Shown: piece after piece, positions 1-32,000 of the stretch
Layout: each line of letters opens with the position of its first letter
Numbering within the stretch: position 1 is the first letter of the stretch
From: Candidatus Pelagibacter sp. HTCC7211
GTDB taxonomy: Bacteria; Pseudomonadota; Alphaproteobacteria; Pelagibacterales; Pelagibacteraceae
Assembly: GCF_000155895.1 (NCBI RefSeq)
Contig: NZ_DS995298.1
Span: 900,001-932,000 of the forward strand
DNA length: 32,000 nucleotides
Direction of reading: 5' to 3'
The notes under the pieces: generated by a model
The model's input: the letters and a program-made list of their open reading frames with translations, nothing else
Database searches by the model: none
Told to the model about the DNA's origin: nothing
Made by a program: the position numbers and the translations under genes

Positions 1-92
1 ATGTTCGTTTTGCATCAGTTTACAGAAACTTTAGAGAAGAAAAAGATTTCGTTCAATTCGTGGACAAGCTTGATGTCTACAAAAAAAGATAA
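1..92 (+). CDS. nrdR: NrdR transcriptional repressor, C-terminal fragment (5' part outside window)
   Basis: Reading from nt 3 gives VRFASVYRNFREEKDFVQFVDKLDVYKKR followed by TAA at 90-92. This matches the conserved NrdR C-terminus (E. coli ...AYIRFASVYRSFEDIKEF...). It is absent from the ORF track because it has no start codon in the window. Confidence 0.6.
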   Translation, partial: VRFASVYRNFREEKDFVQFVDKLDVYKKR

Positions 93-1179
93 ATTTTCAA
101 TTAAAGATAAATTTTTTATGGATCTTGCTTTAGATTTAGCAAGATCTAATGAAGGACTAACTGGAACCAACCCATCAGTTGGTTGTATTATTGTTAAACA
201 CGATAAAATAATTTCAATTGGACAAACATCTTACAATGGTAGACCTCATGCTGAAGTTAATGCAATTAAAAACAGTATTGAAAATCTAAATGATGCAACA
301 ATGTATGTAACATTAGAACCATGCTCTCATCATGGCGTTACACCTCCTTGCACAAGTTCAATAATAAAATCAAAGTTAAAAGAGGTTATTTATTCAATTA
401 TTGATATTGATCAGAGAGTTAAAGGCAAAACATATAAAATATTAAAATCGAAAAAAATTAAAGTTCGAACAGGTTTATTAAAAAAAAAAGTTAAACAATT
501 TTATACTCCATATTTTTTTAACAGGCAGAAAAAATTACCATATGTTAGTGGTAAAATTGCAATTTCAAAAAATAATTTAATTTTTAGTAAAAAAAATAGA
601 AAAATTACCAATATAAAATCTGATAAATTTACACATTTTTTAAGATATAAAAATGACTCTATATTAATTTCATATAGAACCTTAAATAAAGACAACCCAA
701 AATTAAATTGCAGATTAAAAGGTCTAGAAAAATTTTCTCCAAAGAGAATTATTTTAGATAATAAATTAAAAACAAATACAAATAGCTATTTATTCAAAAC
801 AGCGAATAAAGAAAATACTATTTTTTTTTATAATGAAGCCATTAAGTCAAAAATTTTAGAGTTTAAAAAAAATAAGATCACAGTATTAAAATTAAATATT
901 GATAACAATAAAAGATTTAATCCTTCGATAATTTTTAAAAAACTTTATACTTTAGGATGCAGAAACGTCTTAGTAGAAGGAGGGGATGAACTCACTAAAA
1001 ATTTTGTAAGTAATAAAATATTTAATCAGTTTTTTTTATTTAAAGGTTCTAAAGATTTATCAAAATCATTTGAATTTAAGGAATTTAGTGGATTAAAAAT
1101 TTTAAAAAAGAATTATAAAAAAAGGTTGAAAATCAACTCTAATTTTGGAAAGGATACAATAACTTTGTATAAAAATTAA
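73..1179 (+). CDS. ribD: Bifunctional RibD (diaminohydroxyphosphoribosylaminopyrimidine deaminase / 5-amino-6-(5-phosphoribosylamino)uracil reductase)
   Basis: Deaminase zinc motifs HAEVNA and PCSHHGVTPPC, a C-terminal reductase domain, and first position in a rib operon. The start is probably ATG 73 (MSTKK...) or ATG 118 (MDLALDLA...). The track's nt 1 start is unlikely because nt 3-92 encode the nrdR end in another frame. Confidence 0.9.
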   Translation: MSTKKDKFSIKDKFFMDLALDLARSNEGLTGTNPSVGCIIVKHDKIISIGQTSYNGRPHAEVNAIKNSIENLNDATMYVTLEPCSHHGVTPPCTSSIIKSKLKEVIYSIIDIDQRVKGKTYKILKSKKIKVRTGLLKKKVKQFYTPYFFNRQKKLPYVSGKIAISKNNLIFSKKNRKITNIKSDKFTHFLRYKNDSILISYRTLNKDNPKLNCRLKGLEKFSPKRIILDNKLKTNTNSYLFKTANKENTIFFYNEAIKSKILEFKKNKITVLKLNIDNNKRFNPSIIFKKLYTLGCRNVLVEGGDELTKNFVSNKIFNQFFLFKGSKDLSKSFEFKEFSGLKILKKNYKKRLKINSNFGKDTITLYKN

Positions 1180-1180
1180 A

Positions 1181-1774
1181 ATGTTTAATGGAATTATATA
1201 TAATCAGGGAATTGTTTCTAAAATTATAAAAAGACCAAAGGGTTTAAATATTTTTGTTAAAAGCGACTTTAAATTGAGTAATAAAGATATCGGTTTATCT
1301 GTTGCTTGTGACGGAGTATGTCTTACTTTGATTTCATATAAAGCTAAAATTATGGAGTTTTATTTATCTAAAGAAACTATAGTAAGATCAAAATTTAAGT
1401 ATTTAAAAACAAAAGATCAAATTAATTTAGAATTACCACTTAAATATGGAACCAAAATTTCAGGTCATATATGCCAAGGTCATATTGATACAGTTGGTAA
1501 AGTTTTAAGTATTAAAAAAATAGATAAATCATATCTTTTTCATTTCGAGCTGCCAAAAAAGGATAGAAAACATTTAATTGAAAAAGCTTCTATTTGTGTG
1601 AATGGAATATCACTCACTATTTCAAAAGTTTCTAAAAAAGGTTTTGAAATTTGGGTAATACCTCACACCTTTAAAGAGACAAATTTATCAAAACTTAAGA
1701 AAACAGATTTGGTAAATATAGAGATAGATATCTTATCTAAATACGTTAGGAATTATTTTAATGAAAAAAGATAA
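1181..1774 (+). CDS. ribE: Riboflavin synthase alpha subunit
   Basis: MFNGII..G N-terminus and duplicated lumazine-binding repeats (second repeat SGHICQGHIDTVG). It lies between ribD and ribB. Confidence 0.9.
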   Translation: MFNGIIYNQGIVSKIIKRPKGLNIFVKSDFKLSNKDIGLSVACDGVCLTLISYKAKIMEFYLSKETIVRSKFKYLKTKDQINLELPLKYGTKISGHICQGHIDTVGKVLSIKKIDKSYLFHFELPKKDRKHLIEKASICVNGISLTISKVSKKGFEIWVIPHTFKETNLSKLKKTDLVNIEIDILSKYVRNYFNEKR

Positions 1775-2861
1775 TTTTGCATCAATAGAAAGCATAATCC
1801 AAGTAGCTAAAAAAGGAGGGATGTTTATTTTAGTTGATGACGAAAAAAGAGAAAATGAAGGAGATCTTATTATCTCAACATCAGATTCTAATGCTAAAAA
1901 TATAAATTTTATGGCAAAGTACGGTCGAGGATTGATATGTTTGGCACTTGATACTGTACAAGCCAAGAAATTAAATTTATCTTTAATGTCACCAATTAAT
2001 CAGTCTCGAAACAAAACAGCCTTTACTGTATCAATTGAAGCAAAAAAAGGAATCACCACTGGTATCTCAGCTAAAGATAGAGCTAAAACAATTAAAATTG
2101 CATCTAAAAAAAACGTAAAAAAAAATGAAATTGTCTCACCAGGACATGTGTTTCCAATAATTGCAAAGGATGGTGGTGTATTGGTTAGAGCTGGTCATAC
2201 AGAGGCCTCTGTTGACATATCAAGATTAGCAAAAAAAAACAATTCAGCTGTCATTTGTGAAATAATGAATGAAGATGGATCAATGGCTAAAGGTCAAGAT
2301 CTTATAAATTTTTCAAAAAAACATAATCTTAAGATTGGTAAAATTGAAGATTTAATAGCCTACAGACTTAAGAAAGAAAAATTAATTAAATTAAAGAAAC
2401 AAAGTTATATCGATGTTAAAAATCAAACATATAAAATCAGAATTTATGAAAATTTACTTGATGGTTCAGAACATTTTGCCCTAATTAAAGGTAATATTAA
2501 AAAAGGAGTTACTCCAAGAGTAAGAGTTATTTCCTCTAATGTAGTTCAAAATTATTTGATTAATCAACAATTACCAAACTCATTTAATAAAACTCTAAAT
2601 TATTTTAAAAAATTTAATAATTGTGTTTTGGTTTTCATAAAAGATACAAACCTAAAATCAGTTACTCAAACACTTAAAGATTACAAAAATAAAGATTTTT
2701 ATAAAAAAGGTAATGATAAATTAATTAGAAATTATGGTATTGGAGCTCAAATAATTAAAGATTTAAAGATAAAAAATATGACTTTAATCACTAAGTCACC
2801 TAAAAAAGTTATTGGTTTAGATGGATATGGTATAAAGATTACCAACCAGGAATTAATTTAA
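1761..2861 (+). CDS. ribB: 3,4-dihydroxy-2-butanone-4-phosphate synthase fused to a degenerate GTP cyclohydrolase II-like domain (RibBX type)
   Basis: The N-terminal DHBPS domain carries RENEGDLI, GRGLICL and GHTEASVD. The C-terminal half aligns to RibA scaffolding (KSPKKVIGLDGYGIKI), but the region equivalent to RVHSECLTGD..RCDCG reads RVRVISSNVVQNYLINQQLPNS, with no Cys. Confidence 0.9.
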   Translation: MKKDNFASIESIIQVAKKGGMFILVDDEKRENEGDLIISTSDSNAKNINFMAKYGRGLICLALDTVQAKKLNLSLMSPINQSRNKTAFTVSIEAKKGITTGISAKDRAKTIKIASKKNVKKNEIVSPGHVFPIIAKDGGVLVRAGHTEASVDISRLAKKNNSAVICEIMNEDGSMAKGQDLINFSKKHNLKIGKIEDLIAYRLKKEKLIKLKKQSYIDVKNQTYKIRIYENLLDGSEHFALIKGNIKKGVTPRVRVISSNVVQNYLINQQLPNSFNKTLNYFKKFNNCVLVFIKDTNLKSVTQTLKDYKNKDFYKKGNDKLIRNYGIGAQIIKDLKIKNMTLITKSPKKVIGLDGYGIKITNQELI

Positions 2862-3250
2862 TGAAAAAAAAATATTTGATAGTTATTGCAAATTATTATG
2901 ATGATATTTCAAAGGGACTTCTTGACAGTGCCCTGAAATTAATTCCAAAGCCAAACATTGTTAAAATTATTACAGTACCTGGCGTATTTGAAATACCTGT
3001 TACTATTTCAAAAAAAATAAATAAATTTGATGCTTTTTTAGCCTTGGGTTGTGTTATCAAAGGTGAAACACCTCATTTTGATTTTATTTCACAAGCCTCA
3101 ACTAATGCGATTATGGATTTGTCAATAAATAGTAAAAAACCCATTGGTAATGGAATTATTACTTGCTTGAATATGAAACAAGCGAAAGCAAGAATGAAAA
3201 AAGGTGCAGAAGCTGCAAAAGCTGTAATTTCTATTTTATCTCAAAAATGA
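2861..3250 (+). CDS. ribH: 6,7-dimethyl-8-ribityllumazine synthase
   Basis: Motifs VPGVFEIP, ALGCVIKGETPHFDFI and ITCLNMKQAKAR, plus rib operon context. At 129 aa it is short for the family. Confidence 0.9.
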   Translation: MKKKYLIVIANYYDDISKGLLDSALKLIPKPNIVKIITVPGVFEIPVTISKKINKFDAFLALGCVIKGETPHFDFISQASTNAIMDLSINSKKPIGNGIITCLNMKQAKARMKKGAEAAKAVISILSQK

Positions 3251-3651
3251 GAACTCATTTTAATCCAAAGAATAATCCCAGAGTAATTATAATCCAAAAA
3301 TTATATGGAAAATTTTATAATGAAGATAATAATTTAGATTTTCCAAAACATAGATTTAAAAAATTTATTAAAGATATTGTATTAGGAACAATTGAAAGAA
3401 ATGATTTAATTCTTTCTGAGCTAGATACTAAATTAGGTAATGAATTTGTTTTTGAAAATTTAGATAAAGTATTTCAAACAATTTTGAAGGCAGCTACATA
3501 TGAATTTCTTTATAAACCAAATGTTTCAATAAATATAATTATTAAAGAATATTTAAACTCATCAAATTTTTTCTTAGAAAATTCTCAAACAAAATACCTT
3601 AATGCTTTATTAGATAATATTGGTAAAAAATTAAGATCAAATAATGCATGA
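3247..3651 (+). CDS. nusB: Transcription antitermination factor NusB
   Basis: The track ORF starts at 3163 inside ribH. ATG 3247 forms an ATGA overlap with the ribH stop and gives a 134-aa protein of NusB size. ribH-nusB-thiL order is a conserved arrangement. Confidence 0.85.
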   Translation: MRTHFNPKNNPRVIIIQKLYGKFYNEDNNLDFPKHRFKKFIKDIVLGTIERNDLILSELDTKLGNEFVFENLDKVFQTILKAATYEFLYKPNVSINIIIKEYLNSSNFFLENSQTKYLNALLDNIGKKLRSNNA

Positions 3652-4603
3652 ATTTCAATTAATTAATAAATATTTTTCTAGTATTGTAAAACAAAATAAA
3701 TCTGCACTTAATCTAAATGATGATGTTTTTTTTGATAGGAAAAAGGAACTAGTAATATCCATAGACACTTATAATGAAGGATATCATTTCATCGATTTTA
3801 AATATCCTGATCTAGTAATAAAAAAGATAATTAGATCATCAATTTCAGATTTAATTTGTAAAGGTGTAGAGCCTAAATTTTACTTTATTGCTGGATCTGG
3901 AAATAAAAGATCTTTTTCCAAAAAAAATTTGTCTCTAATGTCAAAATCATTAAAAAACGAACAAAAAAAATATGGTATTTCTTTGTGTGGAGGTGACACT
4001 ACTTATTCAAATAAATTAAGTTTTTCAATTACTTCAATAGGTTACTCAAAAAATATTGTTTATAGAAATAATGCAAAATTAAATGATGATATTTATGTGA
4101 CTGGAAATTTAGGTGATAGTTATGTTGGCCTTCAGATTTTAAAAAAAAAAATTAGATTTAATAAAAAAATTAATGATTATTTTGTTAAAAATTATTATGA
4201 ACCAAATATTCAAATTGATTTTACTAAAGAATTACTAAAATTAGCAAATTCATCTATAGACATATCCGATGGTTTAATTGCTGATTTAGAAAAAATGATA
4301 AATAATCAAAATTTATCTTACCAAATCAATGAGTATAAAATTCCAATCTCTAAAATATTAACTATGATAGTTAAGGATCATAAATTTAAAAAATCTCAAC
4401 TTATATCCAACGGCGATGACTATCAGATCTTATTTACTGCCAGTCCCAGTAAAGCTAGAATCATAGAAAATAAATCAAAACTTCTTCAAGTAAAGATTAC
4501 TAAAATTGGAAAAATTATCTCAGGTTTAAAAAAATCCTTAATAATTGACCAAAAAGGCAAGCAAATACTGATTAAAAATAAAGGTTACACCCATCAATTT
4601 TAA
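3644..4603 (+). CDS. thiL: Thiamine-monophosphate kinase
   Basis: AIR-synthase-like fold signatures (DDVFF...SIDTYNEGYHF, GGDTT, DISDGL). It follows nusB with an 8-nt overlap. Confidence 0.85.
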   Translation: MHEFQLINKYFSSIVKQNKSALNLNDDVFFDRKKELVISIDTYNEGYHFIDFKYPDLVIKKIIRSSISDLICKGVEPKFYFIAGSGNKRSFSKKNLSLMSKSLKNEQKKYGISLCGGDTTYSNKLSFSITSIGYSKNIVYRNNAKLNDDIYVTGNLGDSYVGLQILKKKIRFNKKINDYFVKNYYEPNIQIDFTKELLKLANSSIDISDGLIADLEKMINNQNLSYQINEYKIPISKILTMIVKDHKFKKSQLISNGDDYQILFTASPSKARIIENKSKLLQVKITKIGKIISGLKKSLIIDQKGKQILIKNKGYTHQF

Positions 4604-4681
4604 AAGTTAAATATTGTCTTTTTTAGCTTTTTTTGTATTGTCCGGGCTTAAAAATTAATAACCAACAACCTTAAGGTTTAT

Positions 4682-6787
4682 ATGAGCACAACAGTCGAAA
4701 CTATACTATTATACACTATCGCAGCAGGACTCTTATCCATTGTTTATGGATTTTTTACAGGAAAAAATATTTTAAATCAAAGTGCGGGTAATGCTAAGAT
4801 GCAAGATATTGCATCAGCCATTCAAATTGGAGCAAAAGCATATCTAGCAAGACAATATAAAACAATTGCAATTGTTGGTGTTGTTGTTTTAGTTATTGTT
4901 AGTGTAGCATTCAGTCCATTAGTTGGACTTGGTTATCTAATTGGTGCAGCATTATCTGGAATTGCAGGATATGTTGGAATGTTAGTTTCTGTTGAAGCTA
5001 ATGTAAGAACTGCTGAGGCATCAAGAAAAGGGCTTGCTCAAGGTTTGTCTGTAGCTTTCAAATCAGGTGCTGTTACTGGTATGTTGGTTGCTGGTTTAGC
5101 ATTATTAGCTATAGCTGTTTATTATTATTTTCTATTAAGAAATGGTGTTGATGAAAGAGAAATTGTTAATGCACTTGTTGCATTAGGATTTGGTGCTTCT
5201 TTAATATCTATTTTCGCAAGATTAGGTGGAGGTATTTTTACTAAAGGAGCGGATGTTGGTGCTGATTTAGTTGGAAAAGTTGAGGCTGGAATTCCAGAGG
5301 ACGATCCTAGAAACCCTGCTGTTATCGCAGATAACGTCGGGGATAACGTAGGTGATTGTGCTGGTATGGCTGCTGATTTATTTGAAACATATGCTGTTAC
5401 AATTGTTGCTACAATGGTTTTATCTTCAATTTTCTTTCATGGTGATATTAATATGATGATTTATCCGCTTACTATTGGTGGAGCTTGTATTTTAACATCC
5501 ATAATAGGAACTTTCTTTGTTAAACTTGGTAAAGACAATAATGTGATGAATGCTTTATATAAAGGTTTTATAGTTTCTGCACTTGCCTCATTAGTAATAT
5601 TATATCCAGTTACAGATCATGTTATTGGTTTTACAAATGAATATACAGTTAATGATAAAACTTTTAATGGATTAAATTTATATTATTGTGGCGTTATTGG
5701 TCTAATAATAACAGGATTGTTAATTTGGATTACAGAGTATTATACTGGTACAAATTATAGACCCGTAAAATCTGTTGCCGCATCTTCAACAACTGGTCAC
5801 GGTACTAATGTTATTCAAGGTTTGGCAGTATCAATGGAAGCAACAGCTATACCTGCATTAATAATTGTTGCAGGTATTTTAGTTACAAATTCTATAGCTG
5901 GATTGTTTGGTATAGCTATCGCCGTTACAACCATGTTGGCTCTTGCTGGAATGGTTGTTGCATTAGATGCTTATGGTCCTGTTACAGATAACGCAGGTGG
6001 TATTGCAGAAATGTCTAACTTAGATAAGAAAGTTAGAAAAACAACTGACGCATTAGATGCAGTTGGAAATACGACTAAAGCTGTCACCAAAGGTTATGCA
6101 ATTGGTTCTGCTGGATTAGGTGCATTAGTTTTATTTGCTGCTTATGTAGAGGACATTAAACATTTTTCTAATGTCGCTGGTTCAAAATTAGAAGGCATAG
6201 TAGTAACATTTGACTTATCAAATCCATATGTAGTTGTTGGATTGTTAGTAGGTGGGATGCTACCGTACTTATTCGGTTCTATGGGAATGCAAGCTGTTGG
6301 AAGAGCAGGTGGTGCAGTTGTTGTTGAGGTAAGAAGACAATTTAAAAAATTTCCAGGTATAATGAAAAGAAAACAAAAACCTGACTATGCTAAATTAGTT
6401 GATTTACTAACGGTTGCGGCAATCAAAGAGATGATCATTCCATCTTTATTACCAGTACTCTCACCTGTGGTTCTTTACTTTATTATTCTGTCAATAGGTG
6501 GACAAGTAGCAGCTCTAGCGGCTGTTGGCGCTATGTTATTAGGTGTAATTATAACTGGTTTATTTGTTGCAGTTTCAATGACAGCAGGCGGTGGAGCATG
6601 GGATAATGCTAAAAAATATATTGAAGATGGTAACCATGGCGGAAAAGGTTCAGAGGCTCATAAGGCAGCTGTCACAGGAGATACTGTTGGTGATCCATAC
6701 AAAGATACAGCTGGTCCTGCAGTAAATCCAATGATCAAAATTACCAACATAGTAGCTTTACTTTTATTGGCTGTTATCGCTGGCTAA
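4682..6787 (+). CDS. hppA: Membrane-bound H+-translocating pyrophosphatase, K+-independent subtype
   Basis: 701-aa polytopic protein with [34 protein letters not shown] and [14 protein letters not shown]. The GNTTKA variant (Lys rather than Ala) is the established marker of K+-independent PPases. Confidence 0.95.
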
Positions 6788-7259
6788 TTTCTTTACGTTT
6801 TTTGGCCCTCACGCCTAGAGGGTCATTAAGCTTTTGTCTCATACTAGACATGAATTCGTAAATAAAAGAATTTTTTTTAAATCCTGCTTGTGTCGTAGCT
6901 TTAACTATTTTGATGTTTTCCATATCATCTTTATTATAAAATTTTTTGTTTTTAAGAATTCCATATTTATCAATTTCTAAAACAAGAACATCATTTTTAT
7001 ATATTTTCATTCTTCCTAAATTTTTTAATTCAGATTGTGTTTGTTTTCTTTCAATATAAATCCAAACATCATTATCAAATTTACTAGTAGTTGAAGGATA
7101 TCCAAGAATTTCTCTTATATCATTTTTATTAGCTTTATTTACTATTAAAGTTTCTTGTTTTTTTTCTAAAAAGGGCACTCCATGATGTTTTACCACATTT
7201 TTAAAAGAGCAATTTGCAACTACTAATGAAAGAAAAATTATATATAATATTTTGATCAT
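6774..7259 (-). CDS. bamE: Outer membrane protein assembly factor BamE (SmpA/OmlA lipoprotein)
   Basis: Signal peptide with lipobox VVANC. SmpA/OmlA-like core ([31 protein letters not shown]). Confidence 0.75.
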
Positions 7260-7725
7260 GGATGAAAAATACCTTTATATTTATAACAATTTAATTAATT
7301 ACACTAGAAATAAAGATTTGTACAAATCTTTAAATAGAGATGATAATTTTGCTGATCGGCTAACATTATTTTTATTACATTTTTCGTTTTTTCTTAAAAA
7401 CTATAAAAATGAAGAAAACAAGATTATTTTACAAGAAATCTATGATTTTAATTTTAGACAACTAGAATTAAGTATTCGTGAAATTGGTTATGGTGATCAG
7501 TCTATTAATAAAAAAATGAAAGATTATATTAATCTTTTTCATTCGATGGTTTCAGAAATTCACTTTTGGGATAATTTGAACAAATCAGAGAAATTAAAAA
7601 AATTTTCTATTTTTTTAAGCGATTTTAATAATATTGAGGATTTGCTTGATTATTTTGAGGATTTTAATGAAAAATTATCAAAAAAAACTTTGAATTCTTT
7701 TCTAAAAAGTGTAAGTAACCCATAA
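7258..7725 (+). CDS. Ubiquinol-cytochrome c chaperone (Cbp3-like) family protein
   Basis: The pattern LYKSL...[17 protein letters not shown]...[23 protein letters not shown] resembles the bacterial Ubiq_cyt_C_chap family, which commonly sits next to bamE and rpmF in alphaproteobacteria. ATG 7258 is preferred over the track's TTG 7252. Confidence 0.65.
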
Positions 7726-7727
7726 TT

Positions 7728-7910
7728 ATGGCTGTACCAAAACGAAAACAAACCCCTTCCAGAACAGGAATGAGAAGAGCACAAACGATGAAATATTCAA
7801 CTAAAAATATAGTTGAGGATAAAAAGTCTGGAGAATACAGACTTTCTCATCATCTTGATTTAAAAACTGGCATGTATAAGGGTCGACAAGTTTTGGATCC
7901 TAAAGAATAA
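7728..7910 (+). CDS. rpmF: 50S ribosomal protein L32
   Basis: [19 protein letters not shown]-terminus is diagnostic. Confidence 0.95.
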
Positions 7911-7939
7911 TACTATAATCTTAAATTCTATCATTTATA

Positions 7940-8941
7940 ATGTCAGATATGATTAAAATTGCTGTCGATGCAATGGGCGGTGATAATTCACCAAAAAAAA
8001 TAATAGATGGTATTATTCATAATCATCAATCTAATAAAGAAGTTTGTTATAAAATTTTTGGTGATCAGAATAAAATTTCAGAAATTATCAAAGATAAAAT
8101 AAATAAAGATTTTTTTGAAATTTTTCATACTGAGGATGTTGTAAAAAGTGCTGATAGCCCTTTGGAAGGTGCCAAGAGAGGAAAAAACACGAGTATGTGG
8201 CTTGCTATTGAAAGTGTTAAAAAAAAAGAAGCACACATTGTAGTCTCTGCAGGGAATACAGGTGCCTTATTAGTTATATCTAAATTAAATTTAAAAATGA
8301 TCGAAAATATTGATAAACCAGCTTTATCAGCTTTATGGCCTAATAAAAAAGGTATGAGCGTAGTTTTAGATTTAGGAGCAAATATTGAATGCAGTTCTAA
8401 AAACCTACTAGACTTTTCAATTATGGGAGCTTCTCTTTACACTTCATTATATCCAAATGATAAACCAAATGTAGCATTATTAAACATTGGCTCAGAAGAA
8501 CTTAAAGGTAATGAAATCATAAAAGAAACTTACCAAATCTTAAATGATAAAAAGTCAATTAATTATGATTTTGCAGGTTATATAGAGGGCAATCATTTAA
8601 TGGATGGCGAAGTTAACGTTATTGTATCAGATGGGTTTACTGGTAATGTTGCATTAAAAACTGCTGAGGGAACAGCTAATTTCATAACAGGTGAACTTAA
8701 AACTGCAATGACGGGTTCTTTAATTGGTAAAATTTCATCTTTTTTAAATATTTCAAACCTAAGAAAATTTAAAAAACGTCTTGATCCAAGACTGTATAAT
8801 GGAGCTATTTTTATTGGTTTAGACTCACCTGTAGTAAAAAGCCATGGAGGAACGGATTATATAGGTTTTTCAAATTCACTTGATGTTTGTCATAGAATTG
8901 TTAAAGGGAATTTGATAGAAAAGATTAAGCAAAATATTTAA
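7940..8941 (+). CDS. plsX: Phosphate acyltransferase PlsX
   Basis: IAVDAMGGD, VSAGNTGA and DGFTGNVALKT motifs, downstream of rpmF. Confidence 0.95.
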   Translation: MSDMIKIAVDAMGGDNSPKKIIDGIIHNHQSNKEVCYKIFGDQNKISEIIKDKINKDFFEIFHTEDVVKSADSPLEGAKRGKNTSMWLAIESVKKKEAHIVVSAGNTGALLVISKLNLKMIENIDKPALSALWPNKKGMSVVLDLGANIECSSKNLLDFSIMGASLYTSLYPNDKPNVALLNIGSEELKGNEIIKETYQILNDKKSINYDFAGYIEGNHLMDGEVNVIVSDGFTGNVALKTAEGTANFITGELKTAMTGSLIGKISSFLNISNLRKFKKRLDPRLYNGAIFIGLDSPVVKSHGGTDYIGFSNSLDVCHRIVKGNLIEKIKQNI

Positions 8942-8945
8942 GCTA

Positions 8946-9245
8946 ATGAGAATAAATTTAACTAAAAAAGACTTAGTTAATTTAGTTTATATGCAACTTG
9001 GTTTTTCTAAGCAAATATCAGAAAATCTTATAGAAGATTTTTTATCTACTATAATTAAAAATATAAAATTAGAAAAAAAATTAAAATTATCTAAATTTGG
9101 AACATTTTCAATTAGACAAAAAAAATCAAGAATAGGAAGAAATCCAAAAACTAAAGAATCTAAGATTATATCTAGTAGAGATGTTGTTTTATTTAAACCT
9201 TCAAAAGAATTTAAAGATTTTATAAACTTAAAAGATAATGGATAA
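8946..9245 (+). CDS. ihfA: Integration host factor alpha subunit (HU/IHF family)
   Basis: LTKKDL..., KLSKFGTFSIRQKKSRIGRNPKTKE and FKPSKEFK. The position between plsX and a MerR-like gene is typical for alphaproteobacterial ihfA. Confidence 0.8.
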   Translation: MRINLTKKDLVNLVYMQLGFSKQISENLIEDFLSTIIKNIKLEKKLKLSKFGTFSIRQKKSRIGRNPKTKESKIISSRDVVLFKPSKEFKDFINLKDNG

Positions 9246-9609
9246 ATCAGATAGTGCTTATAAAACAATAGGTGAAGTAGCTAAAATTTTACAATTAAAA
9301 TCGAAAAAAAAAGGAGTTTTACCAACTCACACAATTAGATTCTGGGAAACTCAATTTAAACAAATTAAACCCAAAATATTAAACGCGAATAGAAGGTATT
9401 ATGATGAAGGAACCATTAATTTATTAAAAAAAGTTAAATTTTTATTAAAAGATAAGGGTATGACTATTAATGGTGTTAAAAAAGTTCTTAAAGGTGAGGA
9501 GTCTTTAGAACTTGACGAAATGGCAAATAATTCTATAAAAGCTGATAATTTAAGAAATAAGTTGAACAAAATTTCAAGTATTATTAAAAACATAAAAAAA
9601 TTAAAATAA
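9238..9609 (+). CDS. MerR family transcriptional regulator
   Basis: N-terminal HTH (YKTIGEVAKILQL...HTIRFWETQF). ATGGATAA overlap with ihfA. Confidence 0.75.
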   Translation: MDKSDSAYKTIGEVAKILQLKSKKKGVLPTHTIRFWETQFKQIKPKILNANRRYYDEGTINLLKKVKFLLKDKGMTINGVKKVLKGEESLELDEMANNSIKADNLRNKLNKISSIIKNIKKLK

Positions 9610-9610
9610 A

Positions 9611-9802
9611 ATGGCAAAAAAAACACATGTAAAAGTAAGACTGGTTCCAGAAGCAAAACCTGATAGTTCATTTTTTTATTATGTAAAAAAACCAGCTGGC
9701 GGTGAAAAGGCTAAAGTAAAACTTTCAGCAAAAAAATATAACCCCGATACTCGAAAACATGAGTTGTTTGTGGAAAAAAAACTCCCACCTCATAGTAAAT
9801 AA
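9611..9802 (+). CDS. rpmG: 50S ribosomal protein L33
   Basis: MAKK..VKVRLV...FFYYVKK...KKYNPDTRKHELFVEKK follows the L33 pattern (K.KL.S....FY..KN...RKYDP..RKHV.F.E.K). Confidence 0.85.
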   Translation: MAKKTHVKVRLVPEAKPDSSFFYYVKKPAGGEKAKVKLSAKKYNPDTRKHELFVEKKLPPHSK

Positions 9803-10093
9803 TTATTTTTTTTTAAAGTTTCGTCTTTCGTAATCAATATAAGACCAGATCATATTTTTCCATATTCGATTTGTTATTTTTGGATCTATATTAAGTTTTT
9901 TTGATTTGTCCTTAATCTTATTTAATATGAAGTTAATTCTTTTTTTGTCTACAATTTCTTTTTTGAATTCTTTTAGTTTTAGCACCTCTTTTACAAGAAA
10001 AGTTCTATATTTTATCAGATCAAGCAGTTTATTATCTAATTTATCAAGTTTAACTCTTATTAGATTTAATTTCTTTTTATTTTTTGGCGACAT
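9803..10093 (-). CDS. Chorismate mutase (AroQ class)
   Basis: 96-aa helical protein. LNLIRVKLDKLDNKLLDLIKYRTFLVKEV matches the AroQ N-terminal helix (R..ID.ID..ll.Ll..R). Confidence 0.7.
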   Translation of the reverse strand: MSPKNKKKLNLIRVKLDKLDNKLLDLIKYRTFLVKEVLKLKEFKKEIVDKKRINFILNKIKDKSKKLNIDPKITNRIWKNMIWSYIDYERRNFKKK

Positions 10094-10136
10094 TTAATTT
10101 ATTGGATTAATTAATAATTATTATATTTATTTACAT

Positions 10137-11168
10137 ATGTACAGTCAGAATAGTCATTTAAATTATCAACTTAAGATTTGGTTATTTTTATTATTAGGGT
10201 TAGTTATTTTGATAATTCTTGTTGGTGGATTAACCAGACTAACAGATTCAGGTTTATCAATTACAACATGGGAATTATTTGTAGGTCTTGTACCTCCACT
10301 ATCTAATGAGAAATGGATTAATTATTTTGATCTTTATAAAACAATACCAGAATTTAGTGAACAAAATTTTAATATGACATTAAATGAATTTAAAGTAATT
10401 TTTTGGTGGGAATGGATTCATAGACAATTAGGAAGATTAATTGGATTAACTGTATTGCTGCCATTAATTTATTTTACAATTAAACATGGTTTATGGATTC
10501 TAAGAAGATTTGGAATAATTTTTATACTAGTTTGTTTTCAAGGTTTTATAGGATGGTATATGGTTTCAAGTGGTTTAGTAGATAGAGTTGATGTTAGCCA
10601 TTATAGATTGTCGCTACATTTAGTTACAGCTTTCATTATATTGTCAGTAATATTTTGGAAAATTCTACAAATCAAAAATATTCAAAAAACTGGAATTTCA
10701 ATTAGATTATATCTTTTTAAGTTTTTTCTTTTACTCTTATTTTTACAATTAATAATTGGTGCATTTGTATCAGGTATGGATGCTGGCACAGTTTATAATA
10801 CTTGGCCTTTAATGGGAACCTCATATTTTCCGGACGATAGTAAAATATTAGAATTTTTAAATATCTCTTTTTTTAACAACCCATCAATAGTCCAATTCGT
10901 TCATAGAAACTTAGCATATTTAATTGTTATAATTTATGCCTATTTATTATTTCTGGTTATTAGAGAAAATAATAGAATATTTATAAAACCAATTTTATTA
11001 ATTGGTGTAAGTTTATTTTTACAAGTTATTCTAGGTGTGATGACGCTTTTATCTGGAGTAAAAATTACTTATGCATCTTTACACCAGATAAATTCAATTT
11101 TTATTATACTTACAACTTTATATTTTCTTTATATTTCTAAATATAAAAAATTAAACAACAGCTTTTAA
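10137..11168 (+). CDS. ctaA: Heme A synthase (COX15/CtaA)
   Basis: Polytopic membrane protein with GGLTRLTDSGLSITTW, EWIHRQLGR and HQINS His motifs typical of COX15/CtaA. Confidence 0.85.
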   Translation: MYSQNSHLNYQLKIWLFLLLGLVILIILVGGLTRLTDSGLSITTWELFVGLVPPLSNEKWINYFDLYKTIPEFSEQNFNMTLNEFKVIFWWEWIHRQLGRLIGLTVLLPLIYFTIKHGLWILRRFGIIFILVCFQGFIGWYMVSSGLVDRVDVSHYRLSLHLVTAFIILSVIFWKILQIKNIQKTGISIRLYLFKFFLLLLFLQLIIGAFVSGMDAGTVYNTWPLMGTSYFPDDSKILEFLNISFFNNPSIVQFVHRNLAYLIVIIYAYLLFLVIRENNRIFIKPILLIGVSLFLQVILGVMTLLSGVKITYASLHQINSIFIILTTLYFLYISKYKKLNNSF

Positions 11169-12479
11169 ATTAGGTTTTGAAGATTTATTCAAAGCTTGAT
11201 TTAAATCATCAATAATGTCATCAATGTGTTCAATACCAATACAAAGTCTTACATAACTTTGAGTTACACCTGATGCTGCTAATTCTTTTTCATTTAATTG
11301 ACTATGAGTAGTACTAGCAGGGTGAATAGCCAAACTTCTAGCATCACCAATATTTGCTACATGATAAAACATTTTTAAAGACTCGATAAACTTTTTACCA
11401 GCTTCAATACCACCTTTTAATTCGATACCTACCATTGGTCCATTTCCACCTTTTAGATATTTGGAAGCTCTATCAGCTATTGTTTTTTCATGTTCTGTTG
11501 AATAAATAACTTTTGTTACTTCATCATGTGTTTTTAGGAAATTAACTACTTTTTGAGCATTTTCACAATGTTGTTTCATTCTAAGGGCAACAGTTTCGAG
11601 ACCTTGAATAATGGCAAAAGCATTATCTGGAGCAAGTGCTGAACCTAAATCCCTTAATAAACAAACTCTTGCTCTAACAGCAAAAGGTATGTTTGCTCCA
11701 GTTAATTCTGGAACAACTTTTCCCCAAATAGCTCCACCATAACTTGCGTCAGGTTCGTTAAATAATGGCTGTCTGTTTGGATCAGCTGTCCAATCAAAAT
11801 TTCCACTATCAACAATACTCCCCGCTACAGCAGTTCCATGTCCACCTATATATTTTGTTAAAGAATGAATTACTATAGCTGCACCATGTTCAATTGGTTT
11901 ACAAATAACAGGAGAAGCTGTGTTATCCATAATTAATGGAATATTATACTTTCTACCTATATCAGAAACTTCTTTGATTGGAAAAACTCTCAAATAAGGA
12001 TTTGGTAATGTTTCACCATAAAAAGCTCTAGTTTTATCATCAACTAATTTTTCAAAATTTTTAGGATCACTTGGGTCTGCATATCTTATTTCAATCCCTA
12101 ATTTGCTTAACGTGTGAGTGAATAAAGATACTGTTCCACCGTATAGATCAGTTGAGCTAATAATATTATCTCCTGCTTGAGCTACATTTAAAATTGCAAA
12201 CGTAGAAGCCGTTTGACCTGAAGAAACAGTTAGACACGCTAAACCACCTTCTAATGCAGCAACTCTTTTTTCTAACGCATCATTAGTTGGATTCATTATT
12301 CTTGTGTAAATATTTCCAAACTCCTTTAATGCAAAAAGATTAGCTGCATGATCTGTGCTAGTAAACTCATAGGATGTTGTTCTATATATTGGTACTGCTA
12401 CAGCGTTAGTTGTTGGATCGCTTCTGTAATTACCACCGTGAATAGCAATTGTCTCAGGGTTGTTTCGTTTTGTACTCAT
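11151..12479 (-). CDS. metY: O-acetylhomoserine sulfhydrylase (aminocarboxypropyltransferase)
   Basis: PLP-dependent Cys/Met metabolism family, with SLTKYIGGHG (PLP lysine), YTRIMNPT and ARSLAIHPASTTH. Confidence 0.9.
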   Translation of the reverse strand: MSTKRNNPETIAIHGGNYRSDPTTNAVAVPIYRTTSYEFTSTDHAANLFALKEFGNIYTRIMNPTNDALEKRVAALEGGLACLTVSSGQTASTFAILNVAQAGDNIISSTDLYGGTVSLFTHTLSKLGIEIRYADPSDPKNFEKLVDDKTRAFYGETLPNPYLRVFPIKEVSDIGRKYNIPLIMDNTASPVICKPIEHGAAIVIHSLTKYIGGHGTAVAGSIVDSGNFDWTADPNRQPLFNEPDASYGGAIWGKVVPELTGANIPFAVRARVCLLRDLGSALAPDNAFAIIQGLETVALRMKQHCENAQKVVNFLKTHDEVTKVIYSTEHEKTIADRASKYLKGGNGPMVGIELKGGIEAGKKFIESLKMFYHVANIGDARSLAIHPASTTHSQLNEKELAASGVTQSYVRLCIGIEHIDDIIDDLNQALNKSSKPNLKAVV

Positions 12480-12485
12480 TTTTAC

Positions 12486-12600
12486 TCCTTTTTTAGTGCT
12501 TTAACTTTATGTTAGGCGCACAATACAGTTCAAATGCCTACCGATTATGTTTTGAAAGTTCCTTTTTAGCAGTTTTACGCCCGCAATAGGATCAAATCGG
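12486..12600 (-). promoter_or_regulatory. Probable tandem SAM-II-like / SAM-V-like riboswitch aptamers in the metY leader
   Basis: The minus-strand RNA carries two related elements. Aptamer 1 (12600..12561) reads CCGAUUUGAUCCUAUUGCGGGCGUAAAACUGCUAAAAAGG. Aptamer 2 (12527..12486) reads UGUAUUGUGCGCCUAACAUAAAGUUAAAGCACUAAAAAAGGAG, and its 3' end is the metY Shine-Dalgarno. Both share UAUUG(C/U)G..GC...GC(U/AC)UAAAAA(A)GG. This resembles my recollection of the SAM-II/SAM-V pseudoknot consensus, and SAM-V was defined on Pelagibacter metY leaders. Confidence 0.7.
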
Positions 12601-12617
12601 CAAATACTTTCTATCAG

Positions 12618-12647
12618 ATTAGACTTATTTTACAAGGCAAATATCAA
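12618..12647 (-). promoter_or_regulatory. Candidate sigma70-type promoter for metY leader
   Basis: Minus strand reads TTGATA (12647..12642), N18, TCTAAT (12623..12618). That places the transcription start about 10-15 nt upstream of aptamer 1. Confidence 0.3.
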
Positions 12648-12648
12648 A

Positions 12649-12676
12649 TTGACTTTGTAATTAATAATAGTATTAA
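12649..12676 (+). promoter_or_regulatory. Candidate sigma70-type promoter for rplM-rpsI
   Basis: TTGACT (12649-12654), N16, TATTAA (12671-12676). The -10 element ends only 10 nt before the rplM ATG. Confidence 0.35.
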
Positions 12677-12686
12677 TCCTGGCACA

Positions 12687-13145
12687 ATGACAAAATTCGT
12701 AAAAAAAGACCAATTAAATTCTTCATGGTATGAAATAGATGCAACTAATGCAGTTGTTGGAAGATTAGCTACAGTTGTTTCTAAGATTATAAGAGGAAAA
12801 AACAAAACTACTTATACACCTCATATGGATCATGGAGATTTTGTTGTAGTAAAAAATATTGAACAAGCAAAGTTTACTGGTAAAAAATTTCAAGAAAAAA
12901 AATATTATAGACATACAGGTCATCCAGGTGGGATTAAAGTTGCAACACCTGAAAAATTATATGAAAAAAAACCAGGTGAAACTCTAAAACTTGCTGTAAA
13001 AAGAATGTTGCCAGGTGGAGTTCTAGGAAGAAAACAACTAACTAAACTTAAAATTTATTCTGGTAACGATCACCCTCATTCAGCTCAAAATCCTCAAGTG
13101 ATCGAACTTGAAAAATTAAATAGCAAAAATCTAGTAAGAAATTAA
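12687..13145 (+). CDS. rplM: 50S ribosomal protein L13
   Basis: W..IDA....GRLAT.V...IRGK...YTPH.D.GD.VVV.N pattern. Confidence 0.95.
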   Translation: MTKFVKKDQLNSSWYEIDATNAVVGRLATVVSKIIRGKNKTTYTPHMDHGDFVVVKNIEQAKFTGKKFQEKKYYRHTGHPGGIKVATPEKLYEKKPGETLKLAVKRMLPGGVLGRKQLTKLKIYSGNDHPHSAQNPQVIELEKLNSKNLVRN

Positions 13146-13146
13146 T

Positions 13147-13584
13147 ATGGAAAATACTCAAACAACATCAAAATCACCTAAATTAAAACTAGATTTTAAG
13201 GATAGTAAATACGCAACTGGAAGAAGAAAAACTTCAATAGCTAAAGTTTGGTTAAAAAAAGGTACTGGAAAAATATATGTGAATGGCAAACTTTTTAATG
13301 AATATTTTTCAAGTGAATTTCATCATCTTCAAATAACTAGGCCGTTTGATATTATTAACCAATCTACAGGATACGATGTAAGATGTAGTGTTAGCGGAGG
13401 CGGTCCTACTGGACAGGCAGGAGCCATGGTTCATGGAATTTCAAAAGCTCTAGTAATGTTTGATGAAAGTTTTAAAACTACATTAAAGACCGAAAAACTT
13501 ACTACAAGAGACTCTAGAGCTGTTGAGAGAAAGAAACCAGGCAGAAGAAAAGCTAGAAGAAGTTTCCAATTCTCTAAAAGATAA
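13147..13584 (+). CDS. rpsI: 30S ribosomal protein S9
   Basis: ATGRRKTSIA...GGG.TGQAGA..HGISKAL...TRDSRAVERKKPGRRKARRSFQFSKR. Confidence 0.95.
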   Translation: MENTQTTSKSPKLKLDFKDSKYATGRRKTSIAKVWLKKGTGKIYVNGKLFNEYFSSEFHHLQITRPFDIINQSTGYDVRCSVSGGGPTGQAGAMVHGISKALVMFDESFKTTLKTEKLTTRDSRAVERKKPGRRKARRSFQFSKR

Positions 13585-13618
13585 TTTTTTTTTAATTTTT
13601 TAACTGTTATAATAAATT

Positions 13619-14638
13619 ATGCCTAAGCTTAATGCATTAGTTGCTGGTTCAACTGGATATATTGGTGTTCAATTAATAAAATTATTAGTTAAACATAAAT
13701 ATATTAATATTAAATATTTATGTGGAAATACCTCTGTTGGTAAAAAAATTACTTATTATGATAAATCATTATCAAATAAAGAATTACCTAAAATTGTTAA
13801 ATTTAATAAAAACCTTTTAAAAGATATAGATGTAATTTTTACAGCTCTTCCAAATGGAGAAGCTCAAGATATTTCAAAATATTTAACGAAAAATATTACT
13901 TTAATTGATTTAGCTGCTGATTTTAGATTAGAAAAAACATCTGATTATCTTAAATGGTATAAGCAAAAACATAGAGCAAAAAATTTAATAAAAAAAAGTA
14001 TATATTCTCTTCCAGAAATTAACGGCAAAGAATTAAACAATTATCAAATTATTTCATGCCCAGGATGTTATCCAACCTCTATATTGTTACCCCTAATACC
14101 TCTTTTTGAAAGTAATTTAGTAAAAGTAAAAAATATAATTATGGATTCTAAATCAGGTTATTCAGGTGCTGGTAGAGGAGTTCATAAAAAATATAAAGAT
14201 AAAAATCTTTATGAATCTTTAAGTGCCTACGGTGTTGGGTTTCATCGTCATAATTCTGAAATAGATCAAATGTTAAAAAAATATACTAAAAAAGAAATTA
14301 ATTTTAGTTTTACACCTCATCTAACACCTATGTTTAGAGGAATCTTGAGTACCATTTATATAGATTTGGAAATTGGTGTTACACAGTCAGATGTTGTTAA
14401 AAAACTCTCAACATTTTATCAAAAAGATAATTTTGTTAGGATCTTAAAAAAAAATACTTTAATCAGCACTAACGATGTGATTAATACAAATAATTGCCAT
14501 ATATCAGTTTGTAAATCAAAATATAAAAATAAAATTGTAATACTTTCTGCTATTGATAACTTGATTAAAGGTGGCGCAGGTCAAGCTGTACAAAATTTAA
14601 ATATGAAATTTAATTTTCCCTTAAAAACTGCATTGTAA
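13619..14638 (+). CDS. argC: N-acetyl-gamma-glutamyl-phosphate reductase
   Basis: GSTGYIG NAD-binding N-terminus, active-site CPGCYPTS, and C-terminal DNLIKGGAGQAVQN. Confidence 0.9.
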   Translation: MPKLNALVAGSTGYIGVQLIKLLVKHKYINIKYLCGNTSVGKKITYYDKSLSNKELPKIVKFNKNLLKDIDVIFTALPNGEAQDISKYLTKNITLIDLAADFRLEKTSDYLKWYKQKHRAKNLIKKSIYSLPEINGKELNNYQIISCPGCYPTSILLPLIPLFESNLVKVKNIIMDSKSGYSGAGRGVHKKYKDKNLYESLSAYGVGFHRHNSEIDQMLKKYTKKEINFSFTPHLTPMFRGILSTIYIDLEIGVTQSDVVKKLSTFYQKDNFVRILKKNTLISTNDVINTNNCHISVCKSKYKNKIVILSAIDNLIKGGAGQAVQNLNMKFNFPLKTAL

Positions 14639-14865
14639 TGAAATTTACTTTTATTTTATCTTTATTCTTTATTTTAAGTAATTGTTCACTAAATACAGAT
14701 TCTAAATATTGGACAGAAGATGTAGAAAAAAGAAAAGAAAATCAAAAAAAATTATCTAAGATATTAAAAAAGACAGACGATATAACAACTATGACACTTG
14801 AGGAATATAAGATTTATATAGATGACCATACAAAAAAAAGTAAATATCCAGATATAAGCCAATGA
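14638..14865 (+). CDS. Small predicted lipoprotein, unknown function
   Basis: Signal peptide with lipobox ILSNC. Translationally coupled on both sides (TAATG with argC, ATGA with hom). No recognisable domain. Confidence 0.55.
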   Translation: MKFTFILSLFFILSNCSLNTDSKYWTEDVEKRKENQKKLSKILKKTDDITTMTLEEYKIYIDDHTKKSKYPDISQ

Positions 14866-16154
14866 AAAATATAATTAATATTGCTGTAATAGGTTTGGGT
14901 CAAGTTGGAATTTATCTTTTAAATGAATTAAATTTAAAAAAAAAAGATATTGAGATTAAAACTGGAAAAAAAATAAATATTGTAGCTGTTTCTGCAAAAA
15001 ATTTTAATAAAAAAAGACAATTTAATTTTGATAAAAAAAATTTTTTTAAAAATCCTTTAGAAATTTTTAAAAAGAAAAAAGTTGATATTTTATTTGAAGC
15101 AATTGGACAATCCGACGGTGTTTCAAAAAAAATTGTTGAAACAGCTTTGAAAAATAAAACACATGTAATTACACCCAATAAAGCTTTAATATCTAAACAT
15201 GGAAATAATTTAGCAAAACTTGCTGAAAAAAATAATGTTAACTTTGAATTTGAGGCATCAGTAGCAGGTGGAATACCTGTATTGAGATCTATCAAAGAAG
15301 GTTTAGCAACAAATAAAATTTCAAAAGTTTATGGAATTTTAAATGGTACCTCCAATTATATTCTTTCTGAGATGGAAAATTCAAATCTCAATTTTTCAGA
15401 TGTTCTTAAAAAAGCCCAAAAACTTGGTTATGCTGAACCTGGCAATCCTAAATTAGACTTAAATGGATTTGATGCTTTTGCAAAAGTTAGAATTCTATCA
15501 GCTTTAGCATTTCATAGTAAAATTTCTTCATACAAATGTCTAATGGAAGGAATAGAAAAAATTGAATTAAAAGATATTAAAATAGCTAACCAATTAGATT
15601 TAAGAATTAAATTACTCGGCATTTCTGAGTTAAAAAATAATCAACTTTTTGAAACAGTTCATCCATGTCTTGTGAGTAAAAAATCCTATATAGGAAATGT
15701 TAATGGTGTAATGAATGCCGTTATAATTGAAGGAAAACCAGTTGGTGAAAGTATTTTACAAGGGGAGGGCGCTGGACCTGGCCCTACATCTTCTGCTCTA
15801 TTGTCTGATCTATTATCTATATTACGAGGTAATATTAAAAGACCATTTGGTGTCAGTGCTTCAAAGCTGAAAACTCTAAAACCATATAATTCAAATAATT
15901 ATGTTAATTCTTTATATTTAAGATTTGAAGTTAAAGATAAACCAGGCGTATTATCTCAAATTACTAATCGTTTAGCTAAGTATAAAATTTCAATTAAAAG
16001 AATTATTCAAACTCCAGATAAAAAAAATAATAAAGCTACAATTGTAATAATTTCACACAAAACGACGGAGTTAAATTGCAATAATTGCTTATCTATTTTC
16101 AAAAATAATAAGAATATACTTAAAAATCCAACATTGATTAGATTACTTGATTAA
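14862..16154 (+). CDS. hom: Homoserine dehydrogenase
   Basis: NAD-binding N-terminus (IGLGQVG), catalytic domain (ILNGTSNYILSEM, LGYAEPGNPKLDLNG.DA..K) and a C-terminal ACT domain (DKPGVLSQITNRLAKYKISI). Confidence 0.9.
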   Translation: MKNIINIAVIGLGQVGIYLLNELNLKKKDIEIKTGKKINIVAVSAKNFNKKRQFNFDKKNFFKNPLEIFKKKKVDILFEAIGQSDGVSKKIVETALKNKTHVITPNKALISKHGNNLAKLAEKNNVNFEFEASVAGGIPVLRSIKEGLATNKISKVYGILNGTSNYILSEMENSNLNFSDVLKKAQKLGYAEPGNPKLDLNGFDAFAKVRILSALAFHSKISSYKCLMEGIEKIELKDIKIANQLDLRIKLLGISELKNNQLFETVHPCLVSKKSYIGNVNGVMNAVIIEGKPVGESILQGEGAGPGPTSSALLSDLLSILRGNIKRPFGVSASKLKTLKPYNSNNYVNSLYLRFEVKDKPGVLSQITNRLAKYKISIKRIIQTPDKKNNKATIVIISHKTTELNCNNCLSIFKNNKNILKNPTLIRLLD

Positions 16155-16156
16155 TA

Positions 16157-17059
16157 ATGGATTTATACATTAAACTTTTTGAAGTTTTATTTCCTGTTTT
16201 TTTTGTTGTTGGGATTGGTTACTATCTTGGAAAAAAAAATCCAAAAATAGATACAACATTCATAACAAATTTTGCTGCTAATGTAGGTACACCAGCAATG
16301 ATTATTTATGCATTAACAGCCACTGGAACATCATTTGAAATTTTCAAAAATTATTTTTGGTATTACTTGATAGCAATTATAATTTTTTCTTTAATTGGTG
16401 TAATCTTTTTATTTTTACTTAATACTAAAGATATCATTCGTGAATTGCCTCCATTTATAATGCCAAACACTGGTAATATGGGTTTACCTATATGCTTATT
16501 TGCTTATGGATCACAAGGTTTAGGTGTTGCAGCTGCAATTTCAGCCTTGATAATATTGAGTCATTTCACATTAGGTATATTTCTTGCAGCTAGAAAATTT
16601 AATTTTGATGTAATTCTTAAAAGTCCTCCATTTTATACAATTATAATTTCTGTTCTTTTACTTTATTTCGAAATTGAGACTCCAGTCTTTATTGAAAACA
16701 CAACTTTTTTATTAATGTATGCAACTATATTTTTAATTTTAATGTCTCTAGGAATTGCACTTACTCGATTTAAAGTTTTTTCTTTTAAAAAAGCTTTAGT
16801 CTCGTCAATAGGTAGAGTTATTCTTGGTCCTATAGTAGGTTTCTTATTAATAAGATATTTTAATTTATCAGGATTTGCAGCTGGTGTTCTACTAATTCAA
16901 TGCTCAATGCCATCAGCAGTATTAAATTACCTTGTTGCATCAATTTACTCACCAAAAAAAATTATTGATAGTGTTGCTAGTACAATTGTAGTTTCAACAC
17001 TAATGTCATTTATTACAATACCTATTGTTGTATTCTTTGCTTTAAAATACTTCAATTAA
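16157..17059 (+). CDS. AEC (auxin efflux carrier) family permease
   Basis: 300-aa, roughly 10-TM protein with an AEC-type N-terminus (FPVFFVVGIGYYLGK) and NTGNMGLP motif. Confidence 0.75.
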   Translation: MDLYIKLFEVLFPVFFVVGIGYYLGKKNPKIDTTFITNFAANVGTPAMIIYALTATGTSFEIFKNYFWYYLIAIIIFSLIGVIFLFLLNTKDIIRELPPFIMPNTGNMGLPICLFAYGSQGLGVAAAISALIILSHFTLGIFLAARKFNFDVILKSPPFYTIIISVLLLYFEIETPVFIENTTFLLMYATIFLILMSLGIALTRFKVFSFKKALVSSIGRVILGPIVGFLLIRYFNLSGFAAGVLLIQCSMPSAVLNYLVASIYSPKKIIDSVASTIVVSTLMSFITIPIVVFFALKYFN

Positions 17060-17076
17060 AATGTATCTATTGGCTT

Positions 17077-17931
17077 ATGAAAGCCATTATTTTTAGTTTA
17101 CTTGGATGGATGTTTTTACCTGTCATGGATGGTTTTGCTAAATTTTTGAGTGATGATCTTCCAATATTACAAATAACTTGGGCAAGATATTTTTTTACGG
17201 TTTTTTTTACACTTCCAATAATGATATTTTTTTTTAAAAAACAACTAGTGTGGTCCGACAAACCTAAATTACAAATATTAAGAGGTATAATATTGCTATC
17301 AGCTAATATTTGTTTTTTTTATGCAATATCTATAATTTCTTTGGCGAAAGCATTAACTTTAGCTTTTGTAGCACCTTTAATTGTAACTACATTTTCACCT
17401 GTTATGCTAGGAGAGAAAGTGGGTTTTAGAAGATGGACAGCAGTGGTAGTTGGTTTTACTGGTTCTTTAGTAGTGATTAGACCTGGTTTTGTTGAGTTAA
17501 ATTTTGCTAGTTTAGCAGCATTAGGAACTGGCATTCTTTATGGATTTTATTTAATAATAACTCGAAAATTAAGTACTTCAGATAATCCACTTTTAACGCT
17601 TTTAATGACTGGAATGGTAGGGGCCATACTTGTTTCAGCAATTATTCCCTTTTATTGGGTAAAACCATCACTAAATCAATGGTCTTTAATGGCTGGTATA
17701 GGCGTTTTCGCGTGCATAGGGCATTTATTTTTGATATTATCCCTCAAATATGCTGATGCCTCTAAATTAGCTCCTTTAGGCTATACAGAGATAATACCAA
17801 ATGTATTAATAGGCTATTATTTTTTTAGTGAGTTCCCTGATAAATGGACATATGTAGGTTTATTAATCATCATTTTAAGTGGTTTATATATATTTAGACG
17901 AGAATATATACTTACTAGGTCTAAATATTAG
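17077..17931 (+). CDS. EamA/DMT family transporter
   Basis: 284-aa 10-TM protein with duplicated EamA-like halves (RWTAVVVGFTGSLVVIRPG linker). Confidence 0.8.
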   Translation: MKAIIFSLLGWMFLPVMDGFAKFLSDDLPILQITWARYFFTVFFTLPIMIFFFKKQLVWSDKPKLQILRGIILLSANICFFYAISIISLAKALTLAFVAPLIVTTFSPVMLGEKVGFRRWTAVVVGFTGSLVVIRPGFVELNFASLAALGTGILYGFYLIITRKLSTSDNPLLTLLMTGMVGAILVSAIIPFYWVKPSLNQWSLMAGIGVFACIGHLFLILSLKYADASKLAPLGYTEIIPNVLIGYYFFSEFPDKWTYVGLLIIILSGLYIFRREYILTRSKY

Positions 17932-17954
17932 TAATTAAATATTTACTATTATCT

Positions 17955-17998
17955 AATCTATTACATTAATATTATATTATAAACTATTGTAATTATTA
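17955..17998 (+). repeat. Copy 1 of a 44-bp imperfect direct repeat
   Basis: aatctattacattaatattatattataaactattgtaattatta matches 19161-19204 at 35 of 44 positions in an ungapped hand alignment. Confidence 0.5.
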
Positions 17999-18472
17999 TA
18001 ATATCTTAATAAAAAATTTAATAATAATTTAGGATAAGTTTAATAAAATACTTAATATTTTTAAAAAATAATAAGATAATTTGGATACTAATCAGAGAAA
18101 AAAGGCAAATAAGACAAGTATAAAAATACAGAATTAACAGTAAGCTTTTAAAATGTTTAATAGCAATGGTTTTTTAAGGTTTGAATTTTCATTATTTGAA
18201 TAAATATAAAAATAGGTGAGTAGGGTTGAAGAAATTCATTTAAAATTGATAAGATTTTGCACATTAAATTAACCTTGGTATCATTGCAAACTAGAGCAAT
18301 GCAGTTATAGAATATATGTTTTAATCGGCCATAGAGGTGCTTTATTTTGCTATATCTCGATATATAGTACAACTAAAGGGTGCATAGCACTATTTATGCT
18401 AAAATATACTTAAAAATTGAAAAATTGTTGATTATGCTAGTTTTTTGACGATAAAATAGGCTTAAAATACCT

Positions 18473-18748
18473 CTAAATATTAACTTTTTCAGATCTCAAT
18501 AATCGCAGCTTTGTCTTAATTCCCCCTCTACCTGAGTATCCACCAAGACCTCCATCGGACCGAATTACTCTATGGCAAGGTATTTTCGGGGCATATGGGT
18601 TTTTTCCGATAGCATTAGCTACTGCTCTATGAGCTTTTGGCTTTCCAATAGCTTTTGCCACTTGCAGGTAAGTTCTAATTTCTCCTTTTGGTATTTTTTT
18701 TAGGTAATTCCAAACTTTTATCTGAAATTTAGTCCCTTTTAAGTTCAT
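18473..18748 (-). CDS. Methylated-DNA-protein-cysteine methyltransferase, C-terminal-domain-only (mini-MGMT)
   Basis: FQIKVWNYLKKIPKGEIRTYLQVA...HRAVANAIGKNP..PKIPCHRVIRSDGGLGGY contains the PCHRV active-site cysteine. Start ATG 18748 (MNLKGTKFQ) is preferred over the track's 18805, which would overlap GNAT by 77 nt. Confidence 0.8.
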   Translation of the reverse strand: MNLKGTKFQIKVWNYLKKIPKGEIRTYLQVAKAIGKPKAHRAVANAIGKNPYAPKIPCHRVIRSDGGLGGYSGRGGIKTKLRLLRSEKVNI

Positions 18749-19166
18749 ATAATTCAAATCCTGTATTGTTAGCAATCTTATCATATAATGTTTTTGCTGT
18801 CTCATTGGAAGAGTGGGTTATCCAACGAATTCCTTCCCAATTATTTTTTTTAGACAAAGACTCCAGGTATTTTATAAGCTTTTGAGCTATTTTTTGTCCT
18901 CTAAAATTTTCATCTACGAATAAATCATCTAAAAAACCAATATATTTACCTTTAATTGGTCTTGGCATTGTTCTGTAGTGAGCTATTCCAACGATTTTAT
19001 CTTCTATTTCGTAGCATATTCCATTAACAACATGAATTTCATCGTGTATCCAGCTCCATAAAGTATCTAAAATCTCTTGTTTCATAGGAACTTTATAAAA
19101 TCTAGCATACCCACAATATAATTTTATCCAATTTTCCTTAACTTTTCTTTTAATTTTTCTAATCAT
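18729..19166 (-). CDS. GNAT family N-acetyltransferase
   Basis: Acetyl-CoA motif A (LFVDENFRGQKIAQKLIKYL) and typical GNAT length. Confidence 0.8.
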   Translation of the reverse strand: MIRKIKRKVKENWIKLYCGYARFYKVPMKQEILDTLWSWIHDEIHVVNGICYEIEDKIVGIAHYRTMPRPIKGKYIGFLDDLFVDENFRGQKIAQKLIKYLESLSKKNNWEGIRWITHSSNETAKTLYDKIANNTGFELYELKRD

Positions 19167-19204
19167 TTACATTAATAGTATTAAATAAAACATTGTAATT
19201 GTTA
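19161..19204 (+). repeat. Copy 2 of the 44-bp imperfect direct repeat; fills the DUF2938-GNAT spacer
   Basis: aatcatttacattaatagtattaaataaaacattgtaattgtta. It contains the 13-bp palindrome ttaataGtattaa (19172-19184). Confidence 0.5.
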
Positions 19205-19209
19205 ATTTA

Positions 19210-19686
19210 TTAAATAGTAAACCATCTAAAACCTTCATACATCGCTACACCATATATCGAATGCCTAATAAGAAAAATAATAGAAGTTTCAATTGGTTTA
19301 TCAGTATTTTTTGCAAAAATACCTTGCCCTGTAAAAGGTAAAAATACTAAAAGTGGAGCTAAAGTTGTTATTGCTCCAAAAATAAGCCCTGAAAAATAAG
19401 ACATTTTAATTCCAACATTAATGAAGATAATATAGTAAATAACTGCCCAAGATATTGATATAAAGTAATGAAAAACCCATCCAAGCAATACTTCATATTT
19501 AAATTCAGGTTTTTCAATAATTGTTGGGTTAAAAAAAGCACCATTTTTTATCATATAAAAGGTCCATCTACCTACAATGCCCCAAGAGGGTTCTGGAATA
19601 CCTATTTTTTTTAATAAATAACCCAAAATATCTAAAATGATGCAAGAAAATATGCCTGCAACGAAAATACTCAAAAAATCAATCAA
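19210..19686 (-). CDS. DUF2938-family integral membrane protein
   Basis: Four to five TM segments. GRW..Y...G.F and HY.IS..WA.IY motifs are recalled from DUF2938. The start codon is TTG at 19686, with no in-frame ATG nearby. Confidence 0.65.
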   Translation of the reverse strand: MIDFLSIFVAGIFSCIILDILGYLLKKIGIPEPSWGIVGRWTFYMIKNGAFFNPTIIEKPEFKYEVLLGWVFHYFISISWAVIYYIIFINVGIKMSYFSGLIFGAITTLAPLLVFLPFTGQGIFAKNTDKPIETSIIFLIRHSIYGVAMYEGFRWFTI

Positions 19687-19693
19687 TATTAAC

Positions 19694-19864
19694 TCAATAA
19701 AAATTTAAAATAATAAAGCAAACTATAAAGAAAACAGCTAAAATAGACAAATAAATCGTTTCTAGAGTTTTTCCAGTTTTTTTATACTGAATAAAGCTTA
19801 ATATTACAAAACCAATTGAAGTTATTAAAAAATATATTGGTTCAATTACACCGTCAATGCCCAT
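19694..19864 (-). CDS. Possible small two-TM membrane protein (56 aa), not in ORF track
   Basis: Manual translation gives MGIDGVIEPIYFLITSIGFVILSFIQYKKTGKTLETIYLSILAVFFIVCFIILNFY*. There are two hydrophobic helices with a KKTGK loop. The stop lies 7 nt before the DUF2938 TTG start. Confidence 0.35.
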   Translation of the reverse strand: MGIDGVIEPIYFLITSIGFVILSFIQYKKTGKTLETIYLSILAVFFIVCFIILNFY

Positions 19865-19900
19865 TTTTTAATCTTATTTCATCCATGTTTTGTTCTCAAT

Positions 19901-19917
19901 ATCATTAATTGTCATCA
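19901..19917 (+). repeat. Partial direct copy of the recombinase palindrome core
   Basis: atcattaattgtcatca versus ataattaattgttatca (19972-19988) matches at 15 of 17 positions. A third at(g)attaatt lies at 19921-19930. Confidence 0.45.
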
Positions 19918-19937
19918 TAAATGATTAATTATTTTAT

Positions 19938-19966
19938 TTGACATTAGAAAACTCCTGATATATTAC
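19938..19966 (+). promoter_or_regulatory. Candidate promoter of the recombinase gene
   Basis: Perfect -35 TTGACA (19938-19943), N17, TATTAC (19961-19966). The -10 element is the first 6 nt of the palindrome. Confidence 0.35.
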
Positions 19967-19997
19967 TAATGATAATTAATTGTTATCAATAGTAATA
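19961..19997. repeat. 15-7-15 inverted repeat (lox/FRT-like architecture) directly upstream of the recombinase ATG
   Basis: tattactaatgataa / ttaattg / ttatcaatagtaata. The arms are reverse complements at 14 of 15 positions. The repeat ends 2 nt before ATG 20000. Confidence 0.6.
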
Positions 19998-19999
19998 AT

Positions 20000-20953
20000 A
20001 TGAACGAACTAACAACAGACTTAAAATTACTTCATGAGGCAACTTTAAATAACCTTAAAAGCTCAAAAGCAAATAACACTTTGAGAGCTTACAAATCAGA
20101 TTTTAAAGATTTTGGAGCTTTTTGCTCAAAACACGGTTTAAATTCGTTACCATCAGAACCTAAAATAGTAGCTTTATACCTCACACATCTTTCTAAAAAT
20201 TCAAAAATAAGCACTCTAAGAAGAAGGTTGGTATCAATAAGCATGGTTCATAAGTTAAAAGGATTTTATTTAGATACAAAACACCCTATCATTGTTGAGA
20301 ATTTAATGGGAATAAAAAGGGTTAAAGGAAGCATTCAAAAAGGAAAAAAACCTCTATTAATTAATCATTTAAAATCAATTATTAATGTAATAGATGAACA
20401 AAAAATAGAAGATATAAAGAAAGCAAGAGATAAGACAATCATCTTAATAGGCTTTGGAGGTGGTTTTAGACGAACTGAACTTATTTCAATTGACCATGAT
20501 GATTTAGAATTTGTTCCTGAAGGTCTTAAAATAACTATCAGAAGATCAAAAACTGATCAATTCGGTGAGGGGATGATTAAAGGACTACCCTACTTCACTA
20601 ATGAAAAATATTGTCCAGTAGTTAATCTAAAAAAATGGTTAGAAATTTCTAAGATTAGCTCAGGACCAATTTTTAGAAGGTTTAGCAAAGGTTCATCTTT
20701 AACAGATAAAAGATTAACAGACCAATCTGTAGTATTATTGATGAAAGAATATCTAAATTTATCAGGCATAGAAAATAAAAATTTTGCTGGTCATAGCTTG
20801 CGATCAGGTTTTGCAACTGTTGCAGCAGAGTCAGGAGCAGATGAAAGAAGTATAATGGCTATGACAGGTCATAAAACAACACAAATGGTTAGAAGATATA
20901 TAAGAGAAGCCAATATCTTTAAAAATAATGCATTAAATAAAATTAAAATTTAA
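20000..20953 (+). CDS. Tyrosine site-specific recombinase/integrase, Cre-like architecture
   Basis: Catalytic signature GGFRRTEL (Arg I), GHSLRSGFAT (His-x-x-Arg) and GHKTTQMVRRYIR (His, Tyr nucleophile). The N-terminal domain TLRAYKSDFKDFGAFCSKHGLNSLPSEPKIVALYLTHLS parallels Cre (TWKMLLSVCRSWAAWC...FPAEPEDVRDYLLYLQ), recalled from memory. Confidence 0.9.
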   Translation: MNELTTDLKLLHEATLNNLKSSKANNTLRAYKSDFKDFGAFCSKHGLNSLPSEPKIVALYLTHLSKNSKISTLRRRLVSISMVHKLKGFYLDTKHPIIVENLMGIKRVKGSIQKGKKPLLINHLKSIINVIDEQKIEDIKKARDKTIILIGFGGGFRRTELISIDHDDLEFVPEGLKITIRRSKTDQFGEGMIKGLPYFTNEKYCPVVNLKKWLEISKISSGPIFRRFSKGSSLTDKRLTDQSVVLLMKEYLNLSGIENKNFAGHSLRSGFATVAAESGADERSIMAMTGHKTTQMVRRYIREANIFKNNALNKIKI

Positions 20954-20957
20954 AATA

Positions 20958-21860
20958 TTATATGTTCCAAATTTTATAAACTACTTTGTATAACATCGTA
21001 ATGTATAAAATAATTGAAATTAATCTCAAAAAATTCTTGTATGACTTCTTTGGCCTGAAGATTATAAAATTAATTATAATACGTTGAAAATAATCTATAA
21101 AATTTTTGATTATACGAAAAATTAAAGAACTAACATTATTATTTTTTTTAAAATAAATATAAGAAGATATTTTATGTATAATTGATAATTTGGAGTTTGT
21201 AAAAAATTTTTTTTTTGAAGAAGCATTTTCTAAATGAATAAATTTTGATGAAGGAACTTCCATAATGTATTTTCCTTTTTTTAAAGTACGATCGCATAAA
21301 TCATTATCTTCGAAGTACATAAAAAAGTTTTTATCAAAACCTCCTAATGAATTAAAAAAATCTCTATGCATAAGATAGCAACAACCCATTAAAAATTTAC
21401 AACAAGTATTATAAGATGGAATATTATTAGATATATTTGAAACTTTAACACCATTTAATTGATCTAAATATGAAATTGTCCCGTTAGTACGTCTGTGCAT
21501 TTTTTGATCATATAATGATGGCCCCAAAATTCCTATATTTTCAGGATCATTTAAAAAATTTTTAAATAGATCATTAATAGAATCTTCATTTATTAAAATA
21601 TCAGGATTTACAATTAAAATAAAAGGTGTTGTAGCTCTAGAAATAGCTAAATTGTTTGCAGCTCCATATCCTAAATTTATAGAGGATCTTATAAAATCTA
21701 TATTTTTATAATTAAAAATAATTTTTTCTAATTCTTTAGAATTAGAATTATCAACTATTATTGTAGGAAATTTTTTTAATATTTCTATATTTTTTTGAAT
21801 AAGCTTTTCACTTCTGTATGTTACAATTATTAATGTAATATCTTCATAAATACTTGTCAT
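20958..21860 (-). CDS. Family 2 glycosyltransferase with C-terminal hydrophobic tail
   Basis: ITLIIVTYRSEK...VDNSN...GYGAANN...LIVNPD (GT-A DxD-type core) and FFMYFEDNDLC. The C-terminus has a TM-like segment. Confidence 0.85.
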   Translation of the reverse strand: MTSIYEDITLIIVTYRSEKLIQKNIEILKKFPTIIVDNSNSKELEKIIFNYKNIDFIRSSINLGYGAANNLAISRATTPFILIVNPDILINEDSINDLFKNFLNDPENIGILGPSLYDQKMHRRTNGTISYLDQLNGVKVSNISNNIPSYNTCCKFLMGCCYLMHRDFFNSLGGFDKNFFMYFEDNDLCDRTLKKGKYIMEVPSSKFIHLENASSKKKFFTNSKLSIIHKISSYIYFKKNNNVSSLIFRIIKNFIDYFQRIIINFIIFRPKKSYKNFLRLISIILYITMLYKVVYKIWNI

Positions 21861-21868
21861 AATTTAAA

Positions 21869-22843
21869 TTATAATTGTTTTAAAAGATTAGAAGCTACTG
21901 TTTTCCATTTTTTAGAACCTCTTAAATTTAGTAAATTATTTCGTATTTCATTCCATAAATTATAGTTATTAAAAATATTTAATGTAAAATCAGCAAATTC
22001 ATCACTATTTTTTGCTATAAATCCAGTAATACCATGCTCAACACGCTCTGAAAGTGATCCAATACCCAATGTTATGATTGGTATACATAGTTCTCTTGCT
22101 TCTTCAGCTGCTATGCAAAATAATTCGCCTTTATGACCAGGCACCAATAACACTTTAGATTTAAGCATATCTTTAAGCAATGAAATCTTATTATCAAAAT
22201 TTCTAGAGTATATATTAAAATTATTTTCGATTAAATCACTTGGTGTAACAAAAAGTTTTATAGATTTGTTTTTTGGAAATATCTTTTTTTTCCAAATATC
22301 AATTAATATATCTAAATTTCTATCTCTCCTCGAGGTAAATATAGCTCTATTTTCTACATTAGAATCATCAATTTCTGCTTCTAAAAATAATGGGTCAACC
22401 GCCCATTGGAGATTAATTTTTCCAAATAATTTTAAAAGGAAATTTCTATTATCATCATGATATTTTCCCAAAATAATAACTTTAGGTTTATACTTTAAGA
22501 AACTTAATAATTGACCTTTACGAATAAATTTTTCAATAGATTGAATACTGTGTGAAAAAGCAATATAATTTTTTGCTGAGATTTTATTAAAAAGCCTAAT
22601 ATCATTATTTGTGAATGCATAATCAAAAACATTTTCTTTATTAGTATTATTAATATTAGTCCACTTTACATTATCAAAAGTTTGACTTTCTGAATTATTA
22701 TTAAAAACTTCAACATTATTATTAAGTTTTGCAAGTTCTTTTGATAAATGGATTATTACATTTTCACCACCTCTAATATCTTTTGAATTCAAATCATTTG
22801 GTGTGTATGGAATAGGTGAATTATCCAAGAAACAAATTTTCAT
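21869..22843 (-). CDS. GT-B fold glycosyltransferase (GT1/GT4-like)
   Basis: C-terminal Glycos_transf_1-like motif (LLVPGHKGELFCIAAEEARELCIPIITLGIGSLSERVEHGITGF). Confidence 0.75.
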   Translation of the reverse strand: MKICFLDNSPIPYTPNDLNSKDIRGGENVIIHLSKELAKLNNNVEVFNNNSESQTFDNVKWTNINNTNKENVFDYAFTNNDIRLFNKISAKNYIAFSHSIQSIEKFIRKGQLLSFLKYKPKVIILGKYHDDNRNFLLKLFGKINLQWAVDPLFLEAEIDDSNVENRAIFTSRRDRNLDILIDIWKKKIFPKNKSIKLFVTPSDLIENNFNIYSRNFDNKISLLKDMLKSKVLLVPGHKGELFCIAAEEARELCIPIITLGIGSLSERVEHGITGFIAKNSDEFADFTLNIFNNYNLWNEIRNNLLNLRGSKKWKTVASNLLKQL

Positions 22844-24969
22844 TAAAACAAATTAGGTTTTTTTCCGAAAGATATATCGATTATATATTTTGAAATTTTA
22901 TTTCCATTAAAAAGTTTAAAATATTTTGCTTTACCATTTTTTGCTATTTTTTTTCTTAACTTATCATTTTTACTATAAAAATTAATTTTAGAAGCTAGAT
23001 CATCAATATTATTGTAAAATATTACCTCCCTCTCATCATCAAAAAAAACATCCAGTTGTGTTTTTTTATCTATAAATGTAAGTAGTCCATTACCTAGTAA
23101 TGATGCTATTCTATTACTTGAATAATATTTAGTTGGTGTTCCCCTGCTTAAATTTAATCCCATTTTTGAATTAATTAAAGCTCTATTAAAACTATTACCC
23201 CAAATAGGCTGTCTGTTTTTAAATCCATGAAAATCATAATTTATATCTGGAATTTTTTTTATAAGTTTATCCAAAAAATTAATTCTATTATCCTCAAACC
23301 CTTTTTTTAAAATACCTCTATTAACTCCATGACTCATAGCGTAAAATATATCTTTTTTTGGGTTTAACTTATAAACATCAAAACACTCAATATTTTTATC
23401 TACTGGCACAAAGAAAAAATTAAATTTCTGATTTTTAAATTTATTTTTTAAAATTGATGGGTGTGTAGTTATAAAATTATGATCAACTACAGAAACATAT
23501 GGCTTAATATTTTTAATATTTTTGGTAGAGAATTCAAGTCCAGGCATAAGAGGATCCTCATTCCATTGAGATATTATCAAACTTTTATTAATTGATCTCA
23601 TGTAATCAAATGTTTCTAAATTTATATTATTTGTGTGTCCAAATAAAAATAAATCAGGATTATAATTTTTAACTACCTCTATCAAATGTTTTTGAAATGA
23701 ATCTAAGTTAGTTCTAAAATTTAATAGACTACGATTATTCTTTATATAATCACGATCACTAATTTCTAAAACATCATGATTATTTCTAATGAAGCCATTT
23801 GTAAATTTTTTTCCTAGCGAGATATTAAATAATCTATAATTATTTTTTTGACCTTGATTAAATAAATTTATTATTCTTAATCTGTTCTTAATAAAATTTA
23901 ATTGAAATTTTGAAAAAATGTTACTCCTTATTAAATCAATTTTTTTTGTATTTTTATCAATTAAATGAATAACATTGTTCCTAGATAAATTTTGAATTTT
24001 TTTTCTTTTAATTTTATTATTTATTAGATCTTTAATATTCATATAAAGTTTTTCAGAATTAATATTATCAATAGGAACTATGTAATTTGATGTTTCTAAC
24101 AACCCACCTCTATTTGATGTAACAGTTGCGCATCCTGATGCAGTAGCTTCTAATGAAACACGACCAAATGGTTCTTCCCATCTTGAAGGGACAATAGCAA
24201 TTTCAGATTTATCTAATATATCTAATGTTTTTTGGTGATTTAAAAAACCATATTCTTTATGTTTTTTATGTTTGATATAAATACTCCTTCTACTTTCATC
24301 ACCTAAAGATAATGCACGCCAATCTGGATATTCATTAAGAATTCTAATAATTGCATCTTTGTATATATCATATCCTTTAGAATGATTTAGTTTTCCTACA
24401 AAAACAATCTGATTTGTTTTAATTTTTTTTTTTCGTTTATTTGTGCTGTGATAAATTATCTCTGTTTTATCTTCTTGGGTGCTATCTAAACCTTTAAAAA
24501 ATCTTTTTTTGACCCATTTGCTTATGAAAACTAATTTCTCAACTTTTTTTAAAATTTCAACTCTTTCTGAAATTGATTTTGATCCAGACATAGTTAATGG
24601 ATCGTTATGATAATACATAATAAATTTAGCATTTATTCTTTTTAAAAGTTGAAATAATATCAATGGTCTATTATGTATTTCAACTATATCAAATTTTTCT
24701 TTAATAATATTTTTGGATATTTTTTCTACATATTCGTATGATGTACTTCTAAATTTTGATTTAAGATTTTTAAGGGGTATATTTATATAATTCTTAGATA
24801 AATAATTTTTAGAGTTTGAATTTCCATAAATAAAATTTTTATTTTTAAATTTTGACTTATTAAAAAATTGTGAAACCCAAAGAGATACAGCTGAAGCATT
24901 CTCTAAAGTGTAGCTTTCTTTATATGGTAAAATAGTTGCTATTTTAATATCGTTTTTTTTTACTATCAT
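22843..24969 (-). CDS. Two-domain glycosyltransferase: N-terminal GT4 domain plus C-terminal CgeB/Glyco_trans_1_2-like domain
   Basis: Residues around 180-300 read FVGKLNHSKGYD...IVPSRWEEPFGRVSLEATASGCATV (E-x7-E). Residues around 540-700 read FYAMSHG..R...L.......GF......W......ALINSKMGLNLSR....YYSSNRIASLLGNGLLTF, resembling CgeB-type domains. Confidence 0.8.
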   Translation of the reverse strand: MIVKKNDIKIATILPYKESYTLENASAVSLWVSQFFNKSKFKNKNFIYGNSNSKNYLSKNYINIPLKNLKSKFRSTSYEYVEKISKNIIKEKFDIVEIHNRPLILFQLLKRINAKFIMYYHNDPLTMSGSKSISERVEILKKVEKLVFISKWVKKRFFKGLDSTQEDKTEIIYHSTNKRKKKIKTNQIVFVGKLNHSKGYDIYKDAIIRILNEYPDWRALSLGDESRRSIYIKHKKHKEYGFLNHQKTLDILDKSEIAIVPSRWEEPFGRVSLEATASGCATVTSNRGGLLETSNYIVPIDNINSEKLYMNIKDLINNKIKRKKIQNLSRNNVIHLIDKNTKKIDLIRSNIFSKFQLNFIKNRLRIINLFNQGQKNNYRLFNISLGKKFTNGFIRNNHDVLEISDRDYIKNNRSLLNFRTNLDSFQKHLIEVVKNYNPDLFLFGHTNNINLETFDYMRSINKSLIISQWNEDPLMPGLEFSTKNIKNIKPYVSVVDHNFITTHPSILKNKFKNQKFNFFFVPVDKNIECFDVYKLNPKKDIFYAMSHGVNRGILKKGFEDNRINFLDKLIKKIPDINYDFHGFKNRQPIWGNSFNRALINSKMGLNLSRGTPTKYYSSNRIASLLGNGLLTFIDKKTQLDVFFDDEREVIFYNNIDDLASKINFYSKNDKLRKKIAKNGKAKYFKLFNGNKISKYIIDISFGKKPNLF

Positions 24970-25207
24970 TCAATATTCTTAATCTCTCATTTCTATCTTT
25001 TTTTAATTTGTATTCAAACGAAAGAGCTTTATTCTTGGAATAAAATCTTTTTTTATAAATAATTTCCCATTTATAGCCTCTAGTCGATTTAGCACCTAAA
25101 TTGGAATTATGCTTATGAAGCCTTTTTTTAATATTATTTGTATACCCAACATATGATTTATCTAAAAAACCATCTAAGGTTTTTATTAAATATACATAGT
25201 AAACCAT
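24944..25207 (-). CDS. GIY-YIG nuclease superfamily protein (UPF0213/YhbQ-like)
   Basis: YYVYLIK...SYVGYTNNIKKRLHKHN...GAKSTRGYKWEIIY...ALSFEYKLKK. It overlaps the downstream GT start by 26 nt. Confidence 0.8.
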   Translation of the reverse strand: MVYYVYLIKTLDGFLDKSYVGYTNNIKKRLHKHNSNLGAKSTRGYKWEIIYKKRFYSKNKALSFEYKLKKDRNERLRILNDSKKKRY

Positions 25208-25224
25208 AATTAATTATGCTTATT

Positions 25225-25299
25225 TGGCGGTCCCTGGGGGAATCGAACCCCCCTTTGCAGGATGAAAACCAGCTGTCCTAACCGATAGACGAAGGGACC
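25225..25299 (-). tRNA. tRNA-Glu (anticodon UUC), CCA encoded
   Basis: The hand-folded cloverleaf has acceptor GGUCCCU/AGGGACC, D stem GUCU/GGAC, anticodon arm GCUGG-UUUUCAU-CCUGC and T arm GGGGG-UUCGAUU-CCCCC. It is closely similar to E. coli tRNA-Glu. Confidence 0.93.
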
Positions 25300-25309
25300 A
25301 TGAGGTGAT

Positions 25310-25338
25310 CTTTTATTTTAAAAGTTTATATTTATCAA
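25310..25338 (-). promoter_or_regulatory. Candidate promoter for tRNA-Glu (and possibly the downstream GIY-YIG/GT operon)
   Basis: Minus strand reads TTGATA (25338..25333), N17, TAAAAG (25315..25310). The -10 element ends 10 nt before the tRNA 5' end. Confidence 0.3.
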
Positions 25339-25340
25339 GT

Positions 25341-27044
25341 CTAATTAAGTTCAATAAAAAGATCTTTAATATTTAATTGTAAAACCTTATTATTATTCCA
25401 ATAATTTTGATGAATTTGAGCAATTACATGTACATTTTTTTTATATGTCAAAAGATATTTGCCAAGTTTTGTATTTAGTGAATTGAAGCATATAGATTTA
25501 ATAAATTTACCTACTTTAGGTTTAAAAATAACATTAATATGTTTTTCATTAAAAGTTTTTACTTTAGTTATTTTTAGATTTTTAATTAGAAAAGTAGGAA
25601 TAGGATTTCTGTTACCATAAGGTCCTATTTTATTAATTTCGTTAACAAAATCCATATTAATTGCATTAGGTGAAATTTCTGCTTCGTAGGTATTAACCAA
25701 ACTTGTTTTTTTATTTTTGAGCGCAAAATCTTTTAACATAAAATCTTCTAAATCTTTAAGCTTATTTTTTTTCATTGAAAAACCAGCTGCCATATTATGT
25801 CCACCTCCGTTTTGAATTAATTTTTTATCAACTAGTTTTTTGATTACGTTACCAATATTATAATTAATTGTTGATCTAGCTGATCCCTTTAGTATCTCTT
25901 GTGATGAAGTTATTACTATTGAAGGTTTATTAAAATAATCTTTTAGTCTTGAAGCGATAATACCAATAAGACCTTCTTTAATTGTAGGATTGTAATAAAT
26001 AATAACATCTTTATTTTCTTTTTCCAATTTAGCAAAATTAATTTCATTTAATATTTTTTGTTCAATATCTTTTCTAATATTATTAAGTCTTATTAATTCA
26101 TTCAATTTTGCTTTAACAAAATTAGGATTTTCAGAAATTAATAAATCAGCAGCAATACGTGAATCAGATATTCTACCACCTGAATTTATTATCGGACCAA
26201 TAAAAAATCCAAGATCTTCAATAGTAAGATTATTTCTTTTATTACATAATTCATATAAAGTTCTAAATACAACGTTATCTTTTATCTTAAAATCCTTGAT
26301 AATATTTAAACCAATATATCTGTTAATTTTTCTCAATGGCATCACATCACAAACTAAAGCTAATAAGACATAAATTAAATAATTTGTAATATCAAAAGAT
26401 GATTTAATCTTTTTAATAAAAATTTCTAAAAAGAAATAAGTTAGTGTTGTTGCGCAGTAATAGTCTTTAGATAGATTATTAATATTTTTTTTTGGATTTA
26501 TAATTACATTAGCTTTTGGATATGGTTTATCTATTTCATGATGATCGATTATTATTGATTTAATCTTCTTATCATTTAAATAAGCTATCGATTGATTCGC
26601 TGTTGATCCACAGTCTACCATTATTACTAGCTTAGGTTTTTTTAGTATCAATTTTTTAAACACTGAATTACTAGGACCATATCCGTCGCGCTCTCTATCA
26701 GGTATGTAAAAAAAATAAGGCTGTTTAATATAATCAAAAAATTTAGCTAATAAAGATGTTGCTGCTGATCCATCAACATCATAATCACCAAATATACATA
26801 TAAGTTCTTTATTATTAATACTTTTTTCTAAGAGTAAAGAGGCATTAATAAAATCTTTATCATTTTTGAATTCATTTCGGATTACAGAGGGATTTTCTAT
26901 ACTATAAATTTCTTTATAATTAAAATTTCTAGAAATAATCAATTTTGAAACGATTTCACTAAAATTAAAATCTTGTTTAATTTTTTCAATGGAATTTTTG
27001 CTAATTTTTTCTTCAATCCATTTTTTTCCTGAAACGGATATCAT
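25341..27044 (-). CDS. recJ: Single-stranded-DNA-specific exonuclease RecJ
   Basis: DHH/DHHA1 motifs: IFGDYDVDGSAATS, VDCGS, IIIDHH, GGGHNMAAG. Confidence 0.93.
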   Translation of the reverse strand: MISVSGKKWIEEKISKNSIEKIKQDFNFSEIVSKLIISRNFNYKEIYSIENPSVIRNEFKNDKDFINASLLLEKSINNKELICIFGDYDVDGSAATSLLAKFFDYIKQPYFFYIPDRERDGYGPSNSVFKKLILKKPKLVIMVDCGSTANQSIAYLNDKKIKSIIIDHHEIDKPYPKANVIINPKKNINNLSKDYYCATTLTYFFLEIFIKKIKSSFDITNYLIYVLLALVCDVMPLRKINRYIGLNIIKDFKIKDNVVFRTLYELCNKRNNLTIEDLGFFIGPIINSGGRISDSRIAADLLISENPNFVKAKLNELIRLNNIRKDIEQKILNEINFAKLEKENKDVIIYYNPTIKEGLIGIIASRLKDYFNKPSIVITSSQEILKGSARSTINYNIGNVIKKLVDKKLIQNGGGHNMAAGFSMKKNKLKDLEDFMLKDFALKNKKTSLVNTYEAEISPNAINMDFVNEINKIGPYGNRNPIPTFLIKNLKITKVKTFNEKHINVIFKPKVGKFIKSICFNSLNTKLGKYLLTYKKNVHVIAQIHQNYWNNNKVLQLNIKDLFIELN

Positions 27045-27988
27045 TCATTAATTAAATTAGTTTTTTTTATTATTTTTTTAAAATTCGAACTTTTATGAGT
27101 AACCAATGTTTCAGACTCAATTCTATTATCGTTTAATTTAATACCTTTTAAAATTTTGCTGTCAGTAATTCCAGTAGCACAAAAAATTGAGTCGCCTTTA
27201 ACTATTTCATTTAATTCATATTTTTTGTTTAGATCATAAATTCCCATTTTTTTTGCATCTTTAATGTCTTGATCATTATCAAATATAAATCTTCCTTGAA
27301 AATGACAATCATAAGCATCTAAAGCAGATGCAGCCAGAACTCCTTCTGGACCACCACCAATACCTAAAAATATATCAACTTCATATTTAGGGTCAGAAAC
27401 AAAAAGAGCCCCAAGGACATCACCGTCAGAAATTAATTTAATTTTCACATTTAGATCTTTAAGTTGATCAATTATTTTTTTATGTCTTGGTCTGTCTAAA
27501 ATACAAGCTGTAATGGATGATATTTCTTTATTCTTAAAATCTGATAAATTTTTAATATTTTTTTCTATTGTAAAATCTAAATCAATTAAACTTTTATCAA
27601 TTTTTCCAGTAGCAATTTTGCTCATGTATGTTTCGGGAGCATTGAACAGATTATTTTTTTCAGCAATTGCTAATACTGCTATACCACCAGGCAGGTTGTT
27701 TGCTACAAAGTTTGTTCCTTCTACTGGATCTACAGCTATGTCTAAAGTAGGACCTCTTTTGTTTCCAAGTATTTCACCCGTATATAACATAGGAGCCTCA
27801 TCAAGCGAACCTTCACCAATAACAACTTTACCAATCATATCAATTTTGTTTAGTTCAGATCTCATTGAGTCAACTGCTGCTTGATCGGCAGCATTTTTAT
27901 CTTTTTTACCAACAAGATACGATGCAGCATTGGCTGCTTTTACTGTAACATTTACAAATTGATCAACAAATTTTTTATCTAATGTCAT
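27041..27988 (-). CDS. glpX: Fructose-1,6-bisphosphatase class II (GlpX)
   Basis: AAVDSMR, IGEG..DEAPMLY.GE, DIAVDPVEGT and GIGGGPEGVLAA motifs. Confidence 0.93.
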   Translation of the reverse strand: MTLDKKFVDQFVNVTVKAANAASYLVGKKDKNAADQAAVDSMRSELNKIDMIGKVVIGEGSLDEAPMLYTGEILGNKRGPTLDIAVDPVEGTNFVANNLPGGIAVLAIAEKNNLFNAPETYMSKIATGKIDKSLIDLDFTIEKNIKNLSDFKNKEISSITACILDRPRHKKIIDQLKDLNVKIKLISDGDVLGALFVSDPKYEVDIFLGIGGGPEGVLAASALDAYDCHFQGRFIFDNDQDIKDAKKMGIYDLNKKYELNEIVKGDSIFCATGITDSKILKGIKLNDNRIESETLVTHKSSNFKKIIKKTNLINE

Positions 27989-28980
27989 TAAATTTTTTGA
28001 TCTATAAAATCATTTTGGTTAATTTTTGACTCAAATTCTCTTAGTCGTTTATAAACACTTGCTAATTCGATTATTGTTGGCCAAGCTTTAAGTATATATT
28101 GCATTGAACCTTCTACCCTTCCAAAGGCCCTTATTATTTGTTGCATAACTCCTAAAGTCACAGCTCCTGCTACAATTGCTGGTGCTAAAAATACATAAGC
28201 AGATAACACATTTGCCTGCAAATAAGCAATTCTACCAATATTAAAATATAAATACCTAATATAACTAAGAAAATGAATTTGTCTTACACCATCAAAAAGT
28301 TCTTCAATTGATTTAGGTCTTACTGATCCGTCATCTTCTGCTACTACTAATATTTTTCGATAAGCAGCTTCTTTTTTTTGTAGATCATACTCGACACCAA
28401 CCAATCTTAAAATTAATCCTAAAAATATTAAAAATATTGTTCCTCCTACAGACCAAATGAGTGCACCAACAATTAAACCATAGTCCCAATCACCAAAAAA
28501 GAATATGGGTATACTTACACTTAAACCAAATAGTATAGGCATAAATTCGACTAATATCATCAATGCTTCAATTAAACTAGTTCCTAAAGATTCCATTATT
28601 CTTGAAAATTTAATTGTATCTTCTTGAACTCTTTGAGAAGCACCTTCTATTTTACGAGCTTTGTCATAAACGCTATGGTACCATTCTACCATTGCCGTTC
28701 TCCATCTAAATAAATAATGTGAAGTAAAAAAGCTTACTATTACTGCAACACCAACATATATTGCTGCAAGTGTAATAAATGATAACAAGCTAGCCCAATA
28801 TTCTTCTATAGTAACTGCATTAGGTTCACCTAACGCTTTTTGTATCATATCATAAAACTGACCAAACCATTCATTAATCTTAACATCTATTTTTACTTGA
28901 ACCCACAAAGATGATAAAATTATTGCTGAACCAAACCAAGACCATAAAATCCATTTTTTAAGTTTAAAAAATCTAAACAT
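27988..28980 (-). CDS. SbmA/BacA-like inner-membrane transporter (no ATPase domain)
   Basis: LFRWRTAMVEWYHSVYDKARKIEGASQRVQEDTIKFSRIMESLG parallels E. coli SbmA (FRWRTAMNEYY...IEGAAQRVQEDTMRF), recalled from memory. Confidence 0.8.
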   Translation of the reverse strand: MFRFFKLKKWILWSWFGSAIILSSLWVQVKIDVKINEWFGQFYDMIQKALGEPNAVTIEEYWASLLSFITLAAIYVGVAVIVSFFTSHYLFRWRTAMVEWYHSVYDKARKIEGASQRVQEDTIKFSRIMESLGTSLIEALMILVEFMPILFGLSVSIPIFFFGDWDYGLIVGALIWSVGGTIFLIFLGLILRLVGVEYDLQKKEAAYRKILVVAEDDGSVRPKSIEELFDGVRQIHFLSYIRYLYFNIGRIAYLQANVLSAYVFLAPAIVAGAVTLGVMQQIIRAFGRVEGSMQYILKAWPTIIELASVYKRLREFESKINQNDFIDQKI

Positions 28981-28983
28981 TCA

Positions 28984-29265
28984 TTATTTCAAAAAATTAT
29001 CTGCATATGATTTTTTTACAGTTTTTCTTTTTTTAGGTTCAATCAACTCAAAATCTATTTTCTTTTTTTTTGCATAGTTTATAGCAAGCTCTTTAGAAGA
29101 GAATTCTAATTTTAATTCTGTTAAAGTGTCTGATGAACTTTCCCATCCCATCAGTGGATTTTTAGTGGGATCTTTGGTTCTAAATTCTAAAATCCATTTT
29201 TCATTTTTAGCTATTCCTGATTGCATAGGATTTTTATTTGGAATGTAAATTATTGCTTTATTCAT
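28984..29265 (-). CDS. NDUFS4-like (ETC complex I subunit conserved region) protein
   Basis: PMQSG......W.LEF......NPLMGWESSSDT...L.F.SKELAINYAKKKKIDFELIEP matches the bacterial NDUFS4/ETC_C1 family pattern. Confidence 0.75.
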   Translation of the reverse strand: MNKAIIYIPNKNPMQSGIAKNEKWILEFRTKDPTKNPLMGWESSSDTLTELKLEFSSKELAINYAKKKKIDFELIEPKKRKTVKKSYADNFLK

Positions 29266-29271
29266 AATACA

Positions 29272-29348
<77 letters not shown>

Positions 29349-29373
29349 ATCGATGTACTATTACAGTACATTT

Positions 29374-29402
29374 TAATTATTTCAAAGTGTAAAGATTAGC
29401 AA
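29374..29402 (-). promoter_or_regulatory. Candidate promoter for tRNA-Pro
   Basis: Minus strand reads TTGCTA (29402..29397), N17, TAATTA (29379..29374). Confidence 0.25.
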
Positions 29403-29442
29403 AATTCGAGTTTTTTTATGAAAATCTGTTATATAAGTAGAA

Positions 29443-29931
29443 ATGATTATTAGTTGTCCTTCTTGTCATAAAAAATTTAAAATTGAAGATGCTTTAATTC
29501 CATCTAAAGGTCGTAACCTTCAATGTGGCTCCTGTAATCATAATTGGTTTTATAAAATTGAACATAAAATTGCTGAACCACTTAAGTTGGAAGTAAATAT
29601 CGAGGAAAAAATTGAACCATCCGATGATAATGTATTAATTTCTGATACTTCTGAGTCATTAAAAGCAAAATTAGAAAAAGAATTAGATAATGATGTTAAG
29701 AATGACTATATTATTCAAAATAGCGATTTACCTAAAAAATCTGAAAATATTACATTTAGTAAGTTTTTATCATATATAATTGTTTCGATTATTTCATTTG
29801 CTGTTTTTGTTATTTTAATTGATACGTTAAAAACACCATTAATTGATATTTTTCCTGGATTAGAAATCCTTTTATTTAACCTTTTTGAAACATTGCAAGA
29901 TATTAAACTATTTATTATAGACCTATCTTAA
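29443..29931 (+). CDS. MJ0042-type zinc-ribbon protein with C-terminal membrane anchor
   Basis: The N-terminus CPSCHKKFKI....IP..GR.LQCGSCNHNW has two CxxC pairs. There is a hydrophobic segment near residue 110-130. Confidence 0.65.
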   Translation: MIISCPSCHKKFKIEDALIPSKGRNLQCGSCNHNWFYKIEHKIAEPLKLEVNIEEKIEPSDDNVLISDTSESLKAKLEKELDNDVKNDYIIQNSDLPKKSENITFSKFLSYIIVSIISFAVFVILIDTLKTPLIDIFPGLEILLFNLFETLQDIKLFIIDLS

Positions 29932-29937
29932 TTACAT

Positions 29938-31119
29938 ATGATTAACTATTTATCCAAACCTTTTAAGTGGTTTTTTAAACTAGAAGCAGCAAGTGGCCTT
30001 GTATTGTTATTCGCCGCAATAGTTGCATTATTTGTTAGCAACTCAGATTTGGCAGAATTATATTTTTCTACTTTAAATAAATATCTATTTATAGGAATAA
30101 ATAATTTTGGATTAAAATTATCTGTACTGCACTGGATAAATGATGCCTTGATGGCTATTTTCTTTTTTTTTGTTACTTTAGAAATAAAACGAGAGTTTTT
30201 ACAAGGCGAACTTTCAAATATTAAACAGGCTTTATTGCCAATAATAGCTGCCGTAGGTGGAATGCTAGTGCCTGCATTATTTTATGTTTTTATAAATTTA
30301 GGTGATAGTGAAACATTAAATGGTTGGGCAATACCATCTGCCACTGATATTGCTTTTTCTTTAGGTGTTTTATCTTTGCTTGGTAAAAGAGTCCCATTAT
30401 CTTTAAAAGTTTTTTTAACAGCCTTAGCAATTATTGATGATTTAGGAGCAATTGTGATAATTGCCCTTTTTTACTCAGGAGATTTAAGCATAAAGTATTT
30501 AACCTTAATGTTATTGGCTTTTATAATCTTGTTAGTAATTAATAAGTTTAACATTAAAAAGTTTTTGCCCTATCTAATTATTGGAATTTTCCTTTGGGAT
30601 TTTACTCATAACTCAGGTATACATGCGACCATTGCGGGAGTTTTGTTAGCTATAACAATCCCACACAGAAAAAAAGAAAAAGATTTTTCTTTATTAATTA
30701 AAGTAGAGCATGCAATCAGTCCATATGTTGCTTTTGGCATAATGCCTTTATTTGCTTTTGCAAATGCTGGTGTTTCTTTAGAAGGTTTATCTTTTGCTTC
30801 ATTATTAGATAAAGTCCCTCTAGGTATTGTGCTAGGACTATTCTTAGGCAAACAATTAGGTGTATTTGTATTTTCTTATGTATCAATAAAATTAAAAGTA
30901 GCTCAAATGCCCAACAACACAAGTTGGTACAATTTTTATGGTGTCGGAGTTCTCACAGGAATTGGTTTCACAATGAGTTTATTTGTTGGAAATTTAGCTT
31001 TTGTTGAAAACATGCAATATATGGATGGCGTAAAAATTGGTGTATTAACAGGATCGTTATTATCAACTTTATTTGGTTACTTTTTAATATTACTTACTCC
31101 AAATAAACCTAATCAATGA
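29938..31119 (+). CDS. nhaA: Na+/H+ antiporter NhaA
   Basis: WINDALMAIFFF.V.LEIKRE, PSATDIAF and LAIIDDLGAI (the DD pair) are NhaA hallmarks. Confidence 0.93.
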   Translation: MINYLSKPFKWFFKLEAASGLVLLFAAIVALFVSNSDLAELYFSTLNKYLFIGINNFGLKLSVLHWINDALMAIFFFFVTLEIKREFLQGELSNIKQALLPIIAAVGGMLVPALFYVFINLGDSETLNGWAIPSATDIAFSLGVLSLLGKRVPLSLKVFLTALAIIDDLGAIVIIALFYSGDLSIKYLTLMLLAFIILLVINKFNIKKFLPYLIIGIFLWDFTHNSGIHATIAGVLLAITIPHRKKEKDFSLLIKVEHAISPYVAFGIMPLFAFANAGVSLEGLSFASLLDKVPLGIVLGLFLGKQLGVFVFSYVSIKLKVAQMPNNTSWYNFYGVGVLTGIGFTMSLFVGNLAFVENMQYMDGVKIGVLTGSLLSTLFGYFLILLTPNKPNQ

Positions 31120-31658
31120 GAAAAATAATATTTTTATTATCTATATTTATGCTTTTTTTTAAAACATCAGCAACAGCAAATTATGAAAAAAAATTTTATG
31201 ATTTCAGTATTGAAAGTATAAATGGTGAAAAAATTGATTTTAAAGATTACAAGAATAGAGTTATTTTAGTTGTGAATACTGCCAGCTATTGCGGATTTAC
31301 CAAACAATATGGTGAATTACAGGAATTGTGGGATTTATATAAAGAAAAAGGATTAATAGTTTTAGGTGTTCCATCTAATTCGTTCAATCAAGAAAAAAAT
31401 AATAATGCAGCTGTTAAAGAATTTTGTGAAGTGAACTTTAATATTAACTTTCCTCTAACAGTTATAACCGAAGTAAAAGGTAAAAATTCTCATGATCTTT
31501 TTAAATGGGCTAAGCAAAATCATGGTAAATCAGCTGAACCTAAGTGGAATTTTCATAAAATTTTGATTAATAAGGATGGTAAGGTTGAAGATACATTTGC
31601 ATCTTTTACAAAACCTTTGTCAAAAAAATTAATAAAGGCTATAGAAAATATCTTATAG
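31116..31658 (+). CDS. Glutathione peroxidase family protein (Cys type) with N-terminal signal peptide
   Basis: VVNTASYCGFT, LGVPSNSFNQE and WNFHKILI motifs. The hydrophobic N-terminus MRKIIFLLSIFMLFFKTSATA suggests export. ATGA overlap with nhaA. Confidence 0.88.
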   Translation: MRKIIFLLSIFMLFFKTSATANYEKKFYDFSIESINGEKIDFKDYKNRVILVVNTASYCGFTKQYGELQELWDLYKEKGLIVLGVPSNSFNQEKNNNAAVKEFCEVNFNINFPLTVITEVKGKNSHDLFKWAKQNHGKSAEPKWNFHKILINKDGKVEDTFASFTKPLSKKLIKAIENIL

Positions 31659-32000
31659 GTTTAAAGTTAGTCCATCATGCGCCGGAATAACGTTTTTAGG
31701 CACTAATTTTTTCAATACTTTATAGTCAAGTACTGGAGAAAGATTAGTTAAGATAGCTTTTTTTGGTTTAAGATAATTTATAAGATTTAAGGATTTTTCT
31801 AAATTTAAATGAGATGGGTGAAAATTATACCACAGACAATCTACGATAAGATATTTTAAATTTTTAAAATATTTTAAGTCTTTTTTTAAAATCTCACTAA
31901 CGTCACTTATATAAGCTAATTCTCTGTTTATAATATAACAAATTGAGTTAACATTGCCATGTATGACTGATATTGGCTTAACTTCAATTTTTTTTATGGA
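31653..32000 (-). CDS. MBL-fold metallo-hydrolase (PhnP-like), C-terminal part; 5' end outside window
   Basis: Manual minus-strand translation is open from 32000 down to TAA at 31655..31653. It reads ...HGNVNSICYIINRELAYISDVSEILKKDLKYFKNLKYLIVDCLWYNFHPSHLNLEKSLNLINYLKPKKAILTNLSPVLDYKVLKKLVPKNVIPAHDGLTLNL*. The pattern H.sH...e.....l.pk.a.LT......DY......P....PA.DG is typical of this family. Confidence 0.6.
   Translation of the reverse strand, partial: SIKKIEVKPISVIHGNVNSICYIINRELAYISDVSEILKKDLKYFKNLKYLIVDCLWYNFHPSHLNLEKSLNLINYLKPKKAILTNLSPVLDYKVLKKLVPKNVIPAHDGLTLNL

Follow-up and report, generated by a model that had tools for sequence, protein, structure and literature searches.

In the genome of Candidatus Pelagibacter sp. 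HTCC7211, flexible glycan genes share a 5-kb stretch with a tyrosine recombinase and a tRNA gene. Does this arrangement represent an integrated island, and if not, what does the recombinase do there? We addressed these questions in a window of 32,000 nt (the whole stretch of DNA analysed). A sequence-only reading had interpreted positions 17.9-25.2 kb as an old, fixed island at the 3' end of tRNA-Glu, in which the recombinase is the integrase and the glycosyltransferases are cargo.

Conserved backbone and flexible slots

The gene content and coordinates given by that reading hold in Pfam and NCBIfam searches (Table 1). The MGMT domain spans 18473-18805, and the gene callers predict a product of 91 aa at 18473-18748.

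Table 1. Features of the recombinase locus, in window coordinates
Feature	Position	Strand	Basis and remarks
EamA permease gene	17077-17931		Pfam/NCBIfam
Non-coding gap, 541 nt	17932-18472	.	Separates convergent EamA and MGMT; gene orientation flips from + to - here
Conserved non-coding block, ~100 nt	18290-18385	.	TTGCA..GAATATAgcgTTTAAACGGCCATAGAGGGG..AGTACAACTGAAGGGTGAA; within the 541-nt gap
Mini O6-alkylguanine-DNA alkyltransferase (MGMT) gene	18473-18748	-	C-terminal domain only, PCHR motif; Pfam PF01035, 4.8e-32
GNAT acetyltransferase	18729-19166	-	Pfam PF00583; accessory, upstream flexible slot
DUF2938 membrane protein	19210-19686	-	Pfam PF11158, 4.9e-27; accessory, upstream flexible slot
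Hydrophobic small ORF, 56 aa	19694-19864	-	Gene-caller prediction; divergent from the recombinase
Promoter-like element	19938-19966	+	TTGACA (19938-19943), TGaTATATT / TATTAC (19956-19966); overlaps left arm of the site
Core-type recombination site (putative), 37 bp	19961-19997	.	TATTACTAATGATAA TTAATTG TTATCAATAGTAATA
Cre-like 'simple' tyrosine recombinase REC (type A), 317 aa	20000-20953	+	Pfam PF00589, PF02899
GT2 glycosyltransferase	20958-21860	-	Pfam PF00535; variable cassette, glycan slot
GT4-type glycosyltransferase, 324 aa	21869-22843	-	Pfam PF00534; common, non-universal cassette of the glycan slot
GT708, 708-aa two-domain glycosyltransferase (GT4 + Glyco_trans_1_2)	22843-24969	-	Pfam; conserved, bounds the flexible slot on the right
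Small GIY-YIG protein	24944-25207	-	Pfam PF01541, 5.7e-15; backbone, heads the leftward GT operon
tRNA-Glu(UUC)	25225-25299	-	ARAGORN, Rfam; 3' end towards the block

We mapped and compared the genes of about 95 related SAR11 loci. The universality of REC carries a sampling bias because the metagenome loci were all retrieved through REC; only L001, the HTCC1062 locus tags and one literature remark are independent of it. The conserved backbone consists of the mini-MGMT, REC with its site, GT708, GIY-YIG and usually tRNA-Glu, and the four protein genes are kept in nearly all related loci. MGMT lies upstream of the recombinase in 21 loci that extend far enough. GT708 is represented by 51 ORFs and is nearly always followed by GIY-YIG (adjoining in 25 loci), after which 15 of 23 scanned loci have tRNA-Glu.

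The main flexible slot starts after the REC stop codon and extends to the 3' end of the GT708 operon; here GT2 and GT4 (20958-22843) occupy it. Its content across the ~95 loci is 0-7 glycan-modification genes, with 24 or more arrangements and cargo clusters of GT2, GT11, FkbM methyltransferases, DegT aminotransferase and sugar C-methyltransferase. The recombinase does sit at the centre of genuine presence/absence variation, and the variable cargo is surface-glycan chemistry, as had been proposed. GT2 is missing from L001, a locus with closely related flanks, and outside the contigs of the window strain its cassette family occurs only in L049, L056 and L092. The 324-aa GT4 cluster has 21 members; GT4 is missing from many loci, including all five in which the recombinase directly adjoins GT708.

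A minor slot upstream of REC (18729-19864) contains GNAT, DUF2938 and the small ORF. GNAT occurs in the window strain, L001, L085, L105 and L106, and missing from L012, L013, L031, L041-43, L053, L064, L073, L075, L079, L087, L088 and L095. The distribution of DUF2938 mostly tracks that of GNAT, the exceptions being L080 (DUF2938 without GNAT) and L085 (GNAT without DUF2938). The type of small ORF differs by lineage, other lineages having a 58-aa ORF in that position.

The variation is confined to GT2 with GT4 and GNAT with DUF2938, and the idea that the whole 7.3 kb is flexible cargo does not hold. Breakpoints had been predicted at 17.9-18.5 kb and 25.2 kb; the real transitions between conserved and variable DNA lie at ~19.94 kb (at the -35 box that precedes the recombinase gene), 20.95 kb and 22.84 kb. 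Metagenome assemblies break around the locus. Judging from this pattern, we think it probable that the slot contents are exchanged by homologous recombination, which would act in the conserved flanks. The REC-GT708 operon linkage survives rearrangement in L055, L060, L068 and L089/93/96, which hints at a functional tie of REC to the glycan locus.

The tRNA-Glu gene and the composition of the block

Besides the close spacing of its three ingredients, the island model draws on distant recombinase-family members in mobile or defence contexts, on several metagenome contigs that terminate exactly at tRNA-Glu, and on a slight AT-richness of the block. However, no tRNA-derived direct repeat accompanies the block: the tRNA-Glu 3' end has no other copy in the window at up to 3 mismatches per 25 nt, confirming the earlier remark that no duplicated fragment is visible. 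Nothing found here points to tRNA-Glu as an attachment site, and the window contains no partial duplicate of it. GIY-YIG and GT708 are conserved beside the tRNA, and the flexible slot therefore lies 2.4 kb from it; the recombinase is 4.3 kb away. The candidate site is located 5' of the recombinase, on the side opposite to the main variable slot, and has no second copy. Furthermore, L089, L093 and L096 keep recombinase, GT708 and GIY-YIG with an aldehyde dehydrogenase beyond GIY-YIG and no adjoining tRNA-Glu.

The recombinase itself does not behave as part of an integrated element. It is not presence-polymorphic; it is under purifying selection and exceeds every other protein of the locus in conservation. 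Amino-acid identity between lineages is 84-90% for REC, compared with 74-86% for the ribosomal proteins rplM/rpsI, 79-80% for metY, 62-67% for glpX and 41-59% for GT708. At synonymous sites, which are saturated, REC has 57-65% same-codon identity and the flanks 38-66%, indicating constraint and no recent transfer. In HTCC1062, SAR11_1019 is annotated 'xerD', SAR11_1030 is metY and SAR11_1040 is hppA (PMC5069961). The gene counts from hppA and metY to REC in the window equal this locus-tag spacing, and by these matching counts REC appears syntenic with SAR11_1019.

The block had also been described as distinctively rich in A/T. Its GC content is 0.246 versus 0.276 outside, but recJ has 0.232 and many core genes have 0.19-0.25, equal to or below the block. 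Among equal-size windows of a 50-kb composite, the block ranks at the 14th GC percentile and the 83rd tetranucleotide-distance percentile, inside the local range, and a housekeeping stretch at 31.7-41 kb of the composite deviates more.

The 541-nt gap is indeed the only long non-coding stretch in the 32 kb, the next longest intergenic region being 207 nt. An equivalent EamA-MGMT gap exists in the relatives checked. The conserved block inside it also occurs in 12 more loci of divergent lineages, L001 among them. We found no consensus RNA fold for this block on either strand, nothing stable in single-sequence folding and no match in Rfam.

Our findings support the view that the block belongs to the fixed SAR11 chromosome and is not an integrated element. 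What stands of the island reading is a recombinase amid variable surface-glycan cargo; the tRNA-integrated element and the distinctive composition do not. The island model is largely refuted, and we regard it as highly improbable.

The recombinase and its candidate site

The catalytic residues R157, H265, R268, H291 and Y300 of REC are invariant. At least 8000 scored candidates exceed the homologue cut-off, and the best 120 of these are 87-93% identical. The wider family comprises 2684 clusters at E <= 1e-30, labelled 'site-specific integrase', with members in BREX, CRISPR-Cas and phage-like contexts; a 43%-identical homologue from a 46%-GC organism adjoins BREX genes. REC falls outside the curated Xer families (bit score/cut-off: XerD, 68.8/329.6; XerS, 41.1/267; XerA, 67.9/220), and its PDB matches are weak.

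Immediately upstream, ending 2 nt before the recombinase ATG, lies the 37-bp site, a 15-7-15 inverted repeat with 93% complementary arms and an asymmetric 7-nt spacer. It is nearly invariant in ~90 loci: across 49 unique sequences, conservation reaches at least 95% in most columns. Neither the window, nor the 50-kb composite, nor any of the loci contains more than one copy. For TTGAC, conservation in 49 unique upstream sequences is 95% or higher, and everything further 5' is below 60%; the DNA 5' of the -35 box belongs to several unrelated families among lineages. The element at 19938-19966 is a putative promoter. It escapes a generic promoter scan, which demands T as the sixth base of the second hexamer, and promoter-like matches in the region were at chance level.

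At this one locus, REC and the site come in two ancient allelic types, A and B, in which both change together. Type-B REC has 63% identity to type A and occupies the same locus, and identical cargo modules accompany both types. The type-B site, TTTCCGATAA TTAATGG TTATCGGAAA, is identical in three loci, and both arms are altered symmetrically relative to type A. The 43%-identical homologue carries ACCGATAA N7 TTATCG 116 nt upstream of its ATG, sharing a GATAA-N7-TTATC core with the SAR11 site. In a single contig, L070, the 7-nt spacer is flipped.

We consider it likely that REC binds the 15-7-15 repeat overlapping its own promoter. Such binding would define the recombination site and make autoregulation possible. 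Alternatively, the palindrome could be a transcription-factor site that controls the recombinase gene, with the recombinase acting elsewhere or being a relic. Hexamers of the GATAAT/ATTATC type resemble Fur boxes, and the repeat overlaps the -10 region and transcript start. The HTCC1062 orthologue is also strongly regulated, SAR11_1019 mRNA being ~8-fold up in stationary phase (PMC5069961). The arms, however, change symmetrically when the recombinase allele at this locus changes, as the motif of a global regulator would not, and the distant homologue in an unrelated, higher-GC organism has the same core beside its gene. The arm and spacer geometry is moreover of the tyrosine-recombinase core type. 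A pure operator is very improbable.

Possible roles of the recombinase/site pair

Could the pair serve the flexible slot? In a landing-pad or integron-like scheme, a resident recombinase would capture site-bearing circular DNA, with types A and B as compatibility groups. The 5' transition from conserved to variable DNA falls exactly at promoter and site, the region upstream of REC is at most 700 nt long in 64 of 80 contigs (at most 110 nt in 30 of 80), and two co-varying types persist at a single locus. Conservation of the spacer TTAATTG among lineages would be expected if separate genomes have to recombine with one another. Nevertheless, a search at up to 6 mismatches per 27 nt found no further site, full or partial, beside an insert in any locus, and the main variable slot lies at the 3' end of the recombinase, away from the site. 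An insertion at the spacer would cut the recombinase gene off from its -10 box. In addition, attC-like repeats were not found, the integron-integrase model gives 30.7 bits (cut-off 265), and among 2.9 million viral contigs the 19-mer core occurs only in unrelated giant-virus-like contigs. We judge this scheme unlikely.

REC might instead be a DNA invertase that flips the neighbouring glycan locus or toggles its expression, comparable to the tyrosine invertases of Bacteroides polysaccharide loci and pneumococcal CreX. The persistent REC-GT708 linkage, the BREX-adjoining homologue, the flipped spacer of L070, and the inversion of the REC segment relative to hom-asd-rpsI in L055 and L060 would fit. 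Inversion needs two inverted sites, though, and for at least 20 kb in both directions there is only one. The junctions in L055 and L060 are tight gene-gene joints without site-like sequence, and the variants appear once or twice among ~90 loci, as fixed lineage differences and not mixtures. Phase variation is thus very unlikely.

Overall, we favour a host recombinase/site module beside a glycan replacement island, a reading to which we give an even chance. Within it, we tentatively propose, at slightly less than even chance, that the REC/site pair is the chromosome-dimer resolution module of the SAR11 clade. P. ubique has been described as having no dif/Xer system (PMC2731167), and REC with its site may be the dimer resolution system that SAR11 reportedly lacks. 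Homologous recombination would produce a chromosome dimer with two sister sites near the replication terminus; two REC dimers would then synapse these sites and swap strands over the 7-bp spacer.

The placement near the terminus is based on the strand polarity of 50 kb and on gene-number arithmetic. In the 50-kb composite, gene orientation changes from 32+/4- to 5+/22- (Fisher p = 1.4e-8). The cumulative GC skew peaks at ~17.8-18.8 kb, 1.5 kb from the site, and GC3 skew gives no signal independent of the coding strand. Locus-tag arithmetic, anchored on HVR2 (SAR11_0523-0568) at 7-15% from dnaA, puts SAR11_1019 at ~43-47% of the chromosome from dnaA.

In weighing dimer resolution, we counted in its favour that recA and SAR11_1019 mRNAs increase jointly in stationary phase. 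We counted against it the lack of curated Xer membership, the weak PDB matches and the mobile/defence contexts of the family, together with the REC-GT708 linkage, the conserved 7-bp spacer and its flipped form in L070.

Compared with known systems, the proposed turnover of the slot resembles O-antigen-type replacement islands under phage selection. The site, with 10-15-nt arms and an asymmetric 7-nt spacer, has the geometry of tyrosine-recombinase core sites. It is dif-like in being intergenic, palindromic and 13.5% GC with an adjoining recombinase, and it shares an ATAA-N-TTAT inner dyad with the classical dif sites listed in PMC2731167. In contrast, its spacer is 7 bp, not 6, and unusually conserved across lineages, which dimer resolution alone does not need. 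We propose that REC and its site may act like XerS/difSL, XerH/difH or Cre/loxP.

Conserved backbone and flexible glycan slots

The sequence-only reading described the block between the EamA permease gene and tRNA-Glu(UUC) as a recombinase-centred accessory island wedged against the 3' end of the tRNA. All the genes that it listed were recovered in place, and the 541-nt gap behind EamA is indeed the longest non-coding stretch of the window. The host is assigned to SAR11/Pelagibacter on the basis of a SAM-V riboswitch (83.9 bits) upstream of metY and of homologues source-named Candidatus Pelagibacter. The riboswitch itself is ordinary and known for Pelagibacter, and confirms the taxon.

We compared the block with about 95 related loci, namely a genome reached via RecJ (L001), contigs with identical or 90%-identical recombinases, 80 metagenome contigs, and two long contigs carrying a second recombinase type, type B. 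Most loci were retrieved through the Cre-like tyrosine recombinase (REC) itself, so the universality of REC is sampled with bias, and metagenome contigs can be chimeric. A 50-kb composite was assembled from the window and two pieces of the same strain (L099 and L103), both identical in the overlaps.

Features of the locus and its surroundings, in window coordinates
Feature	Position	Strand	Remark
SAM-V riboswitch	12482-12548		upstream of metY
Non-coding gap	17932-18472		541 nt
Direct repeat, first copy	17949-17998		50 nt
Conserved gap block	18290-18385		about 100 nt
MGMT/GNAT overlap	18729-18805		77 nt, with the longest MGMT ORF
Likely MGMT start	18748		91 aa
Direct repeat, second copy	19155-19204		50 nt
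TTGACA	19938-19943		precedes the site
Inverted-repeat site	19961-19997		37 bp
REC, type A	20000-20953	plus	317 aa
GT2 and GT4	20958-22843		content of the main slot in this window
GT708	22843-24969		two-domain glycosyltransferase, 708 aa
tRNA-Glu(UUC)	25225-25299	minus	3' end towards the block
recJ	25341-27044		

ORF clustering of these loci reveals a constant backbone of mini-MGMT, REC, GT708 and GIY-YIG, interrupted by two slots. tRNA-Glu comes next in most lineages; in L089, L093 and L096, the REC-GT708-GIY-YIG series is followed by an aldehyde dehydrogenase gene, without tRNA-Glu. The main slot extends from the REC stop codon to the 3' end of the GT708 operon and holds 0-7 genes in -11 to 6108 bp, with 24 arrangements in the 44 informative loci. 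Its cargo includes GT2, GT11, FkbM-type methyltransferases, a DegT aminotransferase, a sugar C-methyltransferase and, by a weak match, a pyruvyl-transferase-like protein. L001 lacks GT2, and its flanks are the closest to those of the window. The minor slot lies upstream of REC, where GNAT and DUF2938 are missing in most lineages and MGMT is followed by a small ORF and then REC.

Alternative, equivalent gene sets thus occupy a shared position between conserved flanks with no mobile-element genes inside, which makes the slot an ordinary glycan island of the replacement type. Its content is probably exchanged by homologous recombination within the conserved flanks, because the REC site lies on the far side of REC, there is no second site or att-like repeat, and the same cassette families occur beside both REC types. 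The flexible part amounts to about 1.9 kb plus about 1.1 kb, and 2.4 kb of conserved genes stand before the tRNA, so that the 7.3 kb cannot be regarded as cargo throughout. The proposal of glycan cargo survives for the glycosyltransferases and glycan-modifying enzymes of the slot; GT708 and GIY-YIG belong to the conserved backbone instead.

The supposed A/T enrichment of the block does not set it apart. Its GC content is 24.6% against 27.6% outside, but recJ (23.2%) and many housekeeping genes are equal or lower. Among equal-size windows of the 50-kb composite, the block ranks at the 14th percentile for GC and at the 83rd percentile for tetranucleotide distance, and a housekeeping-only stretch at 31.7-41 kb deviates more.

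An old island integrated at tRNA-Glu would account for a tyrosine recombinase and glycan genes next to a tRNA 3' end, and we regard it as most improbable, as it is contradicted on nearly every defining feature. The 25-nt 3' end of the tRNA was found once in the window with up to 3 mismatches, in agreement with the sequence-only reading, which had seen no duplicated fragment; no attL/attR-type repeat of it occurs among the direct repeats of the window. Instead of an integrated element, we find tRNA-proximal genes that are conserved and a REC gene that is fixed. No empty site lacking the whole element was found, and REC, GT708 and GIY-YIG are kept in nearly all loci that reach them, most of which were REC-retrieved. 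Flanking repeat, presence/absence as a whole and atypical composition are all missing here.

A single integrase is tied to 'GI-35' in a SAR11 pangenome paper, and the locus of that integrase may be this one. In pangenome studies REC could pass for an island's only 'integrase', perhaps wrongly.

Several side observations concern the genes around the slots. The longest MGMT ORF (110 aa) overlaps GNAT, and the later start set by gene callers is likely the true one. Since its PCHR active-site motif is intact, MGMT is predicted to be a catalytic mini-alkyltransferase, not an ATL-type protein. Between tRNA-Glu and glpX, recJ is present in the window, L001, L011, L105 and L106, and is missing in five other loci (L031, L043, L053, L073 and L079), where glpX directly follows the tRNA. 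The recJ of L011 is only 37% identical to that of the window. Several metagenome contigs stop right at tRNA-Glu. In one lineage (L068/L069), whose REC is 85% identical, the genes upstream of REC are wholly different (tRNA-Lys and ORFs of 368, 274, 211 and 123 aa), and the gene after GT708 is the one upstream of EamA in L043, a further rearrangement around the block.

The 541-nt gap contains a conserved block (TTGCA..GAATATAgcgTTTAAACGGCCATAGAGGGG..AGTACAACTGAAGGGTGAA) that all lineages checked, L001 of type B among them, have between EamA and MGMT, and that sits exactly where gene orientation converges. This block contains no conserved ORF. An RNA gene in the gap was considered and rejected: Rfam gave no match at its gathering threshold and no credible one when thresholds were relaxed, RNAalifold found no consensus fold for either strand, and the folds of single sequences did not outdo those of shuffled ones. 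The two copies of a direct repeat are 80% identical, with an estimated 5e-4 such pairs expected by chance. The copy next to EamA is kept at that position in other lineages, and since the other copy lies at the GNAT/DUF2938 junction, the pair brackets the gap, MGMT and GNAT. Both copies hold TATTAC...GTAAT, like the outer arms of the REC site.

A constrained recombinase and its co-varying site

REC consists of a SAM-like N-terminal domain (PF02899) and a catalytic domain (PF00589) without an arm-binding domain. The catalytic residues R157, H265, R268, H291 and Y300 are invariant. With two domains, the full catalytic set and an inverted-repeat core site, REC displays the features of a Cre-like 'simple' tyrosine recombinase. 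The AlphaFold model, built from a shallow SAR11-only alignment, was poor (pLDDT 43).

The HTCC1062 tags are SAR11_1040 for hppA, SAR11_1030 for metY and SAR11_1019 for an 'xerD integrase/recombinase' (PMC5069961). In the window, metY is ten gene steps away from hppA, and REC is eleven or twelve steps away from metY. REC therefore appears syntenic across Pelagibacter, as judged from matching counts of gene steps and tags and not from aligned sequences. Identity to distant lineages is 84-90% for REC, compared with 74-86% for rplM/rpsI, 79-80% for metY, 65-68% for EamA, 62-67% for glpX and 41-59% for GT708. Where residues are identical, 57-65% of them share the codon in REC, and 38-66% do so in the flanks. 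This equally saturated level indicates that the DNA of REC is as old as its neighbours, which rules out recent horizontal transfer as the source of its conservation. The conservation of the protein reflects purifying selection.

The scores of REC against the NCBIfam models are far below the cut-offs for XerD (68.8 against 329.6 bits), XerC (59.3 against 335), XerA (67.9 against 220) and XerS (41.1 against 267), and reach 30.7 bits against a cut-off of 265 for the integron integrase (TIGR02249). Matches to the PDB structures of XerA, XerD, Cre and XerH are weak (XerH, E = 2e-3; Cre, E ~2e-4). The NCBIfam scores rule out membership of the Xer families by homology and are compatible with an analogous function.

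Two homologue searches each returned at least 8000 significant homologues. At E <= 1e-30 the wider family comprises 2684 clusters; its members typically show about 40% identity, have a length of about 320 aa and are source-named 'site-specific integrase'. Distant members adjoin BREX genes, a type I-C Cas gene or phage-like DNA. In L107-L110, the distant homologue P0245 (43% identity), which has a GATAA-N7-TTATC repeat upstream, is located directly beside brxA/brxB, near a second, larger integrase; this suggests that some members of the family have a role in defence islands or mobile elements elsewhere.

Directly 5' of REC, and ending 2 nt before its ATG, lies the site TATTACTAATGATAA-TTAATTG-TTATCAATAGTAATA. 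It is intergenic, has 13.5% GC, and is built from 15-nt arms, 93% complementary, around an asymmetric 7-nt spacer. The loxP/dif-shaped site is single-copy in the 32-kb window, in each related locus and in the 50-kb composite, and no second copy was found in any of them. Across 49 unique upstream sequences, conservation reaches at least 95% for TTGAC and for most columns of the site, while 5' of the -35 box the sequences fall into unrelated families. The conserved TTGACA/-10-like pair is a putative promoter, which the site overlaps. A generic promoter scan did not flag this pair, and its promoter-like hits were at chance level in AT-rich DNA. Upstream of REC, 64 of the 80 metagenome contigs have no more than 700 nt (median 224 nt), and the downstream median is 2.4 kb; metagenome assemblies break where the conserved REC module meets variable DNA.

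In L001, L105 and L106, whose flanks are more closely related to those of the window than any others, this locus carries the type B REC (305 aa, 63% identity), which is as abundant as type A in metagenomes. The type B site, TTTCCGATAA-TTAATGG-TTATCGGAAA, is identical in the three loci despite differing upstream DNA, and its two arms differ from those of type A at five symmetric positions. At the nucleotide level, REC is 84% identical to distant type-A lineages and 68-70% to the nearest relatives, and the flanks show the opposite order. This incongruence indicates that REC and the site behave together as an exchangeable allele. The 43%-identical homologue in a 46%-GC organism (L107) has ACCGATAA-CAATCTA-TTATCG 116 nt upstream of its start; the core was not found upstream of the distant homologues in L111 and L113.

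The matching type-B site, the incongruent phylogeny and the core kept in a distant homologue tie the site to REC rather than to a general regulator. We infer that REC very likely binds the repeat and thereby probably represses its own gene. That the repeat is purely an operator for a host regulator is improbable; such an operator is hard to square with allele-specific symmetric changes in the arms and with the core of the distant homologue.

A landing pad, or integron-like capture by REC, would explain the sharp boundary between conserved and variable DNA at the site, as well as the conserved spacer. We consider it unlikely, as no second site flanks the cargo, which lies on the wrong side of REC.

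Site-specific inversion, or phase variation, finds two points in its favour. One is a flipped spacer in L070 (MDTG01259100.1), and the other is an inversion of the REC segment relative to hom-asd-rpsI in L055 and L060. A single site at each locus stands against it, and we hold it to be very unlikely. In L070, about 30 nt upstream of the REC ATG, the sequence reads GATAA-CAATTAA-TTATC rather than GATAA-TTAATTG-TTATC, with arms within normal variation. The inverted spacer occurs once in about 90 loci; flipping of a hairpin loop, recombination or an error of assembly could each account for it. In L055 and L060, hom, asd and rpsI follow REC and the cargo in reversed orientation, with joins of only 7-18 nt. 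This reversal implies that the REC segment (approximately MemTr through the cargo, 6-7 kb, roughly symmetric about the site) was inverted in both loci. No site-like sequence is present at the L055/L060 junction.

Separately, a 19-nt core of the site matched three AT-rich giant-virus-like contigs from IMG/VR (L016-L018). There it lies at the start of a kinase-like ORF, with a packaging-ATPase-like gene adjoining. We judged it a chance match, with no recombinase nearby.

Chromosomal setting and a candidate role in dimer resolution

Gene orientation converges at the 541-nt gap, with 32 plus and 4 minus genes on its left and 5 plus and 22 minus genes on its right (Fisher p = 1.4e-8). In the 50-kb composite, the maximum of the cumulative GC skew falls at 17.8-18.8 kb, at a distance of 1.5 kb from the site. 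The GC3/AT3 skew of the composite, split by side and strand, gave no strand-independent replication signal. The convergent direction and the order of HTCC1062 tags are as expected of a terminus and not of an origin. By locus-tag arithmetic, which is not a measurement and takes HVR2 (SAR11_0523-0568) to lie at 7-15%, SAR11_1019 would lie at about 43-47% of the chromosome from dnaA.

Circular chromosomes need Xer/dif after odd numbers of crossovers, and SAR11 is reported to have lost it together with other 'non-vital' systems, P. ubique being stated to have neither dif nor Xer (PMC2731167). The dif hallmarks of Carnoy and Roten are an intergenic, low-GC, palindromic sequence near the skew peak, adjacent to the gene in single-recombinase systems (PMC2731167). 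The REC site is palindromic, low in GC, intergenic and gene-adjacent, with a central region of 7 nt rather than 6, and has the inner dyad ATAA..TTAT in common with the classical dif sites compared in PMC2731167. REC is conserved clade-wide under purifying selection, and the absence of XerCD/dif in P. ubique is taken from the literature. SAR11 has recA (SAR11_0641), and in HTCC1062 the transcripts of recA and SAR11_1019 rise together in stationary phase.

We give nearly an even chance to the view that REC and its site are the chromosome-dimer resolution system of SAR11. The dif hallmarks of the site sequence, the inner dyad, the joint rise of recA and SAR11_1019 and the reported lack of dif/Xer would speak for this role. 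The mobile-element associations of the wider family, the 7-nt spacer kept between lineages, and the linkage of REC to the glycan operon through rearrangements would speak against it. A more specific proposal, which we put forward tentatively and hold at somewhat less than an even chance, is that SAR11 resolves dimers by an unrelated, single Cre-like recombinase acting on a loxP-like 37-bp site near the terminus, in the form of two ancient, mutually incompatible types found across lineages. Both types would then be maintained as a trans-lineage polymorphism, perhaps because they hitch-hike with the neighbouring glycan slot, which is under selection by phages. If true, SAR11 would add a third independent case to the single-recombinase solutions represented by XerS and XerH, which are phylogenetically unrelated to each other (PMC2731167). 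In the literature that we searched, neither a recombinase/site module nor two specificity types nor a candidate dimer-resolution function is described for SAR11.

No bacterial clade of the ocean is more abundant than SAR11, which is the textbook case of genome streamlining without mobile elements and is described as recombining very frequently. The proposed island is ordinary and was partly misread; the conserved REC/site pair is the unexpected element in such a genome. More conserved than ribosomal proteins, and with a co-evolving site at a strand switch, REC is a testable candidate for the missing function. Whatever REC does, surface glycans diversify here in a compact hotspot separate from HVR2, and its sharp conserved anchors make it a handy metagenome marker for phage-driven glycotype turnover. 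The two natural REC/site types could become orthogonal recombination tools for AT-rich hosts.

Comparison with known systems

The slot resembles the HVR2/O-chain cluster and the small genomic islands of the gMED SAR11 pangenome, where a fixed position likewise carries differing sets of glycosyltransferases, methyltransferases and sugar enzymes at low GC without canonical mobile elements (PMC11796062). It differs in being very small (0-6.1 kb) and in lying between a recombinase gene and the 3' end of a conserved glycosyltransferase operon. The four HVRs that Wilhelm et al. described in 2007 do not include it.

The locus resembles tRNA-targeting islands and tycheposons in that niche-type cargo of a streamlined marine bacterium lies close to both a tyrosine recombinase and a tRNA gene. 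Unlike them, it has no partial tRNA repeat, and its recombinase is fixed, under strong purifying selection and not tRNA-proximal. With integrons it shares a resident recombinase, a site directly 5' of the recombinase gene and variable genes alongside. However, REC falls below the IntI model, and the variable genes lie 3', away from the site. No attC-like repeats were found at the locus, and Wilhelm et al. reported no attC sites with the SAR11 HVRs.

The closest functional systems are XerS/difSL of streptococci and lactococci, XerH/difH of Helicobacter and Campylobacter, and Cre/loxP. As in the first two, one tyrosine recombinase is paired with an AT-rich palindromic site in adjacent intergenic DNA, near a cumulative GC-skew peak, in a clade reported to lack XerC/XerD; here the site is single-copy in the DNA examined. 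The spacing of difH and xerH is 16-282 bp in many species (PMC2731167, Table 2), compared with 2 bp between the site and REC. The scores against XerS and the XerH structure show no family-level homology; in addition, the arms of the REC site are longer and nearly symmetric (15 nt), and its spacer has 7 nt where theirs has 6. We know of no two co-existing specificity types described for XerS or XerH.

In Cre/loxP of phage P1, perfect inverted repeats flank an asymmetric spacer, the site is adjacent to the gene, and the system resolves replicon dimers. REC shares with Cre the 'simple' two-domain form without an arm-binding domain, aligns with it over residues 26-304, and likewise has a gene-adjacent site; between them, the two sites have inverted repeats of 13-15 nt around asymmetric spacers of 7-8 nt. 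The similarity in sequence is weak, and the fifth catalytic position is His (H291) in REC, not Trp. Judged by its sequence, REC is a Cre-like simple tyrosine recombinase outside the Xer families. In contrast to the phage-borne Cre, it is chromosomal, host-resident and clade-wide.

What the first reader, a model, noticed from the sequence alone, without database searches (positions are those of the whole stretch)
19961..19997. lox/FRT-like 15-7-15 palindrome overlapping the -10 element and ending 2 nt before the recombinase start codon
The sequence tattactaatgataa-ttaattg-ttatcaatagtaata has 15-nt arms that are reverse complements at 14 of 15 positions around a 7-nt asymmetric spacer. This is the same architecture as simple tyrosine-recombinase core sites (loxP and FRT are 13-8-13, dif is 11-6-11). 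It begins exactly at a candidate -10 (TATTAC) placed 17 nt after a perfect TTGACA. Recombinase binding there would both define a crossover site and autorepress the gene. A 15 of 17 direct partial copy of spacer plus inner arm lies 71 bp upstream (19901-19917), with a third at(g)attaatt at 19921-19930. Those copies could be accessory binding sites. The adjacent protein resembles Cre in both domains.
Basis: partly seen in the sequence, partly recalled or inferred. Interest (0 to 1): 0.7.

Follow-up and report, generated by a model that had tools for sequence, protein, structure and literature searches.

The report
SAR11 recombinase with its lox/dif-like site
A 35-37 bp palindrome just upstream of a conserved Cre-like recombinase gene in the ocean bacterium SAR11 is very probably that enzyme's own recombination site, may be the chromosome-untangling (dif/Xer-type) system SAR11 was reported to lack, and has look-alike sites in abundant SAR11 phages that encode no such enzyme.

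Summary
The palindrome is real and at the stated coordinates: 19961-19997, 14 of 15 arm positions pair, 7-nt spacer, ATG at 20000. Sequence statistics alone do not prove it, because 19% of window shuffles give an equal palindrome. Conservation does. It is the most conserved 37-nt stretch of the locus in 79 Pelagibacter genomes, and it persists next to recombinases only 72-80% identical to this one. Relatives of the recombinase on plasmids, in viral contigs and in another marine alphaproteobacterium carry the same architecture, xxxxGATAA-N6-8-TTATCxxxx, just upstream of their genes. Their arms are related and their spacers free. Cre matches the family profile, and all catalytic residues are present. 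The main interpretation, a lox-type core site of the adjacent recombinase, is therefore supported. The proposed accessory copies are not, and autorepression is untested. The gene is the apparent ortholog of HTCC1062 SAR11_1019 ('xerD'). The locus is single-copy, and genes converge on it in 49 of 50 genomes. Several independent inversions span it. It lies roughly 45% of the chromosome from dnaA, and SAR11 is reported to lack XerCD/dif. My best reading is a single-recombinase chromosome-dimer-resolution module. HTVC010P-type pelagiphages carry one cognate-looking site; the two complete genomes checked encode no recombinase of this family.

The parts
19961..19975 (.). Left (promoter-side) arm, TATTACTAATGATAA. 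Positions 19969-19970 are the only tolerant ones.
   Evidence: Conservation comes: positions 1-8 and 11-15 are invariant or nearly so in 73-79 genomes. Positions 9-10 vary (A/T/G and T/C), and the same two positions vary in the phage sites.
19976..19982 (+). Asymmetric 7-nt spacer TTAATTG, the presumed crossover region.
   Evidence: It is 99-100% conserved in 79 genomes. It is also present next to recombinases 72-80% identical to this one, although that scan required the spacer, so this shows persistence rather than independent conservation. Spacers differ in homologous modules elsewhere, for example CATACAA in L413 and many others.
19983..19997 (.). Right (gene-side) arm, TTATCAATAGTAATA. The last base is not conserved.
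19938..19943 (+). -35-like TTGACA hexamer at a fixed distance (17-18 nt) from the palindrome.
   Evidence: TTGAC is invariant and the final A 89% conserved in 79 genomes, whereas the 17 nt between the hexamer and the palindrome are variable (0.765). The same arrangement occurs in L413.
19956..19966 (+). -10 region, assignment ambiguous. The candidates are TATTAC (19961-19966, 17-nt spacing) and the extended -10 TGaTATATT (19956-19964, 15-nt spacing). Either one overlaps the outer left arm.
   Evidence: Read from the sequence. The consensus scan does not call TATTAC. Transcription has not been mapped.
20000..20953 (+). 317-aa simple tyrosine recombinase (Cre-type in the broad sense), the apparent ortholog of HTCC1062 SAR11_1019 'xerD integrase/recombinase'.
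   Evidence: Pfam Phage_integrase at 1.1e-18 plus Phage_int_SAM_1. Scores are far below the XerC, XerD and XerA cut-offs. PDB hits are XerA, XerD, Cre and XerH. Catalytic R157, K184, H265, R268, H291 and Y300 are present. All 8000 scored database candidates matched at E<=1e-10, the 120 listed being 87-93% identical, and 504 relatives were confirmed among GTDB species genomes. The synteny with metY and the SAM-V riboswitch matches SAR11_1030/SAR11_1019.
18749..19937 (-). Context: a variable slot holding 0-3 small minus-strand genes (here GNAT, DUF2938 and a 56-aa ORF) between the MGMT-like gene and the recombinase promoter. It includes the non-conserved pseudo-copies at 19901-19917 and 19921-19930.

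Best explanation
The palindrome is the cognate lox/dif-type core recombination site of the recombinase encoded immediately downstream. One recombinase monomer would bind each 14-nt arm (ATTACTA-NN-GATAA), and strand exchange would occur across the 7-bp asymmetric spacer TTAATTG. Gene and site form one module, as in P1 cre-loxP, xerS-difSL and xerH-difH. In SAR11 the module is chromosomal, single-copy, vertically conserved and placed where the two gene-orientation domains converge. I therefore think its main job is to resolve chromosome dimers by recombining the two sister copies of the site, which would replace the XerCD/dif system that Pelagibacter is reported to lack. Because the site sits between a conserved -35 hexamer and the start codon, and covers the -10/start region, bound recombinase should also repress its own promoter. 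What is shown: the element, its extreme conservation, its association with this recombinase family across distant taxa, catalytic competence by sequence, and convergent gene orientation. What is inferred: binding, crossover in the spacer, dimer resolution and autorepression. My sub-probabilities are about 0.8 for cognate recombinase site, about 0.5 for dimer resolution as the main role, and about 0.5 for autorepression.
For: (1) Constraint. The 37-mer is the most conserved stretch of the locus in 79 genomes. It persists next to recombinases 72-80% identical to this one. (2) Site and recombinase go together across very distant taxa. MarineAlpha5 (L413, 43% identity) has the same -35 / palindrome / ATG layout with a different spacer. 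About ten viral contigs of 39-71% GC have CCGATAA-N7-TTATCGG 4-70 nt upstream of the start codon of a family recombinase, with HMM E-values of 1e-55 to 1e-123. Four of eight plasmid homologs checked have xxxxGATAA-N6-8-TTATCxxxx upstream, in Skermanella, Iodobacter, Protochlamydia and Runella. The proven SCre site SloxM1 is CTCGTGTCCGATA-ACTGTAAT-TATCGGACACGAG (PMC3082901). (3) The enzyme looks active and Cre-like. Homologs are found on 1960 PLSDB plasmids, where such modules typically resolve multimers; that role is established knowledge for Cre/lox. (4) No second copy. None occurs in the window or within 6 kb on either side in 80 genomes, allowing up to 9 mismatches. In 241 million metagenome records the exact spacer plus right arm, outside the canonical promoter context, was again next to the recombinase in 37 of 38 hits. 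(5) Terminus-like setting. Whole-strand GC skew changes sign near 18-20 kb. In 49 of 50 genomes the left flank is plus-strand genes with positive skew and the right flank is minus-strand genes with negative skew. At least four independent inversions all span the locus and preserve that pattern. SAR11_1019 lies about 45% of the chromosome from dnaA by gene-number arithmetic. (6) The literature states that P. ubique has no dif/Xer system (PMC2731167). (7) The whole palindrome is flipped in place relative to gene and promoter in six contigs. That is tolerable for a dif-like or operator site, whose orientation relative to the gene is irrelevant.
Against: There is no experimental evidence of binding or recombination. 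The terminus assignment is not proven. GC skew in the window follows gene orientation. The test at 4-fold degenerate sites was inconclusive, and the minus-strand gene run to the right ends at 29.3 kb. The 45% position is a rough inference from gene numbers and a preprint. The absence of XerCD from SAR11 rests on one 2009 paper and was not re-tested here. The recombinase is not an ortholog of XerC, XerD, XerS or XerH. The invariant spacer within Pelagibacter is not required for sister-site recombination and hints at an extra constraint, such as the promoter/5' UTR or a partner site. FtsK dependence is unknown. Four of eight plasmid homologs and two other contexts (L415, L417) showed no clear palindrome upstream.
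Confidence: 0.6

Rival explanations
1. The site is mainly an integration or capture platform, an attB or IMEX-style target. The host recombinase would insert circular DNA that carries a matching site (phages, cassettes) next to its own gene, which would explain the variable genes on both sides.
For: The exact 17-bp core GATAA-TTAATTG-TTATC occurs in 31 viral contigs, mostly as ttCCGATAA-TTAATTG-TTATCGGaa in HTVC010P-type pelagiphages. Phage spacers of that element cluster around TTAAnnG. Gene content varies immediately upstream (0-3 small genes) and downstream (glycosyltransferases) of the recombinase. Legionella LME-1 integrating at dif is a precedent (PMC9765430).
Against: No attL- or attR-type hybrid was found. 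None of the 38 metagenome hits joins a phage-type left arm to the host right arm, and none of the 31 viral contigs is a hybrid. No close homolog of the recombinase lies in viral or prophage contigs. Homology between genomes does not break inside the palindrome but upstream of the -35. No site-like repeats flank the variable genes. Most phage sites have spacers that differ from the host's.
Confidence: 0.15
2. The site is only an operator. A dimeric DNA-binding protein, either the recombinase acting purely as a repressor or another SAR11 regulator, binds the palindrome to control transcription, and no recombination takes place there.
For: The site lies between a conserved -35 and the ATG. In-place flipping is tolerated. 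SAR11_1019 mRNA rises about 8-fold in stationary phase together with recA, so the gene is regulated (PMC5069961). Phage copies lie in the regulatory region between the early and late modules or between terS and terL.
Against: A regulator unrelated to the recombinase would not explain why the palindrome follows this recombinase family into plasmids and genomes of 26-71% GC. Spacing of 6, 7 or 8 nt between identical half-sites is typical of tyrosine-recombinase cores (dif 6, cer 8) and unusual for rigid dimeric repressors. All catalytic residues are retained under purifying selection. There is only one such site per 32 kb window, and none elsewhere in the metagenome scan.
Confidence: 0.1
3. The element's main biology is phage-related. 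Either the host recombinase acts on phage-borne sites (defence by cutting or rearranging, or exploitation by phage for genome cyclisation or multimer resolution), or the chromosomal site mimics a phage packaging or regulatory site.
For: At least 45 pelagiphage-like contigs have full host-type arms even though the search did not require the outer right arm. The complete genomes of HTVC100P and Greip EXVC021P have one such site each and no recombinase of this family. The sites sit near terL/terS, as loxP sits near pac in P1; the P1 point is from my own knowledge.
Against: This does not explain conservation of the chromosomal module in every Pelagibacter lineage at one syntenic, terminus-like place. 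It also does not explain the same module in plasmids and other bacteria. Use by phages is more simply seen as secondary exploitation of a housekeeping enzyme, as with Xer-exploiting elements.
Confidence: 0.1
4. The palindrome is a structural nucleic-acid hairpin (5' UTR, translational control or terminator), or a chance palindrome in AT-rich DNA.
For: The single strand folds at -7.8 kcal/mol, z = -4.75 against shuffles. Equal palindromes arise in 19% of window shuffles. The ATG follows 2 nt after the stem.
Against: Sequence, not just pairing, is conserved, loop included. Variation is not compensatory: positions 19969/70 change without changes at 19988/89. With the conserved -35, transcription should start inside or after the left arm, so the hairpin would not be transcribed whole. 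No Rfam family hits the region. Both neighbouring genes read away from the intergenic region, so it cannot terminate them.
Confidence: 0.03

Closest known systems
Cre/loxP of phage P1 and other Cre-type recombinase/lox-like pairs (SCre/SloxP, VCre/VloxP, Vika/vox, and the YR series of PMC10250229)
   Same: A simple two-domain tyrosine recombinase of about 320-370 aa with the R-K-H-R-(H/W)-Y catalytic set. The target is two 13-15 bp inverted arms around a 6-8 bp asymmetric spacer. The site lies next to the gene. Arms are family-specific and the spacer is free. The inner arm of SloxM1 (..GTCCGATA|A) is of the same type as the CCGATAA arms next to relatives of this protein. Cre scores 2.9e-42 against the family HMM.
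   Different: Pairwise identity to Cre is only about 22%. The W315 position is His, as in the Xer and lambda-Int proteins. The geometry read here is 14-7-14, or 15-7-15. The module is on a chromosome, universally conserved in a free-living lineage, and its site directly overlaps the gene's promoter and ends 2 nt before the ATG. Activity has not been demonstrated.
Single-recombinase chromosome dimer resolution modules: XerS/difSL (streptococci and lactococci), XerH/difH (Helicobacter, Campylobacter), archaeal XerA/dif, and XerL/dif (Legionellales)
   Same: One tyrosine recombinase instead of XerC plus XerD. The site is AT-rich, palindromic, intergenic and unique. For XerS and XerH the site lies next to the xer gene (PMC1914069, PMC2731167). 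The flanking genes vary. The host lineage was previously reported to lack dif/Xer, as Legionella was (PMC9765430). Mobile elements carry mimics of the site (LME-1 there, pelagiphage sites here). The best PDB sequence match is XerA.
   Different: The protein is not an ortholog of any named Xer family: NCBIfam scores are 41-69 bits against cut-offs of 220-335. The arms are longer and almost perfectly symmetric. Terminus location is only suggested here. No phenotype is known and no FtsK link is known.
Integron integrase IntI with attI overlapping a regulated intI promoter
   Same: The recombinase gene is transcribed divergently from a small array of variable genes that all point away from it. The recombination site lies in the promoter region of the recombinase gene.
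   Different: The integron-integrase profile matches only weakly and partially (30.7 bits against a cut-off of 265). No attC-like repeats bound the variable genes. Homology breaks do not fall inside the palindrome.
Xer-exploiting mobile elements (IMEX: CTXphi, LME-1) and plasmid multimer-resolution sites cer and psi
   Same: Mobile genomes that encode no recombinase but carry a copy or mimic of the host's recombination site. Central regions of 6-8 bp are tolerated.
   Different: No integrated form of the pelagiphage sites has been seen. Most of them differ from the host site in the spacer. This favours phage-phage recombination (multimer resolution or cyclisation) over integration, if they are used at all.

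Membership tests
Cre-type simple tyrosine recombinase with lox-type site | Two-domain tyrosine recombinase with a complete catalytic set (R, K, H, R, H/W, Y) and no arm-binding N-terminal domain | tested here: met
   Pfam SAM_1 plus Phage_integrase cover residues 18-303 of 317 aa. R157, K184, H265, R268, H291 and Y300 align to Cre R173, K201, H289, R292, W315 and Y324. Cre scores 2.9e-42 against the family HMM, and the PDB Cre chains align over both domains.
Cre-type simple tyrosine recombinase with lox-type site | Target made of two 11-15 bp inverted arms around a 6-8 bp asymmetric spacer | tested here: met
   15-7-15 with 14 of 15 positions pairing, and a conserved 14-7-14 core.
Cre-type simple tyrosine recombinase with lox-type site | Site located within about 1 kb of the recombinase gene, in non-coding DNA | tested here: met
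   The site ends 2 nt before the ATG. The placement is the same in 77 genomes, in L413, in about ten viral contigs and in four plasmids.
Cre-type simple tyrosine recombinase with lox-type site | Across relatives the arms are conserved or co-vary with the recombinase, while the spacer is free | tested here: met
   Spacers differ in L413, the plasmids and the viral contigs, while the GATAA/TTATC inner arms persist. Phage sites have conserved arms and spacers of 6, 7 or 8 nt that vary in sequence. Within Pelagibacter itself the spacer is invariant.
Cre-type simple tyrosine recombinase with lox-type site | The recombinase alone recombines two copies of the site | not testable with these tools
   This needs an excision or inversion reporter assay or an in vitro reaction.
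dif/Xer chromosome dimer resolution system | Recombinase orthologous to XerC, XerD, XerS, XerH or XerA | tested here: not met
   NCBIfam scores against curated cut-offs: XerD 68.8 bits (cut-off 329.6), XerA 67.9 (220), XerC 59.3 (335), XerS 41.1 (267). It could therefore only 'work like' a Xer, as XerL does.
dif/Xer chromosome dimer resolution system | Site unique in the chromosome, intergenic, AT-rich and palindromic | tested here: inconclusive
   It is unique in the 32 kb window and within 6 kb on either side in 80 genomes. The metagenome scan found the exact half-site plus spacer only next to the recombinase, in 37 of 38 hits. Whole chromosomes could not be scanned.
dif/Xer chromosome dimer resolution system | Site at the replication terminus (cumulative GC-skew maximum) | tested here: inconclusive
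   The local cumulative skew peaks at about 18-19 kb. Flanking genes converge and skew changes sign in 49 of 50 genomes. Inversions span the site. However, skew follows gene orientation and the 4-fold-site test was inconclusive. Position is about 45% from dnaA, by gene-number arithmetic only.
dif/Xer chromosome dimer resolution system | Universally present in a lineage that has no other Xer/dif | tested here: inconclusive
   Presence: 504 confirmed relatives among GTDB species genomes, and 8000 database proteins at E<=1e-10, the 120 listed being 87-93% identical. The absence of XerCD/dif from P. ubique is taken from PMC2731167 and was not re-tested.
dif/Xer chromosome dimer resolution system | Loss causes dimer-resolution defects; activation by FtsK | not testable with these tools
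   Requires genetics or heterologous complementation.
Integron (IntI/attI/attC) | IntI-type integrase, with cassettes bounded by attC sites | tested here: not met
   TIGR02249 scores 30.7 bits against a cut-off of 265, over residues 242-295 only. No repeats related to the site lie around the variable genes.
Lambda-type phage integrase with attB/attP (prophage or island boundary) | Arm-binding domain, a direct-repeat att pair flanking an element, and hybrid junctions | tested here: not met
   The protein has no extra N-terminal domain. There is no second copy within 6 kb on either side. No hybrids appear in the metagenome or viral scans. No close homolog lies in viral contigs.
Invertible-promoter switch (Fim-type tyrosine invertase) | Two inverted copies of the site flanking a short invertible segment | tested here: not met
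   Only one copy exists. The in-place flip seen in six contigs concerns the palindrome itself and leaves the promoter sequence practically unchanged.

The most novel reading that the evidence does not exclude
SAR11, reported to have lost dif/Xer, in fact resolves chromosome dimers with a domesticated Cre/lox-type (plasmid-type) gene-plus-site module at its terminus. The very abundant, supposedly strictly lytic HTVC010P-type pelagiphages, which encode no recombinase of this family, each carry a cognate site near their packaging genes. They would use it to borrow the host enzyme, either to cyclise or monomerise their genomes as P1 does with its own Cre, or, for the subset sharing the 17-bp core with the host, to integrate at the host site.
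Probability: 0.3. Interest if true: 0.8.

Novelty: new member of a known kind. Interest (0 to 1): 0.66.

Why it matters
SAR11 is the most abundant bacterial lineage in the ocean and a model for genome streamlining. The only statement I found on the subject says it has no dif/Xer system, which leaves open how a recombination-prone organism with a circular chromosome resolves dimers. A conserved recombinase with its site attached gives a concrete, cheaply testable candidate: a 37-bp site and a 317-aa enzyme in a standard excision reporter. It would add a further independent lineage of single-recombinase dimer-resolution systems, after XerS, XerH, XerA and XerL, this time drawn from the Cre/plasmid-resolvase pool. 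The look-alike sites in HTVC010P-type pelagiphages suggest a host-phage dependency that nobody has described. They could change how the 'lytic' label of the most abundant known phages is read. The pair is also a ready-made candidate for an AT-rich orthogonal lox-type tool.

Tried and rejected
(1) Second copy or invertible or excisable element. A fuzzy search for the 37-mer (up to 9 mismatches) in the window and 80 loci found none. Half-site counts in the window match chance. (2) Accessory sites at 19901-19917 and 19921-19930. They are absent from most genomes, and the stretch looks like the relic of the 5' end of a gene present in L069 and L078. Rejected. (3) Prophage integration. The metagenome scan was designed to exclude the canonical promoter context (H at the -35 G). 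It gave 38 hits and no hybrid junctions, so integration is unsupported. (4) Replication skew independent of gene orientation. 4-fold-site GC skew in the window and pooled over the loci was inconclusive, because too few genes are oriented head-on to replication. (5) Getting the site's coordinate in a complete genome. Two look-ups by protein never displayed the >1 Mb contig. (6) Structure. The AlphaFold2 model built from the shallow alignment (sequences 87-93% identical) had a mean pLDDT of 41.8. I judged it unusable and ran no fold search. (7) Fur box, CtrA box, DnaA box, IHF site or LexA box: compared from memory only. TGATAA/TTATCA half-sites resemble a Fur box, but the spacing (7 against 3) does not fit. 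I did not pursue this once the palindrome was found to travel with the recombinase family. (8) Which ANA-3 plasmid gene is SCre. The 372-aa protein (31.5% identical to Cre) is the likelier one. A 336-aa paralog 3.5 kb from SloxP is closer to the SAR11 protein (31% identity, E = 4e-49). The assignment is not certain, so the SloxP parallel is used only as a parallel. (9) Polarity of the site relative to the chromosome arms. All four combinations of segment orientation and palindrome orientation occur, so there is no rule. (10) Two further distant homolog contexts (L415, next to BREX genes, and L417) and four of eight plasmids showed no clear upstream palindrome. The association is therefore frequent but not universal.
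Full report
WHAT IS THERE. The window is Pelagibacter (SAR11) DNA. It is 26.9% GC, carries a SAM-V riboswitch at 12482-12548 in front of metY, and every close relative of its genes is Pelagibacter. At 19961-19997 the sequence reads TATTACTAATGATAA-TTAATTG-TTATCAATAGTAATA. Fourteen of the 15 arm positions are complementary and pairing does not extend outward. TTGACA lies at 19938-19943. The ATG of a 317-aa ORF follows at 20000. The upstream neighbours all lie on the minus strand and read away from the site: a 56-aa ORF, DUF2938, a GNAT and an MGMT-like DNA-binding protein. The downstream neighbours are minus-strand glycosyltransferases.

IS IT MORE THAN CHANCE? By composition alone, no. In 400 dinucleotide shuffles of the window, 19% contain at least one palindrome of equal quality. 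Only 0.18% of shuffles of the 135-nt intergenic region do, but that is a post hoc test. By conservation, yes. I fetched 80 loci from different GTDB species whose recombinases are 90-95% identical to this one. In an alignment of 79 sequences the 37-mer has a mean majority-base frequency of 0.978. That compares with 0.785 at third codon positions and 0.765 in the 17 nt between the -35 and the palindrome. It is the best 37-nt window in the whole 1024-nt alignment. TTGACA stays at a fixed distance, with TTGAC invariant and the final A 89% conserved. Sequence further upstream differs between groups of genomes. Inside the palindrome only left-arm positions 9-10 vary freely. The outermost pair is not conserved, so the constrained element is 14-7-14. 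A metagenome scan built to skip the canonical promoter context recovered the same site in front of recombinases only 72-80% identical to this one.

DOES THE SITE BELONG TO THE RECOMBINASE? The protein has the N-terminal SAM-like domain and the catalytic domain of simple tyrosine recombinases. It scores far below the curated cut-offs for XerC, XerD, XerA, XerS and integron integrases. Its best matches among solved structures are XerA, XerD, Cre (both domains) and XerH. The exhaustive profile search shows a large family: 2684 clusters at E<=1e-30, with the nearest relatives outside this clade 40-47% identical. tblastn finds homologs on 1960 PLSDB plasmids.

An HMM built from 131 of these relatives hits P1 Cre at 2.9e-42, and Cre's catalytic R, K, H, R, W and Y align to R157, K184, H265, R268, H291 and Y300. 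The decisive point is that the palindrome travels with the family.
- In a MarineAlpha5 alphaproteobacterium (43% identity) the upstream region reads TTGACT-N17-TATTACTTCCGATAA-CATACAA-TTATCGGAAGTAATA, directly followed by ATG.
- In about ten unrelated viral contigs of 39-71% GC, ttCCGATAA-N7-TTATCGGaa lies 4-70 nt upstream of the start codon of a family member.
- In four of eight plasmids checked, from Alpha- and Betaproteobacteria, Chlamydiota and Bacteroidota, perfect xxxxxGATAA-N6-8-TTATCxxxxx palindromes lie upstream of the gene.

Arms are related and spacers are free. This is the pattern of lox-type sites. The experimentally proven SCre site SloxM1 (CTCGTGTCCGATA-ACTGTAAT-TATCGGACACGAG; PMC3082901) has the same inner arm. 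I therefore put the probability that the palindrome is the recombinase's own core site at about 0.8. A regulator unrelated to the recombinase cannot explain this co-occurrence. Spacings of 6, 7 or 8 nt fit recombinase cores better than rigid dimeric repressors.

WHAT IS IT FOR? No second copy exists in the window or within 6 kb on either side in any of 80 genomes. That rules out a local invertible or excisable element. No hybrid junctions with foreign DNA were found, and no close homolog sits in viral contigs. That argues against a prophage boundary.

Several observations point to a dif-like role.
(i) Carnoy and Roten (PMC2731167) state that P. ubique has no dif/Xer system.
(ii) The gene is the apparent ortholog of HTCC1062 SAR11_1019, annotated 'xerD integrase/recombinase'. 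It lies 11 genes from metY (SAR11_1030), which matches the window's gene order.
(iii) Gene-number arithmetic places it about 45% of the chromosome from dnaA. This uses HVR2 = SAR11_0523-0568 (PMC2217521) and HVR2 at 7-15% from dnaA (preprint 10.64898/2026.04.03.716430). It is a rough inference.
(iv) Whole-strand GC skew changes sign at 18-20 kb. In 49 of 50 genomes the left flank carries plus-strand genes with positive skew and the right flank carries minus-strand genes with negative skew.
(v) At least four independent inversions, with breakpoints 1-11 kb on either side, all span the locus and keep that convergent pattern. This is what is expected around a terminus.
(vi) Single-recombinase systems (XerS/difSL, XerH/difH) also keep the site next to the gene.
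(vii) The plasmid relatives suggest a multimer-resolution ancestry.

Caveats follow. In this window skew follows gene orientation, and my 4-fold-site test could not separate replication effects from coding effects. I could not scan whole chromosomes. I put dimer resolution at about 0.5.

Because the site lies between the conserved -35 and the ATG, bound recombinase should repress its own promoter. This is an inference. The -10 assignment is ambiguous: TATTAC lacks the T at position 6 and the scan does not call it, and an extended -10, TGaTATATT, lies 15 nt after the -35. Published data show the HTCC1062 mRNA rising about 8-fold in stationary phase together with recA (PMC5069961).

ORIENTATION. 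In six metagenome contigs (recombinases 82-86% identical to this one) the whole palindrome is flipped in place between an otherwise homologous promoter and gene. Both orientations of the surrounding segment occur with both palindrome orientations. Orientation relative to the gene and to the flanks is therefore not constrained. That is compatible with a dif-like site or an operator. The flip probably arose by a hairpin-mediated template switch; this is inference.

PHAGE LOOK-ALIKES. The exact 17-bp core occurs in 31 IMG/VR contigs. A search that fixed only the left arm plus TTATC returned 45 contigs of 27-38% GC (one outlier at 57%) in which the unconstrained right arm also matches the host arm. 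Their spacers are 6, 7 or 8 nt long and differ in sequence. A second palindrome, ttCCGATAA-TTAAnnG-TTATCGGaa, often lies beside the first. The contigs are HTVC010P-type pelagiphages. The sites lie between terS and terL, or in the non-coding region between the early and late modules. The complete genomes of HTVC100P and Greip EXVC021P have one host-type site each and no detectable recombinase of this family. Du et al. (PMC8477408) class the members of this phage group that lack an integrase as strictly lytic. The simplest reading is that these phages exploit the host enzyme, as Xer-exploiting elements and cer/psi plasmids do. This is a hypothesis. Integration is unsupported by the present scans.

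REJECTED DETAILS. The partial copies at 19901-19917 and 19921-19930 are not conserved and sit in what looks like a gene relic. An RNA or DNA hairpin role is unlikely, because sequence rather than pairing is conserved and the changes are not compensatory. The AlphaFold2 model was too poor to use, with a mean pLDDT of 41.8.

VERDICT. Its secondary claims are either not supported or untested. The most likely function is a single-recombinase, dif/Xer-like chromosome-dimer-resolution module with autoregulation, secondarily exploited by pelagiphages. I found no description of the site, of this role, or of the phage sites in the searchable literature. It is a new member of a known kind, with above-average interest because of the organism and the phage link.

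Noticed in passing
L081-L111 and L228-L341 (IMG/VR); MT375525.1 22461-22499 (Greip EXVC021P); MW273924.1 about 34319-34375 (HTVC100P); MW273920.1 35155-35220 (HTVC024P): HTVC010P-type pelagiphages carry one palindrome with the host-type arms (ATTACTA-NN-GATAA / TTATC-NN-TAGTAAT) and a free 6-8 nt spacer. A second palindrome, ttCCGATAA-TTAAnnG-TTATCGGaa, often lies next to it. Both sit near terS/terL or in the early-late intergenic region. The two complete genomes checked encode no recombinase of this family.
   Followed up: partly
L343, L351, L373, L378, L379, L380 (metagenome contigs): The whole 35-bp palindrome is inverted in place between an otherwise homologous promoter and recombinase gene, so the spacer reads CAATTAA in the gene's direction. 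The variable arm positions move with the spacer. This probably reflects a single hairpin-mediated flip in one SAR11 lineage.
   Followed up: partly
window 5716-25350, compared with L001/L007/L010/L035/L041, L016/L020/L023/L031/L044/L057, L026, L072 and L379: At least four independent inversions, with breakpoints near 9.2, 16.1 and 17.1 kb on the left and near 21-22.8 and 25.35 kb on the right, all span the recombinase and its site. Each one preserves the pattern of plus-strand genes on the left and minus-strand genes on the right.
   Followed up: partly
window 18749-19937 and 20954-22842: There are two small variable slots. Upstream of the recombinase promoter, 0-3 small minus-strand genes come and go between genomes (GNAT, DUF2938, a 56-aa ORF, or a membrane-protein-like ORF of about 170 aa (function not tested) in L069 and L078). 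Downstream, the glycosyltransferase genes differ between genomes. This probably corresponds to the 'GI-35 with the only integrase' mentioned in PMC11796062.
   Followed up: partly
L413 5966-5999 (MarineAlpha5 metagenome contig, 26% GC): A recombinase 43% identical to this one has a perfect 15-7-15 palindrome, TATTACTTCCGATAA-CATACAA-TTATCGGAAGTAATA. TTGACT lies 17 nt upstream and the ATG directly follows. Its flanking genes also converge on it. The module therefore exists in a second streamlined marine alphaproteobacterial lineage.
   Followed up: partly
L217, L131, L197, L196, L174, L178, L187, L204, L216, L192 (viral contigs, 39-71% GC); L386, L388, L389, L392 (plasmids): Recombinases of the same family in unrelated, often GC-rich replicons have xxCCGATAA-N6-8-TTATCGGxx palindromes just upstream of their genes. 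These may amount to a large, uncatalogued set of natural lox-like pairs.
   Followed up: partly
L394 15707-16714 and 24487-25602 (Shewanella sp. ANA-3 plasmid, NC_008573.1): Two tyrosine recombinases flank the published SloxP site at 3.5 and 4.2 kb. The 372-aa one is the closer Cre homolog and is probably SCre. The 336-aa one is closer to the SAR11 protein. Which of them acts on which site in vivo is unclear.
   Followed up: partly
literature on HTCC1062 SAR11_1019 (PMC5069961, Table 1): mRNA of the apparent ortholog rises 8.5-fold in sulfur-limited stationary phase and 7.6-fold in control stationary phase, alongside recA. The protein was not detected. This could reflect relief of autorepression or a stress or SOS-like input.
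   Followed up: no
window 12482-12548 (minus strand): A SAM-V riboswitch (83.9 bits) lies in front of the metY homolog (11151-12479). It was useful as a synteny anchor to SAR11_1030.
   Followed up: no
window 24945-25299: A small GIY-YIG-domain ORF (87 aa, called in L395) lies between the conserved 708-aa glycosyltransferase-like gene and tRNA-Glu (25225-25299). This is the right-hand edge of the variable region and a recurrent inversion breakpoint.
   Followed up: no
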